A DNA stretch of 64,000 nt from Chloroflexota bacterium. Lineage in GTDB: Bacteria; Chloroflexota; Dehalococcoidia; Bin125. The notes beneath the pieces were generated by a model. The model saw nothing but the letters and a program-made list of their open reading frames with translations. It did no database searches and was not told the origin of the DNA. Location of the stretch: NCBI GenBank assembly GCA_028875225.1, contig JAPPFB010000018.1, positions 101,543 through 165,542 on the forward strand, read 5' to 3'. Shown here piece after piece: positions 1 through 64,000 of the stretch. How positions within the stretch are numbered: position 1 is the stretch's first letter; each line of letters begins with the position of its first letter. A program made the translations under genes and the position numbers.

Positions 1-18
1 GCGGGGGACTGACGCCCA

Positions 19-969
19 ATGCAGCCGCAGCGGGTCGCCGTCGTCGGAGCCGGCGCGGTCGGCTGCTACTTCGGTATGCGCCTCGCCGAGGCCGGACACG
101 ACGTCCGCTTCCTCATGCGACGCGACTACGACGCCGTCACGTCGGGCGGACTGCACCTGACCAGCCACCTCGGCGACCTCTCCCTCGCCGCGCCGACCGT
201 AGAGCGCACGCCCGAAGCGCTCGCCGCGCACGGACCCGTCGACTGGGTCCTGGTCGGACTCAAGGCCACGGCGATTCCCGGCGTCCCGAAGCTGGTCGGA
301 CCACTGCTCTCGGAAGACACCCGCGTCCTCGCGATCATGAACGGACTCAGCGTCGACGAAGAGATCGCCGCCGAACTCCCCGCTGGCACGTCGTTATTCG
401 GCGGGCTCGGATTCATTGGCGTGATTCGCGGCGAGCCGGGCCGCATCCTGCACCAGGAGTTCGGCGCGATCAACCTCGGACATCACGGCGACGACCCCGA
501 CGAGCTGCAGCGCGGCGTCAACCTGTTCGACGGCAGCAAGGTCGAGATCCGCCCCGAAGCCAGCCTGCTCAAGGCGCGCTGGGAGAAGCTCTGTTGGAAC
601 ATCCCCTTCAACGGCCTCTGCGTGATCGCCGGCGGCGTCCCCGTCGACCAGGTGATCGAGGACCCGCCCCTCTACGACGCCGCCCACGAGCTGATCAAGG
701 AAATCGTCGCCGCCGGCAACGCCGACCTCGAGGCCCACGGCCAATCCGCCCGCATCGACGGCCCCCGCATCGCCCACCTCTTCCTCACCCAGACCCTCGG
801 CATGGGAGCCTACCGCCCCAGCACCGTCATCGACTACAACAACGGCCGCCCCCTCGAACTAGACGCCATCTTCCGCCAACCCGTCCAGAGAGCCAGCGAA
901 CTGGGAGTAGGAGTGCCAATGATGTCGATGGTGGCGTCGTTGGTCGGGAAGTTGGGGGATCGGGAGTGA
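19..969 (+). CDS. panE: 2-dehydropantoate 2-reductase (ApbA/PanE family)
   Basis: 316-aa ORF. N-terminal Rossmann motif VAVVGAGAVGCYFG. C-terminal KARWEKLCWNIPFNGL region and length are typical of ketopantoate reductases. Confidence 0.8.
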   Translation: MQPQRVAVVGAGAVGCYFGMRLAEAGHDVRFLMRRDYDAVTSGGLHLTSHLGDLSLAAPTVERTPEALAAHGPVDWVLVGLKATAIPGVPKLVGPLLSEDTRVLAIMNGLSVDEEIAAELPAGTSLFGGLGFIGVIRGEPGRILHQEFGAINLGHHGDDPDELQRGVNLFDGSKVEIRPEASLLKARWEKLCWNIPFNGLCVIAGGVPVDQVIEDPPLYDAAHELIKEIVAAGNADLEAHGQSARIDGPRIAHLFLTQTLGMGAYRPSTVIDYNNGRPLELDAIFRQPVQRASELGVGVPMMSMVASLVGKLGDRE

Positions 970-3900
970 GTGAGCTCCGTCAGGTCGTGAAGCAATATCT
1001 CGACGCCATCTCGGCCGTCAGCCGCGTCGGGACGCCTGAGCTCTCCCACTACACCGCGCTCGACAACCTCTTCGACGCCGTCGGCGGGCAATTGACTCCG
1101 AAGGTCCGCGCCGTCGTCCACTACAGCGAGACCAACCCGGGGCAGCCCGACCTCGGGTTCTTCTCCGGCGACAACACCGACCCCGACCGCGGCGTGGTCG
1201 AGGTCAAGGGCGCGGACGCCGATCTCGAAGAGACCATCGCCTCCGAACAGGTCGACCAGTACTGGCAGGCGCGCAAGCTCGTGCTCGTGACCAACCTGCG
1301 CGAGTTCGCGCTGGTCGGACAGGACAACAACGGCGCGAAAGCGACGCTCGAGCGCTACTCGCTCGCCGACTCCGTTCCCCAATTCGACGAACTGCTGGAA
1401 CACACGACTCGCGAATCCAACCGGCACGGCGTCTCGCTGGGCGAGTACCTGCTACGCACAATGTCGCACCGTTCGACCATCTCCGAGCCACGCGACCTCG
1501 CCCGGCTGCTCGCCTCCTACGCCCGCGACGCGCTGCAGCGGGTCGAGCAGGCGGCCGAGGAAGAAGATTCGCTGGCCACGATCCGCAAGGCGATCGAACA
1601 GGCGCTGGGCATGTCGTTCGAGAGCGAAGACGGCGGGCGGTTCTTCCGCTCGACATTGGTGCAGACGCTGTTCTACGGCGTCTTCGCCGCCTGGGTGCTG
1701 TGGGCGCGGGCGGGCAAGACGGGCAGCTTCGGCTGGAAGGACACCGTCTACGAGCTGCGCGCGCCGGTGCTGCGCATGCTCTTCCACCAAATCACCGACC
1801 CCGGGCGGCTGGAGCGGCTGGGACTGGACGAAGTGCTGGACTGGACCGAGGCCGCGCTGGAGCGTGTCGACCGCGAGGCCTTCCTCACCAGCTTCTCTGA
1901 GGGCGAGGCGGTGCAGTACTTCTACGAGCCGTTCCTCGAAGCCTTCGATCCCGACCTGCGCAAGCAGCTCGGTGTCTGGTACACGCCGCGCGAGATCGTC
2001 CGCTACATGGTCGCCCGCGTCGACCGCGCCCTGCGCGATGACCTGGGCATTCCGAAAGGGCTGGCCGACGAGCGCGTCTACGTGCTCGATCCCTGCTGCG
2101 GGACGGGCGCGTTCCTGGTCGAGACGCTGCGCCGGATCGCCGCGACCGAGCAGGCCTCGGGCGGCGCGACCTGGGCCGAGTCGGTCCGCCAGGCCGCCGC
2201 GACGCGCGTCTTCGGCTTCGAGATCATGCCCGCCCCGCTGGTCGTCTCGCACCTGGAGATTGGCCTCGCGCTGGAGCGCCTGGGCGCCGGACTCTCGCCC
2301 GACCAGCGCGCCGGCGTCTTCCTGACCAACGCCCTCACCGGCTGGGAGCCGCACACGACCAAGCCGCTGCCCTTCCCCGAGCTGGAACAGGAACGCCGCA
2401 GCGCCAACCAGGTCAAGCAGCAGCGCCCGATCCTCGTCGTGCTCGGCAACCCGCCCTACAACGGCTTCCCCGGCGTGCCCGACGCGGAAGAGGAGCGGAA
2501 GCTGTCGGACGCCTACCGTCAGGTCTCTGGACCCGATGTGCCCAAGCCGCAGGGCCAAGGACTCAACGACCTCTACGTGCGCTTCTTCCGCATGGCCGAG
2601 CGCCGCATCGCCGAGAAGACCGGCAAGGGCGTCGTCTGCTTCATCAGCAACTACTCCTGGCTCGACGGCCTCTCCTTCCCCGGCATGAGACAGCGCTATC
2701 TAGACGCCTTCGACACGGTGAGGATCGACAATCTGCATGGGGATCGGATCATCTCGGAGTACGCACCCGATGGCCGAACGAGTGAGACGGTGTTTGCGAT
2801 TAAAGGGAAGTCACCGGGGATTCGGATCGGCACGGCAATCACAATGCTCACAAAGGCGGTTGGGGCCAAGGATGGCGAAGTGATGTACCGAGACTTCGAT
2901 CAAGCGAAGGCCGAAGAGCGAAGGAGTGCATTGGTCTTGAGCCTCGACGCCACCAGTCTCGACTCAGAGTATCGGCCGCTAGCACCACACCCCAAGCTGG
3001 GACTGCCGTTCAAGCCAACCGCAGTTAGCGAGGACTGGTTTGAGTGGCCCTCGCTTGTTGAGCTGTTTCCTACGGAGATACCAGGCGTCAAGACCAATCG
3101 CGACTCGTTTCTAGTAGACATTGATCGCGAGCGGTTGGTAACGAGGATCTCCGACTACTTCAATCCCGCTTTGACTCACGAACAGATCCGAGAGCGATGG
3201 CCCGTCGCTATGAGACAGACGACTTCCGTTCCTCTACCACCGAATACGGTGCGCAACATCCGTCTGGAGCGCGGCGTCAATCCAGATGGAATCGTTCCCT
3301 ATGCGTGGAGGCCCTTCGACGTGCGGTGGATCTACTGGGAGTCTGAGATCGGCCTCGTAGCGCGTCCGAGTCCGCACTTCAAACGACACGCGTTCGAGGC
3401 AAACATGTGGATCGAGGCGCGAGAGCGGGAGCCGCAACCAGTGTTTCAGCGTGGCACTCTCGTGCGGATCCTCGCCGACAACTTCGGCAATGGACTGTCG
3501 AACTTCTTCCCTCTCTACTTACGGGATGACCAGTTCGGCGAAGTAGTGGACGGCGTCAAGCGGGTTCTAAACCTAAGCGACGACGCCTCGTCCTACATCA
3601 AATCAATGGGTGTAAGACCGGAAGATCTCTTCTTTCACGCGCTGGCTACTCTGCACAACCCAAGCTACCGAGCCGAGAATGCCGACCCGTTACGGCTGGG
3701 CTGGCCTCGCATCCCCCTGCCAAAAGACCCTTCCGAGCTCGCCCTATCCGCCGCCCGAGGCCAACGCCTCGCCCGCCTGCTCGACACCGAATCCGACGTC
3801 GCCGACCTCCTCACCGACCACATCCACATCGCCGTCCCCACCACGGTCGACGGCAACCCCATGCAACCCGCCGACTTCCACCTCACCGCCGGCTGGGGCC

Positions 3901-4166
3901 ACTTCGGAGCCGACCAAGCCGTCATGCCCGGCCAGGGCAAAGTCGAGCGCCGTGGAGACAGGGTCGACGTCTACCTCAACGACAACGCCTACTGGCGAGA
4001 CATCCCCCTTACCGTCTGGAACTACCGTTTAGGCGGCTACCAGGTCCTCAAGAAGTGGCTGAGCTACCGAGAATCAAAGGTGTTGGGCCGGGCGCTCGAA
4101 GTGGGAGAGGTGTCGTGGTTCTCGGAAGTCGCACGGCGAATCGCAGTGATCCTGGAAACTCACTGA
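966..4166 (+). CDS. Fused endonuclease/N6-adenine DNA methyltransferase (type IIG/IIL or ISP-like restriction-modification enzyme without helicase domain)
   Basis: Same frame as track ORF 594..4166, but 594-965 is an Arg/Pro-rich out-of-frame overlap of panE. GTG at 966 overlaps the panE stop as GTGA and starts VSELRQVV. PD (1146-1151) ... EVK (1200-1208) is a PD-ExK-like nuclease motif. SAM motif I is VLDPCCGTGAFLVE (about 2081-2122) and motif IV is LGNPPY (about 2441-2458). The C-terminus WNYRLGGYQVLKKWLSYRE resembles the type ISP/IIG C-terminal domain. Confidence 0.75.
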   Translation: MSELRQVVKQYLDAISAVSRVGTPELSHYTALDNLFDAVGGQLTPKVRAVVHYSETNPGQPDLGFFSGDNTDPDRGVVEVKGADADLEETIASEQVDQYWQARKLVLVTNLREFALVGQDNNGAKATLERYSLADSVPQFDELLEHTTRESNRHGVSLGEYLLRTMSHRSTISEPRDLARLLASYARDALQRVEQAAEEEDSLATIRKAIEQALGMSFESEDGGRFFRSTLVQTLFYGVFAAWVLWARAGKTGSFGWKDTVYELRAPVLRMLFHQITDPGRLERLGLDEVLDWTEAALERVDREAFLTSFSEGEAVQYFYEPFLEAFDPDLRKQLGVWYTPREIVRYMVARVDRALRDDLGIPKGLADERVYVLDPCCGTGAFLVETLRRIAATEQASGGATWAESVRQAAATRVFGFEIMPAPLVVSHLEIGLALERLGAGLSPDQRAGVFLTNALTGWEPHTTKPLPFPELEQERRSANQVKQQRPILVVLGNPPYNGFPGVPDAEEERKLSDAYRQVSGPDVPKPQGQGLNDLYVRFFRMAERRIAEKTGKGVVCFISNYSWLDGLSFPGMRQRYLDAFDTVRIDNLHGDRIISEYAPDGRTSETVFAIKGKSPGIRIGTAITMLTKAVGAKDGEVMYRDFDQAKAEERRSALVLSLDATSLDSEYRPLAPHPKLGLPFKPTAVSEDWFEWPSLVELFPTEIPGVKTNRDSFLVDIDRERLVTRISDYFNPALTHEQIRERWPVAMRQTTSVPLPPNTVRNIRLERGVNPDGIVPYAWRPFDVRWIYWESEIGLVARPSPHFKRHAFEANMWIEAREREPQPVFQRGTLVRILADNFGNGLSNFFPLYLRDDQFGEVVDGVKRVLNLSDDASSYIKSMGVRPEDLFFHALATLHNPSYRAENADPLRLGWPRIPLPKDPSELALSAARGQRLARLLDTESDVADLLTDHIHIAVPTTVDGNPMQPADFHLTAGWGHFGADQAVMPGQGKVERRGDRVDVYLNDNAYWRDIPLTVWNYRLGGYQVLKKWLSYRESKVLGRALEVGEVSWFSEVARRIAVILETH

Positions 4167-4175
4167 CCCGCAGTC

Positions 4176-4460
4176 TCAAGCCGCCCGCTCGATCCGCTTG
4201 ATATCGCAGGCCGTCTTGCGGGCCTGGGCCAGGTCATATGCATTCTGCATTCTGAGCCACGCGTCGGCCGTGCTCCCGAATGCCATCTCAAAGCGAATCG
4301 CCATGTCGGCGGTGATCGGCGCGCGGCGCTCGCAAATGGCGGAGAGTGCCCCCTCTTCGACCTGCAAATGCTCGGCAGCTTCACCTACCGTCAGGTTCAA
4401 GGCTTCGATGCAGTCCCGAAGGACAATGCGGCCCGGATGGGAAGGACTCTTCATCGGCAT
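4176..4460 (-). CDS. higA: HigA-type antitoxin (XRE-family HTH antidote protein)
   Basis: 94 aa. HTH core LNLTVGEAAEHLQVEEGALSAICERRAPITADMAIRFEMAFGSTADAWLRMQ. Lies 12 nt downstream of the toxin ORF. Confidence 0.85.
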   Translation of the reverse strand: MPMKSPSHPGRIVLRDCIEALNLTVGEAAEHLQVEEGALSAICERRAPITADMAIRFEMAFGSTADAWLRMQNAYDLAQARKTACDIKRIERAA

Positions 4461-4472
4461 CAGTTTGCCTTC

Positions 4473-4751
4473 CTAGTGGTAATCGAGGAAGTCGACATCG
4501 GTCACATCGGCGCCTTCGAATCGAAAGACTATCCGTTCATTGGCAGAGACTGAAATCGACCAGAATCCACGGTACTCACCTCGCAGTGAGTGCAGGCGCC
4601 AGCCGGGAACATCCACGTCCTTTGGGTCAGCGGCGATGTCAAGGAGAGCGAGCATGTCTGTGATCTTATCCACATGCTGAGGCGGCAGGTAGCGCCCGTC
4701 GTTCTGCTCGTGTAGCCTGCGCAGCCCTCGATGGCGGATCCGGAGAATCAC
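4473..4751 (-). CDS. higB: HigB-type toxin (RelE/ParE superfamily, plasmid-maintenance killer)
   Basis: 92 aa with a GTG start. Carries RIRHRGLRRL and WRLHSLRGEYRGFWSISVSANERIVFRFE patterns. Toxin-first order is typical of higBA. Confidence 0.85.
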   Translation of the reverse strand: MILRIRHRGLRRLHEQNDGRYLPPQHVDKITDMLALLDIAADPKDVDVPGWRLHSLRGEYRGFWSISVSANERIVFRFEGADVTDVDFLDYH

Positions 4752-4879
4752 TGAATGAGCCTACTCCAAACCCCAGTCGAACTCGCCACACTCTCCAACC
4801 CGCCGACCTTCAACAGAACACACGTCCGCATACAATGGCCGACGCTGAACACTCAACACCGAGCCCACCGAGCGAGCCA

Positions 4880-5060
4880 TGAAACCCCAATCCAAACTCA
4901 CCGCCTCTGACACAAACCCGCACTTCCCTGTCATGACGCAGAAAAGCACGCACGAAACTGAGCCAGAACTATCCAAATCTGGACAGATCTGGACAAATCT
5001 GGACTTTTCCGGACGCCAAATCGCACCATTCCCAGTCCACAGCACCAGATCCGACAATTC
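4880..5060 (-). repeat. Leader-like repeat, copy A, with three 10-bp-phased iterons (4975-5004, AAATCTGGAC/AGATCTGGAC/AAATCTGGAC on + strand)
   Basis: The reverse complement aligns by hand with 63825-64000: cggatYtgStgctStggactgggaat...gtccggRaRagtccagRtttgtccagatYtgtcca. Both copies end at an ATG about 90-100 nt past the iterons. Confidence 0.65.
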
Positions 5061-5063
5061 CGC

Positions 5064-5579
5064 TCAGAATTCCCTCGCCAGGCCCAGCGCCGCGCACCAT
5101 TCCTCGATCGCCGCCGACCTCGATGCCTCGGTGTTCCAGTGCAGCGGACGCGGGCTGGTGCTCGGCAGCGCGATGAGGTTCGCCTCCAGGTCGGGGAACG
5201 CCCGGCGGAACTCTCGCAGCCGGCGACCGTTCAGGAGGATTGGAAACGGTCCCCGCGACTCCAACAGCTCCCCGACCCGGTTCGGCACGGCGTCGCGGAT
5301 CTTGTCGTCTCCCGACCCCTCTCGACGCACCCGCTCATACAGATCCCAGATCGCGAGGCCTCCCGCACGCACCTGCTCCACCCGCTCCGCGTACGGCGCC
5401 CCTGCATCTTCCACCACGCCGCAGTGCGCCATCACGCGCCAGAACCAGTTCTGGGGATGTGCGTAGTATTGCTGCCGCTCCAGCGACTGCACGCTGGGGA
5501 ACGAGCCGAGGATCAGGGCGCGGGTGGGGCCGTCGGGGAGGATTGGCGGGAGGCCGTGGAGCTGGTCGTCGGGAGGCAT
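5064..5579 (-). CDS. DNA-deoxyinosine (hypoxanthine) glycosylase-like, UDG superfamily
   Basis: 171 aa. Motifs LILGSFPSVQS, QYYAHPQNWFWR and LPSTSPR match my recollection of family-6 UDG / hypoxanthine-DNA glycosylases. Confidence 0.65.
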   Translation of the reverse strand: MPPDDQLHGLPPILPDGPTRALILGSFPSVQSLERQQYYAHPQNWFWRVMAHCGVVEDAGAPYAERVEQVRAGGLAIWDLYERVRREGSGDDKIRDAVPNRVGELLESRGPFPILLNGRRLREFRRAFPDLEANLIALPSTSPRPLHWNTEASRSAAIEEWCAALGLAREF

Positions 5580-5582
5580 GGC

Positions 5583-5705
5583 GGGAGCCCCCCTCTGCCT
5601 TCGGCATCTCCCCCCGCGAAGCGGGGGGAGAGGGGAAGTGGACTTGTGACATCTCCCTCTGAGCAGGGGAGAGGGGAACTGGTCCCCGCGTGAAGCGGGG
5701 ACTGG
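5583..5705 (-). repeat. GC-rich structured intergenic repeat cluster (R1 core in reverse orientation plus gtccccgcNNNNgcggggac hairpin)
   Basis: The reverse complement of 5583-5640 aligns with 22310-22390 and 22893-22947. Hairpins are ctccccccgc-gaa-gcggggggag (5608-5630) and gtccccgcgtgaagcggggac (5682-5702). Confidence 0.8.
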
Positions 5706-5708
5706 GAG

Positions 5709-6941
5709 CTACTTCGCGGGGAAGACCGGTTCGCCTCCGATGATGCCGGCGGCTTCCATTTCCTGGAGGTCTCCAGCCGAGAGGCCGAGGTCGTCCGAGA
5801 GGACCTGGGCGGTGTGCTCGCCCAGCAGCGGGGCGCGCTCGATCGGGACGTCGCTCTTCGACATCCTCGGCGCCCAGCCGAGCAGGCGGATCTTGCCGTG
5901 CGCCGGGTGATCGAGGTCGTGGACGAAGCCGCGCTCCTCGAAGTGCGGGTTGTGGAACAGGTCGTAGGTGTCGAGCACCGCCGAGCAGGGCACGCCCTTC
6001 TCGCCGAGGAACTCCATCACCTCCCACTTGGTCTTCGTCCTGGTCCACTGGGCGATTTCGGCGTAGAGTTCCTGGCCGTTCTCGTTGCGCTTCCACATGT
6101 CCTCGAAGCGCGGGTCGACCAGCAGCTCGGGCCGGTCGATCGCCGCGCAGAGCGTGTCCCACATGCGGCTGGTTACGACCATGATGTAGACCCAGTCGTT
6201 GTTGCCGCCGCGTTCCTCGCTCTCCGGCGTCGACTTGCACGGGTAGAGGTCGGTCGGCGCGCCGGCCGCGTTGCCCCGACGCGGCGCGACCTTCTCGCCC
6301 CACTCGGCGTACGCGATCCGTGTGCGCATGAAGTAGGTCATCGCCTCCTGCATCGTGATTTCGATGAACTGGCCCTCGCCCGTTCTCTGGCGTTGGACGT
6401 AGGCCGCCGTGATCGCCAGCGCGAGTTCCGTCCCGGTGCCCGAGTCGCCGACGGTCGAGCCGGGCAGCATCGGCGGACCGTCGGCCTCGCCGGTGACCGA
6501 GAATGCGCCGGCCGCGGCCTGGGCGATCATGTCGAAGCACTTGTAGTCGGCCCACGGCCCGGACAGACCGAAGCCCTTGAGCCGCGCGTAGATGATCGCC
6601 GGGTTGATCTCCTTCATCACGTCATACGTGAGGTTCAACCGCTCCATCACGCCGGGGCCGTAGTTCTCGACGAACACGTCGTAGTGGGGCAGCATGTCCA
6701 GTAGCAGGTCGCGGCCCTTGGGGTCCTGCAGGTTGATCGTGACCGAGCGCTTGTTGGAGTTCCAGTTGATGAAGTAGGGAGAGTTGAGCGTGCCCGTGCG
6801 CACGCCTCGGCCCGGGTCGCCGACGCCGGGCTGCTCGATCTTGACCACATCCGCCCCCAGCCAGGCCAGCGCCTGCGTGCACGAGGTCCCCGCCTCGTAC
6901 TGGGTCATATCCAGGATCCGCATTCCATCAAGAGCCGGCAT
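5709..6941 (-). CDS. Family III CoA-transferase (CaiB/BaiF/Frc-like)
   Basis: MPALDGMRILDMTQYEAGTSCTQALAWLGADVVKIEQPG N-terminus and GDSGTG catalytic-Asp region. ATG 6941 is preceded by GGAGGA. The track ORF extends to 6959. Confidence 0.85.
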   Translation of the reverse strand: MPALDGMRILDMTQYEAGTSCTQALAWLGADVVKIEQPGVGDPGRGVRTGTLNSPYFINWNSNKRSVTINLQDPKGRDLLLDMLPHYDVFVENYGPGVMERLNLTYDVMKEINPAIIYARLKGFGLSGPWADYKCFDMIAQAAAGAFSVTGEADGPPMLPGSTVGDSGTGTELALAITAAYVQRQRTGEGQFIEITMQEAMTYFMRTRIAYAEWGEKVAPRRGNAAGAPTDLYPCKSTPESEERGGNNDWVYIMVVTSRMWDTLCAAIDRPELLVDPRFEDMWKRNENGQELYAEIAQWTRTKTKWEVMEFLGEKGVPCSAVLDTYDLFHNPHFEERGFVHDLDHPAHGKIRLLGWAPRMSKSDVPIERAPLLGEHTAQVLSDDLGLSAGDLQEMEAAGIIGGEPVFPAK

Positions 6942-7033
6942 CGTCAGGTCCTCCGTCACAGGCGCTTAGCCACAGCCAACGCACGCACGCGAAGGGCGCG
7001 CACAGGCACATGATAGCCAGCGACGCTCAGACG

Positions 7034-8326
7034 TTACTCGAAGTACTCCTCGCCAAGCGCGAGGCGAGATTGGATGCGCTGTAAGGCCGCCATCGCTTCA
7101 GACGGGCTCCTCTGGACTGTCTGCTCATCGAACACGAACGGTGTCGCCGCCAGGATCAGCGGCTGTCGAATGAACGCTGCGTCGCTCGTGTAGGTATGCA
7201 CCATGCTCAACGCCGCGGTGATCAGATATCCCTGTGCTTCAGCGCCCGCGTTGATGAAGAACTCCCAGTGAGTTTCGCGGATGTCGTAGGAGAGCATCTG
7301 CACGCTGATGTTGGAACCGATGCTGGCAACCTTGACGATGACATCCAGTTCATCCTTTGTCTCGGCGATACTCTGCAGCGCACTCACCAGTGTGTCTCCG
7401 TTGAGCGCCAACATCGCCTCCAGGGGCGCCTGTTCCGTGTCGAGCAACCGCGCGCTGATTGTGGGTCTCACCGCTTCGGCATCTGCTCCGGCTGGCAAGG
7501 GGAGCCGTTCGACCTCACCTCCCGTATACGTCGCCTCGAGCTGGTCACAGCGTGTTTCCAGTCCAACGTTGACCGTCTCGTGAAGCAGACACGCGATCCT
7601 GCCGCTGAACCCGCGACGATTGAACTCCTCGCCCGCCAACCGACCGGCAGCTGCGTCGTCCAATGCGATGTGAAGCTCCGAACCTGCGGACGCCGCGAGC
7701 TCGGGACCAGAATTGAACGTGACGATCCGGGCGCCGGCCTTCTTCGCCGATCGCAGAGCCGGCCCAACCTCGTCGGGAGCCGCCAGCGTCGACGCTATGA
7801 CCGCTGCTCCATGGGCGCTGCATCGCGCGATCTCGTCGGCCTGCTCTTCACCCGTGGTCGAGTGGGTGAAACGAACCTGCATCCCTAAGTCCAGTGCGGC
7901 CTGTCGTGAGAACCCCCGCAACAGACGCCAAAAGAAGTCGGAGCGAGCTCCATGCGCGGCGATGCAGAAGAGCGGGCCGCCCGCGGCGCTTGGCCCTTCG
8001 AGCAGGATTGGCGAGCTGTTCAGCCAGACGCCGGTTGGAGCAGTGGCGGGGACCGTGTTCAGATCGGGATGCTGACGCTCACCCCAGGAGCCGCCGGCCC
8101 CCTGCTGTTGCAGGGCAACGCGGATGCTTCCCGACTCCGACGTGAGCGCGGAAATGCGGACGGTCGCGCCGTCGGACTCCTGTTCCGCCGTCGCGTCGTG
8201 GAAGAGCGAGTGGCTAATGAACACCGTTAAGGCAATTGCCAGTCCAAGAGCCAATAGAACAGGCAGTCGCTGACGTATCGACTTCACGAGGCTCCGCTGA
8301 AACAGGTACATGCCGGTTCTCTGCAA
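7034..8326 (-). CDS. Membrane-anchored periplasmic-binding-protein fold protein (type I sugar-binding-like) with unassigned N-terminal module
   Basis: One N-terminal TM segment (LPVLLALGLAIALTVFI), then the module at 8000-8167. PBP1 sugar-binding-like pattern follows (FCIAAHG..DFFWR, GAAVIASTL, GARIVTFNSG, LHIALDD..AGRLAGEEF, AEAQGYLITAAL). The track start is TTG 8326; ATG 8311 is an alternative. Confidence 0.75.
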   Translation of the reverse strand: MQRTGMYLFQRSLVKSIRQRLPVLLALGLAIALTVFISHSLFHDATAEQESDGATVRISALTSESGSIRVALQQQGAGGSWGERQHPDLNTVPATAPTGVWLNSSPILLEGPSAAGGPLFCIAAHGARSDFFWRLLRGFSRQAALDLGMQVRFTHSTTGEEQADEIARCSAHGAAVIASTLAAPDEVGPALRSAKKAGARIVTFNSGPELAASAGSELHIALDDAAAGRLAGEEFNRRGFSGRIACLLHETVNVGLETRCDQLEATYTGGEVERLPLPAGADAEAVRPTISARLLDTEQAPLEAMLALNGDTLVSALQSIAETKDELDVIVKVASIGSNISVQMLSYDIRETHWEFFINAGAEAQGYLITAALSMVHTYTSDAAFIRQPLILAATPFVFDEQTVQRSPSEAMAALQRIQSRLALGEEYFE

Positions 8327-8600
8327 TCATCTATCCAGGAGTGATTCATCAAAGACCAGGTTCAATGATGCGATCGGATTTTACACATCGCTGAGAGTCA
8401 TGCGCATTCCCGCCGCAAGCGAAGCCGATCAGCTCTTACATAAACACTCGCTGCATCTGGGTCACGACTCATTCACTGGGGGCGATCGCCGCCACCCCGG
8501 TCACAATCAGTTCGTGGCCCTGCCGATCATGAGTGGCCAGGCTCAGGGTGAATTTAGAACGTTGCCTACGGCCGATCGGACGGCTAGCGCCCGTCAGCCG

Positions 8601-8906
8601 TTAGCGGCTGCTGGCGATGCCCTCGGCCTCCAGAAGGGCAAATCTTTCGCCTTCGATGTCGAGGTCGTCGCAGAGGACTTCGCGTGTGTGCTCCGCGAGC
8701 AGACAATTCGGTCCAGGCTGTGGATGCTCGAAATCCTGGATGAAGCCGCGCTTTCGAAGTGCCGTTCAACGGTCAATACAGGCCGATCCATCGTCGCGGA
8801 GATCGTGTTCCATATCCGCCCCAAGCCATGCCAGCGCCTGAATGCACGAAGTCCCCGCCTTGTGATCGATCATTTCCGAGACTCCTACTCCATCAAGAGC
8901 CGGCAT
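8601..8906 (-). pseudogene. Internally deleted remnant of a family III CoA-transferase gene
   Basis: Starts MPALDGVGVSEMIDHKAGTSCIQALAWLGAD, then jumps to fragments homologous to mid (RIWNTISATMDRP vs RMWDTFCAAMGRP) and C-terminal parts. The 3' end and downstream spacer match 12180-12330 nearly base for base. Confidence 0.8.
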
Positions 8907-9216
8907 CGTCAAGACCTCCCGCCGCGTGGCGATACTGCCAACCGTGATTGGGACGAGACATTCGTCCGCGGAAGCTTGGGCCACCTGCGTTATCTCGGTC
9001 GCGAGGGACCTGCCGACCGTCCCGAGAGCAGTAAAAGCTCCGGCAGCATTACGGATGGGATCGCCAACCGGACCGGGTTTCAGATTCCGGCGATTGGTTG
9101 ACGCGTAGGAACGCGACCCGCTTTGAGAGCGGCGGGATCCCGCTGTTTTCGGCAAGGCGCGCGCCCGGCAAATGCTTCCAGGGTTGCCAGAGCGCGTGGC
9201 AGACGGCGCGGGACGA

Positions 9217-10515
9217 CTATTCCTCCAGGTACTCGTCACCCAGTGCGAGTCGGGCATCGAGTCTTCGTCCAACCTCAGCTCGCGCCTCCGGTGTGGCGCT
9301 CCTGATCGCGCTGTTGTCGTAGACAAACGGAATTGCGTTCAGGATCAACGGCTGTTGGATCAGTTCGGAGGGGACGACGTTGCTGTAGGCCATGTGCAGG
9401 GCAGCAGTGATGAGATACCCCTGTGCTTCCGGCGCCGCATTGATGGTGAACATGGAGATCCGTCGGAGTCCAGCAAAGCCGACCTGTTGAATGATTGGGG
9501 CGAAGCCGCGAGCAACCCCTATTGTGCCGGTCCTCACTTCGTGATCCAACACGTCCAGCGTATCGACGATTGCCTGCATGGAAGGGAACAGGGCGTCGCC
9601 ATTGAGAGTGAGCAGTCCGTACAGAGTTGGTAGATTCGGATCCGTCAGTCTCTCGGCGATGATTGTTCGAATGGCTTCGAAGTCGGCGCCATCGGGCAAG
9701 TTGATGCGAATCACGTCACCACCCGCATAGACAGAGGCGAACGCATCGCAGCGAGCATCAAGACCGACGTTGTTCTGCTCGTGGACGACGCATCCTACCG
9801 TTCCGGTCATCTCATGTCGGTTGAACTGCCGGGCGGCCAGTCGTCCGGCCTCCACGTCGTCGAGGGCGATATGCAGTTCCGATCCAGCCTTGATCGCATC
9901 TTCATAGCCTGAGTTGAACGTGATGATTCGCGAGCCCGCTGCCTTGGCGGCCAGCAGCGAAGCGGTGACGTCGTCGGGAGCAGCCAGGGTCGCGGCGATG
10001 ACGGCAGCTCCATCGGCACTACAGCGGTCGATCTCGGCGGCCTGAGCGGCGCCGTTGGTCTGTTGGATGAATCGGACATGTAGTTGGTTGTCCAGGGCGG
10101 CCCGCCGGGAGAATCCTCGCAGCATGCGCCAGAAATAGTCATCATTTTGGCCATGGGCGACGATGCAGAAGAATGGACGCTCTGGCGCCTCCAGGGGCGG
10201 CAGTTCCACGGGAGAACTGTTGAGCCAGCGGCCTGACTGGGCTCCAGCGGGAATGACGCGAAGTGCGGGCAGCAGACGTTCTCCCCACTGCCTGCCGTAG
10301 CCCTGCTGTTGCACGGCCACTGAGACGGCGCCATTTGCGTGTCTCTGCGCGGCGACCCGCACAGTGGCGGAGTCTCCGTCGCTGGGCTCCTGATGGTTGG
10401 CCGTCGCGCCACCGTTGAACGCGAGCGTGGCCATTGCTGTCAATAGTGCGGTGGCAACCAGCCCTGCCAGCAGCACCAGTGTCTTGCGGCTTGGACGGAG
10501 GATCAGGTTCATCAT
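9217..10515 (-). CDS. Membrane-anchored PBP-fold protein (paralogue of 7034..8326) with the same N-terminal module
   Basis: 432 aa. SD GGAGGGG lies upstream of ATG 10515. TM segment, module 10201-10368, and the same PBP1-like blocks (FCIVAHGQNDDYFWR, GSRIITFNSG, AQGYLITAAL). Confidence 0.8.
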   Translation of the reverse strand: MMNLILRPSRKTLVLLAGLVATALLTAMATLAFNGGATANHQEPSDGDSATVRVAAQRHANGAVSVAVQQQGYGRQWGERLLPALRVIPAGAQSGRWLNSSPVELPPLEAPERPFFCIVAHGQNDDYFWRMLRGFSRRAALDNQLHVRFIQQTNGAAQAAEIDRCSADGAAVIAATLAAPDDVTASLLAAKAAGSRIITFNSGYEDAIKAGSELHIALDDVEAGRLAARQFNRHEMTGTVGCVVHEQNNVGLDARCDAFASVYAGGDVIRINLPDGADFEAIRTIIAERLTDPNLPTLYGLLTLNGDALFPSMQAIVDTLDVLDHEVRTGTIGVARGFAPIIQQVGFAGLRRISMFTINAAPEAQGYLITAALHMAYSNVVPSELIQQPLILNAIPFVYDNSAIRSATPEARAEVGRRLDARLALGDEYLEE

Positions 10516-10672
10516 GTGGTTCCCCTCCTGGGGTTCAACAGGGATCTGATTGAGCGCTCATTTCGATGTTCGGCGCAGTGCTCCGGCGGAGCGGAGTCGA
10601 TGGCGCTCCGAACAAGGTTTGATGCGTGCCCACTCTCGTGAAGATTCCTTGACGGTCTGGCTGACATGTGCG

Positions 10673-11971
10673 TTAGTCGACGTACTCGTCCCCCAGGGCC
10701 AATCGAGCATCGAGTCCGGCTTGAATCTCTGCCAGGCGATCCGGGTTGCCCTGAATCGCTTCAAGGCTGTACACGAACGGAGTCGCGTTCAGGATCAGTG
10801 GCCGCAGAATGAACCGTGCGGTCGTGGTGTAGCTGTACGACATATGCAAGGCAGCGGTGACCAGGTAGCCCTGCACCTCGGCGGCGGCGTCAATGTGGAA
10901 CAGAACATGGCGACGGAAGTCGTCCGCCAAGAGTCCCGGGATGCTGAGATTGACCCCGATACTGCCGACCTTGACATCGCGATCCAGTTCCTCTCTGGCG
11001 GCGATGACGGCCTGCAGGGCGCCCTGAAGCGACGCTGAGCCGCTCAGCGTCAATAGTCCCTCGAGGGCCGGCTCCTCCGGATCTGAGAGCCGTGCCCTGA
11101 TCGTTGCTTCAACTTGATCGGCGCTTGCTCCCTCGTCCAGGTAGATGCGAACCACCTCGCCTCCGGATTAGGCATCGTCGAATGCGTCACAGCGCGTCTC
11201 CAGGCTGACATTGCTTCGCTCGTGGATGACGCAGCCCATGGCGCCGGTGGCCTCGTGCTGATTGAACTCTTCGGCTGCCAGTCTCCCCGCCGCGGCGTCG
11301 TCGAGCGTGATATGCAGTTCTGACCCGGATAGGATCGAGTGCTCGTATCCCGAGTTGAATGTGATGATCCTGGCTCCCGCTTCCTTCGCGGCCACGAGCG
11401 CGGGCGTCACTATTTCATGGGCTACGAGGGTCGCGGCAATGACAGCAGCGCCATCGGCGCTGCAGCGCTCAATCTCCGCAACCTGCTCGGCCCCGCTGGT
11501 TGACTGGGTGAAGCGGACATCCAGGTTGTTGTCCAGAGCTGCCTGGCGTGAGTATCCGCGCAACAGTCGCCAGAAATAGTCGTTGCGGTCGCCATGCGCG
11601 ACGATGCAGAAGAGAGGTCGTTCCTCAGGTTCGCTGAGCTCGGTTTCGACCCCTGAACTGGGTAGCCAGCGCTCCGGCTCGGCATCGACAGGAACAACGC
11701 GGTATCTCGGAAGCAGGCGCTCGCCCCATTCCCCGTTCGCCTGCTGCAGTTGCACGACCACCGAGAGGTTGCCGCTCTCGTGGGGCAGGGCAGAGACGCG
11801 AACGGTCGGAGGGTCTCGGTCATCGTGTTCAGAAGACGCCTGGTCGGAGAACGTGAGGGTGATCACCACGGTCAAGACCGCGGTCGCCACAAATGCCAGT
11901 AAGACACCCAGTCGCCGACGTGTCGGCGTGACGAGGCTCCGCTGAGGCAGGTGCATGCCAGTTCCTCGCAA
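10673..11971 (-). pseudogene. PBP-fold paralogue interrupted by a single in-frame TAA
   Basis: Track ORFs 11168..11971 and 10673..11155 are in the same frame. TAA (11168-11170) sits where the paralogues have Tyr (DDA*SGGEV vs ASVYAGGDV / EATYTGGEV). Confidence 0.8.
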
Positions 11972-12246
11972 TCATCTACCCATGAGGGATTCATCAAAAT
12001 CGAATGCTCAATGATGTGGTCGGATTTTACACTTTGCTCATGGATATGTGCATTGCCCTCGCGAAACGGGAATGGTCGGGCTTACATAAATGATCGCTGC
12101 ATGTGGGCAGTTGCTCCGAGCCGGAGCGGCCTTGTTGACCAAGGTGTCCCCATGGACAAGCGGCACGATAGACCGAACCGGGCCAGGCTCCGCGTGAAGT
12201 TGGGACGTTGTCTGCGGCCGTTCGGGCGACTCGCGCCCGTCAGCCG

Positions 12247-13458
12247 TTAGCGGCTGCTGACGATGCCCTCGGCCTCCAGCCGCGCAAATTCTTCGCCCTC
12301 GATGCCGAGGTCGTCGCAGAGGACCTCTCGCGTGTGCTCCGCCAACAGCGGGGCGGCCGTCATCGGCACGTTGCTCTTCGACATCTTGGGCGCCCAGCCA
12401 AGCAGGCGGATCGGACCCCACTCGGGGTGGTCGATGTCCTGGATGAACTCGCGCTCGTCAAAGTGCGGGTTGTGGAAGAGGTCATAGGTGCTGTGCGTGG
12501 CTGAGCAGGGGACGCCGGCCTCGCCCAGGATCTGCATCGCCTCCCACTTGTCGTGCTGGATGGTCCAGGCGCGGATCTCGGCCTTGAGCTCGTCGTTGTT
12601 GTCGATCCGCGCCTGCTCGTCGGCGAATCGCGGGTCGACGACCATGTCGGGCCGACCCATCGCCGCGCAGAAGGTGTCCCACATGCGGGTCGTCAGGGCG
12701 ATGATGTAGAGGTAATCGTCCGCCCCGTTTGAATCGGGCAGCGGCTTGCAGGGGTACAGGTCGGTCGGGCCGTTCCAGCCGTTGCCCCGACGCTCGGCGG
12801 CGACGTCGCCCCAGCTCTGGGTGCCGGCGACCGGCGTGCGGACGTAGTAGGTCATCGCCTCCTGCATCGAAATCTCGATGTGCTGACCCTCGCCGGTGCG
12901 CAGCTTTTGTACGTACGCCGAGGTAATCGCGAAGGCCAATTGCATCCCGGTGCCGCTGTCGCCGACGCAGGCGCCGGGCCGCATCGGCGGACCGCCCTCT
13001 TCACCGGTCACCGAGAACGCGCCGGCCGCGTTCTGGGCGACAGGATCGAAGCTCTTGAAGTTCGCGAATGGCCCGGAGAGACCGAACCCCTTGAGTCGCG
13101 CGTAGATGATGCTCGGGTGGACTTCCTTGAGCGCCTCGTAGGTCAGGCCCAGCTTCTCCATTACGCCGGGGCCGTAGTTCTCGACGAAGACGTCGTAGTG
13201 GGGCAGCATCTCGAAGAGCAGCGCCTTGCCTCGCTCGTCGCGCAGGTTGATTGTGACCGAGCGCTTGTTGGCGTTCCAGTTGATGAAATAGTGCGAATCA
13301 ATCGCGTCGCCGCTGCCCACGCCGCGGCCGGGATCGCCGACGCCGGGCTGCTCGATCTTGACCACGTCGGCGCCGTGCCAGGCCAGCGCCTGGGTGCACG
13401 AGGTGCCCGCCTCATACTGAGTCATGTCGAGGACGCGGAGTCCGTCGAGAGCTGGCAT
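12247..13458 (-). CDS. Family III CoA-transferase
   Basis: MPALDGLRVLDMTQYEAGTSCTQALAWHGADVVKIEQPG. ATG 13458 is preceded by GGAAGGA. The upstream part of track ORF 12247..13578 has no paralogue support. Confidence 0.85.
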   Translation of the reverse strand: MPALDGLRVLDMTQYEAGTSCTQALAWHGADVVKIEQPGVGDPGRGVGSGDAIDSHYFINWNANKRSVTINLRDERGKALLFEMLPHYDVFVENYGPGVMEKLGLTYEALKEVHPSIIYARLKGFGLSGPFANFKSFDPVAQNAAGAFSVTGEEGGPPMRPGACVGDSGTGMQLAFAITSAYVQKLRTGEGQHIEISMQEAMTYYVRTPVAGTQSWGDVAAERRGNGWNGPTDLYPCKPLPDSNGADDYLYIIALTTRMWDTFCAAMGRPDMVVDPRFADEQARIDNNDELKAEIRAWTIQHDKWEAMQILGEAGVPCSATHSTYDLFHNPHFDEREFIQDIDHPEWGPIRLLGWAPKMSKSNVPMTAAPLLAEHTREVLCDDLGIEGEEFARLEAEGIVSSR

Positions 13459-13591
13459 CGTGGTGTCCTTCCGAGGGTGCGGGGTCATGCGAATCCTCAC
13501 CATCATAGGGAAGGCCTGAGAATGTCTGCTCAGGCTCACAGACCCCAATGGATGCTTGACTGTGCGGTGAGCTTGCAAGCGATCCAGTTTG

Positions 13592-13692
13592 CTCCCCCTG
13601 CAAGGGGAGCTCCCGCGAAGCGGGTGAGGGGACCCGGAAGCTGCGAAGGTACCCCTCCGTCGCTTCGCAACACCTCCCCTTGCAGCGGGAGG
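13592..13692. repeat. GC-rich multi-hairpin intergenic repeat (R3)
   Basis: Hairpins ctcccc-ctgcaa-ggggag, ctcccgc-gaa-gcggg and gcgaag...cttcgc, in the same style as the other intergenic hairpin clusters. Confidence 0.6.
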
Positions 13693-13724
13693 AAATCACG
13701 TCCTGCGGAAGGTTCAGATGTAAT

Positions 13725-14948
13725 TCAGTCGCCGCTGAGGTGAGCGGCGACAACGCCATCCGCCTGGAGTCTTGTCAACTCCTCAGCCTCGATCTCAAGG
13801 TCGTCACAGAGCACCTGGGCGGTGTGCTGCCCAAGCAGCGGCGCAGCCGTCATTGCCACGGTTGACCCGGAGAGTCGCGGCGCCCAGCCGAGCTGTCGAA
13901 TCTCGCCCCACTCAGGATGATCAAGATGCTGGATGAAGCCGCGTGATTCGAAGTGCGGATTGTGGAAGAGGTCGTAGGTATCGTGCGTGGCCGAGCAGGG
14001 CACGCCGGCCCCGGCGAGGATCTCCTGGGCCTCCCACTTGGTGTGTTGCCTCGTCCAGTTGCGAATCTCGTCCTTGAGCGCTTCCTGATGTTCAACCCTG
14101 CCCGCGTCTTCGACGAATCGCGGATCGACGGTCAGTTCCGGTCGGTCCATTGCCGAACACAGCGTGTCCCACATCCGGGATGTCGTGAGGATGATGTACA
14201 CGTAGTCATTCGATCCGTCCGAGTCCGGCAGCGGTTTGCATGGATACAGGTCGGAGGCGCTGAAACCGAAGCCGTTACCGTTGCGCGGCACGACGCTGTC
14301 GCCCCAGCCCTCCGTCTGCGAAACGTAGGTGCGCATGTAGTAGGTCATCGCCTCCTGCATCGAGATCTCGATCTCCTGACCCTCGCCGGTGCGCAGCCGC
14401 TGGATGTATGCCGCGGCAATCGCGAACGCCATCTGCATACCCGTGCCCGAGTCGCCGACAGCCGCCTTCGGCATGGTCGGCGGGCCGTCGGCGAAGCCGG
14501 TGGTTGAGAACGCGCCGGCAGCGTTCTGGGCGATTGGATCAAAGCACTTGAACTCCGCGTATGGACCCGACAGTCCGAATCCCTTGATCCGCGCGTAAAT
14601 GATGCTCGGTTGAACCGACTTCAGCACGTCGTAGGTCAACCCCAGCCGCTCCATCACGCCGGGACCATAGTTCTCGACGAACACGTCATAATGCGACGCC
14701 ATTTCGAGCAGGAGTTCTCGTCCGCGCTCTGAACTCAGATCGATCGCCACGGATCGCTTGTTGGAATTCCAGGCAATGAAGTAAGGCGAATCGAGCCCGT
14801 CCTCGCGGACCCCGCGGCCGGGATCGCCCTGGCCCGGCTGCTCGATCTTGACCACGTCCGCGCCCAGCCAGGCCAGCGCCTGGGTGCAGGATGTGCCGGC
14901 TTCGTACTGGGTCATGTCGAGAATTCTCAGTCCGTCGAGGGCTGGCAT
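13725..14948 (-). CDS. Family III CoA-transferase
   Basis: 407 aa beginning MPALDGLRILDMTQYEAGTSCTQALAWLGADVVKIEQPG, with a GDSGTG block. Confidence 0.85.
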   Translation of the reverse strand: MPALDGLRILDMTQYEAGTSCTQALAWLGADVVKIEQPGQGDPGRGVREDGLDSPYFIAWNSNKRSVAIDLSSERGRELLLEMASHYDVFVENYGPGVMERLGLTYDVLKSVQPSIIYARIKGFGLSGPYAEFKCFDPIAQNAAGAFSTTGFADGPPTMPKAAVGDSGTGMQMAFAIAAAYIQRLRTGEGQEIEISMQEAMTYYMRTYVSQTEGWGDSVVPRNGNGFGFSASDLYPCKPLPDSDGSNDYVYIILTTSRMWDTLCSAMDRPELTVDPRFVEDAGRVEHQEALKDEIRNWTRQHTKWEAQEILAGAGVPCSATHDTYDLFHNPHFESRGFIQHLDHPEWGEIRQLGWAPRLSGSTVAMTAAPLLGQHTAQVLCDDLEIEAEELTRLQADGVVAAHLSGD

Positions 14949-15092
14949 GGCGATGTTCCTTCCCCTGGAAGTCGGCTGATGCCGGCACGATAGCCGTTCT
15001 CAATGCCGATTCCCGTACCGACAGTCATGCTCCGGCCAGGCACCTCGTACCATGCCTCTCAAGCCACCAGAGCGAGGGATGGAGTCGAGATC

Positions 15093-15917
15093 ATGACCAC
15101 CGCACCAGCCGTCGGCGTCGCCGCTGACGCACCGCCCGAGCCCGACAGTTACGACTGGCCCGGCATCGTCGCTGGACTGCAGCGCTATCTGCGCCTGACC
15201 GCGACGCCGGTCGGGATGAAGATGTTCGAGACGATCGAGGAGATGCAGGAGGTCGAGCGGATCCGCCGGCCGCAGTTCAAGCACGCGCTCGACCAGCTGG
15301 TCGCCCAGGCGCGCTGGCTCAACTTCACGCTTGGCGTGACGATGGACGACCTGATCGGGGCGCAGTGCGGCGCGCCGGTTGGCCTGCATCCGAACGAAGA
15401 CGACGGCGAGTGGCGTCTGCGCACGACAATGACCAACGTCTGGTTCGAGACCGACGAGGACTCGATCCTGCATCAGCAGGCGATGGACGTGATGCCCTAC
15501 GGCCGCTACGCGGCCCTGGCGCTGTCCCCGCTGGCCACCGGCCGGCTCGACCCGCCCGATGTCGTGTTGCTCTACGGCACGCCCGGACAGATGATCATCC
15601 TGATCAACGGACTGCAGTTCTCGGGCTTCAAGAAGTTCGAGTTCGCCTCAGTCGGCGAGTCCGCCTGCGCCGACAGCTGGGGCCGGGCGCTGCGCACGGG
15701 CGAACCGTCGCTCAGCATCCCCTGCTACGCCGAGCGCCGCTTCGGCGGCGTCCAGGACGACGAACTGCTGATGGCGATCCCGCCCAGATATCTGCCCAAG
15801 CTGATCGACGGCCTGGACAAGCTGTCGCGCAATGGCCTGAGATATCCGATTCCACCGCTCGGCATCCAGGCCGATCCGTCCGAGTCGTTGGCGAGGTCGT
15901 ACCAGGACCGGTTCTAG
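15093..15917 (+). CDS. DUF169-like protein (COG2043-like)
   Basis: Internal ATG 15093 follows GGGATGGAG. General resemblance to DUF169 (PVGMKMF..., ESACADSWG..., SIPCYAERRFGG...), assigned from memory only. Confidence 0.5.
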   Translation: MTTAPAVGVAADAPPEPDSYDWPGIVAGLQRYLRLTATPVGMKMFETIEEMQEVERIRRPQFKHALDQLVAQARWLNFTLGVTMDDLIGAQCGAPVGLHPNEDDGEWRLRTTMTNVWFETDEDSILHQQAMDVMPYGRYAALALSPLATGRLDPPDVVLLYGTPGQMIILINGLQFSGFKKFEFASVGESACADSWGRALRTGEPSLSIPCYAERRFGGVQDDELLMAIPPRYLPKLIDGLDKLSRNGLRYPIPPLGIQADPSESLARSYQDRF

Positions 15918-15955
15918 GAAACTTCCTGAGAGTCCCGCGAAGAGCCAGAGATTCA

Positions 15956-16050
15956 GTTCCCGCTTCACGCGGGAACCCGCTTGGCGCCTGCTCACCAGGT
16001 ACGAGAAGTGTCCAACCGCTCGGAAGCGGGTTCCCGCGTAAAGCGGGAAC
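15956..16050. repeat. Pair of direct hairpin repeats gttcccgcNNNNNgcgggaac (R2)
   Basis: 15956-15976 gttcccgcttcacgcgggaac and 16030-16050 gttcccgcgtaaagcgggaac. Related hairpins are at 5682-5702 and 22284-22305. Confidence 0.75.
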
Positions 16051-16097
16051 TGGACAATCCGAGCTTGAGAATCCCTGCTGACATTGAGGACTTCCGG

Positions 16098-16883
16098 CTA
16101 GTAGTAAATCCCCCGACCAACGCCGCCGCCGGCGGCGATCGTGTCGCCGGTGATCGCGATTGATTTCGGCGAAGCCAGGAACGCCACGATGTTGGCGATG
16201 TCGTCGGAGTCGATGATCGTCCGCACTGAGTTGCCCGCCGCCATTCGGGCCTCCGCTTCCTCCAGCGAGATGCCGTTCGACTCCGCAATCTGAGCGATCC
16301 GGTCCGGCGTCGCCTCGGTCCGGGTCAACCCTGGATGCACGACCGTGACGTTGATTCCGTCGGGACCGAGTTCGTCGGCGAGATTCTTGGTCATCGCCGC
16401 GACCGAGACATTGCGAATCGAACCGACCGTGTTGCCTGAGCCGCGCGCGGCCAGTCCTGAGACATTGACGATCCGTCCCCAACCGTTCTCTTGCATGTAC
16501 GGCGCGGCCGCGCGCGAGCAGCGCAGGTAGCCCAGTACTTTCACCTGCAGATCGGCGAGCGCATGGTCGGCCGTCAGATCGGCCAGCTTCATCGGTCCAT
16601 GCACACTGCCTGGCGACGCGGCGTTGTTGACCAGGATGTCCAGTCCGCCCAGCGCCTCGGCCGCCCCGCTGACCATCGCCTCGACAGAGTCGTCGTCTGC
16701 CGCGTCGTAGGCGAACCATGCCCTGGCGCCGACTTCGTCTGCTGCTGCTGCGAGACGCTCCGGATCGCGGGCCGAGATCGCGACCTCGCAGCCTTCCTCG
16801 ATGAGCACGCGCGCGATTGCCTTGCCGATCCCTCGGCTGCCGCCGGTGACCAACGCTCGTTTGCCCTGGAGTTGCAGGTCCAT
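16098..16883 (-). CDS. Short-chain dehydrogenase/reductase (FabG-like)
   Basis: LQGKRALVTGGSRGIGKAIA cofactor motif and NNAA motif. ATG 16883 abuts the stop of the upstream gene. The track ORF extends to 16925. Confidence 0.85.
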   Translation of the reverse strand: MDLQLQGKRALVTGGSRGIGKAIARVLIEEGCEVAISARDPERLAAAADEVGARAWFAYDAADDDSVEAMVSGAAEALGGLDILVNNAASPGSVHGPMKLADLTADHALADLQVKVLGYLRCSRAAAPYMQENGWGRIVNVSGLAARGSGNTVGSIRNVSVAAMTKNLADELGPDGINVTVVHPGLTRTEATPDRIAQIAESNGISLEEAEARMAAGNSVRTIIDSDDIANIVAFLASPKSIAITGDTIAAGGGVGRGIYY

Positions 16884-16884
16884 C

Positions 16885-17550
16885 TCAGGCTCCGTTCGAT
16901 TCAACTGCGGGAATGGCGCGCTCATGCGGCGCCTTCAGAAACTCGTTCGGGCTGATCGCGTGGCCGTCCAGCGACGCTTCAATCACATGCCCGTACTCGA
17001 CCACCACATGCTGCGGACGCGAGGGATTGCGATGCCCCTCGCTCGGTCCCAGCGCGACAATCTCCGCCTCCAGCCGGTGCGGAGTGATTGTCAACACACC
17101 GATCGCACCCAGCCTCGTCGACAGATGGTGAGGCAGCGATGGGCTGCCCGGATTGACCAACAGCACATCGTCGCGGTACTCCAGCCGCTCGACGTGCGTG
17201 TCTCCGCCGATCAGGACATCCACCCACTCGCCGTCAAGCGAGGCCGCCAGGATCTCGCCGATCGGCCGCGACTCCGGCCGCAGCTCGTGCGCCAGCCCAA
17301 TCCGGAATCCCTCGACATCGAGAAACTGATGCTCCGCCAGGCGCGGATCGTCGAAGATGTCGTTGTTGCCGCGCACCGCGAGCACCGGCGCGAACTGCTC
17401 GCACCAGTCGAGCACCGACGGCACCGTGATGTCGCCGCCATGCAGGATCAGGTCGACGCCGGACAACGCGAGGCCGGTTTCTGGTCCCAATTCGTCCATT
17501 GAGTGCAGCAATTGGGGCAGATGGGTGTCGGAAATCAGGCCGATGCGCAT
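16885..17550 (-). CDS. Metallophosphoesterase (YfcE/MJ0936 family)
   Basis: MRIGLISDTHLP, HGGDI, RGNND and GGDTHV motifs. Confidence 0.8.
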   Translation of the reverse strand: MRIGLISDTHLPQLLHSMDELGPETGLALSGVDLILHGGDITVPSVLDWCEQFAPVLAVRGNNDIFDDPRLAEHQFLDVEGFRIGLAHELRPESRPIGEILAASLDGEWVDVLIGGDTHVERLEYRDDVLLVNPGSPSLPHHLSTRLGAIGVLTITPHRLEAEIVALGPSEGHRNPSRPQHVVVEYGHVIEASLDGHAISPNEFLKAPHERAIPAVESNGA

Positions 17551-17650
17551 GCTCGCAGGCTACGCCTGAGCCGAGATCGGCGCTAGCCTGATCGAGCTTG
17601 CGTCCAGACGACTTCTCGCTTGCGTCTGGCTGACGCGGAAAGGCTGTGAG

Positions 17651-18835
17651 ATGGCACAGGAACGACTGGCGGCGATCGCCGGTATCCACGAATATCCATT
17701 GCGAGTCGCCCCCGGCGTCTCCTCGATGCAGATCAAGGCCGAGTCGATGAAGCGCGCGCTCGACGACGCCGGCCTTGATTGGGGCGACGTCGACGGTCTC
17801 TACGACGCGCTCGACGGCGAAGGCGGTGGCGGACTCGGTCTGGCCGCGTACCTCGGGATCAAGCCGCGTCTGCTCGACACGACCCAGGTGGGCGGCTCGT
17901 CGTACGAGTTCCATGCGTCCCACGCCCTGCGCGACATCGCCGCCGGACGCTGCAACGTCGCCGTTACCACCTACGGTTCCACCGCCGCCTCGATGCGCGT
18001 GCCGATCGGCACCGGCGGCATGGGTCGCGGCGGCGCCTCCTGGCAGCAGAACATGGAAGCGCCCTACGGCTCGACCCTGATTTCGAACTACGCGATGGTC
18101 GCCCACCGGCACATGCACGAGTACGGCACCACCACCGAACAGCTCGCCCAGATCTCGGTCGCAACGCGCAAGCACGCGATGCGCAACCCCGAGGCCGTCA
18201 AGGCCATGACCGACCTGCAGTTCGTCAAGGTCGATGAGATCACCGTCGAGGACGTGCTCGAGTCGCGCGTGATCGCCGACCCGCTGCATCTGCTCGAGTG
18301 CTGCATGATCTCCGACGGCGGCGGCGCGGCCGTCTTCGTCTCGCCCGAGATCGCGCGCGACATCAAGAAGAAGCCCGTCTGGATTATCGGCGCCGGCGAA
18401 GCCACCAAGTACCGCGAGAACGGCGGCGACATCACCACCTCGGCCGGCGCCCAGAGCGCCCCGGCCGCTTACGGCCAGGCCGGCGTCACACCGGACGAGA
18501 TCGACATCGCCATGATCTACGACTCGTTCAGCATCACCGTCGCCGTGATGCTTGAGGATCTCGGCTTCTGCGCCAAGGGCGAAGTCGGCCAGTTCATCGA
18601 AGACGGTCACCTCGCCTTCGACCAACCCGGCCTGACCCTGAATACCGACGGCGGCGGACTCTCCTCCAACCACCCGGGCATGCGCGGACTCTTCCTGCTG
18701 CTCGAATCCGTCCGCCAGCTCCGCGGCGAGTCGAACAGCCAGGTCGACGGAGCCAAACTCGCCGTCGCCCACGGCAACGGAGGCCTCCTCGGAGGAACCC
18801 ACACCGGCGGCACCGTCATCCTCGCCGCCGACTGA
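17651..18835 (+). CDS. Thiolase-fold protein (SCP-x/Ltp-type, DUF35-partnered)
   Basis: 394 aa. C-terminal NTDGGGLSSNHPGMRGL block. Followed by a DUF35 OB-fold gene. The expected nucleophile position reads VGGSSYEF, with no Cys evident. Confidence 0.75.
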   Translation: MAQERLAAIAGIHEYPLRVAPGVSSMQIKAESMKRALDDAGLDWGDVDGLYDALDGEGGGGLGLAAYLGIKPRLLDTTQVGGSSYEFHASHALRDIAAGRCNVAVTTYGSTAASMRVPIGTGGMGRGGASWQQNMEAPYGSTLISNYAMVAHRHMHEYGTTTEQLAQISVATRKHAMRNPEAVKAMTDLQFVKVDEITVEDVLESRVIADPLHLLECCMISDGGGAAVFVSPEIARDIKKKPVWIIGAGEATKYRENGGDITTSAGAQSAPAAYGQAGVTPDEIDIAMIYDSFSITVAVMLEDLGFCAKGEVGQFIEDGHLAFDQPGLTLNTDGGGLSSNHPGMRGLFLLLESVRQLRGESNSQVDGAKLAVAHGNGGLLGGTHTGGTVILAAD

Positions 18836-18842
18836 CAAACAT

Positions 18843-18948
18843 CCGTCATTGCCGAGCTTGCCTCGGCAATCTCGCCGCTTCGGGCAACGGCGTGTGAGAC
18901 ACCCGAGCCGAGCGCGACGAGATACCCCAGGCAAGCTGGGGTATGACG
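18843..18948 (+). repeat. MITE/REP-like structured element R4, copy 1
   Basis: ccgtcattgccgagcttgcctcggcaatctcg...gagataccccaggcaagctggggtatgacg. Terminal CGTCAT/ATGACG and two 9-bp-stem hairpins. Homologous copies are at 42973 and 50055. Confidence 0.85.
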
Positions 18949-18975
18949 AAGAGATTTGAGAAGGGACACGTCAAC

Positions 18976-19389
18976 ATGGCCAACCGACCACAACCCAGCT
19001 TCCCCGAGCCGGACACCCAGCACTTCTGGGACGGCTGCAAGGAGGGCGAGCTGCGCTATCAGACCGACTCCGACGGCAACGTCGTCTTCTACCCCAGAGG
19101 ACACTCGACCGTCACCGGCGACCGCGAACTGAGCTGGAACGTCTCCTCTGGCATGGGCACCGTCTACACCTACTCGGTCGTCCGACAGAACCGAATGCCC
19201 GGATTCCAGGAACTCGGCGCATACGCCGTCGCCTACATCGACCTCGACGAGGGCTTCCGCATGATGAGCACCATCGTCGGCGTCGACGATCCGACCACCG
19301 ACATCCACATCGGCCAGCGCGTCAAGGTCGAATTCGAAGAGCAGGCAGGCGAGGACTCCTTCCCGATTCCCGTGTTTCGCCCGGTCTGA
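18976..19389 (+). CDS. DUF35 OB-fold acyl-CoA-associated protein
   Basis: WDGCKEGELRYQ...YTYSVV...VAYIDLDEGFRMMS..G..V.V.F pattern. ATG 18976 is preferred because track start 18943 lies inside the R4 repeat. Confidence 0.75.
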   Translation: MANRPQPSFPEPDTQHFWDGCKEGELRYQTDSDGNVVFYPRGHSTVTGDRELSWNVSSGMGTVYTYSVVRQNRMPGFQELGAYAVAYIDLDEGFRMMSTIVGVDDPTTDIHIGQRVKVEFEEQAGEDSFPIPVFRPV

Positions 19390-19477
19390 GGCGCGAGTGT
19401 CTCTTAGGACACACGTGCTAACCGCAAATCAGTTGGGGTTTCCCATAGCAAACGCTTGAACCGATACGCTCCCGCTG

Positions 19478-20554
19478 ATGTCCGTTCGACCGCCGTCCGT
19501 CGCTGAACGTCTGCTTGACCAGATCGCCGAGCCGGCGCCGCAACATGTGCGCGACGCCGACCTGGCTATCGAGGCGTTCGGACTCGTCAAACATTTCGGC
19601 GAGATTCACGCGGTCAATGGCGTCGATCTCAGGGTCAAACCCGGACAGGTCTTCGGCTTCCTCGGCCAGAACGGCAGCGGCAAAACCACAACGGTCCGCA
19701 TGCTGACGACACTCCTGCGACCGACCGCCGGCGACGCGCGTGTGGCCGGATTCAACGTCCTCAGCGAGGACCGTCAGATCCGCCGAGCCATCGGCGTCGC
19801 GCTGCAGGAGGCTGGACTCGACATCCTCCAGACCGGCCGAGAGCTGCTCCGCCTGCAGTCCCGTCTCTACAACGTCCCCCGTGTGGAAATCGAAGACCGA
19901 ATCGCGCACTTGCTCGACGTCGTGGACCTGACCGAGGACGCCGATCGCCGCATCGGCGGCTACTCCGGCGGCATGCAGCGCCGACTCGACCTCGCCTCCG
20001 CGCTCGTCCACTCTCCCTCGATCATCTTCCTCGATGAGCCGACCACCGGTCTCGACCCCATCTCCCGTCAGAACCTGTGGGACTACATCCAGCGTCTCAA
20101 CCGCGAAGACGGGGTCACCTTCTTCCTCACCACGCAATACCTCGAGGAGGCCGACCAGCTCTGCGACGAGATCGCCATTCTCGATGCCGGCGAGATCGTC
20201 CAGCAGGGCACGCCGGACCAGCTCAAGGCCACCGTCTCCGCCGATGTCATCTATGTCCAGGTCGAGGGCGATGAGCGAGCCCAGCAACGGGCCGTCTCCG
20301 CGCTCTTGCCGCTGCCCAACGTCGAGGACGCCAACTGGGACTTCAACGAAGGCATCACCGTCTACAGCAAGAGCGGGCACGACACCCTGCCCCGCGTCGT
20401 CCGCACCCTCGACGACGAAGACCTGCCCTTCAGCAACCTGCGACTGGCGCGAGCCACGCTCGACGACGTCTTCTTCAAGGCCACCGGACACCGCATCGAA
20501 CCGGACGGGCAGGGTGGCCAGGCCGCGCCAACGACCGGGGGCGGAGCCGCATGA
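19478..20554 (+). CDS. ABC transporter ATP-binding protein (DrrA/ABC-2 type)
   Basis: Walker A GQNGSGKTT, signature YSGGMQRRLDLA, Walker B IIFLDEPTTGLD. Confidence 0.9.
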   Translation: MSVRPPSVAERLLDQIAEPAPQHVRDADLAIEAFGLVKHFGEIHAVNGVDLRVKPGQVFGFLGQNGSGKTTTVRMLTTLLRPTAGDARVAGFNVLSEDRQIRRAIGVALQEAGLDILQTGRELLRLQSRLYNVPRVEIEDRIAHLLDVVDLTEDADRRIGGYSGGMQRRLDLASALVHSPSIIFLDEPTTGLDPISRQNLWDYIQRLNREDGVTFFLTTQYLEEADQLCDEIAILDAGEIVQQGTPDQLKATVSADVIYVQVEGDERAQQRAVSALLPLPNVEDANWDFNEGITVYSKSGHDTLPRVVRTLDDEDLPFSNLRLARATLDDVFFKATGHRIEPDGQGGQAAPTTGGGAA

Positions 20555-21441
20555 CCACCGCCCAGCCGCCTGCCGAGTTCCAGACCTCGGCTTCCCGCGA
20601 GGCCGGACCGCTCCAGGTGCTCACCGACGCCCGACACCTCGCCGTTCGCGCCATCCGTGAGTCCGTGCGCCAACCGGGCGTCGAGATCACCAACGTCTTC
20701 ATCCCGCTCTTCTTCCTCGCCGTCTCGACCGGCGCGATCGCCAACTTCTCCGAGCGCGGCTTCGGCGTCGAGAACTACCTCGCCTTCCAGCTCCCTGTCG
20801 CCGTGCTGCAGGCCGTCGCCGGATCGTCCGCCGCCTCCGGCATCGCGATCGTGCTCGACATGGAGCGCGGCTACTTCGACAAGCTGTTGCTCACCCCGGC
20901 CTCGCGCTGGTCGCTGATCATCGGCCGCGTCTGGGCCGACGCCGTCCGCGCCATATTCTTCGCCTCGATCATGCTGATCGCCGCGCTCGTTGCCGGCTCC
21001 GGCATGGCCACCGGCGTCCCGGGCGCGATTCTGATCCTCGTCATCGCCGGACTCTTCGGCGGCGCCTACAGCGGCATCGGCATCTTCATCGCCATGCGCA
21101 CCGGCAACGCCCAGGCCGCCCAGGCCGGATTCCTGCTATTCTTCCCCCTGCTCTTCATGGCGCCCGCATTCGCGCCGCTGGCCGTCTTCGACGACTGGCT
21201 CCGCTGGATCGCCACTGTCAATCCCGTGACCTACATCATGGAAGGCATGCGTGGACTCGTCATGGAGGGCTACGCCTGGCCTGTCACCGAGGGCGGCCAG
21301 ATCGTCTTCGGCCCCGATGGACTGCCCCTGACCAAGGACCCGCCCGCACTGCACTGGGCCTTCGTCTCGCTTGCCGGCTTCAGTGCGTTCACGCTCACCA
21401 TCGCCGCGCTCGCGCTCCGCGCCCGCACCCGCGCCGACTGA
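20551..21441 (+). CDS. ABC-2 type transporter permease
   Basis: 296 aa with multiple hydrophobic segments. 4-nt overlap with the ATPase gene. Confidence 0.8.
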   Translation: MTTAQPPAEFQTSASREAGPLQVLTDARHLAVRAIRESVRQPGVEITNVFIPLFFLAVSTGAIANFSERGFGVENYLAFQLPVAVLQAVAGSSAASGIAIVLDMERGYFDKLLLTPASRWSLIIGRVWADAVRAIFFASIMLIAALVAGSGMATGVPGAILILVIAGLFGGAYSGIGIFIAMRTGNAQAAQAGFLLFFPLLFMAPAFAPLAVFDDWLRWIATVNPVTYIMEGMRGLVMEGYAWPVTEGGQIVFGPDGLPLTKDPPALHWAFVSLAGFSAFTLTIAALALRARTRAD

Positions 21442-21505
21442 CCAATCTCGTACGTCGACTATCATTGCCCTCATCGTTCGCGTGCTGGAACTGGGGAGGT
21501 TTGTT

Positions 21506-22270
21506 ATGCCTGAATTCAGCAAGGGAATCAGGTTGCTCATCGCGGCCGCTGTGACGGCCTCGGCCACCGTCATCTTGTTCGCCGTAATCGCCGCAATCAA
21601 TGCCGGAGAATCCCGCGACGGCGGCGCGGAAGTCCGCATCCAGGCCCGCCATGCCGGCAGCGGCGCCACCGAGGTCGCGCTGCAGGTTCGCAACGCCGAC
21701 CGTTCCTGGAGCGAGCGCATCCTGCCCGGCGAGCGATTCCTGCTCGCCGACTCGGAATCCGGCCGCTGGCGCTCCAGCACCGCCATCCGGCTCGAAGCTG
21801 AGGAGGGAGTGGACCCCGCCGCCATCGGCCGCACCGCCACCGCCGAAATGCGCAGTCCCGACGGCGAGCCGATGGGAACCGTCACCATCATCCAGGGTCC
21901 CAGAGGCTTGCTGATCCAGGCGCGCCTGACCGGCGTGCCCGAAGGCTGGCACGGTTTCCACATCCACGAAACGGGATCCTGCGCGCCCGACTTCTCCGCC
22001 GCCGGCGGACATTACGACCCGACCGGCATCGGTCACGGCGTCCTCCACGAGGCTGGACATCACCCGGGCGACACCGTCAACATCTACGCGCACACGGACG
22101 GCGTCGCAAACGCCGACCAGTACACGGTCGACGCCACGCTCGGCGAGGGCGCAACCACGCTGTTCGACCACGACGGCTCCGCCATCATCGTCCACGAAGC
22201 TCCCGACTCCTACGGAGCCGACCCCGCCGCCGGCGCCCGAATCGCCTGCGGCGTCATCGCCCTCGACTGA
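21506..22270 (+). CDS. sodC: Cu/Zn superoxide dismutase, membrane-anchored, with unassigned N-terminal module
   Basis: ATG 21506 lies 6 nt after GGGGAGG. TM segment LLIAAAVTASATVILFAVIAAI and module 21626-21793. SodC blocks HGFHIHETGSC, GGHYDP, HHPGDTVN, IIVHEAPD, GARIACGVI. Confidence 0.85.
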   Translation: MPEFSKGIRLLIAAAVTASATVILFAVIAAINAGESRDGGAEVRIQARHAGSGATEVALQVRNADRSWSERILPGERFLLADSESGRWRSSTAIRLEAEEGVDPAAIGRTATAEMRSPDGEPMGTVTIIQGPRGLLIQARLTGVPEGWHGFHIHETGSCAPDFSAAGGHYDPTGIGHGVLHEAGHHPGDTVNIYAHTDGVANADQYTVDATLGEGATTLFDHDGSAIIVHEAPDSYGADPAAGARIACGVIALD

Positions 22271-22283
22271 TTGAAGTGCTGCC

Positions 22284-22390
22284 GTCCCCGCCCCTGAGCG
22301 GGGACCCGTTCCCCTCTCCCCCCGCGCAAGCGGGGGGAGATGCCGAAAGCCTGCCCCGCACATGATGCGGGGGCAGAGGGGGGCTCCCGG
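22284..22390 (+). repeat. R2 hairpin plus R1 structured repeat (with nested 22-nt hairpin insertion)
   Basis: gtccccgcccctgagcggggac (22284-22305), then gttcccctctccccccgcgcaagcggggggagatgccgaaagc[ctgccccgcacatgatgcgggg]gcagaggggggctc. Confidence 0.8.
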
Positions 22391-22476
22391 ATGTACCTCG
22401 CAGGTTGCCCGACACCTACCCACTCGATAGCCTCAAACTGCATTTGACCAGCGAATCAGCCCACCAGGAGCACCAA

Positions 22477-22881
22477 ATGTCCTTCTTCCAGACCGCTTCC
22501 GCCCACTGCGACCTGCCCTGCGGCGTCTACGACCCCGCCCAGGCCAAGATCGAGGCCATGTCCGTCCTCAAGTCGATGGAGAAGTACAACGACTCTGACG
22601 ACCACGACTTCAAGGCCCGCTGCACGATCGTCAAGGAACAGCGCGCCGAGGAAGTCAAGCACCACCTCTGGGTGCTCTGGACCGACTTCTTCAAGCCCCA
22701 CCACCTCGAGGCCGACGCCTCCATCCACGAACTCATGTGGAACGCGACCAAGGTCGCCGGCGAAGCCAAGAAGACCAATGACGTCGCCAAGGGCCAGGAA
22801 CTGATCGACCTGATCGACCAGATCTCAGAAAAGTTCTGGGCCACCGCCGAAGGCCCCGGAGCCGGCGTCTACGCCCAGTAG
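22477..22881 (+). CDS. sodN: Nickel superoxide dismutase precursor
   Basis: ATG 22477 after CAGGAG. MSFFQTASA propeptide followed by the Ni-hook HCDLPCGVYDP. Confidence 0.9.
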   Translation: MSFFQTASAHCDLPCGVYDPAQAKIEAMSVLKSMEKYNDSDDHDFKARCTIVKEQRAEEVKHHLWVLWTDFFKPHHLEADASIHELMWNATKVAGEAKKTNDVAKGQELIDLIDQISEKFWATAEGPGAGVYAQ

Positions 22882-22892
22882 GCCCCTATCTT

Positions 22893-22947
22893 CCCTCTCC
22901 CCTCGCGAAGCGGGGGGAGATGCCAAAGGCAGAGGGGGGCTTCTGCC
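22893..22947 (+). repeat. R1 structured repeat, third copy
   Basis: cttccctctcccctcgcgaagcggggggagatgccaaaggcagaggggggcttc. Same orientation as the copy at 22310-22390. Confidence 0.8.
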
Positions 22948-22970
22948 CAGCGTCCTGAATTGGGCTGATC

Positions 22971-24239
22971 ATGTCCAGCGCTGATGTCCCAACCCCGACC
23001 CAAGCGGTGTTTGCCGCACGTTGTGCCGCGGACCGCGAGCTACGCCTCGCCGTGCGTCACTGGACCGGCGGTCTTAGGTTCGGCATTGGCGACCAGTGGC
23101 TCGGTTTCACTGTGGTCGACGGCTCGATCGGCGAAGAAGTGCCCGAGATGGGTCCGGACATCATTCAGGTCTCGGGGCCGGCGGACGTGTGGGCACCGAT
23201 CTTGATGTCTCCGTCGCCGCCATTTGGCCAGCTCGCTGTGTTGTTGGAGATGGGCAACGGCGGCTTACGACGGTCACCAACCGAGGACATGCTGTACTGG
23301 CAATACGCGCCCGCCGCCGAACGAGCGGCCGAGTTGCTGAGCGAGCCGATGGCCGATCGGCCTCTCGCCTTCGAGTCCGGAAAGACCCCGCGTCACGACC
23401 ACCCGGTCGGACGCTACGTTCACGTCGATCTCGATGGATACGACTATCGCGTCTACTACGAAGAGGCTGGACAAGGCATTCCGTTGCTGCTGCAGCACAC
23501 TGCCGGAGCCCACGGCGCGCAATATCGCCACTTGTTTGAGGAGCAGGCCATCACCGAGCGCTTCCGGCTCATCGCGTATGACCTCCCGTACCACGGCAAG
23601 TCGCTGCCACCGGTCGGTCCTCGCTGGTGGGAACAGGAGTATCAGCTCCAGGGTTCATTCTTGCGCCAGGTTCCGTTGGCGCTCGCTGCGGCACTCGATC
23701 TCGATCGGCCGGCATTCATGGGTTGCTCGGTCGGCGGCCTGTTGGCGCTGGACCTGGCGCTACGTCATCCAGACGACTTCCGCGCCGTGATTTCGCTCGA
23801 AGGCGCCCTGACAATCGGCGGCAACCCCGACGCGCTGACCGGGTTCTGGAGCCCGCAAGTGAGCAACCAGTCCAAGGCGCGGATGATGGAGTCGCTCTGC
23901 GCGCCCTCATCGCCCGAGGTGTACGTCAAGGAAGTCTCTCAGGTGTACTCCGCCGGCTGGCCGGCGGCCTTTCTCGGCGACCTCTACTACTACCTGGTCG
24001 ACTTCGACATCACCGAGCGCGCGCACGAAATCAACACCGAGCGGGTAGGCGTGCACATCCTCACCGGCGAGTACGACTGGTCGGGTACGGTCGCCCACGG
24101 CCGGGCCGCGAAAGACGCGATCCCCGGCTCGACTCACACGGTGATGACCAATGTTGGCCATTTCCCCATGCAGGAAAACCCAACTGAGTTCATCAAGTAC
24201 TTGCTTCCGGTGCTTGACCTGATTGACGAACAGTCCTAG
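22971..24239 (+). CDS. Alpha/beta-hydrolase with N-terminal SCP2-like extension
   Basis: 422 aa. YEEAGQGIPLLLQHTAG and nucleophile elbow GCSVGG. The N-terminal extension of about 130 aa resembles a sterol-carrier-like domain (weak). Confidence 0.7.
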   Translation: MSSADVPTPTQAVFAARCAADRELRLAVRHWTGGLRFGIGDQWLGFTVVDGSIGEEVPEMGPDIIQVSGPADVWAPILMSPSPPFGQLAVLLEMGNGGLRRSPTEDMLYWQYAPAAERAAELLSEPMADRPLAFESGKTPRHDHPVGRYVHVDLDGYDYRVYYEEAGQGIPLLLQHTAGAHGAQYRHLFEEQAITERFRLIAYDLPYHGKSLPPVGPRWWEQEYQLQGSFLRQVPLALAAALDLDRPAFMGCSVGGLLALDLALRHPDDFRAVISLEGALTIGGNPDALTGFWSPQVSNQSKARMMESLCAPSSPEVYVKEVSQVYSAGWPAAFLGDLYYYLVDFDITERAHEINTERVGVHILTGEYDWSGTVAHGRAAKDAIPGSTHTVMTNVGHFPMQENPTEFIKYLLPVLDLIDEQS

Positions 24240-24409
24240 TCCACTCACCAGGTAGCCGAACCGGCGCCTCCCGCGTCTCTTGGCGACTCACTTCGACTTC
24301 ATGCCGAGTAGTCTCGCGGCTTCAGCGCCCGACGTAACGCCGGGTCGCGTTGCGATGCCACTGCTTCGTTTCCTTGAAGTCGTGTGTAGGTGTGATCGTC
24401 TGTTCACTG

Positions 24410-24445
24410 TGGTCTTGAGGAGGACTCGAACCCCCAGCCTACTGA
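24410..24445 (-). other. Duplicated 3' fragment of tRNA-Arg (T-arm/acceptor remnant; candidate att scar)
   Basis: 24419-24445 matches 27454-27480 at 25 of 27 positions by hand alignment (ggaggactcgaaccYccagcctacKga). The flanking tggtc also matches. No 5' half is present. Confidence 0.6.
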
Positions 24446-24822
24446 CCGAACTTCCCCTCGCCCTCCGACTCAGCCACCGCTGCCGACATCGCAGACCCAC
24501 CCGCGAACCCGCTGACCCTGACCTCCAGGTGAACGCCCTCATGCTGCTGCAAGCAGCCAATCACCTCAAACAGGTTCCGCGCCTGAGGATTTCCTGACGG
24601 ACCAAACATCCGCATCAGGCTCTTGGCCGATCTGGCGGTGCGCGACCCCAACTCCTCGAAGCCGATCGTCGCGTTGATGTAATCGCGCAGCACGATCTTG
24701 CCCGTCTCAACATCTCCCCCCAGCAAGCATTCGATGCCCTCCTGGAGAAGCGCCCGCCGGAACTCAGGCTCGCGTCGCGCCCGTGCCTGCACTGTCTCCT
24801 TGAAGTCGCGAGTGAGTGCCAT
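24439..24822 (-). CDS. Addiction-module antidote protein (HTH, partner of RelE/ParE-type killer)
   Basis: 127 aa. FKETVQARARREPEFRRALLQEGIECLLGGD...IGFEELG pattern. Lies 3 nt downstream of the toxin ORF. Confidence 0.8.
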   Translation of the reverse strand: MALTRDFKETVQARARREPEFRRALLQEGIECLLGGDVETGKIVLRDYINATIGFEELGSRTARSAKSLMRMFGPSGNPQARNLFEVIGCLQQHEGVHLEVRVSGFAGGSAMSAAVAESEGEGKFGQ

Positions 24823-24825
24823 GAT

Positions 24826-25158
24826 TCAATCCTCTCGGCGCTTGCGGTCCTTGTACTCCTGCCACAAGTCCTGCGCCCTCCTGATGTCCTGACGCTGCCT
24901 TCTCTTAGTACCGCCGACCAGCAGGATGATCATGCGATCCCCTTCTCGCCCGAAGTAGATGCGGAATCCCGGTCCGGTCCAAATGCGATACTCCAGTACT
25001 CCGCTGCCGACCGACTTGGCGTTGGATAGATTTCCAGACTCCATCCGTGCCAGCGCCGTTCGCACCTTGGCCGCTGCGATTGCGTTGAGGCCGTCGAACC
25101 ATCGACCGAAGGGGCTTCGTCCTTGCTCATCGACGTACTCTCTCACCTCAATCACCAA
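24826..25158 (-). CDS. RelE/ParE-family toxin (addiction-module killer protein)
   Basis: VIEVREYVDEQGRSPFGRWFDGL...GVLEYRIWTGPGFRIYFGREGDRMIILLVGGTKRRQ. The track start is TTG 25158; GTG 25155 is equally possible. Confidence 0.85.
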   Translation of the reverse strand: MVIEVREYVDEQGRSPFGRWFDGLNAIAAAKVRTALARMESGNLSNAKSVGSGVLEYRIWTGPGFRIYFGREGDRMIILLVGGTKRRQRQDIRRAQDLWQEYKDRKRRED

Positions 25159-25162
25159 ACAA

Positions 25163-25182
25163 TGGTAACGTATCTGTTACCA
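25163..25182. promoter_or_regulatory. Perfect inverted repeat TGGTAAC-N6-GTTACCA, candidate TA operator
   Basis: The palindrome lies 5-8 nt upstream of the toxin start. TA operons are typically autoregulated through such sites. Confidence 0.4.
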
Positions 25183-25293
25183 GCAGAAGCAGTCCATCCT
25201 CCAGATCTAACGATCGCCTCCGCAAACCCCGACACACCACACCGCCTCCACACACGACCTAATGCTCGAAGAGGAACAGGAACAACGTTATGA

Positions 25294-25755
25294 GAACCCC
25301 GAACATCTCACCCCGCCGACGCGCCCCACAGCGCCGAAATCATTGAGCTCGAACTCGCCGACTACCCCGACCACGAACTCGCCGACTCCGAACGACCCCG
25401 AAAAAACCTGAAAAAACCTGAAAACGAACGAGCCGCAATCCCCCGCAAAACACAGGAAATCGCACCTCCACCGACCGCGGAAAAAAATTCTCCCGAACAC
25501 CTGAAACTGCCCCTGCCCAAGAACACCAGACGCAACAAACCCTGTCCCTGCAGCCTGCCCCCGGCCCGAACGGGGGGTAGCGGCAAGAAGCGCAAACTCT
25601 GCCACCCCCAGCACGCCCAATCGCCCCCGCAGGCTGCCGACATCGAAGCTGAAGCGCTGCGCCTCTCTGAGCAGGCTCGCGCCGCTAGCCGCAACAACGA
25701 CCCGCTCGCCGAGGTCGAGGCGCTCAGCCAGCTTGCCGAACTGCTGGGACCGTGA
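25294..25755 (+). pseudogene. Start-less ORF with interrupted SEC-C motif
   Basis: 153 sense codons with no ATG/GTG/TTG. Carries RNKPCPC-SLPPARTG-GSGKKRKLCH. An in-frame TGA lies immediately upstream. Confidence 0.35.
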
Positions 25756-25772
25756 TCGGAGCGACCCGAGCG

Positions 25773-27212
25773 CTAGCGCACTCGCTTCACTCGGGAGCGG
25801 CGCACGGTTGGTTGTCTCAGCTCGGGATCGTCGTTCCAGGGTCGGCGGATGAAGCGGACTCCCAGGCTGCGGTCGATCTCTCGCCACTTCGACTCTTCCT
25901 CGGACGTGACAAAGGTGATCGCCTCGCCATCGCGGCCCATTCGCCCAGTCCGGCCCACCCGGTGAGTGAACAGCTGCGGAGAATCCGGCAGGTCGTAGTT
26001 GATCACCTGTCCGACGCCTTCGATATCGAGGCCGCGCGCTGCGACATTGGTGGCGACCAAAATCGGCGTCTCGCCCGAGCGAAAGTCGCGCATGACGCGC
26101 TCTCGTGCGTTCTGACGCAGATTGCCCTGCAGCGCGCCCACTGGATAGCCGAACCCGTCCAGCTGTCGGGCGAGCTTCTTAACCCCGTGCTTCGTCTTGC
26201 CGAACACGATCACCGCCTCGTCCTTGCGCTCGTCCAACAGCGATCGCAGCGCCCCCATCTTGTGGTCGCGCCGGATCGAGTAGACCAGGTGCGTCACGCT
26301 GGGCAAGGTCTGCAGGTCGGCGTCGACCTCGACCGTGGCCGGCTGTCGCAGATGTTTGGCTGCGGTCTGCGCCACCCAGTCGGGCAACGTCGCCGAGAAC
26401 AACGCGGTCTGACGCCCCGATGGCGTGTGTCCAAGGATCGCCTCGACATCGCGAGCAAAGCCCCGGTCCAGCATCTCGTCGGCCTCATCCAGGACCAGGA
26501 ATCGCACCGACCGGAGGTCGAGCGTGCCCTGGCGAAGGTGATCCAGCGTGCGGCCGGGTGTGCCGATCACGACCTGCGGTCCCCGCTTCAGCGCCGCCTG
26601 CTCCGGCCGCGCCGAGCGGCCGCCGTAAAGCAACGTCGTCTGCAGACGCTGCGCGGTCGCCACCGCCTCCGTCACCTCGCCTACCTGGATTGCCAGTTCG
26701 CGAGTCGGCGTCAGCACCAGCGCCTGTACCTCGCGCGCCGACGCGTCACAGCGTTCGATCAGCGGGATCGCGAACGCCAGGGTCTTCCCCGAGCCAGTCC
26801 GCGCCTGACCGATCACGTCGCGACCCGCCAGCAACAGGGGAATCGTTGCTTGCTGAATCGGCGTGGGCTCAGAGATGTCCATCGCATTCAGCGCGGCCCG
26901 TGTCGCCCGGCTCAGCGCCATCTCCGTGAAGGTCGTAGCCGTCCTGTCCGCGGCCCGATCGTCAGCGTAGTCGTCGATTTGGACCGGCGTCCTCGTCTCG
27001 CTTCGCCTGCGCGTGGCGGTCCGGTCGTCCGAGGGATGCTCGGCCTGGACGCCGCGGCGTCGACCTGCGTAGCACGAACTGCAGTACACCGGGCGCTCAG
27101 CGTGGGGACGGAACGGGACAGAAGTCGTAACGCCGCAGTCGGCGCATTTCGCCTGGTGGCGAGGCTTGCGAGTGCGCGACCGTGGCCGCGCGGATACGGA
27201 TGCTCGAGGCAT
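25773..27212 (-). CDS. DEAD-box RNA helicase with N-terminal CxxC-x17-CxxC zinc ribbon
   Basis: Q motif TPIQQATIP, motif I ARTGSGKT, VLDEADEML, FSAT, HRVGRTGRMG. N-terminal CADC-x17-CSSC. Confidence 0.9.
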   Translation of the reverse strand: MPRASVSARPRSRTRKPRHQAKCADCGVTTSVPFRPHAERPVYCSSCYAGRRRGVQAEHPSDDRTATRRRSETRTPVQIDDYADDRAADRTATTFTEMALSRATRAALNAMDISEPTPIQQATIPLLLAGRDVIGQARTGSGKTLAFAIPLIERCDASAREVQALVLTPTRELAIQVGEVTEAVATAQRLQTTLLYGGRSARPEQAALKRGPQVVIGTPGRTLDHLRQGTLDLRSVRFLVLDEADEMLDRGFARDVEAILGHTPSGRQTALFSATLPDWVAQTAAKHLRQPATVEVDADLQTLPSVTHLVYSIRRDHKMGALRSLLDERKDEAVIVFGKTKHGVKKLARQLDGFGYPVGALQGNLRQNARERVMRDFRSGETPILVATNVAARGLDIEGVGQVINYDLPDSPQLFTHRVGRTGRMGRDGEAITFVTSEEESKWREIDRSLGVRFIRRPWNDDPELRQPTVRRSRVKRVR

Positions 27213-27442
27213 GGGTACAGAGGACTCCTCAGGAGATGGTTTCGGTTCTTCGAATCAGAGCGGGAAGGGGGTTGGCAGAAGCAAATGTGAAAAGGGGATG
27301 CTGACTGTGGTCTCAATGCTGAATCAGTTGTACCACTCAGGCTACTCACTGAACGGTCACAACCGGTATCGCCTGGTAACCATTGAGGTGAACACTGAGC
27401 CGGGCAAGCCATGCTCGATGACGCGCCGCCCGCCATGGCAGG

Positions 27443-27519
27443 TGGTCCCCCCGGGAGGACTCGAACCTCCAGCCTACGGATTAGAAGTCCGTCGCTCTGT
27501 CCGGTTGAGCTACGGGGGG
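27443..27519 (-). tRNA. tRNA-Arg (anticodon TCT)
   Basis: Hand-folded cloverleaf. Acceptor CCCCCCG/CGGGGGG, D-arm GCTC..GAGC, anticodon arm ACGGA-CTTCTAA-TCCGT, T-arm GGAGG-TTCGAGT-CCTCC, discriminator A, encoded CCA. Confidence 0.9.
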
Positions 27520-27520
27520 G

Positions 27521-28855
27521 TCAGCTTTGCGGACGGCCCGCCTCGTAGAAGGCGGCGCCCCGCTTGTCCAATGATATGGCGATGCTCTCCGTCTCCGACG
27601 AGCCGTCCGGATAGTTGAACTCCAGCACAATCCGGCCCCGGTGCGAGCCCTCCGGCACTCCACCGGCCGTGGCCGCGAACGGAATCACCGAGTGCTGCGG
27701 ACCGTTCGTGAACGCATAGCCGGAACCCAGGGCGACCCCGGCCTGGGTCCCCACATCGAGCCAGCTCGGCGTGCTCACCACCCGCCAGGCCAACAGACCG
27801 CTGCCCTCGTTCTCGATCGTCAACATCGTGCCGCTCTGCGACAGCTCGCTCGAAGACAGCTCCAGCTCCATCGGCAGCCGGTCCAACGACGGTGCCCCCA
27901 GGAGCGCCGTCCGGTCCGGATTGGCGCTACCGCTGGTGAAGACCGCCGGCACAGCGTTCGCAGGCAGGTCCAGGCTCATCCGCTCCCGGATCTGGTCGAA
28001 CGTTTGGCGGAACAGGTCGGGATCGAGCGCCCCGCCCGGCGCGGTCAGACTGGGAATGTCGGGAAGGACCACCGGATGCGGCTCCCACAGCCGCCGTCCG
28101 TCAACCAATGGCGGATTGATCACGCAGCCCAACACCCGCTCCTGGTACGGGTAGTCCCAGTAGTCGCTCCTGTCCAGGTCGCAGTCGTACGGCTGCCGCC
28201 CCGGATCGTACGTCGGGTTCCCTGGATGGTTAATCCAGGCCCAGCCGTTGTACGCCCACAGCGCGAAGTACCACGATTCCACGTGATCCGGATCGCTCGC
28301 GCCGACCACCGGGAAGTAGTCCTCGTTCCACTTCTCCGCCAGGATCCGCGCCCCCGCCGCAATGTTGTAGGCAAAGTGCGTCCCGACCAGCGCCTCATAT
28401 CTCGACGGCAATCCCCCGTCGTTGACGATCGTGCTCGTGATCTGCATGATCCCGTAGCCGCAATCGAACGAGAGTAGCGGCGGCCCAAGCGTGCCCCAAT
28501 CGACCTCCCAGGGGGCCATCGCAATTTTGCTCTCAATCCATGCCATGGCGTAGAGCAGCTGCGCTGGGATCTTCGCGGAGGCGTCCGGAATCCGCCGTTC
28601 CCCCACGCTCAGCGCGGGGAGCTGGAAGTCCTCATCGTCGGGAAACAGCCGGTTGACTGCTGCGAGACGGAGCGTCTCAATGTATGTCTGGCGCGATTCC
28701 TGCGCCTCGAACGACTGCAACGAAAACGGCGGACCGCCTCCGCTGTATCGACAACTGGTCGGCGCGGCCAGGGAGTGTTCAGCGGTCAGGAAGATCGCAC
28801 CGCACAAAGAGCCCACCGCGACCAGTATCCCGAACAGCACATTTCGACACGCCAT
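27521..28855 (-). CDS. Exported lytic transglycosylase-like protein (SLT domain)
   Basis: ATG 28855 gives a signal/anchor MACRNVLFGILVAVGSLCGAIFL. SLT pattern AWIESK...GYGIMQIT...AYNIAAGARIL. The upstream part of the track ORF is Arg-rich and unsupported. Confidence 0.7.
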   Translation of the reverse strand: MACRNVLFGILVAVGSLCGAIFLTAEHSLAAPTSCRYSGGGPPFSLQSFEAQESRQTYIETLRLAAVNRLFPDDEDFQLPALSVGERRIPDASAKIPAQLLYAMAWIESKIAMAPWEVDWGTLGPPLLSFDCGYGIMQITSTIVNDGGLPSRYEALVGTHFAYNIAAGARILAEKWNEDYFPVVGASDPDHVESWYFALWAYNGWAWINHPGNPTYDPGRQPYDCDLDRSDYWDYPYQERVLGCVINPPLVDGRRLWEPHPVVLPDIPSLTAPGGALDPDLFRQTFDQIRERMSLDLPANAVPAVFTSGSANPDRTALLGAPSLDRLPMELELSSSELSQSGTMLTIENEGSGLLAWRVVSTPSWLDVGTQAGVALGSGYAFTNGPQHSVIPFAATAGGVPEGSHRGRIVLEFNYPDGSSETESIAISLDKRGAAFYEAGRPQS

Positions 28856-29102
28856 CCCGGTCAGCACGACGCGCCCACCAACCGCTGGGCGTCGCGCGGC
28901 AAAGACCCGGTCACATCCACGATCAACATCAGCCCGCAGGCCCCGCCCGGCCGCCACCGGTCGCGTGTCGCCACGCGTTCCGACTCTATCACGCACCTGC
29001 CGCCATCAACGCTGCGATACTGTGGGCGAAACGGGGAGTATCGCCTGCAGCATGAGCGCGTCATGCGTCTTGCGTCGTGCCAGGCGGGGACAGGAGGCGC
29101 GT

Positions 29103-30131
29103 GTGGCGCGCATTGCGATCATCGGATTGGGCTACATCGGCGGCTCAATCGGACTTGGCCTACGCGCGGCGAAGCTGCGGGACACGGAAATCGTCGGCTT
29201 CGACGACTGGCGCTCAGCCAGGCGCGCAGCCGGCAAACAGGACGCCGTCGACGAAATCGCGGGCAGCCCGCGGGAAGCCGTGGACGGCGCCGGCTTGGTC
29301 ATTCTCGCCACGCCTCCGGCCTCGACGTCCGAGTTGCTCGAAGAGATTGCGCCCGCGCTCGGTCGCGGCGCAGCGGTGACCGACACGGCCGCCTCCAAGG
29401 TCAAGATCGAAGAATGGGCGGGCAACCACTTGCCCAACGGCGTTTCCTTCATCGGCGGACACCCGATGGCGGGCGACGCTTCCGCATTCGGCATCGACAA
29501 CGCCAGCGGCGATCTGTTCCGCGGCAAGCGCTGGTTCCTCAGTCCCTCGCCCAATGCCTCCGACAGCGCGGTCAAGTCGGTCCTCGGCATGGTCCGCGAA
29601 CTGGGCGCCTCGCCGCACTTTCTCAGCTCGGCAGAGCACGACTACGTCCTGGCCGGCGTCTCGCACCTGCCGCTGGTCGTCTCCTCGGCGTTGTTCACCA
29701 TGCTCCGCGGCTCGGAGGGCTGGCCCGACTTTGGCCGCGCAGCGGGCGAGACCTTCCGTTCGATGACCGCCTACAACTCGGGCGATCCATCCATGACGAC
29801 CGAAATCGCCATCACCAACAGGGAGCAGGTCCAACACTGGATCGATCGGTTCGTGCTCGAGTTGAACCGCGTCCGCAACCTCCTCGACGAAGAGGAAGAA
29901 GAGGTCTTCAAGGAGTACTCGACGGCGCAGATCAACCACGCCAAGTTCCTCGGCGGCGACGACCTCGACCCGGACACCGGTGCGCAACCCGAGCTTCCCG
30001 ACGCCACATCGCAGATGGCCGCGCTCCTGATCAGCCCGCGTCTGTACGAGCGCGTGCGCAGCATGACCAAGCGCAGCGAGGAGAAGGAAAAGGAACGCGA
30101 AGCCCGCGGGCGGCGTTGGGGCCGCGGCTGA
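29103..30131 (+). CDS. tyrA: Prephenate dehydrogenase
   Basis: GTG 29103 lies 6 nt after AGGAGG. IAIIGLGYIGGS Rossmann motif and GGHPMAG. The track ORF start 28653 overlaps the divergent gene. Confidence 0.85.
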   Translation: MARIAIIGLGYIGGSIGLGLRAAKLRDTEIVGFDDWRSARRAAGKQDAVDEIAGSPREAVDGAGLVILATPPASTSELLEEIAPALGRGAAVTDTAASKVKIEEWAGNHLPNGVSFIGGHPMAGDASAFGIDNASGDLFRGKRWFLSPSPNASDSAVKSVLGMVRELGASPHFLSSAEHDYVLAGVSHLPLVVSSALFTMLRGSEGWPDFGRAAGETFRSMTAYNSGDPSMTTEIAITNREQVQHWIDRFVLELNRVRNLLDEEEEEVFKEYSTAQINHAKFLGGDDLDPDTGAQPELPDATSQMAALLISPRLYERVRSMTKRSEEKEKEREARGRRWGRG

Positions 30132-30135
30132 CTCG

Positions 30136-31437
30136 ATGAGCGACGAGATCGTCATTGCCCCCGGTGGCCCGCTCCGCGGCGAGCTTCGCGTCCCGGGCGA
30201 CAAGTCAATCTCCCACCGCGCTCTGATCTGCAATGCGCTCGCCGAAGGCGAGGCCAGGATCAGCGGACTGCTGGACAGCGCCGACTGCCGCTCGACCATG
30301 GCCTGTCTCAAACAGTGGGGCGTCGAGTTTGAAACCGACGCCGACGAGGTGCTGGTTCGCAGCCCCGGACAGCAATCGTTTCGCCAGGCCCAGGACACAC
30401 TCGATTGCGGCAACAGCGGCACCTCGATTCGGCTGTTGAGCGGAGTCGCCGCAGGCCTCCCGTTTCGCAGCTGGTTCGACGGCGATGATTCGTTGCGCGG
30501 CCGCCCCATGCGTCGCGTGCTGGATCCGCTGGCGACAATGGGCGCCCTGGTCGACGTCGCAGACACCGCGCCGTTCTGGGTCGATGGCTCTGACGGGCTG
30601 CGGCAAGGGTTCGACGGCGAGCTTGCCGTGGCCAGCGCCCAGGTCAAGAGCTGTATCGTGTTCGCTGCGCTGCAGGCCGACAGGCCTAGCCGCATCGTCG
30701 AGCCGGGACCGTCGCGCGACCACACTGAGCGAATGCTGGGCGCCATGGGCGCAGACATTGAGGTTGACGGCCCCACTCTTCACGTCCGACCGGGAGCAAC
30801 CCTGGCCGCCAGCGACGTTGACGTTCCTGCCGACATCAGCGCCGCGGCATTCTGGATGATCGCCGCCGCGTTAATCCCCGGCTCCGATATCGCGCTGCCA
30901 AACGTCGGCGTCAATCCCACGCGCAGCGGCGTCATCGACGTGTTGCGCTCGATGGGCGCGATCGTCGAGTTGCGAGATCAGCGCGACGTATCGGGCGAAC
31001 CGGTCGCCGACATCGTCGTCAGAGGGTCGAAGCTGTACGGCACCCGCATCGACGGCGATTTGATCGTGACCTCACTGGACGAGCTGCCGACACTCGCCGT
31101 GGCCGCCGCCTTTGCCGAGGGCATTACCGAGATCCACGACGCCGAGGAGCTGCGGGTCAAGGAGTCCGACCGAATCGAAACCACTTCCGCCATGTTGACC
31201 GCGATGGGCGTCGAAGTAGAAGAGTGGCGCGACGGGATGCGGATCATCGGGGGACGCCCGCGCGGCGCCGCGGTCGACTCACACGGCGATCACCGCCTGG
31301 CAATGGCGGCCGCCGTCGCCGCGTTGGCCAGCGACCCCGAATCGGGTCCAACCACGATCCGGCGAGCCTCGGCAGTTGAGATTTCCTATCCGAGCTTCTG
31401 GAGCGATCTCGATCGATTGCGGCATGTCGCAATCTGA
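30136..31437 (+). CDS. aroA: 3-phosphoshikimate 1-carboxyvinyltransferase (EPSP synthase)
   Basis: LRGELRVPGDKSISHRALI, DCGNSGTSIRLL and RVKESDR motifs. Confidence 0.9.
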   Translation: MSDEIVIAPGGPLRGELRVPGDKSISHRALICNALAEGEARISGLLDSADCRSTMACLKQWGVEFETDADEVLVRSPGQQSFRQAQDTLDCGNSGTSIRLLSGVAAGLPFRSWFDGDDSLRGRPMRRVLDPLATMGALVDVADTAPFWVDGSDGLRQGFDGELAVASAQVKSCIVFAALQADRPSRIVEPGPSRDHTERMLGAMGADIEVDGPTLHVRPGATLAASDVDVPADISAAAFWMIAAALIPGSDIALPNVGVNPTRSGVIDVLRSMGAIVELRDQRDVSGEPVADIVVRGSKLYGTRIDGDLIVTSLDELPTLAVAAAFAEGITEIHDAEELRVKESDRIETTSAMLTAMGVEVEEWRDGMRIIGGRPRGAAVDSHGDHRLAMAAAVAALASDPESGPTTIRRASAVEISYPSFWSDLDRLRHVAI

Positions 31438-32020
31438 GGCCGCTCAACTCGTCGTGGTCATCTCCGGACCATCCGGCGCCGGCAAGGACACGGTCATTGG
31501 CGCCGCGTTGGACCTGGATCCGTCGCTGGCAAAGGTCGCGACCGCGAAGACCAGGGCCCCTCGGCCCGGTGAAATCGAGGGCGTCCATCACGTCTTCCTT
31601 CGTGACGAGGAGTTTGATCGCTGGGTCGCTGACGGAGCCTTCCTCGAGTACGTCGAAATCTATGGACATCGCAGCGGCGTGCCCAGGGCGGCAGTCGAGG
31701 ACTTGCTCAGCCAGGGCAAGACCCCGATTTTGCGCACCGACATTCAGGGCGCGCGAACCCTCAGGGAGCGCCTCGACGATCCATTGCTCGTCTTCGTCAC
31801 CGCGCCCGATCTCGAGTCACTCGAACGCCGTATGCGCTCGAGAGCGGCCGAAACCGAGTCCGAGATCGTCGCCCGGCTCGCCGAGGCTGAAGCGGAACTG
31901 GCAGAGGCCGACTGGTTCGATCTCGTCATCGTCAACCAGGACGAGTCTCACGACGACGCAGCCCAGCAGTTGGTGAGGGCGATCGCGGCGGCACGCGCGC
32001 GCGGCAATCACCCCCGTTGA
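31424..32020 (+). CDS. gmk: Guanylate kinase
   Basis: VVISGPSGAGKDT P-loop. TAKTRAPRPGEIEGVHHVF and FLEYVEIYGHRSG blocks. 14-nt overlap with aroA. Confidence 0.75.
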   Translation: MSQSEAAQLVVVISGPSGAGKDTVIGAALDLDPSLAKVATAKTRAPRPGEIEGVHHVFLRDEEFDRWVADGAFLEYVEIYGHRSGVPRAAVEDLLSQGKTPILRTDIQGARTLRERLDDPLLVFVTAPDLESLERRMRSRAAETESEIVARLAEAEAELAEADWFDLVIVNQDESHDDAAQQLVRAIAAARARGNHPR

Positions 32021-32258
32021 CACCTGTTATCTCAGACCTTTGACATCCGCCGACGTTGGCCTAGGCTGCTCTCAGGAACGGAAGTGCGCAATGTCGGCGA
32101 CGATGACGAACGGTGCGATGGAATCGCACATGCGTCCCTCCGCGCATTGCCACACGTCCGGCGGGCAAGGGGTCTGGCGAAGCGAGAACTAACTCGCAAC
32201 GCCCGGGGCGGCTGACTCGACCGAACAGCGCGCCCCTGATCCCAAGGAGCCTGTTCTC

Positions 32259-33767
32259 ATGCCGTTGACCGGCACACTCAGCCCAAGTCTCGACGAATTC
32301 AAGCAGTTGGCCGCCGAAGCCAGGGCTTCTGGCCGCGGCAACTACGCCGCCGTCTACCGAGAAGTCCTCGCCGACCTGGAAACGCCCGTTTCCGCCTTCC
32401 TCAAGGTCAAGCGCGGCGCCTATTCGTTCCTGCTCGAGTCGGTGGAAGGCGGCGAGCGGCCCAGCCGCTATTCATTCATCGGCACCGAGCCGTACCGCAT
32501 CTTCCGCGCCCCATCCGGCGGCGCGGTCGACCCGCTGCAGGAGGTCGAATCCGAGCTTGACCGCTTCGACCTCGTACCGAACCCCGATCTCCCGCCGTTC
32601 CACGGCGGCGCCGTCGGCTATCTCAGCTACGAGGCGATCCGGCACTTCGAGCCGCGCGTCCAGCCCGCCGGCTACGACCCTCACGGCCTGCCCGAGGCGC
32701 TGTTTCAATTCGTGGACACGGTGCTGCTCTTCGATCACCTCAAGCACGTGATCAAGGTCGTCACCCACGTTCGCCTGGACGGCGACATCGAGTCCGCCTA
32801 CCGCGCGGCCGAATTCCGGATCAATGAACTCGTCGAGCGTCTGCAATCAGGACCGCCGATCCCGCCCGTCGACGCGCCCGAGCCCTCCGGCCACTCTGGC
32901 GCCATCCGCTCCAACATGGAGCGCGAGGCCTACTTCTCCGACGTCAAACAGATCATCGACTATGTCGTCGCAGGAGACATCATTCAGTGCGTCTACTCGC
33001 AACGTTTCTCGCGCGACACGTTCGTGCATCCCTTCAACGTTTACCGCACGCTGCGCACCGTGAATCCGTCGCCCTACACCTACTACCTCGAGATGGACGA
33101 TCACCAGATCGTCGGCACCTCGCCCGAACTGCTCGTGATCGTCGAGGACGGCAAGGTCTCGACCCATCCAATCGCCGGCACCCGCCGCCGGGGATTGGAC
33201 GAGGACGAAGATCGAGCCCTCGAAGCGGAGCTCCGCGCCGACGAGAAGGAAGTCGCCGAGCACGTGATGCTGCTTGACCTGGGCCGCAATGACATCGGCA
33301 GAGTCTCAAGGCCCGGCACCGTGCGGGTCACCCAGGAGCTCGACGTTGAGCGCTACAGCCACGTCATGCACCTCGTCTCGCACGTCGAGGGTGAGTTGGC
33401 CGACGGAGCCACGTCATTCGACGCCGTCCGCGCCACCTTCCCGGCCGGCACCGTCTCCGGCGCGCCCAAAATTCGCGCCATGGAGATCATCTCTGAACTC
33501 GAAGAGGACCAGCGGGGTCCCTATGCGGGCGCCCTCGGCTACTTCGGCTTCGGTGGCAACATGGAGACGGCGATCACGATTCGCACGATCATCATGCAGG
33601 ACGGCGTCGCCTCGGTGCAGGCCGGCGGCGGGATCGTCTTTGACTCGAAGCTGAGTGACGAGTTCGAAGAGACCGTGAACAAGGCCATGGGCATGTTCAC
33701 CGCGCTCGATCTGGCAGAAGAACGTTCTCGTGCCGGAGCGGTCACAGGCGGATCGCGGGGCTACTGA
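32259..33767 (+). CDS. trpE: Anthranilate synthase component I
   Basis: 502 aa. LLESVEGGE, GTSPELLV, HPIAGTRRRG and GAPKIRAMEII blocks. Confidence 0.9.
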   Translation: MPLTGTLSPSLDEFKQLAAEARASGRGNYAAVYREVLADLETPVSAFLKVKRGAYSFLLESVEGGERPSRYSFIGTEPYRIFRAPSGGAVDPLQEVESELDRFDLVPNPDLPPFHGGAVGYLSYEAIRHFEPRVQPAGYDPHGLPEALFQFVDTVLLFDHLKHVIKVVTHVRLDGDIESAYRAAEFRINELVERLQSGPPIPPVDAPEPSGHSGAIRSNMEREAYFSDVKQIIDYVVAGDIIQCVYSQRFSRDTFVHPFNVYRTLRTVNPSPYTYYLEMDDHQIVGTSPELLVIVEDGKVSTHPIAGTRRRGLDEDEDRALEAELRADEKEVAEHVMLLDLGRNDIGRVSRPGTVRVTQELDVERYSHVMHLVSHVEGELADGATSFDAVRATFPAGTVSGAPKIRAMEIISELEEDQRGPYAGALGYFGFGGNMETAITIRTIIMQDGVASVQAGGGIVFDSKLSDEFEETVNKAMGMFTALDLAEERSRAGAVTGGSRGY

Positions 33768-34462
33768 TGCCAGAGTCCCTGATCATTGGCTACGGCGTCG
33801 TCTTCGACGAGGCCGGGCGCGTACTCCTGCTCCGGCGGCGATCCGGTGAGGCGCTCTGGCCCAGCCGTTGGTGGCTGCCCGGCGACGTCACCCCGCTGTC
33901 CGAGGAGCCCGACGACACGGTGCCGCGCATCTTTGAGCACTTGCTGCGCCAGCGCGTTCGCGTCGGCTACGCCCACACGGTCTACGGCGAAGAGCCGTCC
34001 AGCGCCAGACATACGGTCCACAACGCCTACGTCGTCACAGTCGAGGAAACGCTCGACGGCGCACCCGATGACGAGTCCAATCCGTTCGACGCGATGGAAT
34101 GGTGGGACGCGGCATCAGCCGTCTCCGAGCTGCCTGACCAGCAGGCCGAGTTGCTCTCCACTGTGATCGAACGGCGCCGAGCCGGCTGGACGTTTGAGGA
34201 TGACGCGAATCTGGACGATCTCTTTGGCCGGGTGGAAGTTGAAGCTCGCAACGACCGGGGAAGTGACCATGGCATGTCTGGCCGGTCCCTCTCCGCAAGA
34301 GATGAAGCGCTGGTTCGCCTGGCGCTCAGCGCCGCGTTGAAGGCGGGCGCTGATCTCGAACAACATCTACAGGCGGCACGCGATCTGGGATGGTCGGCGG
34401 CTGAGATTGGGCGGACCATTGAACTCGGCCAGGCGGCCAGTGCGAAGCGGCCGCCTGCCTAG
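33767..34462 (+). CDS. Nudix-fold-like protein with degenerate Nudix box fused to a CMD/AhpD-like C-terminal half-domain
   Basis: TGATG overlap with trpE. GVVFDEAGRVLLLRRR...WWLPGD. The box reads RIFEHL instead of REUXEE. The C-terminus ARDEALVRLALSAALKAGADLEQHLQAARDLGWSAAEIGRTIEL is CMD-like. Confidence 0.5.
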   Translation: MPESLIIGYGVVFDEAGRVLLLRRRSGEALWPSRWWLPGDVTPLSEEPDDTVPRIFEHLLRQRVRVGYAHTVYGEEPSSARHTVHNAYVVTVEETLDGAPDDESNPFDAMEWWDAASAVSELPDQQAELLSTVIERRRAGWTFEDDANLDDLFGRVEVEARNDRGSDHGMSGRSLSARDEALVRLALSAALKAGADLEQHLQAARDLGWSAAEIGRTIELGQAASAKRPPA

Positions 34463-34503
34463 AATGCGCGCCAGCAACGTGCTACCTGAAACGAGGAATT
34501 GAC

Positions 34504-35299
34504 ATGCCGACTCACGCAGAACGACGCAAGGCTGGCAGTGAGTTGTTGGCCGAGATGACCGGCCAGCCGGTCGGCTTCGCCTCCGCCGCCGAGCAGCGCA
34601 CCGGAGCCTTTGGCAGCTTTGTCGTCGACTACATCTTCGGTCAGGTCTGGCAAGGCGACGAACTCTCGCGGCGCGACCGCAACATCGTCGCGTTGGCCAT
34701 GCTCGGCGCGCTCGAACGCCTGCAAGCGGTCCAGTTCCACGCCAGCTTCGCGCCGGCCAATGGCGTCACCCGCGATGAGATGACCGAGATCGCGTTGCAG
34801 ATCGCCGGCTACTCCGGGTTCCCCGCCGGCAACGAGATGATCAATGTGCTGGTCGAGGCATGGACCAAGGCCGACGGCAAGCCATACCGGATCCCGCCGG
34901 CCGACTACAAGGACGACGACCAGCGGCACCGCGACGCCGTCGATGTGATGCGCACGCTCAACGGCCAGGAAGAAGCGCAGGATCCCGCCGAAGCGTTGGC
35001 CGGCATGGAGCGGATCGGCCCGGTCGGCAAGCTCGCCTTCGAGTTCGCCTTCGGCGACCTCTGGTCGCGCTCGCAGCTGTCGCGCCGCGATCGTTCGCTG
35101 GTTGTGGTCTCGATCCTGGTCGCGCTCAACAAGACCGAAGAGCTTCAATTCCACATCCCCGGTGCTCTGAATCACGGCGTGACAGAGACGGAACTCGAAG
35201 GCGTGATGGCTACCGCTGCGCCGTACTGTGGATTCCCACGGGCGGTCGAAGGCTTCCGCACCCTGCGGCGCATCCTGCGTGAGCGAGAAGAGGCGAACG

Positions 35300-35310
<11 letters not shown>
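34504..35310 (+). CDS. Carboxymuconolactone decarboxylase (CMD) family protein, tandem CMD domains
   Basis: Two repeats of the L(S)RRDR...V..L.A....EL.FH......GVT..E..E......GYSGFP/PYCGFP pattern. Confidence 0.75.
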
Positions 35311-35900
<590 letters not shown>

Positions 35901-35908
<8 letters not shown>

Positions 35909-36953
35909 GGGCGACCTGGGAGTGGCGCTGGCCGCTGTGGTCGACGAGCGCCGCAGCCTCAGCGACGCCGAAGCCTCGGCCGCGATGGACGCGTTGATGT
36001 CGGGCGAAGCCGATGAAATCCAGGCGTCCGCCCTGCTCACCGGACTCAGGATGAAGGGCGAATCGGTCGATGAAGTGGTCGGCCTGGCCCGGGCGATGCG
36101 GGAGCACGCCCTGCGCGTCGATCTCTCAGAGCTGCCGCGGCTCGCCGACACCGCCGGCACCGGCGGCTCGGGAACGCACGCGTTCAACTCTTCGACCGCG
36201 GCAGCGTTCGTGATGGCCGGCTGCGGCGTTCCCGTCGCCAAGCACGGTAATCGCGCCATGTCCTCGAGCGTCGGCAGCGCCGACGTGCTTGAGGCGCTCG
36301 GCGGTCAGATCAGCGTCAATCCCGGACAGGCTGCCGCATTGATTCGTGAAGTCGGATTCGGATTCCTCTTCGCCCAGGCATTTCATCCGGCGATGCGCTT
36401 CGTTGCGCCGATTCGCCGTCGGATTGGGGTGCGAACGGTGTTCAACATCCTCGGACCGCTGACCAATCCTGCCCGAGCGACGCATCAACTGATCGGCGTC
36501 CCACGCCCCGAGCTCGGACCGCTGATGGCGACGGCACTCGGACGACTCGGCGTTCGCCGCGGACTGGTCGTCCATGGACGGGAAGGCCTGGACGAAGTCT
36601 CACCCGAGGGTGAGACGACCTGCTGGCAGATTGATGGCGAAGAGCTGACAGAATTCACCGTCTCACCCGGTGACTTCGAAATCCGCCCCGTTCCGCTCGC
36701 CGCCGTCCGCGGTGGCGAGACTGCCGAAGAGTCTGCGTCGATGATGCGGGATGTCCTCGGCGGCAAGACGTCCGCGCTGACGGGATTCGTCACGTTGAAC
36801 GCCGCCGCCGGATTGTTGGCCGCTGAGGAAGTGCCGACCTTCGCAGAAGGCGTCAGCCGGGCGGCGGAATGCATCGACGATCAGCGGGCGCTGCGTAAGC
36901 TGGAACTGTTCGTCGAGCGGTCACGCGCTTTCGCGGGTGAAACCGAAGCGTAA
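35901..36953 (+). CDS. trpD: Anthranilate phosphoribosyltransferase
   Basis: GTG start overlaps the trpG stop. [17 protein letters not shown] and KHGNRA blocks. Confidence 0.9.
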
Positions 36954-36965
36954 AGAGTTGACATA

Positions 36966-37751
36966 ATGCCGTCCGTCCTCGAGCGCATCGTCAACGAAAC
37001 GCGGGAAGCCGTGGAGGCCCGCAAAGATACGGCGCCTCTCGCAGAGCTGGAGCGGCGCGCGCGTGCTCGAACAGAGCGAAATGACTTCGTGGCAGCGCTC
37101 AATCGACCCGGAGTCGGCCTGATGGCGGAGATCAAACGCGGTTCGCCGTCCAAAGGGCTGTTCGCGCCCGACCTGGTCCCCGCCGGCCTGGCCCGGACCT
37201 ACTGCGAGGTTGGTGCGATCGCGGTCTCCGTCCTGACCGCGCCCGCATTCTTCGCCACCGACAACGACCTGTGCGATGCGGTCGCCGCGCTTCGAGGCAG
37301 CGGGTTACCGGTCCTCCGTAAGGAGTTCCACGTCGACCCCTACCAGGTCGCGGAAGCGGCAGCTCTGGGCGCCGACGCCTACCTGCTGATCGCGAAGACG
37401 CTCGATGGCGCCCAGCTCACGGAGTTGGCCAGGGCCGGCGAGGAATACGGCCTGACCGCGTTCGTTGAAGTCACCGACGAAGCGGAAGCCGAAATGGCGT
37501 TGGAGGCCGGGGCCGCCGCCATCGGCATCAACAATCGCAACCTGCATACGTTCGAGGAGGATCTCGGCACGACGGAGCGGCTGCGACACACGATCCCCGC
37601 CTCGATTCCGGTTGTCGCAGCCAGCGGGGTCCGAACCCGCGAGGACATGAAGCGGATGGAAGCCTGCGGCGTCAATGCGGTCCTGATTGGAGAGGCGCTG
37701 TCCGCCGCGGCCGACCCGCAGGCCAAGGCACGAGAGCTGTTGGGACGATGA
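36966..37751 (+). CDS. trpC: Indole-3-glycerol-phosphate synthase
   Basis: MAEIKRGSPSKG, LRKEF and INNRNL blocks. Confidence 0.9.
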   Translation: MPSVLERIVNETREAVEARKDTAPLAELERRARARTERNDFVAALNRPGVGLMAEIKRGSPSKGLFAPDLVPAGLARTYCEVGAIAVSVLTAPAFFATDNDLCDAVAALRGSGLPVLRKEFHVDPYQVAEAAALGADAYLLIAKTLDGAQLTELARAGEEYGLTAFVEVTDEAEAEMALEAGAAAIGINNRNLHTFEEDLGTTERLRHTIPASIPVVAASGVRTREDMKRMEACGVNAVLIGEALSAAADPQAKARELLGR

Positions 37752-38431
37752 CGTTTGTCAAGGTCTGTTCCGTGCGAGCCGTCGAACATGCCGTCTGGGC
37801 GCGCGAGGCCGGAGCGGATGAGATCGGCATGATCTTCGCCGACGCCCCGAGACGAATCGACCTCAAGGTTGCGCGAGCCGTCCGCCGCGAACTGGGTCCT
37901 CGTGTCGAGATTGCAGAAGCGACAACAGAGACCGCGGAGCGGGAGCGCGTTGCGGCCAATCAGCCGCTGTTGGTTGGCGTGTTCGCCGGACAGTCGGTCG
38001 ACGAGATCGAGCGCGTGCTGGACCAGGTCGACCTCGACCTGGTCCAACTCAGCGGTGGTGAGCATCCGGCCCTCGCGTCGCGAATCCGACGAGCCGTCGT
38101 TCGCGTCGTCCACGTAGCCGACGGCATGGACGCGGGAGCGGTGCTCAGAGAAGTCAATCGCGCCCCGAACACGATCACCATGCTCGACGCCAGGTCGAAG
38201 CAGGGCGGTGGCATGGGACAGCGCATCGACTGGTCGATCGCAGCCGAGGTGGCGTCGAACCGTCCGCTTGTGCTGGCCGGAGGGCTCAACCCCGACAACG
38301 TGGCCGAAGCGGTACGCGCCGTCCGACCCTGGGCCGTCGATGCTTCGTCCGGACTCGAAACCGACGGAACCAAAGACCGAGAGAAAATCGAGGCGTTTGT
38401 CGCCGCGGCGAAAGCGGAGGATGTGTCGTGA
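37748..38431 (+). CDS. trpF: Phosphoribosylanthranilate isomerase
   Basis: VKVCS...GADEIGMIF...[10 protein letters not shown]. 4-nt overlaps on both sides. Confidence 0.85.
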
Positions 38432-39609
38432 CGCGAGAGACTGGAGCCTTCGGACCGTTCGGTGGGCAGTTCGCGCCGGAGACCCTGATGCCCGCGCTGG
38501 CCGAGCTGGAAGAGGCATGGACCGAAGCTCAGAAGGACGCGGAGTTCCGAGCCGAGCTCGACAACATGCTGCGCGACTACGTCGGACGCGAGACGCCATT
38601 GACCTACGCCGAACGACTGTCGGAACAGCTCGGAGGCGCGCAGATCTGGCTTAAGCGGGAAGACCTGGCCCACACCGGCGCCCACAAGATCAACAACGCG
38701 CTGGGACAGGTCTTGCTGGCTCGTCGAATGGGCAAACCAAGAATCATCGCCGAGACCGGAGCAGGACAGCACGGAGTCGCCACAGCCACTGCCTGCGCCA
38801 GGTTCGGCATCGAGTGCATCGTCTACATGGGCGAGGAGGACGTCCGCCGACAGGCGCTGAACGTATTCCGCATGAATCTGCTGGGCGCGGAGGTGGTACC
38901 GGTCAACTCGGGCGCCCGCACGCTTAAGGACGCGATCAACGAGTCCATCCGCGACTGGGTCACCAACGTGCGCACGACCCATTACCTGATCGGCAGCGCG
39001 ATCGGGCCGCACCCGTATCCCGTGATCGTGCGCGAGCTGCAATCCTGCATCGGCCGCGAGGCTAGAGACCAGTTGCAGGAGAAGATCGGCAGACTGCCCG
39101 ATGTCGCAATCGCCTGCGTCGGAGGCGGCAGCAATGCGATCGGTCTGTTTCATCCGCTGATCGACGATCCGGTTCGCCTGATCGGCGTCGAAGCAGCCGG
39201 CGAAGGACTCGAAGCGCGACATGCGGCGACGCTGTCCGCCGGCTCTCCCGGCGTCCTGCATGGGACGCGGACCTACGTCCTCCAGGACGAGCACGGCCAG
39301 ATCACAGAAGCGCACTCGATCTCCGCCGGTCTCGACTACCCCGGCGTCGGACCCGAGCACGCCTGGCTGATGCTGACCGAACGGGCAGAATACGTCTCGG
39401 TCACCGACGACGAGGCGCTCGACGGCCTCAAGCTGCTCTCCGAGACCGAAGGCATCATCCCCGCCCTCGAGACTGCTCACGCGATCGCGTATGCGGCGAA
39501 GATCGCGCCGGCCATGAGTCCCGACGAGACCATCCTGATCGGTCTCTCCGGCCGAGGCGACAAGGATGTGGAGATCGTCAGGGACGCGCTGGCCGCGCGC
39601 GAGCGCTAG
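38428..39609 (+). CDS. trpB: Tryptophan synthase beta chain
   Basis: [20 protein letters not shown] (PLP lysine) and GGGSNAIG. Confidence 0.95.
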
Positions 39610-39611
39610 TC

Positions 39612-40364
39612 GTGACCCAGTCTCAGCCCACCGAGACCGGCGAGGCGCAGACGCAACCAGAAGACCGCGGACTGGCAGGCTTCAGACTGGTCGGCTGGGG
39701 CCTGATCTGCACCCTGGCCTGGTTGGTCGTGTTACTGATCACCGGCGCACTGGTGGCCGCGATCGATGACGCCGACGAAGCAACCAGCGAGACGGGACTG
39801 CTGGTGTTCGTGATTGGCCAGGGAACTGCCGGCCTCCTCGGCTGGTTCATTCTGCCCAGGCTGATCCTGCGTCGTAGGAGTCAATCCAGCCTGATCTCCT
39901 GGCGGCGGCCCACCGGATCCGACGTCGCCTGGGCGATCGGCGGCCTGCTCGCGATCTACGCGGTGTTGTACGCCTACACCGCGATCATTACTGCTGCCGG
40001 TCTCGAGTCCCTAGAGCCACAATCGACGATCGACGACGATCGGTTGTTCGTCCACACGTCGGTCATGGTCGCGCTGGGAATCCTGGTGATCGTCTGTGCG
40101 CCGATCTACGAGGAGGCCTTCGCGCGCGGATTCGTCCTGGGCGGGCTGCGGCCGCACTGGGGATTGATTCCAGCGTTCGTCGTCTCAGCGGCGGTCTTCT
40201 CGGCGCTGCACGCCGACCTGGGCAGCCTGATTCCCTTCGCCATCGCCGGCGTCGTCCTGGGGATCGTGTACATCCGCACGCAATCGCTGACTGCCGCCTC
40301 AATCGCTCACTTTGGCTTCAACGTAATCGGATTCTCGGCGACGCTGGTGCAACAGCTTGGATGA
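39612..40364 (+). CDS. CPBP-family intramembrane glutamic endopeptidase (CAAX protease-like)
   Basis: Multi-TM protein. CPBP motifs EExxxR (YEEAFARG), FxxxH (FSALHAD) and HxxxN (HFGFN). Starts 2 nt after the trpB stop. Confidence 0.8.
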   Translation: MTQSQPTETGEAQTQPEDRGLAGFRLVGWGLICTLAWLVVLLITGALVAAIDDADEATSETGLLVFVIGQGTAGLLGWFILPRLILRRRSQSSLISWRRPTGSDVAWAIGGLLAIYAVLYAYTAIITAAGLESLEPQSTIDDDRLFVHTSVMVALGILVIVCAPIYEEAFARGFVLGGLRPHWGLIPAFVVSAAVFSALHADLGSLIPFAIAGVVLGIVYIRTQSLTAASIAHFGFNVIGFSATLVQQLG

Positions 40365-40373
40365 GAGATCGGC

Positions 40374-41249
40374 ATGTCTGAACTCGGAGCCCGATATCGC
40401 GAAGCCTTTGCCGCCTCCCGGGCGCGTGGCGACGGTCCGCTCGTGTTCCCGTTTCTGGCCGCCGGCTTTCCCACGCCGGAGGAGACGCCCGACCTGGTTC
40501 GCGCGGCACTCCGTGGAGGCGCCGGAGGATTCGAGATTGGCGTGCCGTTCTCCGATCCGCTCGCCGATGGTCCGGTACATCAGGACGCGTACACAGTGGC
40601 CCTGGCCGCGGGAGCGACCGTCGAGACTGCGCTCGAGGCCTGCCGAGTCGCCCGAGAGACACAGCCCGAAGTTCCGGTCACCCTGATGGGCTATCTCAAC
40701 CCGTTCCTCTCTTATGGGTCGTCGACGCTGGCCAGCGAGACCAACCCAGGCGAATCACTCGGCGAACCGCTGGAACCACTGGCGCGGCGAGCCTCCGAGG
40801 CTGGCGTTGATGGGATCATCGTGGTCGACTTGCCCGTGGACGAATCGGATGCCGCCCGCGAAGTGCTTGCCAGGTATGGGATCGCGTTGATTTACCTGCT
40901 GGCGCCAACCTCGACAGCAGAGCGAATCGCGGCCGTGGCCGAGCGGGCGGCCGGCTTCATCTATCTCGTTTCGCTGACTGGCGTGACCGGGGCGCGCGAT
41001 CAAGTCGCCCGCGATTTCGAGGCGTTTGTCTCCCGCGTCCGAACGAAGACTGACACGCCGTTGGCAGTAGGATTCGGCATCAGTCGGCGCGAACATGTCC
41101 AGCAAGTCGGAAAACTGGTGCCCGCTGCTATCATCGGGTCAGCGCTGACCGCGACGATCGCGTCGGCGTCCGACGGGGCCCGGGCGGCTGCCGTCGAGCA
41201 ATATCTCGAGGTGGTCACTGGCCGCCGGAGTGAAGAGACAGGCAAATGA
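40374..41249 (+). CDS. trpA: Tryptophan synthase alpha chain
   Basis: FEIGVPFSDPLADGP, YLVSLTGVTG and GFGIS blocks. Confidence 0.9.
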   Translation: MSELGARYREAFAASRARGDGPLVFPFLAAGFPTPEETPDLVRAALRGGAGGFEIGVPFSDPLADGPVHQDAYTVALAAGATVETALEACRVARETQPEVPVTLMGYLNPFLSYGSSTLASETNPGESLGEPLEPLARRASEAGVDGIIVVDLPVDESDAAREVLARYGIALIYLLAPTSTAERIAAVAERAAGFIYLVSLTGVTGARDQVARDFEAFVSRVRTKTDTPLAVGFGISRREHVQQVGKLVPAAIIGSALTATIASASDGARAAAVEQYLEVVTGRRSEETGK

Positions 41250-41425
41250 GCAACCGAACCGGGACGGTTCCAGTGTTCGTTGACTGCGTCTATATCTCCG
41301 CGGCCGGCATCTTTGAGGCCGGTCGCTAGATCGCGTGCCGACGAGATTCGTCGAATCGCTGATCGCACCGTTGCAACTCTGACCACCCCCACGCCGAGCC
41401 GCTGGGAACGACTGAACACCTGACG

Positions 41426-41890
41426 ATGGCCACATCCGATTCCGAGCCTGTCTGGCGCCTGCGCGGCATTCGCGGTGCGACAACCGTTGAAGCCAACACG
41501 CGCGCCGACATCATCGAAGCGACCGAAGAACTGCTCGCCGAGATGATCGTCGCCAATGACATTGACTCGAGCGAAGTGGCTTCGGTGTGGTTTACGACCA
41601 CACCTGATCTCAACGCCGAGTTCCCTGCAGTAGCGGCCCGGCTCACGTTCAAGTGGAGTCATGCGGCGCTGATGTGCGGACACGAGATGCAGGTGCAGGG
41701 ATCGTTGCCGTCCTGCTTGCGGATTCTGTTGCATGTCAACACGCCGCTTCGGCAGAACCAGGTGCAGCACATCTACCTGCGCGGCGCCCGTGAGTTGCGA
41801 ACGGACTTAACGGTTAACACAGAATCATCGAGCTCGGTTGGCGAACTCCTGAGACAATTCAGGGGAGATCCCGAGCCGTACAGCGAATGA
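41426..41890 (+). CDS. aroH: Chorismate mutase, AroH class
   Basis: [13 protein letters not shown]...[15 protein letters not shown]...[10 protein letters not shown]. Confidence 0.8.
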
Positions 41891-41906
41891 GCGAGAGGGT
41901 GACGAC

Positions 41907-42959
41907 ATGCTGATTGTCATGAGAATGGGCGCGACCGACGAAGAGGTTCGCGGCGTGCTCGCACGACTGAAGGAATTCAATCTCGAGGGACACCTGTCTC
42001 CGGGTAAGGAGCGCGTCGTGATTGGCGCCGTCGGCGTCATCGGCGATCCTGACATCCGCGCCCAGATGGGTCGGATGAGCGGCGTCGACGAGGTCATCGC
42101 GATCTCGCGTCCGTACAAGCTCACCGGGCGAGAGTTCCAGAAGGAAGACACCGTCATCAATGTCGGCGGCGTCAAGATCGGCGATGGGACCATGGTCGTC
42201 ATGGCCGGGCCCTGTTCGATCGAGAACGAAGAGCACATGGTCACAACGGCCAAGGCCGTTGCGGCGTCGGGCGCGCAGATCCTGCGCGGCGGCGCGTTCA
42301 AGCCTCGCACATCGCCATACGCATTCCGCGGTCTGGGCGAGGAAGGTCTGCAGCACCTGGCAGCTGCCCGCGAAGCAACGGGTCTGCCGGTGATCACCGA
42401 GGTCATGGAAGCTCGCGACGTCGAGCTCGTCGCCCGCTACGCCGACATCCTCCAGATCGGCACGCGGAACATGCAGAACTTCATGCTGCTTGACGAGGTC
42501 GGTCTGGCACGCAAGCCGGTGATGCTCAAGCGCGGCCTCTCGGCCACGATCGACGAGTGGCTGCTGGCTGCCGAGTACATCATGGCCAAGGGCAACCGCG
42601 ATGTGATCCTCTGCGAGCGCGGCATCCGCACGTTCGAGACGGCAACCCGGAACACGCTCGACCTCTCGGCCATCCCGGTGGTCAAGCGGCTCAGCCATCT
42701 GCCGATCGTCAGCGATCCGGCCCATGGCACCGGTCACTGGTACCTGGTCGATCCGATGGCCCGCGCCTCGATGGCAGTCGGCGCCGACGGACTCATGGTG
42801 GAAGTTCACCCCAACCCCGACCACGCGCTGTCGGACGGCCCGCAGTCGCTGACGTTGGAGAACTTCGATTCGCTAATGCGCTCCCTGGAGCGTGTCGGGG
42901 AAGCGGTCGGGCATCCGCTCGCGCCGCAACCCCAGTTCGCTGCCGCCGTCGCCGACTAA
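41907..42959 (+). CDS. 3-deoxy-7-phosphoheptulonate (DAHP) synthase, type I-beta with N-terminal ferredoxin-like regulatory domain
   Basis: [14 protein letters not shown]...GAVGV regulatory domain. [22 protein letters not shown] and DPAHG catalytic blocks. Confidence 0.9.
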
Positions 42960-42972
42960 ACAGGAAGCGATT

Positions 42973-43069
42973 CGTCATTGCCGCGCTTGCCGCGGCAATC
43001 TCGACGAGTTAAGCACCAGGCGTCGTTGCGGAGTGGAGCCAGATACCCGCGCTTTGCGCGGGTATGACG
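42973..43069 (+). repeat. MITE/REP-like structured element R4, copy 2
   Basis: cgtcattgccgcgcttgccgcggcaatctcg...agatacccgcgctttgcgcgggtatgacg. Confidence 0.85.
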
Positions 43070-43080
43070 ACAGCTAGAGG

Positions 43081-43650
43081 TTAGAACTCGTTGGTCAGCG
43101 CGCGGCGAGCTGCTTCGTCTCTCCGGTCGACGGCCTGGGACTGCTCGCCCTGTTGAACCTTGAGTTCAAGTTGGTCGACGGCGCCGGTGACGGAAGTCTG
43201 CATCGTGCGCAACTGATCGCTCAATCGCCGCAACATCTCCAGCGAGTAACGGTCCGCCTCGAGCGCCTGGGAAACGGCTTCTGTCGTCGCCTGTCCACGC
43301 GCCGCGGCCGCCTCGTGGTTGGCCCGCGTGATGGTCTCGGTCGCCGATTGGTGAGCCTGGTCCACGATGCTCTGCGCGCGCGCCTCGGCCGCCTGGACGA
43401 GTTCGTGGACAGAAATCTGCTGCTCGGCATCCTGACGCGCCTGTTGCGCGAGCACTGCAGCCTCTTCCTGCGTTTGCTCGAGCAGCCGCTCCCGCTCCTC
43501 GAGCAGGCGTTGAGCCTGATCGGCCGACGCCGGCGCGGCCATTCGCAGACGGTCGATCAAGTCGAGCAGCTGCTCGCGGTCAACCGTCCAGCCTGACCCG
43601 AAGCGGCTGCGCCGACCGTCGAGCACCGCGTTCTCAATCTGGTCGATCAA
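43081..43650 (-). CDS. Coiled-coil protein of unknown function (ATP-synthase-b/DivIVA-like composition)
   Basis: 189-aa Ala/Gln/Glu-rich heptad-like sequence with a TTG start in the track. No enzymatic motif recognised. Confidence 0.5.
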   Translation of the reverse strand: MIDQIENAVLDGRRSRFGSGWTVDREQLLDLIDRLRMAAPASADQAQRLLEERERLLEQTQEEAAVLAQQARQDAEQQISVHELVQAAEARAQSIVDQAHQSATETITRANHEAAAARGQATTEAVSQALEADRYSLEMLRRLSDQLRTMQTSVTGAVDQLELKVQQGEQSQAVDRRDEAARRALTNEF

Positions 43651-43737
43651 TTCGAGGAGGTCGATGTTGAACTCCGGCCCAGCGTCCCGCCTGTTTCGAC
43701 TCTAGCGCAGGGCTGCAGGAACGGATCCCGGAACGGC

Positions 43738-44220
43738 TCAACGCTTGGGCGGTCCGTAGCGCTCGATCAGCGCCTCGTTGACGTTGGCTGGCACCAGATC
43801 GTCCACCGGGTGCCTGAGCGACGCCAACTCGCGGATCCTGCTGGCCGAGATAAACAGGTGCTTGTGACCGGCCATCAGGAAGACCGACTCAATGTGCGGC
43901 GCCATCTTCTTGTTCATTAGCGCCATGTCGAATTCCGCTTCAAATCCGGTCACGGCGCGAATCCCACGCACGAGCACGCTGGCGCCCACATCGTCGGCGA
44001 AGTTGACGACCAGGCCGGTGAACTTGGCCGCGCGAACGTTGGGGCAATGTCTGGTCGCCCCTTCGATCAACGCCAGGCGCTCGTCGACGTCAAACGTCTC
44101 GCTCGAGCGCGCATAAATGGCCATGACGACTTCGTCAAACATGCCCGCGGCACGCTGAACAATGTCCAAATGACCGTTCGTAATGGGGTCGAAGCCGCCG
44201 GGATAGAGCGCGATCGTCAT
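43738..44220 (-). CDS. coaD: Phosphopantetheine adenylyltransferase
   Basis: ALYPGGFDPITNGHLDIV and ISASRIRE. Confidence 0.9.
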   Translation of the reverse strand: MTIALYPGGFDPITNGHLDIVQRAAGMFDEVVMAIYARSSETFDVDERLALIEGATRHCPNVRAAKFTGLVVNFADDVGASVLVRGIRAVTGFEAEFDMALMNKKMAPHIESVFLMAGHKHLFISASRIRELASLRHPVDDLVPANVNEALIERYGPPKR

Positions 44221-44798
44221 CGTGAGGCCTCCACGCGATACGTATCAATCGCGCCGTCACCATAGCGCCGTTGATCGATCCGTACTAGCCCGCCGATTCG
44301 GTCGGGCGGTGTCGAGACGCCGCCCGATGCCCTCACCAGGCGTCGCCAGACCGCGATCGCGCCATCGGGGAGGTTCGCGCGGTGCGCCAGCTCCTCCACG
44401 ACAGGAAGCGCGTCCACGCGATACGGCGGATCAATGAAAATCAGATCGGGGTCAAGTGGAATTCGCGAGAAACAACGCTCAACCGGCAATCGATGCACGC
44501 GGGCGGTCTCGCGCAGTCCAAGTTCGTCCAGGTTTCGCCTGATGACAGCGCACGCGGCCCCGTTGCGCTCGACGAAATCGACAGATTCCGCGCCTCGACT
44601 CAGGGCCTCAATCCCCAGATACCCAGCGCCCGCATACAGGTCCAGCACCCGCGCATCCTCCACGATGTCGCGAATCGTCGGTCGGTCGAAAATCGCCGTC
44701 CTGACGATGGCGGTGGCCGGTCTGGTTCCATTGGCGGGCGAACGAAGTCGTCTGCCGGCGAGCGACCCGCCAACGATGCGGGCATGAGAGGAGGACAC
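44217..44798 (-). CDS. rsmD: 16S rRNA (guanine966-N2)-methyltransferase
   Basis: RIVGGSLAGRRL..P....RP, VLDLYAGAGYLGIEALSRGA and FIDPPY. Confidence 0.85.
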   Translation of the reverse strand: MSSSHARIVGGSLAGRRLRSPANGTRPATAIVRTAIFDRPTIRDIVEDARVLDLYAGAGYLGIEALSRGAESVDFVERNGAACAVIRRNLDELGLRETARVHRLPVERCFSRIPLDPDLIFIDPPYRVDALPVVEELAHRANLPDGAIAVWRRLVRASGGVSTPPDRIGGLVRIDQRRYGDGAIDTYRVEASR

Positions 44799-46654
44799 TA
44801 CTCCGCCCCTTCGGATCTGACGGGAACCGTGATCACGTGACCCACTCGAACATCGCCGTCGGAAACGACGAGTTGGGCGCGATAGTCTCCGGCCGTGGTC
44901 GGCAGGTCCCAGAATTGCCAGCCGCTGCCGCTGTTGCCGGACAGCTCGCCGCCCTCGACGCTGAATATCGGGTCGAACAGAATCGCATTCGGCAGGCGCA
45001 AACTCGGAACGCCCGACTCAAAGAACGCAGCGATCGCCGGCCAGAGGTTGGCATTGGCCGGATCGGCAGATGCGTTGCCGATGTACACGCCGCCCAGCTC
45101 CCACTCCGACACCACCATCAGATGGAACGCTGCGCTGAATCGGTTGTGAATCCAGATCGTGACCGCGGCGCCGGTCTGATCGGGATAGGTAAAGGTCGTG
45201 ACTCGATTGACACTGTCCCAGCGGAGCCCGCCGGCCAGGTTGTCCAACATGATCGAGTTGCCCTGCAGCGTGACGCGTGAGCCGGGCAGGTACGGTCCTG
45301 GTTCGCGAATGCTCAACATCGAGGCAATCCCCAGTGCGTCGCGTTGGGAGATCTCCGTGAATCCGGTCGACGAACGAACAACGGCGTTCGACTGCAACGC
45401 CAGAAGCAACTTGTTCGGCTCGATCCGCTGCAACAGCGTCGGCAGCGATGCGTCGATCGCGGCCTGGAAGACAGTTGGATCGAGCGGCGGCTCGATCACG
45501 ATGAAGTCCGCCGAAGCGCCAATCTGCGACAGGTCGTAGGCCCCTTCGCCGATCCCTCCCGACGCGTTGATCGGGATGTGGACCGAAACGCCTCGATCAT
45601 CGCGGTGCAGCCGGTCCGCCAACTCGCTGATGAACGAAGTGAACTGCGAACGCAGCGCCGGCGACACGTTCAGGTAGTGGATATCGACGCCGTCGTGCTG
45701 CCCACTCTGAATCGCATGCTGAATGTTCGCGATGTGCTGGCGTCGCAGATCGTCCGACGCCAGGATGTCGTTGACCAGATCCGCCTGGTCGGCGTCGGCG
45801 TAGACCGTGGGCCAGACGTTCTGCGCGATCACCGGCGTCGGCAAATCGACCAGACCGAGCAACGATCCATCCGCGCCGGGCTGCCAACCGTCGGGATGCA
45901 GGATCGTTAACGATCCGGCAAGCAAGGACTGCGGTTCCTCGCCGCGCGGCACTCGGCCCGCGATCACATCGCGGAACTGCAACCGGCGGAAGATCGCAAT
46001 GTTCTCGGGCGCACTCGACAGCGTGATCACGGCGGACACACCGTCGCTGCTCAGCCCGGCATCTCCGAGCCGGACCCAATCCTGTCCATTCCAGGTGTAT
46101 GCGCCCAGGTTTCGCGCGTCCTGGGTCGGGTTGGTCAGGCGCAGGGTGAACTCGAACGGTCCGAGGTGCCCTTCCGGCACGCTGACCTCGTAGACCGGCG
46201 ACGCTGCGCCAAGCACATCGGGAATCGCCGGCAACTGCGCCATCAACCGTGACTCGAACGAGACTGGCGCCCGGATCACGCCGCCGTCTACCTGTTCCGC
46301 AGCAGAAGTCTCGTCTTCGGTGTTGAAACTGGTGTCGATCAGACCTGGTTCAAAGAACAAGACAATGACCACGGCAACCAACAATGCAGCGATCAGCAGG
46401 ATCAGCAGGACGCCAAGACCGCCGCCGCCTGATGGAGTTGCGCCGCGCGGGAGCCGGCTGCCCGGGCCATCGGGCTGGCTGGCCCGGCGTGGAGGCTCGG
46501 GCAGCGGAGTCGCGGGAGCCTCCGGCGTGGGATCAAATGGCGCGGTCTCTGCCGGACGGCGCGCGCGCCGGGACCTTCGCGCGGGCTCGGGCGGAGGCTC
46601 GCCGAGGCGCCGTACCGGACGCGGTTGCCAGTCGCCGCCTTCGGTGGTCGTCAC
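44798..46654 (-). CDS. Membrane-anchored protein with GH18-like (chitinase/YaaH-like) domain lacking the catalytic DxE
   Basis: Pro-rich N-terminus, one TM (VLLILLIAALLVAVVIVLFF) and a block HDGVDIHYLNVSPALRSQFTSFISELADRL resembling GH18 DGVDIDxE. Confidence 0.55.
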   Translation of the reverse strand: MTTTEGGDWQPRPVRRLGEPPPEPARRSRRARRPAETAPFDPTPEAPATPLPEPPRRASQPDGPGSRLPRGATPSGGGGLGVLLILLIAALLVAVVIVLFFEPGLIDTSFNTEDETSAAEQVDGGVIRAPVSFESRLMAQLPAIPDVLGAASPVYEVSVPEGHLGPFEFTLRLTNPTQDARNLGAYTWNGQDWVRLGDAGLSSDGVSAVITLSSAPENIAIFRRLQFRDVIAGRVPRGEEPQSLLAGSLTILHPDGWQPGADGSLLGLVDLPTPVIAQNVWPTVYADADQADLVNDILASDDLRRQHIANIQHAIQSGQHDGVDIHYLNVSPALRSQFTSFISELADRLHRDDRGVSVHIPINASGGIGEGAYDLSQIGASADFIVIEPPLDPTVFQAAIDASLPTLLQRIEPNKLLLALQSNAVVRSSTGFTEISQRDALGIASMLSIREPGPYLPGSRVTLQGNSIMLDNLAGGLRWDSVNRVTTFTYPDQTGAAVTIWIHNRFSAAFHLMVVSEWELGGVYIGNASADPANANLWPAIAAFFESGVPSLRLPNAILFDPIFSVEGGELSGNSGSGWQFWDLPTTAGDYRAQLVVSDGDVRVGHVITVPVRSEGAE

Positions 46655-47847
46655 GGCGCTCGCAAGTCAGGTGTCACGCTCAGGCGGTAATCCTCTCCGC
46701 CACGGTGAATGTGGACGATCACCGGGACGTTCGGCTGTAGCGTCGCCAATGCGTTCAGGTACGGCGTTTCGGCGTTGATCCGAATCCCGTTGAGTTCCCG
46801 CAACACATCGCCGGGACGGATTCCCGCGCGCGCAAAGGCGCCCAGACGCTGAATCTCGATCAAGAACGATCCCTCTGTGACCTCCAGATCAAGTTGCGCC
46901 GCGGCAGTCGGCGTGAGCAAGCGTTCATTGACGACGCCAAACGTCGGACGGGGATAGAAACCGTTCTCGGCGATTCCGCGCGCTACCTCCAGGACGGCGT
47001 CGATCTGAATCGCGAACCCCACGCCATCGACGAATTCACCGTCCCGTGTCTCCCGAGCGATCACGGCCGTCATGCCCACGATCTTCCCGTCCAGGTCAAC
47101 CAGCACGCCGCCGGAGTTGCCATGGTTGAGCGCCGCGTCGGTCTGGATGAGGTTGTCTTGCTCATATCGCTCGCGGAAAAACGTCGTGTCCGGATCGCTC
47201 ACGATTCCGACACTGATCGCAATCTCCTTACCCAGGATCGTATTGCCAAAGGCGACCACCGTCTCACCTGCTCGGACATCCGGGGAAGTCCGAAACCGGG
47301 GCACGACCAGACCGTCTCGCAGTTCTTCGGTCTCAATGCGCAACACAGCGACGTCCGAGAACGGAATGTCGTCGCCAAGCCGCTCGGCGGCCAGCGACTC
47401 GCCCGTTGGCAGAATGACCTGAAATCTGCTCATTCCTTCCAGGACGTGGGCGGCCGTAATGATGTGGCCGTCGGCATCGAGCACAAATCCCGTTGCCAAC
47501 GCCGCCGGAATCACGACGACCCCCTCATCATTGGTCCGTTCCGGACCCTCGGCGTCGATGATCACGACCGACTGGGAGATCTGCTCGTAGAGTTCGGCGA
47601 TCTGTGTCTGCCGGGCAATCGCCGAATCTTCTGTTCGGGCTGCCAGCTCGGACGTCGACTCCTGCATGGCCCGGTCAACGGCCCCGTCAACAGCCTGGTC
47701 CAGGGCCGCGTCCACCACAGTGGCGACGACCTCGCCTAACTCTTTGGGGGAAGTCTCGTTTCCGGTCGAGAGAATCGTTGCGACCAGGGCGCCGCAGATC
47801 GCGCCAACCAGTGCGGAAGCGATGACGATTGTGAAAGTGTGACGCAC
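46651..47847 (-). CDS. HtrA/DegP-family serine protease with PDZ domain
   Basis: Triad ITAAHV / DVAVLRI / GNSGGVLVD. The C-terminal PDZ carries GIRPGDVLRELNG. GTG start. Confidence 0.85.
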   Translation of the reverse strand: MRHTFTIVIASALVGAICGALVATILSTGNETSPKELGEVVATVVDAALDQAVDGAVDRAMQESTSELAARTEDSAIARQTQIAELYEQISQSVVIIDAEGPERTNDEGVVVIPAALATGFVLDADGHIITAAHVLEGMSRFQVILPTGESLAAERLGDDIPFSDVAVLRIETEELRDGLVVPRFRTSPDVRAGETVVAFGNTILGKEIAISVGIVSDPDTTFFRERYEQDNLIQTDAALNHGNSGGVLVDLDGKIVGMTAVIARETRDGEFVDGVGFAIQIDAVLEVARGIAENGFYPRPTFGVVNERLLTPTAAAQLDLEVTEGSFLIEIQRLGAFARAGIRPGDVLRELNGIRINAETPYLNALATLQPNVPVIVHIHRGGEDYRLSVTPDLRAP

Positions 47848-47955
47848 GCTACAGGGATGTCTCAGACATGAGACGATTTCTCATCCATTGGTGCTATCGT
47901 ACCGTGCCATAAAGTTGTACGACTATTCGTAGGAACGGACGCTCAGGCAACACTC

Positions 47956-48435
47956 GTGGTACTCAGAAGGTCTGTGCCCATCACTGCGGACGGCTTGCAG
48001 CGGCTGCGAGACGAGTTACTCACGCTCAAAGACCGCCGCCGCGAAGCTGCCGAACTGATCCAGCAATCTCGCGAGGACTCTCCCGGCGCCCGGGACGAGG
48101 GCGAGGGCACCGAAACCAAGAACGAGCAGGCCTTCATCGAAGGCCGAATCCGCGAGATCGAAGCGGTGATCTCGGCCGCCGAGGTGATTGACGAGCAGGA
48201 AATCGAAGGATCCGACGTGGTCCGGCTAGGTTCGACCGTCACCGTCCGACCGCTGCCCAAGCGAACCGACGTCAACTACCGGATCGTCGGACCTGCCGAA
48301 GTCGATCCGAAGAATGGATTCCTCTCCGACGAGTCGCCGGTCGGCAAGGCGCTGTTGGGCGCCAAAGTCGGTGACACCGTCGAAGTCGCCACGCCAACCG
48401 GTGTGCGCAAGTTCAAGGTCAAGGCCATTTCGTAG
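47956..48435 (+). CDS. greA: Transcription elongation factor GreA
   Basis: PITADGLQRLRDEL N-terminal coiled coil. C-terminal SDESPVGKALLGAKVGD.V.V..P. Confidence 0.85.
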   Translation: MVLRRSVPITADGLQRLRDELLTLKDRRREAAELIQQSREDSPGARDEGEGTETKNEQAFIEGRIREIEAVISAAEVIDEQEIEGSDVVRLGSTVTVRPLPKRTDVNYRIVGPAEVDPKNGFLSDESPVGKALLGAKVGDTVEVATPTGVRKFKVKAIS

Positions 48436-48492
48436 CTAATCGCGGTCTCCGGCTGAGCGGCAGGAGGCCGCAGCCAGAGGAACCTGCCCACA

Positions 48493-49998
48493 ATGACCGA
48501 GTCTCAACAACCAGGCTCCGACACTCGTTACCTTCGCGAGATCATCAGCGAGCGCCAGGCCAAGGCCGACACGCTGCGTACCGCCGGCGTCGATCCGTAT
48601 CCACCGCGAACCGGTCGCACACACCCAATCGGTGAGGCGCTGGAAGTCTTCCGCGCTCACGAGCAAACATCACCCGAGGCTGATGGCCCCGACGTCATTG
48701 TGGCGGGCCGGATCGCGGCGCTGCGCAACATGGGGCGGATTGCGTTTGTCGATCTTCAGGACGACACGGGTCAGATTCAGATTCTTGCGAGCAAGCGAGC
48801 GCTGGGCGAGGCCTGGAAACTGCTGGACGCCTTCGATCTTGGAGACTTTCTCGAAGCGTCGGGTCCGCTGATCCGCTCACGCCGAGGTGAGATCTCGGTT
48901 CAGGCCAACGCTGTCGCCATGCTCAGCAAGGCACTCCGACCGCCGCCAGAGAAGTATCACGGATTGCAGGACATTGAAACTCGCTATCGCCAGCGCTACC
49001 TGGACCTGATTGCCAATGATGAGGCCAAGGAACTGCTGCGGACGCGGTCGAGGATCGTCTCGGCGATGCGCCGCTTCATGGACGATCGCGGCTTCCTGGA
49101 GGTTGAGACACCGGTCCTGCAGTCGGAAGCCGGAGGCGCCGCCGCGCGGCCCTTCCTGACTCACCTGAACGCACTCGACGAGCCGCGGCAATTGCGGATC
49201 GCACTGGAACTGCACCTCAAGCGGCTGATCGTGGGCGGGTTCGACAGGGTCTACGAGATCGGTCGAATCTTCCGCAACGAGGGCATCGGCAACCGCTGGA
49301 ACCCCGAGTTCACGATGCTGGAGAGCTACGAGGCCTACGCCGACTACCACGGCGTCGCCGAGATGGTCGAAGCGGCTTTGGCATACATCGCTACCGAGGT
49401 AACCGGCTCAATGTGCGTGCCCTGGGGAGACGGCGAAATCGACTTCACTCCGCCCTTCGCGAGGGTGACGATGGTTGACGCCGTCAAGCAGCACGTCGGC
49501 GTGGACTTCCGCGACTATCCGACAATCGAGGCCATGGAAGGCCTGCTGCGCGAGAACGGCGTCGCGATTCCTCCCGATGCTGGTTGGGGCAAGCTCTTCG
49601 ACGAGCTTGTCTCGGAGCGCGTGGAGCCGCATCTGCAGCAGCCGACGTTCCTGCTCGACTATCCACTGGCGATCTCGCCATTGGCCAAGCGGACCGAGTA
49701 CGACGAGACCCTGGTCGAGCGGTTTGAGCTGTTCGTCGGTGGCTGGGAACTGGCCAACGCCTATACGGAACTCAACGATCCGGTCGACCAACGGCAGCGC
49801 TTTGAAGAACAACTCCGACTCAAGGACGCCGGCGACGACGAGGCGGAGTTGCTGGACGAGGATTTCATCATCGCGCTTGAGCACGGCATGCCGCCAACCG
49901 GCGGGCTGGGCATGGGTATGGATCGGCTGGCGATGCTGATGACCAACTCGCAGTCAATCCGCGACGTGATCCTGTTCCCGCTGATGCGCAAGCTCTGA
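48493..49998 (+). CDS. lysS: Lysine--tRNA ligase, class II
   Basis: RYRQRYLDLI, FLEVETPVL, YEIGRIFRNEG and GLGMGMDRL. Confidence 0.95.
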   Translation: MTESQQPGSDTRYLREIISERQAKADTLRTAGVDPYPPRTGRTHPIGEALEVFRAHEQTSPEADGPDVIVAGRIAALRNMGRIAFVDLQDDTGQIQILASKRALGEAWKLLDAFDLGDFLEASGPLIRSRRGEISVQANAVAMLSKALRPPPEKYHGLQDIETRYRQRYLDLIANDEAKELLRTRSRIVSAMRRFMDDRGFLEVETPVLQSEAGGAAARPFLTHLNALDEPRQLRIALELHLKRLIVGGFDRVYEIGRIFRNEGIGNRWNPEFTMLESYEAYADYHGVAEMVEAALAYIATEVTGSMCVPWGDGEIDFTPPFARVTMVDAVKQHVGVDFRDYPTIEAMEGLLRENGVAIPPDAGWGKLFDELVSERVEPHLQQPTFLLDYPLAISPLAKRTEYDETLVERFELFVGGWELANAYTELNDPVDQRQRFEEQLRLKDAGDDEAELLDEDFIIALEHGMPPTGGLGMGMDRLAMLMTNSQSIRDVILFPLMRKL

Positions 49999-50054
49999 CG
50001 GGCTCCAAGCCCAGGTCACGTAGACCAAAATCAGCCCTCAGATTCCGTCATTGC

Positions 50055-50152
50055 CGCGCCTGCCGCGGCAATCTCGCCATGATCTGCACTGACGTCCGTG
50101 CTGGAAGCGGCGAGATACCCGCGGCAAGCGCGGGTATGACGGAGGTTCCTGT
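50055..50152 (+). repeat. MITE/REP-like structured element R4, copy 3
   Basis: ccgtcattgccgcgcctgccgcggcaatctcg...gagatacccgcggcaagcgcgggtatgacgg. Confidence 0.85.
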
Positions 50153-50178
50153 CTCTCTTCCGCCTTTGTGAACTCGCT

Positions 50179-51468
50179 CTAGATCGAGTCGCGAGTGACG
50201 CCCAACTCGACGAATTCATCGATCTGCGCATCCGCGAATCCCAGCTGTCCCAGGATCTCGCGTGTCTCGCTGGCAAACGGCTTCGTCGCCGGCGGCTGCT
50301 GGAAGCCGTCCTGGTCCAATGCGACGGGCGGCGCGAGGATTCGCACCGGCCCGATCTGTGGATGTTCCAGGTCGTACAGCATGTCGTTGGCGGCGACCTG
50401 CGGATCGTCGAGAATCTCGAACGGCATCAGGACTCTCGACGCCGGGACGCCGGCCTCGGCGAGCAATGTCTCCCACTCGCTGGTCGGGCGCGATTGCATG
50501 ATCTCTTCCGCCGCCTCGCGCAGGCGCTCGTAGTGCTCTGCGTGGTGATTCGGATCGTCGCCCGTGTACTCGTCCTCCAGCCCGATCGCCAGGCTGAAGG
50601 CGGCGCGCAAGCGCGTGCTGCCGCAGGCCACGGCGAGCCAGCCGTCCGAGGTGGTGTAAGTGCGGAAATAGATGTCGGCCATGATCCGCGCCCGCGCCGA
50701 CGGTTGCGCCATGCGCTGCTCGGCATACGGCGCGCCGCGCGAGCGCATTTCTGCCAACTCCCGCCGCGACTCCTCGTGGATCGGACCGTCGGCCGATTCG
50801 ACCCGCAACATCTGGTTGTTGTTCAGCGTCATCGCCGCCTGCATCAGCGAGGCGTGGACTTCGCCGCCCTTGCCGGTCGTTGTGCGGCGAAAGAGCGCCG
50901 ACGCGATGCCAAAGGCGAGCGACATCGCGGCCATGTAGTCGGCGCTGACCGGGTCGCCGCTCAGTGGTCTCCCTTCGCCCTGCCGGCCGTTCGCGACCAT
51001 CAGTCCGCTGCGGGCCTGCACGACGATGTCCATGCCGGCTAGCCCGGCGTCGGGTCCGTAACGACCGAAGGGCGTCACGGTGGCGATGATCAGGCGTGGA
51101 TGCTTCTTCCGCAGGGTGTCGGCGTCGAGTCCGAGTTGAGCGGCCAGACCGGGGCGGAAGTTCATCAGCGCGACATCGGCGCGGCTGAGCAGCGCGTCGA
51201 TGATCTGCGGCGCCTGCTCGTGCCGAAGGTGAAGCGGCAGTGAGCGCTTGCCTCGATTGCGGGACAGGTAGATGCGTGATTCCATCGGGGCCAATTGCGC
51301 CAGACGACGGGTCGGATCGCCTTCCAGCGCCTCAATCTTGACGACCTCGGCGCCACCCTCCGACAGCAACTGCGCCGCGAATGGGACCGCCACGAACTGT
51401 CCGAACTCCACCACCCGAATACCATCGAACGGCTGCTCGCTGGCCAGATCGCGCGCATCAGTGGACAT
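50179..51468 (-). CDS. Family III CoA-transferase (divergent fifth copy)
   Basis: FDGIRVVEFGQFVAVPFAAQLLSEGGAEVVKIE and a C-terminal domain typical of CaiB/BaiF. Confidence 0.8.
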   Translation of the reverse strand: MSTDARDLASEQPFDGIRVVEFGQFVAVPFAAQLLSEGGAEVVKIEALEGDPTRRLAQLAPMESRIYLSRNRGKRSLPLHLRHEQAPQIIDALLSRADVALMNFRPGLAAQLGLDADTLRKKHPRLIIATVTPFGRYGPDAGLAGMDIVVQARSGLMVANGRQGEGRPLSGDPVSADYMAAMSLAFGIASALFRRTTTGKGGEVHASLMQAAMTLNNNQMLRVESADGPIHEESRRELAEMRSRGAPYAEQRMAQPSARARIMADIYFRTYTTSDGWLAVACGSTRLRAAFSLAIGLEDEYTGDDPNHHAEHYERLREAAEEIMQSRPTSEWETLLAEAGVPASRVLMPFEILDDPQVAANDMLYDLEHPQIGPVRILAPPVALDQDGFQQPPATKPFASETREILGQLGFADAQIDEFVELGVTRDSI

Positions 51469-51538
51469 CGGGCGCTCCCCTTCGTCATTCTCAGAGTGTC
51501 AGGCTTCGATTGGACGCTATCACTTGGACCCGATTGTG

Positions 51539-53983
51539 ATGACCGATCGATTCGCGCAGGTCGCAGTGCTCAACGGCAGCCCGCAGCGGGGCTCCTTCAC
51601 GTACGCCGTGCCATCAGGCATGGAATTGCGACGCGGTACGTCGGTCGTCGTCCCCTGGCGGACGCAATGGGCCATTGGGATCGTGTTGCGGGTTTCCACC
51701 GATTCGGAGGTCACTGAACCGCGCCGGATTTCGCACGTCCTCGATCCGGATCCGCTGATTTCGCATCGTCAACTGGATCTCGCCGAGTGGATCGCGTCGC
51801 GATACGTGGCGCCAATCTCCGCTTGCGTTTCGCTTTTCCTTCCGCCGGGTACTCCGTCACGGCCGCGCGGCCGCGCGGACGGATTTCGGCCGGTCGTTCC
51901 GTCGACTCCGAAGCTCTCGAAGCGGCTGGAACTTGACATAAGCGACCAGCAGCTTCGGGAAGTCGTTGCCGGCTGGCCAATGAGCAAGGCGTCCCGCCAG
52001 GCCAACCTGCTGTTGGCGCTGATCGAGACGCCGCTCGATCTCGACGAAGCAGCGCGGGTCATCGGCAGTAGCCGGGGGTTGGAGCGGTGGCTCGGCTCGA
52101 CGAGCATGGCAATCCGGGACGGAGACGCCGTCAGCCTCGCGATCGATCCCGTCCAGGCGCATGCGGTGGCCGATGCGCTCAGACGGACATCGGCCGAGCG
52201 CCGCCAACTGAGCTTGCTACGTCTGCTCGAAGCGGGGGAGCTGGATGAGATGGCGGCGCGGCGTGAGAGCGGTGCGAGGAAGCAGGATGTCGACGCGTTG
52301 GAGGCCCGGGGATACCTGAGGCGACAGGCAGCCTTCGAGCCGATTGAGCAGCGCGATCCCGTGGCTCCGGCTCGCTTGAGCGCCGACCAGGCCGATGCAG
52401 CGGATGCGATCGCATCCGCGCTGAGCGCGGACGGCGGCGAGACCTTCCTGTTGCACGGTGTGACCGGCAGCGGGAAGACCGAGGTCTACCTCGAGGTCAC
52501 GCAACGAGCGTTGGATTCCGGCGGTGGGGTGATCGTCCTGGTTCCCGAGATCTCGCTCGCGCCGCAGACGATCGCGCGGTTCGAGGCGCGATTCCCCGGA
52601 CAGATCGCAGTGCGTCATTCCCGCCTGTCTCGCCGGGAGGCGCGGGAGCAGTGGCGGCAGATCTACTCCAGGGAGAAGCGCATTCTGATCGGTGCGCGTT
52701 CGGCGTTGTTCGGCCCCGTCCCTGACCTGGCGTTGGTCGTTGTTGACGAGGAACACGAATGGACGTACAAGCAGCAGGATCCGCAGCCGCGCTATCGAGC
52801 AACCGACGTGGCGCGAGAGGTGGCGCGCTCATGGGGCGTCACAACGGTGCTGGGCTCGGCGACGCCCGACGTGGTCTCGATGGCGCGCGCCCGAGCCGGG
52901 CAAGACCGACTCTTGCGATTGCCGGATCGAGTGCGGTCGGGAGGCGTTGTTCCGGTGACGATCCCGCGGCCTGTTGTTGACGTCGTCGATATGCGCGAGG
53001 AGCTGGCGGCCGGCGTCCGTTCGGTGTTCAGCCGGGTATTGGACGCAGCAGTTTCAGAGGCGTTGTTGCGAGACGAGCAGGTGCTGCTGTTCCTGAATCG
53101 ACGCGGGATGTCGGCGCTGGTGTGCCGGGCCTGCGGCGAGGCGGTCGAGTGCTCGCAATGCTCGATCGCGTTGACACTGCATCGTCCGGGCCCGTACCTC
53201 CAGTGTCACGAGTGCGGCGAGCGGCAGCCGACGCCTGCTCGATGCCCGGCCTGTTGGGACGAGCGAATCGGCGCGATGAGTTTCGGCACGGCGCAGCTGG
53301 AGGCTGAAGTCCGGCGGCGCTGGGGCGAGGTGTCGATCACACGATGGGACCGCGACACGACGTCGGCGAGCAATTCGCACGAGGAGTTGCTGGAGGAGTT
53401 CGCCGCTGGGCGATCGAAGGTGTTGATCGGGACTCAGATGATCGCGAAGGGATTGGACCTGCCCAACGTGACCGTGGCAGGCGTGGTCAATGCGGACCTC
53501 TCGCTACGGGAATCGGAGTACACCGCGTCGGAGCGGACGTTCCAGTTGCTCTCACAGGTCGCGGGTCGCGCGGGGCGCGGATCGCTCGGTGGGCGGGTGA
53601 TCATCCAGACGTACGCTCCCGAGCATTTCGCCGTCGTCGCCGCGGCGGCGCATGACTACGACGCCTTCTACGAGCCGGAGATGCGGATGCGGTCGCAGTT
53701 GGACTATCCGCCCTACGGAAGATTGTCTCGTCTCACGGTGGCGCGATCCACCAGCGCCGAGGCCGACGCTGAGGCCGCGCGTGTGGTTGCAGAGTTGGCG
53801 GCGCTGCGCCATCACACTGTGGGCGCAGTGGCCGAGGTGATTGGCCCGGCGCCGGCGAGCCCGGCCAGGCGACGGGGGCAGTGGCGTCGGCAGATCCTGC
53901 TGAAGGGCGAGGACCCGGTGGCCCTCCTGTCGCGGATGGAGTTGGGACGCGGGTGGTCGATCGATGTCGATCCGGCCGGCTAG
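51539..53983 (+). CDS. priA: Primosomal protein N' (replication restart helicase PriA)
   Basis: ATG 51539. GVTGSGKTEVY, VVDEEHE and Cys-rich zinc region CRACGEAVECSQC...CHECG...CPAC. The track ORF upstream part overlaps the divergent gene. Confidence 0.9.
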   Translation: MTDRFAQVAVLNGSPQRGSFTYAVPSGMELRRGTSVVVPWRTQWAIGIVLRVSTDSEVTEPRRISHVLDPDPLISHRQLDLAEWIASRYVAPISACVSLFLPPGTPSRPRGRADGFRPVVPSTPKLSKRLELDISDQQLREVVAGWPMSKASRQANLLLALIETPLDLDEAARVIGSSRGLERWLGSTSMAIRDGDAVSLAIDPVQAHAVADALRRTSAERRQLSLLRLLEAGELDEMAARRESGARKQDVDALEARGYLRRQAAFEPIEQRDPVAPARLSADQADAADAIASALSADGGETFLLHGVTGSGKTEVYLEVTQRALDSGGGVIVLVPEISLAPQTIARFEARFPGQIAVRHSRLSRREAREQWRQIYSREKRILIGARSALFGPVPDLALVVVDEEHEWTYKQQDPQPRYRATDVAREVARSWGVTTVLGSATPDVVSMARARAGQDRLLRLPDRVRSGGVVPVTIPRPVVDVVDMREELAAGVRSVFSRVLDAAVSEALLRDEQVLLFLNRRGMSALVCRACGEAVECSQCSIALTLHRPGPYLQCHECGERQPTPARCPACWDERIGAMSFGTAQLEAEVRRRWGEVSITRWDRDTTSASNSHEELLEEFAAGRSKVLIGTQMIAKGLDLPNVTVAGVVNADLSLRESEYTASERTFQLLSQVAGRAGRGSLGGRVIIQTYAPEHFAVVAAAAHDYDAFYEPEMRMRSQLDYPPYGRLSRLTVARSTSAEADAEAARVVAELAALRHHTVGAVAEVIGPAPASPARRRGQWRRQILLKGEDPVALLSRMELGRGWSIDVDPAG

Positions 53984-54792
53984 AAGGCCTCGAAGGCGAC
54001 GCGGACGGCGGCGACCAGCATACCGATGGCCAACAGGCGGGAGAGCCAGGACTCGCGAATGCGCGATGCGACCATCAAACCAATCGGGTTGGCGATCATC
54101 GCTCCGATCAGCAGCGGCGGCACGTCGTTGAGCGGGTCGCCAAAATGCTGGGTCGCCGTGTGATAGATGACGACGACCAGGGCGATGCTGCTGACGATGG
54201 CGTGAGAAGCGGGGACTCCCAGCCAGGCGGGCATGCGCATGACTCGGATGGTGATGGTGGCGAAGAAGAGTCCGCCGCCGATGCCGGCGAGCGAAGTCAG
54301 GATCGATGTGGCGCCGATCACGGCGAGTGAGCGGCGGACGGGGATCCAGTAGAGGTAGAGCTCACCTCGTCGATCTCGGATCATTCTGCGCCAGCCCCGG
54401 CGGCCCAGCGTTCCCGCGTCGCCGGTGGGTCGCCAGATCAGATACGCGCCGAGTCCGGCCAGAAGGACGGTGAAGCCTCCGGCAAAGACTTCTCTGGGCA
54501 GCTCGGCCGTGCCGGTGGCTCCGATCAATCCGGCGGGCACGGCGATGGCGGCAGCCATGCCGACCGCGCGGTAGTCGATCCGCTTCTCGCGGGCGAGTCG
54601 CGCCGTTGCCAGGCCGGAAGACGCGACCACCAGGCACATGGAGGCGAGCGCAATCTCGGCCGGGCTGGCCTCAGCGTGGCGGGTCAGGAGGACCGGGGCG
54701 AACAGGAAGCCTCCCCCTGCGCCGACGGCGGTGGCGTAGACGCCGACGGCGATGCCCACGCCGATCAGCGCAACGAACTCAAGCCAGTCCAT
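53980..54792 (-). CDS. TauE/SafE-family anion exporter membrane protein
   Basis: 270 aa, polytopic, with two GxGGG-containing halves (VGAGGGFLF, AGIGGGLFF). Confidence 0.8.
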   Translation of the reverse strand: MDWLEFVALIGVGIAVGVYATAVGAGGGFLFAPVLLTRHAEASPAEIALASMCLVVASSGLATARLAREKRIDYRAVGMAAAIAVPAGLIGATGTAELPREVFAGGFTVLLAGLGAYLIWRPTGDAGTLGRRGWRRMIRDRRGELYLYWIPVRRSLAVIGATSILTSLAGIGGGLFFATITIRVMRMPAWLGVPASHAIVSSIALVVVIYHTATQHFGDPLNDVPPLLIGAMIANPIGLMVASRIRESWLSRLLAIGMLVAAVRVAFEAF

Positions 54793-54823
54793 TCCCTCAG
54801 GCTACGACCGAGTGTCATGCGGC

Positions 54824-55492
54824 CTACTGCTTGGGAATCTTGGGCAGCAGCCAGCTGAGGAAGGCGTCCTGGCTGCGGGTTTGCATGTAGAAGCGGCCGG
54901 GGCCTTCGAGCTTGCAGACGAGTCCTTCGCCGGAGAGCAGGGTCGTCTTCCAACCACCGGAGCGGCCGACGCTGTACCTGACCGAATCGTCGAAGGCGAC
55001 CATGTGACCGGTGTCGACGGTGTACTCCTCGCCGACGTTGAGTTCCTTGAGGTGGATGGCGCCGTAGCTGGAAAGGAAGAGCAGGCCGTGGCCGCTGCAG
55101 CGCAGGAGAATCAGGCCTTCGCCTGAGAAGAAGCCCTTCGCTCCTTGCCAGGATGTGTCGACCTCGATGTCGTTCGTGGCTGCGAGAAACGAGCCAGACT
55201 GCACGAGGACCGAGTTGCCGGTCATTTCGATCGCCTGGATGTCACCGGGGAGTCCCGGCGCGATGGTGACCTCGCCCGACTGTTCGGCGGTGAAGGTGTT
55301 GATGAAGAAGCTCTCGCCGCCGAGGACGGAGCGCTTGAGACCGCCGAGCAGACCACCGCGCATGCCGGTTTCGATGGACACGCTGGCCGACATCGAGACC
55401 ATCGCGCCGGCCTCGGCCTGGAGTTGTTCACCGGAGGCGAGTTGGATCTGGGCCAGAGCGTAGGAGGGCCGGTGGAGGATTTCGTATTGCAT
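54824..55492 (-). CDS. AIM24/TIGR00266-family protein
   Basis: MQYEILHRPSYALAQIQL..GEQLQAEAGAMVSMS... typical beta-rich AIM24 pattern. Confidence 0.75.
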   Translation of the reverse strand: MQYEILHRPSYALAQIQLASGEQLQAEAGAMVSMSASVSIETGMRGGLLGGLKRSVLGGESFFINTFTAEQSGEVTIAPGLPGDIQAIEMTGNSVLVQSGSFLAATNDIEVDTSWQGAKGFFSGEGLILLRCSGHGLLFLSSYGAIHLKELNVGEEYTVDTGHMVAFDDSVRYSVGRSGGWKTTLLSGEGLVCKLEGPGRFYMQTRSQDAFLSWLLPKIPKQ

Positions 55493-55626
55493 TGAGGGGA
55501 TCCTTTGGTGATGAGCGGAGTTGATTTCACTCTATGCGCATAGGTGGATGGCGGCCTGCGGTTGAGTTGATTGGGGCGCGGGCAGGGAGGAGGTGCGTGG
55601 ATCGATCGAGGACTGGGCCCCGCATC

Positions 55627-55737
55627 GAGTGCGGGGCGTCGGAATGGATTGGAGTGCGGGGCGTCGCAACGGGTCGGAGTGCGCGGCGTCGCAACGGGTG
55701 GGAGTGCGCGGCAGCGGGGATGGTGGGAGTTCCGTGG
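55627..55737. repeat. Tandem 25-bp repeat, four full units plus a partial one
   Basis: Units at 55627, 55652, 55677 and 55702 follow gagtgcgSggcgtcgSaaYgGRtYg, with no intervening spacers. Confidence 0.8.
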
Positions 55738-55745
55738 AACGGAAG

Positions 55746-56606
55746 CTAGCCGGTGTCGCGCATGAACTGTCGGATGGCGTCGAGGGTATCCGGGAGTTTC
55801 TCCGGTGAGCGGGCGTCGACGTCGAGGCAGCGAGCGTTGGGCGCTTCGTTGCAAATCCGGTGTCCGATCCCGGTGGGATGGAAGGGATCGGCGCCGGGGA
55901 TAACCAGCATGGGCGCATAGGTCCGATTGACGGCGACCTCGTTGACGGCGAAGAAGGGCGAGCCGGTGGGCCACATGCCGTCGCGGAATTCGACGACGAG
56001 CGCGATGTAGGCCTCCCGGCGCATGGTTCGCACGGCGTCGGCGAAGAGGGGATCGTCGTGGATCCGCTGGGCGAAGGGACCGGCCTCGTTGTTCTGCATG
56101 AAGATCGGGTCGCGCTGAGCGGACTCGATGACCGCCTCGAGCCCTTCGGCGCGGCAGAGGCGGATCGTGGGATTGAACATGTCGTAGAAGGTCTCGGGCG
56201 AGTTGGTCTCGTCCAGCCCGACCGGGTCCTGCATAATCAGGCTGGCGACGCGCGCGGGGGCCTGGTCGCCGAGGCGCAGGGCGTACGCGCAGCCGATGCA
56301 GCCGCCCATGACGTGGGCGCGTGGGATGTCGAGGTCGTTGAGCACGGCGATCTGGTCGAGCATGGCCGCCTCGTAGTGGAAGGGTTGGAGCGAGGTCTTG
56401 CTCCGGCCGCAGTGGCGTTGGTCCATGCCGATCACCGTGAACTCGTTGGAGAACGCCTCGATCGGATTGATGATCGACCGTTGCCAGAACTCGATCTGCG
56501 AGTTGACGCCGCCCGGAGCGAAGAGCAGGAGCGGCGTGCCGCCGTTCTCCTCCCCGAACACTTCGTAATGGATCGTGGTTCCGTCCGGACGCATCACTTC
56601 AGCCAT
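55746..56606 (-). CDS. Alpha/beta-hydrolase with Cys in the nucleophile elbow
   Basis: ATG 56606 after AAGGAA. LLLFAPGG. The elbow reads GGCIG instead of GxSxG. Confidence 0.7.
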   Translation of the reverse strand: MAEVMRPDGTTIHYEVFGEENGGTPLLLFAPGGVNSQIEFWQRSIINPIEAFSNEFTVIGMDQRHCGRSKTSLQPFHYEAAMLDQIAVLNDLDIPRAHVMGGCIGCAYALRLGDQAPARVASLIMQDPVGLDETNSPETFYDMFNPTIRLCRAEGLEAVIESAQRDPIFMQNNEAGPFAQRIHDDPLFADAVRTMRREAYIALVVEFRDGMWPTGSPFFAVNEVAVNRTYAPMLVIPGADPFHPTGIGHRICNEAPNARCLDVDARSPEKLPDTLDAIRQFMRDTG

Positions 56607-56698
56607 CGCCCCGTTCCTTTCAAGCGGGGTCAGTCTATCGGCAGGGCGTCCCGTCATTTCGATAGCCTTGGCGCAGCCCGGAATGGACAGGATTTCTC

Positions 56699-58039
56699 AT
56701 GGTCACCAGCGCGGCCCCACGACTCACGCTTGACACACTCGACATCACCGACTCGGACCGCTACCGCGACCATGGCTACCCCTGGGCGGAGTGGGACCTG
56801 CTGCGTCGGGAAGCGCCGGTCTACTGGTATCAACGGCCTGGCTTTGAGCCGTTCTGGGCGATTACCAGGCATGCCGATATCCGTTTCATCAGCGCGCACC
56901 CGGAGTTGTTCTCGAACTCGCAGATGTTACGTCTGAACACGGCCCAGAAGCTGACCCAGCAGCAGACGGAGCGCGAATTCCAGACCAATCGCCACGGCGG
57001 TGATCCGTCCGACCCGCAGGATTTCATCTGGATGGATCCACCCGAGCATCGCCAGCATCGCGGCATCGTCGCGCGCCATTTCACCCCACGGGTGATGAAG
57101 ACGCTCGAGGACCACTTCGCCGAGATGGCCGAGAACTACGTTTCCGATTTCGCCGACAAGTTAGTGGTGAGCTTTGCCGAGCATGGCGCCGATCAGGGCG
57201 CCGATTCGGCGGTTGACGTCGTGCACGAACTCTCGGCCAAGCTGCCCGTCGCGGCGATCTGCGACATGGGCGGCGTGCCTGAAGAGGACTGGGACAAGAT
57301 CTTCGAGTGGACGGAGGCCTTTGCCGGCCAGGACGACCCCGAGTACTGGGAACCGGGCGAAACGTCATTCCAGGCGACGCAGCGGATCGTCGGACAATGG
57401 TTCCGGCACACGCAGGGGCTGATCGAGGAGCGTCATCGCAAAGGCTTCGGCGACGACCTGTTGAGCGATCTGTTGCAAGCGGAGATCGACGGACGCAAGC
57501 TGACCGCAGACGAGGTGCACAACTACTTCTTCCTGTTGCTCGGGGCCGGCAACGAAACGACGCGCAACGCCATCACGGGAGGGGTCAAGGCGCTGCTCGA
57601 CCATCCCGACCAGATGCAGATGCTGGTCGAGGACGCGTCCCTGGTGCCCTCGGCGGTCGAGGAGATCCTGCGCTGGACGTCAATTGTGATTCAGTTTCAG
57701 CGAACCGCCGTACAGGACGTCGAGCTGGGCGGTCAAACGATTCGCAAGGGTGAGTCGGTGGTGCTGTGGTATCCGTCGGCAAACCGCGACGAGGAGATCT
57801 TCGAGGATCCGTACCGATTCGATATCACGCGCCAGGAGAACGATCACTTCGCCTTCGGCGGCTACGGCGAGCACTTCTGTCTGGGCGCGAACCTGGCCCG
57901 CTGGGAGATGCGAGCGATGTTCCATGCGCTCAGACCGCTGCTGCCGCAGCTCGAAATCGCGGCGGATCCGGAATATGTGATCTCATTCCTGCATGTGGGC
58001 GGCATCAAGCGTCAGATGGTCCGGCACCGGCCAGGCTGA
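56699..58039 (+). CDS. Cytochrome P450 (paralogue 1 of 3)
   Basis: I-helix GAGNETT, EEILRW (ExxR) and heme loop FGGYGEHFCLG. Confidence 0.9.
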   Translation: MVTSAAPRLTLDTLDITDSDRYRDHGYPWAEWDLLRREAPVYWYQRPGFEPFWAITRHADIRFISAHPELFSNSQMLRLNTAQKLTQQQTEREFQTNRHGGDPSDPQDFIWMDPPEHRQHRGIVARHFTPRVMKTLEDHFAEMAENYVSDFADKLVVSFAEHGADQGADSAVDVVHELSAKLPVAAICDMGGVPEEDWDKIFEWTEAFAGQDDPEYWEPGETSFQATQRIVGQWFRHTQGLIEERHRKGFGDDLLSDLLQAEIDGRKLTADEVHNYFFLLLGAGNETTRNAITGGVKALLDHPDQMQMLVEDASLVPSAVEEILRWTSIVIQFQRTAVQDVELGGQTIRKGESVVLWYPSANRDEEIFEDPYRFDITRQENDHFAFGGYGEHFCLGANLARWEMRAMFHALRPLLPQLEIAADPEYVISFLHVGGIKRQMVRHRPG

Positions 58040-58084
58040 GCCAGTCCTTGTCGTACCATTTGATCAAGACAAAGGGGAGATCTC

Positions 58085-59413
58085 ATGGTTATCGCAGAGG
58101 CGCCGACGCTGACGCTCGACACGGTGGACATCACGGACTCGGATCGATATCGCGATGACGGCTATCCGTGGGCCGAGTGGGATCTGCTGCGCCAGGAGGC
58201 GCCCGTCTACTGGTACCAGCGGCCTGAGTACGAGCCATTCTGGGCGATCACGAAGCATGCGGACATTCGTTTCATTTCGTCGCATCCGGAGCTGTTCTCG
58301 AATCAGCAGATGTTGCGTCTGAACACGGCGAAGAAGCTGGGCACGGCGCAACGCAGCCGCGATCTGCAGATGAACTTCACGGGTGGCGACGCGGCCGATC
58401 CGCCAGACTTCATCTACATGGACCCGCCGGAGCATCGTCAGCACCGCAGCCTCGTGGCGCGGCACTTCACTCCGCGCATGATGAAGATGCTGGAGGATCA
58501 CTTCGGCGAGATGGCGGAGAACTACGTCTCCGATTTCGCCGACAAAGTCGTCAATGACTTCGCCGAGCGCGGTACAGGCTCGGCGGTCGACCTGGTGCAT
58601 GAGCTGTCGGCCAAGCTGCCGGTGGCCGCGATCTGCGACATGGGTGGCGTGCCCGAGGAGGACTGGGATCAGATCTTCAAGTGGACCGAAGTGATTGTGG
58701 GGGCGGATGATCCGGAGTTTCGGCTGCCGGGCGAGTCGCCGTCGCAGGCGAGCCGCCGCGTCAGCGAGGAATGGTTCCGCTACAACTACGAGCTGATTCA
58801 GCAGCGTCAGTCAGAGGGTCTGGGCGACGATCTGCTCAGCGATCTGCTGCGGGCCGAGGTTGACGGGCGTAAGCTGTCGCCGGCCGAGATTCACGGCTAC
58901 TTCGTGCTGCTGCTGGCGGCGGGGAACGAGACCACGCGGAATTCGATCAGCGGCGGCGTCAAGGCGCTGCTCGATCATCCCGATCAGATGCAGATGCTGG
59001 TCGACGACGCATCGCTGGTGCCGTCGGCGGTGGAGGAGATCCTGCGCTGGACCTCGATCGTGATCCAGTTCCAGCGCACGGCGATCGAGGACGTTGAGTT
59101 GCGAGGCAAGCAGATCCGCAAGGGCGAGTCGGTAGTGCTCTGGTATCCGTCGGCGAACCGCGACGAGGACGTGTTCGAGGATCCGTACAAGTTCGACATT
59201 ACGCGCGAAGAGAATGATCACTTCGCGTTCGGCGGCTACGGCGAGCATTTCTGTCTCGGCGCGAACCTGGCGCGCTGGGAGATGCGCTCGATCTTCCACG
59301 CGCTGCGTCCCGTGCTGCCGAACCTGGAGCTCGTTGCGCCGCCGGAGAACGTGATCGCCTTCCTGCACGTCGGCGGAATCAAGCGTCAGATGGTGCGCTA
59401 CCGGCCGGCCTAG
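58085..59413 (+). CDS. Cytochrome P450 (paralogue 2 of 3)
   Basis: Same motifs. Long identical runs with the neighbours (SAVEEILRWTSIVIQFQRT, DHFAFGGYGEHFCLGANLARWEMR). Confidence 0.9.
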   Translation: MVIAEAPTLTLDTVDITDSDRYRDDGYPWAEWDLLRQEAPVYWYQRPEYEPFWAITKHADIRFISSHPELFSNQQMLRLNTAKKLGTAQRSRDLQMNFTGGDAADPPDFIYMDPPEHRQHRSLVARHFTPRMMKMLEDHFGEMAENYVSDFADKVVNDFAERGTGSAVDLVHELSAKLPVAAICDMGGVPEEDWDQIFKWTEVIVGADDPEFRLPGESPSQASRRVSEEWFRYNYELIQQRQSEGLGDDLLSDLLRAEVDGRKLSPAEIHGYFVLLLAAGNETTRNSISGGVKALLDHPDQMQMLVDDASLVPSAVEEILRWTSIVIQFQRTAIEDVELRGKQIRKGESVVLWYPSANRDEDVFEDPYKFDITREENDHFAFGGYGEHFCLGANLARWEMRSIFHALRPVLPNLELVAPPENVIAFLHVGGIKRQMVRYRPA

Positions 59414-59484
59414 ATTCACTTCGGCGGCGCGAACAGGTATCTTCATGATGATCTCTACGCGTGAGATCGCCATGGAGGGTCCTG

Positions 59485-60813
59485 ATGGTTACTGCTGAAC
59501 GTCCGGCGCTAACGCTTGACAATCTGAACATCACCGACACGTCGCTCTATGTGGAGCACGGCTACCCGTGGGAGGCGTGGGATCTGCTGCGTCAGGAGGC
59601 GCCGGTCTACTGGTATCAGCGGCCCAACTTCGAGCCGTTCTGGGCGATCACCAAGCATGCCGACGTTCGCTATATCTCGTCGCATCCGGAGTTGTTCTCA
59701 AACACGCAGATCCTGCGGATGAACGATCACGAGTCGATTGGCATCCTCGAGCGCGGGCGCGAGGTCAACGCGAACCGGTACGGCGGACATCCGTCGGAGC
59801 CGCCCGACTTCATCTTCATGGACCCGCCGGAGCATCGCGAGCATCGGCGGTTGGTGGCGCATCACTTCACGCCGCGGATGATGAAGCGGCTCGAGGATCA
59901 CTTCGCCGAGATGTCGGAGAACTACATCTCGACGTTTGCGGATCGGATCGTCGCCGACTTCGCCGAGCGCGGCGCGACGAGCGCGCTCGACGTGGTGCAT
60001 GAGGTCTCGGCCTTGCTGCCGGTGGCGGCGATCTGCGACATGGCCGGCGTCCCGGAGGACGACTGGGGCCAGATCTTTCACTGGACCGAGACGGCCGGGG
60101 GCGCCGCGGATCCGGAGTTTCGGCTGCCGGGTGAGGATCGCGAGCAGACGATCCGTCGGGTCAACCTGGAGTTCAACGTCTACAACGAGGGGCTGGTGCG
60201 CGAGCGCCAGGCGAACGGTTTGGGCGACGACCTGCTGAGCGACCTGATGCGGGCGGAAGTCGGCGGCGAACACCTGACGCCGCGCGAGATTTCCTCGTAC
60301 TTCCGCCTGCTGATCGGCGCGGGCAATGAGACGACCCGAAACTCGATCACGGGCGGGATCAAGGCGCTGCTCGATCATCGCGACCAGCTCGACGACCTCG
60401 TCGCCAACCCGGAACTGATTCCTTCGGCGGTCGAGGAGATCCTGCGCTGGACGTCGATCGTGATTCAGTTCCAGCGCACGGTGACGGAGGACCTCGAGCT
60501 GCGCGGAAAGACGCTGCGCAAGGGCGACTCGATCGTGATGTGGTATCCGTCGGCGAATCGCGACGAAGAGGTGTTCGAGAACCCGTACAAGTTCGACATC
60601 CGACGCGATCCGAACGACCACTTCGCGTTTGGCGGCTACGGCGAGCACTTCTGCCTGGGCGCGAACCTGGCCCGTTGGGAGATGCGGGCGATTTTCCATG
60701 CCCTATTGCCGATTCTGCCGAATCTGGAGTTGGCGGGCGAGCCGGAGATGGTGCCGCGGTCGCTGCACGTCGGCGGGATCAAGCGCCAGATGGTTCGTTA
60801 CCGGGCGCAGTAG
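59485..60813 (+). CDS. Cytochrome P450 (paralogue 3 of 3)
   Basis: ATG 59485 after GGAGGG. Same motifs. Confidence 0.9.
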   Translation: MVTAERPALTLDNLNITDTSLYVEHGYPWEAWDLLRQEAPVYWYQRPNFEPFWAITKHADVRYISSHPELFSNTQILRMNDHESIGILERGREVNANRYGGHPSEPPDFIFMDPPEHREHRRLVAHHFTPRMMKRLEDHFAEMSENYISTFADRIVADFAERGATSALDVVHEVSALLPVAAICDMAGVPEDDWGQIFHWTETAGGAADPEFRLPGEDREQTIRRVNLEFNVYNEGLVRERQANGLGDDLLSDLMRAEVGGEHLTPREISSYFRLLIGAGNETTRNSITGGIKALLDHRDQLDDLVANPELIPSAVEEILRWTSIVIQFQRTVTEDLELRGKTLRKGDSIVMWYPSANRDEEVFENPYKFDIRRDPNDHFAFGGYGEHFCLGANLARWEMRAIFHALLPILPNLELAGEPEMVPRSLHVGGIKRQMVRYRAQ

Positions 60814-60822
60814 CGGCATACA

Positions 60823-63804
60823 GTGTTGGGGATGCGAATCCCCAAACCCTCGACGTTTGCTGTAGCAGGCGCTCTGGCGGCGCTTTTGGTCGGATTCGCG
60901 TTCCTGATTGCGGACTCCGGCGTGGCTCAGGAGCCGGACCGGGCGCGGGCGAGCTACGAGTTCAGCGGACAGATTCTGACTCGGGTCGACGAGCTCGGCC
61001 GGCTGGAGCTGTGTCTGCGCACCGAGGACGGTCAGGTGCTGTGCCCGGAGGCGCGCTTCGTGCGGCCGGATCGAGCCAGGACGAATCGCTGGATCGCGAG
61101 CAGCGAGGTCGCTTGGCAGTCGGCGATTGAGCCTGAGCGAATCGTCTATCCGGCTCGCGATGGTTCAGGCACCGGTCAGGCTTCGACGTATGCGCTCGAC
61201 GCGGAACGGATGCTGTCCGCTACCTGGAAAGTGGAGACGTCGCGATCCTTCGGGACGGCGTTTCATATCGGCGGCGGCCGGTTCATCACCGCGCATCACG
61301 TGATTGAGGGGAAGCCCCCGTTCGCTTCGTTGATCCATGGCGAGCGGACGATCGGCGCGGTCGTGCTGGGGACTGACCCACAGTTTGATCTGGCTCTACT
61401 GGAGGTGGTGAATCCGGAGTTGGTGTCGGACGTTCCAGCGATGCGGCTGCGAGCGCCGACCTCGGATGACGTTGGCCAGCCGGTGTTCGTGACGGGGTAT
61501 CCGGGCGGAGAGGCGTTGACGTTCTCGAGCGGTGGAGTCGTGATCCAGGTCTGGGACGACAACATCCAGACCAGCAGCGCGATTCGCACCGGCACCAGTG
61601 GCGGGCCAATGTTCGATGCCTGCGGAGACGTGATCGGCGTCGTGTGGGCTGCCAGTTCTTCCTGGGCGTACACGTTTTCCGGTCAGGCGCTGCAGAAGTC
61701 GCTCAGGCGGATCAGCGAACAATGGCCGATGTCGCCGCGTTTACCCGATTCTTTGCCGTCGACGCTGCGGGCGGCCGACCGCCTGGTCTGGCACTACGGC
61801 CCCGAGCCGCCGCAGGACGTGGACTGCTCGGAGTTGGACGCCGACTGGTGGGTTGGTCTTTCCGGAATCGCCGATGAGGCTGAGGTTCGCGCCGACCTGG
61901 AGCGCAGTGGCTGGCGGCAGGTCGGCGTGTGCGGGGCCGACGGACCAGATGACTTCGATAACGGATTCACGTACATTGCGGCGCTCAAACTGCAGGATCC
62001 GTTTGTCGCGCCTGCTCAGGATTGTTCCGGCGAGGATGTGTTCTTCGTCGACACCGTGTTGTTCGACGAGCCGCAGGCGTTCGGATCGATTCGGCTGACC
62101 ACTTCGGGCCTGGGCCCGCTGTGTCCCGAGATGCGGCGCTACTCGTTGCTGATTGGATTCGATGATCCGCAGGTCGCGGGCGCCGACCTTGGGGCGACCC
62201 TGGTGGGCGCCGACGGATCATTGCAGGTCGGTCGCTGGCAGCGACGGTCGTTTGAGAGTCTGGACGGGGCTCCGGACCGGTTGGTGACCACCTTCTGGCA
62301 GGAATGGACGGCGCCGGCGGAGTTTGAGCCCGTCGCTCTGCGCCTGGCGTTGGGCGGCAACCGGCTGTTGCTCCCATTGCGACCGGGCCTGCCTCCGCCG
62401 TCGGCGGGGGCGCAGCTCGCGACCATTGAGCAGCGCGCGCAGATCGTGGTCCGGATTGACGGCGAGAGCGAAGCGGTGGAGACCTGCCTGCGGACGTCGG
62501 GCGCGGTGCATTGCTCGCCGGACGTCGGCGCGGTGGAGTACCCGGGTCATGTGGGTCGATGGCGGGAGTCGGCGCCGATTGCCTGGTCCGCGGTGGTGCC
62601 GACAGAGCTCACCGCGGCGCCCGGGCATGTGAGCCAGCAGGTGCTGAGCTGCGCATTCGAGGGTCCGGAACGCTTCTTCGCCTGGCAGTTCAACTCTCTG
62701 GCCGGCAGCGGCACGGCGGTGTATGTCGGCGATCGGCAGTTCATCGTCAACGGGGCGCAGGTTCCGGACGGCGCGCCCTGGGGCGTGATTTCTCGCGGTT
62801 CCCACTCGCATGCCGTGATCCGCGTGTCGCACGACCCGCGCAACGACCTGGCGCTGGTCGAGTTGTTCGACACGGAGGCGGATGCCGACCTGGGCCGCGC
62901 CGTCCTGATCGGCTCGACCAACGAGGAGATGGTCGGCGGCTACGTGTATCTGCTCTCGTATCCGGCCGGCGATGCCGCGCGATCCAACCTGTCGGTGCTG
63001 GATGTGACGACCGTCACTGATCGGGTGTTCCGGGTCGAGCCGTCGGGCATTCAGCGTCACGGCGCTCCGCTGGTCGACCTCTGCAGTCACGAGTTGCTGG
63101 GAATCTCGATCGGCGGCGACGACCTGCTGCGGGCCGAGACGGTGGCGGATTCGCTGGCGTTGATGCGCAGCGACGCCGAGCGGCCGTACTTCGACCGGGA
63201 CGGTCCGCCGGCACACGGCTCGGCGGCCGCGCTGGGCGAGCCGCTCTACGCCGGACCGGTCCAGCCGCAGTTCTCGGGCCGGATCTGCGCGGTGCATCCG
63301 TCGGAACGCTATGAGCAGCACTACGCGGTGTACGCCTCCAGCGTGGACAACCCGGATGTCTGGCGGGTCTACGAGGAGGACGGCACGCGTCCCAACACGT
63401 GCGACTTCGGCGACAAGATCTTCATCGTCGAGTACCGCGCCGACGAGCCGCCGGAGGCGGTCTGCATCGAACCGCGGCGACCGCTCTCGCCGGTCTCCAC
63501 CGTCGAACTGGAGTTGGAGGCGCCGGACGGAGTCGAGCTGCTGCTGGCCAGGGAGTTCGTGCGGGACGACTGTCCGGGTCTGTCGACGCTGGAGCAGTCC
63601 CGCTGGTTCTCGACGCACTACTTCAAGCTGAGAAACACGGGCCGGCACGACTTCGAGGACATGACCGTGCGCGTCTACAACGAGGAGGACCAGCGCTACA
63701 TTCCGAGACGCGACGTCGTCAGCTTCGCCGACTCGGACGTCTGGGCCTGGCGGGTGCGAGTCCGAGAGGGCGCGCCGGTGAAGATCGTGGTGACGGTGCG
63801 GTAG
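60823..63804 (+). CDS. Exported 993-aa protein: internal duplication of [module + trypsin-like domain + extension], first protease domain intact, second catalytically dead
   Basis: Signal/anchor FAVAGALAALLVGFAFLIA. Domain 1 has ITAHHV / FDLALLEV / GTSGGPMF. Domain 2 has IVNGAQV / NDLALVEL / QRHGAPLV. Modules lie at 60967-61116 and 62437-62586. The start is GTG 60823 or ATG 60832. Confidence 0.75.
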   Translation: MLGMRIPKPSTFAVAGALAALLVGFAFLIADSGVAQEPDRARASYEFSGQILTRVDELGRLELCLRTEDGQVLCPEARFVRPDRARTNRWIASSEVAWQSAIEPERIVYPARDGSGTGQASTYALDAERMLSATWKVETSRSFGTAFHIGGGRFITAHHVIEGKPPFASLIHGERTIGAVVLGTDPQFDLALLEVVNPELVSDVPAMRLRAPTSDDVGQPVFVTGYPGGEALTFSSGGVVIQVWDDNIQTSSAIRTGTSGGPMFDACGDVIGVVWAASSSWAYTFSGQALQKSLRRISEQWPMSPRLPDSLPSTLRAADRLVWHYGPEPPQDVDCSELDADWWVGLSGIADEAEVRADLERSGWRQVGVCGADGPDDFDNGFTYIAALKLQDPFVAPAQDCSGEDVFFVDTVLFDEPQAFGSIRLTTSGLGPLCPEMRRYSLLIGFDDPQVAGADLGATLVGADGSLQVGRWQRRSFESLDGAPDRLVTTFWQEWTAPAEFEPVALRLALGGNRLLLPLRPGLPPPSAGAQLATIEQRAQIVVRIDGESEAVETCLRTSGAVHCSPDVGAVEYPGHVGRWRESAPIAWSAVVPTELTAAPGHVSQQVLSCAFEGPERFFAWQFNSLAGSGTAVYVGDRQFIVNGAQVPDGAPWGVISRGSHSHAVIRVSHDPRNDLALVELFDTEADADLGRAVLIGSTNEEMVGGYVYLLSYPAGDAARSNLSVLDVTTVTDRVFRVEPSGIQRHGAPLVDLCSHELLGISIGGDDLLRAETVADSLALMRSDAERPYFDRDGPPAHGSAAALGEPLYAGPVQPQFSGRICAVHPSERYEQHYAVYASSVDNPDVWRVYEEDGTRPNTCDFGDKIFIVEYRADEPPEAVCIEPRRPLSPVSTVELELEAPDGVELLLAREFVRDDCPGLSTLEQSRWFSTHYFKLRNTGRHDFEDMTVRVYNEEDQRYIPRRDVVSFADSDVWAWRVRVREGAPVKIVVTVR

Positions 63805-63824
63805 GCGTCGCGGGGAGATTCGGG

Positions 63825-64000
63825 ATCGGTTCGCCGGATTTGCTGCTCTGGACTGGGAATTCTGCCGAAAGCCGTCCGGGAGAGTCCAGGTTTGTCCAGA
63901 TTTGTCCATAACAGTCCAGGATTGATGAGTGCGGTTCCTGCTGGTTGCCGAGGGATCCAGGTGAGTCCGGGTGGGGGATTGGCTGGTGTCGAGATTCATG
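63825..64000 (+). repeat. Leader-like repeat, copy B, with four 10-bp-phased iterons (63885-63924)
   Basis: gtccaggttt/gtccagattt/gtccataaca/gtccaggatt. Aligns with the reverse complement of 4880-5060. Ends at ATG 63998-64000 at the window edge. Confidence 0.65.

Follow-up and report, generated by a model that had tools for sequence, protein, structure and literature searches.

MITEs and their parent insertion sequences (IS), such as Correia/NEMIS of Neisseria and Nezha of cyanobacteria, comprise short gene-less intergenic copies that share their ends with a longer, gene-bearing unit; these copies are present or absent between close relatives, and some of them carry outward promoters. In the REPIN-RAYT systems, lineage-specific dispersed repeats are tied to a cognate protein gene that itself carries the repeats, and the BOX elements of Streptococcus pneumoniae are built from modules as A-(B)n-C, the number of middle units being variable. 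ParB-parS and Noc-NBS pair a binding protein with sites scattered over the chromosome, one of which lies in or at the gene of the protein, as parS does in spo0J. In ParR-parC and TubR-tubC, small DNA-binding proteins assemble side by side on short direct-repeat arrays. PHO boxes and other operators of the OmpR family consist of head-to-tail direct repeats with a period of 10-11 bp and two to many units per site.

The system described here consists of ~38 non-coding cassettes of 90-330 nt, dispersed through a 3.2-Mb genome, and a gene for an HTH protein that carries the same repeats. By its general features, it appears most like a MITE/parent-element or a REPIN-RAYT pair, and it also resembles ParB-parS, Noc-NBS and the parC-type arrays; nevertheless, it could not be assigned to the MITE, REPIN-RAYT or ParB/parC-type systems. 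Unlike MITEs, the cassettes have neither terminal inverted repeats nor target-site duplications, their parent encodes an HTH protein only, with no catalytic domain or transposase, and their conserved core consists of 10-bp direct repeats arrayed on one side only. Unlike REP/REPIN and BOX elements, they contain no hairpins or palindromes (no fold signal was obtained); their partner is an HTH protein rather than the Y1 transposase of REPIN-RAYT, and their units measure 10 bp rather than the 45 bp of BOX. As in ParB-parS and Noc-NBS, the HTH gene has sites at its own end in addition to the scattered ones, and, as proposed below, side-by-side assembly on short direct repeats would be shared with parC and tubC. 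However, no ParB, ribbon-helix-helix or TubR domain was detected in the HTH protein, its gene is multi-copy and patchy within the genus, and the sites travel in cassettes together with a promoter and a start codon. The 10-bp period recalls PHO/OmpR operators, from which the system differs in having no thematic regulon and in placing its sites in a dispersed, polymorphic cassette that tracks an HTH gene not belonging to the response regulators. The small terminases and their pac sites (SPP1/SF6 G1P, Sf6 gp1) likewise combine an N-terminal HTH, followed by long helices, with ~10-bp phased repeats beside or inside the gene, but here the fold match was not significant, no large terminase or phage genes lie nearby, and viral contigs gave no matches. 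We found no description of such a pairing between an HTH gene and dispersed iteron cassettes in the literature searched: no paper containing the two-unit motif string was found, and a topical search gave nothing relevant.

The window analyzed here is a stretch of 64,000 nucleotides (positions 101543-165542 of contig C8) in a genome, G000, of 3.22 Mb in 29 contigs that is 96% complete. A preliminary description, made from the sequence alone, had pointed to an inverted pair of leader-like repeats, 59 kb apart, with GTCCAGRTYT units in exact 10-bp spacing and an ATG after each array, the two copies facing each other across the window. The inverted pair is present: a repeat search returned arms at 4980-5090 and 63798-63908 (111 nt, 72% complementary); complementarity rises to 84% in a core at 4974-5004 and 63894-63924. 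The motif GTCCAGRTYTGTCCA occurs without mismatch at four sites, 4980 and 4990 on the (-) strand and 63884 and 63894 on the (+) strand, forming an overlapping pair in each copy; at up to two mismatches, there are six sites in the window against 0.27 expected, a number reached by none of 100 shuffles. The units are exactly 10 bp apart in both copies, as claimed. The copies are, however, arranged back to back, with their GAATTC modules inward and their tails outward. A CATG lies ~95-100 nt past the array in both copies, and its ATG (4879-4881, + strand; 63997-63999, - strand) is real and conserved. Nevertheless, its ribosome-binding context is on the other strand from the one supposed; the Shine-Dalgarno (SD)-like motif and the ATG follow each other on the C/A-rich strand, on which the -10 box is also read. 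Nor is either copy the leader of the gene that had been indicated; each lies just past the stop codon of a convergent gene, a glycosylase gene on the left and a protease gene on the right. The two do not form a special pair bracketing the window, being 2 of ~38 copies genome-wide, and their separation by 59 kb needs no special explanation because there is about one copy per 85 kb.

The left cassette, in its full form, spans 4762-5084 (+ strand), a 323-nt insert relative to the empty sites of three congeners (G048, G006 and G043), and was matched by nhmmer at C8:106619-106361. Its (+) strand is the C/A-rich 'sense' strand, along which promoter, iterons and module follow in that order. A GAAC-ACAC-GTCC box (4816-4827), matching the SOS box GAAC-N4-GTTC at 7 of 8 positions, lies directly 5′ of TACAAT (4831-4836), a -10-like hexamer recognized from the family alignment. 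Further downstream are the SD-like GAGCGAG (4870-4876) and the conserved ATG (4879-4881; the whole at 4870-4881, + strand), 42 nt after the -10 box. A C/A-rich spacer without conserved fold (4882-4974, +) leads to the iteron array at 4975-5014 (+), which reads AAATCTGGAC, AGATCTGGAC, AAATCTGGAC and a degenerate TTTTCCGGAC, the (-) strand reading GTCCAGATTT and so on. The distal module (5015-5084, +) includes a GTCCA in the opposite orientation at about 5035-5039 and GAATTCCC at 5067-5074. The gene of a UDG-superfamily glycosylase of 171 aa (5064-5579, -) has its 3′ end inside the cassette, and its stop codon (5064-5066) comes from the distal module. On the other side lies a toxin-antitoxin pair (4176-4751, -), composed of higB (4473-4751) and a higA-like HTH gene (4176-4460). 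In the empty-site genomes, the stop codon of the glycosylase gene overlaps the higB start; the insert thus separates the higB/higA-like pair from the glycosylase gene.

The right cassette is on the (-) strand. Its distal module (63812-63873), which reads GGGGAGATTC...CTGGACTGGGAATTC on the (+) strand, starts 8 nt past the stop codon (63802-63804) of a gene for a trypsin-like protease of 972 aa (60886-63804, +), which ends just before the cassette. The iteron array (63874-63923) reads GTCCGGGAGA, GTCCAGGTTT, GTCCAGATTT, GTCCATAACA and GTCCAGGATT on the (+) strand, and is followed by a degenerate phased tail that extends to the conserved ATG (63924-64000). The SD-like motif, the TACAAT and the GAAC-N4-GTCC box of this cassette lie ~10-80 nt past the window end, the TACAAT ending at C8:165602.

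Searching the genome for the iteron core, as the preliminary description had proposed, found further copies. A three-unit pattern allowing up to three mismatches gave 64 matches in G000, against none with the reversed control, and these collapse to ~35 arrays, whose repeats are of the AATCTGGACA type. An iterated nhmmer profile recovered 38 copies with a consensus of 244 nt. The pattern was found in 13 of the 24 congeners first sampled, with 0 to ~53 matches per genome, and in none of 16 genomes from other families of the class; it is thus limited to one genus of sponge-dwelling Chloroflexota. The array-bearing public records are sponge-associated Chloroflexota/Dehalococcoidia MAGs (SB0664_bin_20, IRC3_bin_11 and RHO2_bin_60 among them), in addition to several closed chromosomes. 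One array-bearing public contig is labelled Ferruginibacter.

In the alignment anchored on the first iteron, the first two iteron units reach 1.7-1.9 bits per column, against 0.3-0.7 bits per column in the two flanks, the ~75-nt module and the degenerate tail. The ~35 arrays share 8-9 of the 10 unit positions, with flanks down to ~60-70% identity. Of 189 distances between successive TYCRG motifs, 104 (55%) measure exactly 10 nt, compared with 1% in shuffles; the median number of contiguous units per array is four, and further same-sense motifs occur at 31 and 41 nt. On the C/A-rich strand, the order of elements is GAAC-N4-GTCC, GCA, TAnnAT, the SD-like motif with the ATG, degenerate units, iterons and module. 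Of the 20 copies whose alignment covers the terminal block, 18 have TAnnAT, with T1, A2, A5 and T6 kept and positions 3-4 variable (TACAAT, TACGAT, TACCAT, TAAGAT, TATCAT, TAGAAT and TATGAT). The distance from this -10 box to the ATG is 31-43 nt, mostly 42; ~12 copies have a GGAG/GAGG-type motif, and the ATG is kept in 16 of the 20 aligned copies. After the ATG comes a C/A-rich stretch with degenerate CCGGA units, followed by 3-6 perfect iterons (AAATCTGGAC) per cassette and the module ending in GAATTCCC. A sigma-70 consensus scan that applied strict rules to the -35 element did not detect a promoter in the left copy, and the -10-only pattern is visible solely through the family alignment. The cassettes exist in full, medium and minimal truncated forms, many without the promoter and ATG part, and no part other than the iterons is common to all forms. 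In the profile alignment, three aberrant cassettes are of the GTTCGG or GTACGG type, and in one congener, G008, an array-specific variant unit, GTCAGATTTG, is repeated three times alongside a perfect TATAAT.

Based on our own codon-usage gene model, which covers 88% of the genome, nearly all copies in G000 lie between genes. In 30 of 37 cases (81%; binomial p = 0.004 against 0.575 expected), the C/A-rich strand runs in the same direction as the gene that follows the GAATTC module, and, when only co-directional gaps are considered, the split is 15 to 3 (p = 0.0075). The copies of the window are both in the minority orientation relative to the next gene, a point against the explanation favored below. 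The downstream genes, whose functions were assigned by reading their sequences, are functionally unrelated (LeuA, ArgRS, SdhB, IscS, MurT, CaiB and others). One cassette sits between the gene of an OmpR-family regulator and that of its kinase. On closed chromosomes, the orientation of the cassettes is mixed, which rules out a replichore-oriented motif.

Comparison with congeners revealed empty sites at five loci: the left copy of the window (323 nt, as described above), upstream of leuA (insert of ~330 nt), upstream of iscS (~175 nt), upstream of murT (~250 nt) and between sdhA and sdhB, where the net insert of ~47 nt is essentially four iterons. Whether or not the insert is there, leuA has its native TATACT promoter. 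No target-site duplication was visible at the five filled/empty loci, where the insertions are old and any duplication may have eroded, and the same five comparisons showed no terminal inverted repeats at the insert ends. Orthologous cassettes are retained across ~10 species, with unit numbers that differ between orthologues (2 vs 3). Apart from the HTH gene, no protein gene is shared beside the cassettes, either in G000 or across 69 loci. Additionally, a longer master copy hidden at contig ends was discarded, as those ends are explained by a separate BoxC-like repeat, and a search for a master copy sharing only the promoter-leader gave no convincing new matches.

Several other identities of the cassettes were considered and rejected. 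A covariance-model search of Rfam assigned them to no family (the only match, to mir-1290, was a chance one with E = 7), and no consensus fold was obtained on either strand (alifold -0.4 and -2.4; mean z about -0.8), so that a structured ncRNA is ruled out. The ORFs behind the conserved ATG encode 54-117 aa of low complexity with no conserved peptide. Among the orthologues of the left locus, substitutions are spread evenly over the codon positions (10/7/5, 9/9/4, 7/8/10 and 14/17/20), and indels of 10 nt and 1 nt are tolerated in the ORF; both observations exclude a small-protein gene. A CsrA sponge of the CsrB/RsmZ type was rejected since the cognate CsrA (PF02599) is absent from G000, the controls being positive. 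The dnaA region has canonical TTATCCACA and TCATCCACA boxes without iterons; oriC thus uses canonical boxes, and the arrays are not a DnaA-box cluster. Searches of viral contigs and JGI metagenome contigs with the array gave no matches, and a phage or plasmid origin was dismissed on this ground. Genome annotators should be aware that these cassettes look like promoters, leaders and small ORFs, and should label them neither genes nor riboswitches.

The HTH gene was found by clustering all ORFs that flank the arrays, and its family enters the array from upstream; when a long ORF was required downstream of the array, no cluster was obtained. In G000, the gene is an intact ORF of 245 aa at C2:299288-300025, the tail of which is encoded by degenerate repeats, two iterons and the GAATTC module, with the iteron stretch reading ...ATC CAG ACA AAT CTG GAC AAA TCC GGA... 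A second copy, at C16:275188-276007, is frameshifted in a C-run. The promoter-leader of the gene reads GCATACCAT-ACAC-AGAACATATGTACC...GAAAGG...ATG, and the N-terminus of the protein is strongly conserved (PPTPRRCRRILEAHHLDCQGLS..IA..L.CARSTVYAYFRDF...). The protein gave only sub-threshold matches to HTH_23, sigma-70 region 4, GerE and Terminase_5 (Pfam Terminase_5, E = 0.18) and weak matches to phage 'HTH DNA binding protein' entries; its HTH also resembles the N-terminal HTH_23, HTH_38 and HTH_7 families of transposases and resolvases. No solved relative was found by sequence, and neither domain searches nor the structure model indicated a catalytic domain. The AlphaFold2 model, built on a 45-sequence alignment, has a mean pLDDT of 76 (~90 for most of residues 1-150) and predicts a three-helix HTH (residues 7-49), long helices at 51-71 and 77-113, a small Cys-rich knob (118-153) and a disordered tail (160-245). 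Foldseek returned nothing significant: the best PDB match was a TetR-type regulator (E = 0.4) and the best BFVD match was unnamed (E = 7e-3). The small terminase Sf6 gp1 appeared at rank 23-27 (E about 1, TM 0.37), a match without significance that does not establish a TerS fold.

A search of a collection of 5.8 billion proteins returned 51 homologues of the HTH protein, all of which, where a source is named, are from Chloroflexota MAGs; no homologue was found at E ≤ 1e-5 in 300 other genomes sampled across the phylum. The HTH unit is multi-copy in G051, G020 and G024, in differing contexts. In G051 alone, there are at least eight copies of the gene, each with iterons ~100-300 nt past the core match. 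Across 30 HTH-gene loci, no conserved neighbor gene was found, whether a large terminase, phage genes or a recombinase.

Gene and cassettes are connected in several ways. All 32 of the 32 matching cassettes share the 3′ segment of the master unit, within master nt 576-795. At the other end, the similarity of the promoter-leader to the promoters of the gene family is strong for C2:22493 (z = 8.7; 60 nt aligned, starting 5′ of the -10 box and including the ATG) and C28:355 (z = 5.7), modest for the left (z = 3.7 and 3.0) and right (z = 3.5) copies of the window and weak for most others, and BLAST found no 5′ promoter-leader match between gene and cassettes. Since the 3′ segment is common and the 5′ similarity is mostly weak, an origin of the cassettes by internal deletion has good support at the 3′ end but only partial support at the 5′ end. 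Of 35 congeneric genomes scored for both features, 19 have both gene and arrays, 14 have neither, none has arrays only and two have the gene only (Fisher p = 5e-8, phylogeny ignored). The two gene-only genomes, G008 and G017, have no match to the strict pattern, and relic or variant arrays were found in them by BLAST. Prediction of arrays from the gene, or of their absence, was correct in all of ten genomes that had not been scanned for arrays.

The repeats also co-vary with the protein. The paralogues P1-P3 have the recognition helix STVYAY and CYGGAC tails. P6 and P7, at 35-40% identity, have the helices STVHAD and STVHSY, and their tails contain CCGAAC 10 and 25 times, with 9 and 28 phased pairs, CYGGAC being found zero times in P6 and three times in P7; P4 and P5, with the helix STAAQY, have a third tail type. 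Both of the first two codes occur as three-unit arrays in G000, with 18 arrays of CCGAAC (16 intergenic) and 22 of CYGGAC (21 intergenic), against none in the reversed control for either. In the alignment of 45 proteins, the iteron-encoded stretch is nearly invariant yet read in different frames (PIQTNLDKSG vs GQIWTNPD), which suggests that the DNA, and not the peptide, is under constraint. The number of units is 3-6 in the cassettes, compared with 2 in the genes. What appeared to be a local oddity thus becomes a defined protein-repeat system, with a small HTH family and two or three matched repeat codes in a single genome, dozens of natural filled/empty sites, and strict gene-array co-occurrence across 35 genomes. 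The operator-like layout noted in the preliminary description is borne out in its appearance as a docking array, for which a cognate HTH gene with the same array, co-occurring and co-varying with it, was found. The regulon that such operators would define did not emerge, because the downstream genes are unrelated. The likeness to plasmid iterons fell away as well: iteron plasmid origins have 17-22-bp iterons, a rep gene, an AT-rich region and DnaA boxes, whereas the present units measure 10 bp, in ~38 chromosomal copies with no adjacent Rep gene. The copies did not turn out to be the ends of a known IS or prophage either.

The explanation that we favor, and consider somewhat probable on the sequence comparisons above, is that the cassettes are gene-less derivatives of the HTH unit, that the HTH protein binds their 10-bp repeats with one protomer per helical turn, and that its occupancy gates read-through. 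The cassettes would have arisen from the HTH-gene unit by losing its coding middle, and would have been inserted or retained in intergenic DNA. Their near-perfect GTCCAGATYT units, one per helical turn, would serve as docking sites on which the protein would assemble side by side. In full-length cassettes, a -10-type promoter directed at the neighboring gene lies 100-150 nt upstream of the array. Given that, in ~80% of the cases, the -10 box is oriented across the array to the next gene, bound protein could act as a block or operator between the cassette promoter and that gene. We infer binding because, among old paralogues, the iterons have diverged far less than the remainder of the cassette, are amplified and are exactly phased; co-occurrence and co-variation do not prove it, since both are also expected from shared descent. 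If binding is true, this would be a rare bacterial case of binding sites dispersed as cassettes from the regulator's own gene. Against the favored explanation, replication slippage could keep arrays homogeneous, as the threefold GTCAGATTTG of G008 suggests; no target-site duplication, terminal inverted repeat, neighboring recombinase or catalytic domain accounts for the dispersal; the downstream genes share no theme and leuA keeps its own promoter; and the promoter-leader homology is weak for most cassettes.

Slippage is central to the alternative that the cassettes are non-functional relics, i.e., decaying fragments of the HTH unit in which the 10-nt units are kept uniform by slippage alone, as in a microsatellite, with no protein bound and no role in the cell. 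The truncated series of full, medium and minimal forms, the two or three units at orthologous sites, the array of G008 with its own variant unit, and the unconstrained ORF all fit such decay, and the co-occurrence with the gene follows from common descent. Nevertheless, we consider it unlikely, as ~35 independent arrays share 8-9 of 10 positions despite flanks at ~60-70% identity, T-A-n-n-A-T, the SD-like motif and the ATG persist across diverged copies, 30 of 37 copies have the same orientation relative to the next gene, and orthologous cassettes have been kept across ~10 species. This stability across species, together with the age of the paralogous copies (~70% identity), also speaks against a selfish mobile element, in which the HTH protein, as a DNA-recognition subunit, would flag the arrays to a recombinase or transposase produced from another locus, with the cassettes as non-autonomous, MITE-like passengers that have no regulatory role. 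Presence/absence polymorphism at five loci, copy numbers from 0 to ~53 between congeners, HTH units in several copies and differing contexts in G051, G020 and G024, the resemblance to HTH_23, HTH_38 and HTH_7 of transposases and resolvases, and SOS-type boxes, which are common in mobile elements, speak for it. We regard it as decidedly unlikely, given that the cassettes have a single array-bearing end without terminal inverted repeats or target-site duplications, that no conserved neighboring enzyme or catalytic domain was found, and that viral and JGI metagenome contigs gave no matches.

Alternatively, the cassettes could act at the RNA level, their C-rich, G-poor, unstructured transcript being a Rho-loading or attenuator leader, in which translation from the ATG prevents termination, or a sponge that captures protein by its repeated GGA motifs. 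Such a role would account for the conservation of the -10 box, the SD-like motif and the ATG while the peptide is not conserved, and would agree with iterons that are open in all three reading frames, with a sense strand that runs the same way as the next gene in 81% of the cases, and with the lack of secondary structure in a genome that has Rho. However, rut function needs no near-invariant 10-mer at exact 10-nt spacing, many copies are without the promoter and ATG part, leuA kept its own promoter downstream of the insert, CsrA is absent and Rfam gave no match, which leaves this role very improbable. A conventional global regulator, either a response regulator of the OmpR/PhoB type or DnaA acting on TTGTCCAGA as a near-DnaA box, is the last candidate, and we hold it to be extremely improbable. 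Direct repeats at helical-turn spacing are characteristic of OmpR/PhoB sites, one cassette is flanked by a gene for an OmpR-family regulator and that for its kinase, and TTGTCCAGA matches TTGTCCACA at 8 of 9 positions; yet the adjacent genes have no functional theme, a whole 90-330-nt unit rather than the sites alone is dispersed and polymorphic, the arrays track the HTH gene instead of ubiquitous regulators, and the dnaA region has its canonical TTATCCACA boxes without iterons.

The boxes upstream of the HTH genes suggest a link with the SOS response. A perfect AGAACGGCCGTTCC lies 62 nt upstream of lexA (C17:234959-235744), and a perfect GAAC-N4-GTTC box 18 nt upstream of an imuB-like gene (C20:17105); we take these to be the Gram-positive/Dehalococcoides type of LexA box. 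Control of the HTH-gene family by LexA is plausible because every promoter of the HTH paralogues carries a GAAC-N4-GTxC box like those at lexA and the imuB-like gene. A doubtful, wider reading is that lineage-specific, SOS-controlled HTH subfamilies, distinguished by their 10-bp codes (GTCCAG, GTTCGG or a third type), would have arrays spread by gene-less cassettes with promoters before dozens of unrelated housekeeping genes; equally tentative is the analogy that would make this a bacterial counterpart of a eukaryotic transposon-derived DNA-binding protein acting through miniature elements. If this reading is true, those housekeeping genes would respond to DNA damage or to the level of the HTH protein. 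Among the boxes themselves, that of P5 is a perfect palindrome, AGAACACATGTTCC, while those of the master HTH gene (GTAC) and of the copies in the window (GTCC) have one mismatch, GTCC being the usual second half-site in the cassettes.

Besides the GTCCAG iteron cassettes, the source genome carries units of CCGAAC (GTTCGG on the opposite strand) repeated at 10-nt spacing. Genome-wide, 18 such arrays were identified, e.g., at C27:229753, C24:83315, C8:84590 and C17:177677, and all but two (16/18) are intergenic; the reversed control gave 0 arrays. The tails of P6 (C27:229920) and P7 (C24:82849), two distant paralogues of the helix-turn-helix (HTH) protein whose tail is encoded by iterons, match the CCGAAC arrays. 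The CCGAAC arrays are a second system, parallel to the iteron cassettes. From C24:82849 onward, the P7 ORF (~576 aa) has a tail expanded into several CCGAAC-rich tandem repeats of ~46 aa each.

Perfect GAAC-N4-GTTC boxes were located upstream of lexA (C17:234959-235744) and of an imuB-like polymerase gene (C20:17105-18628); these sites define the SOS box of this uncultured lineage.

At the left end of the window, a HigB toxin gene (PF05015, E=2e-15) is paired with a HigA-like HTH antitoxin gene on the reverse strand (4176-4751). Congeners lacking the cassette have a higB start that overlaps the stop of the UDG-family glycosylase gene; based on this overlap, the glycosylase, higB and higA-like genes look like a single operon split by a cassette insert. 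The toxin-antitoxin pair adjoins a forward-strand gene (966-4166) for a 1066-aa Type ISP-like restriction-modification protein with matches to Type_ISP_C (E=4e-44), N6_Mtase and, weakly, MmeI_Mtase, which suggests a small defence cluster. Tandem paralogue arrays were observed at 5709-14961 (reverse strand) and 56690-60807 (forward strand); from our reading of the sequence, one family is putatively CaiB/BaiF-type CoA-transferase-like. The second, separate family comprises three copies with ~1.4-kb spacing.

A different repeat family, BoxC-like (GGGTTAGGGTGAGG, with a hairpin) and distinct from the iteron cassette, has copies at 5569-5634 and 22893-22958 and just past the window end (C8:165643-165723). 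Many contig ends of this genome, including that of C8, are explained by this family and not by the cassette.

Elsewhere in the genome, an OmpR-family response-regulator gene (C28:50492-51271) and the gene for its sensor kinase (C28:48826-50193), which are normally adjacent, are separated by 298 nt that contain a short-form cassette. A minimal cassette of four iterons plus ~25 nt (C26:37546-37633) lies within an operon, between sdhA and sdhB, and is absent from two compared genomes, G021 and G009. An exact three-unit array is also present on one contig of a Bacteroidota-labelled MAG (record L025, JBDUEK010000031.1, labelled Ferruginibacter sp.); contamination during binning or transfer may account for it.
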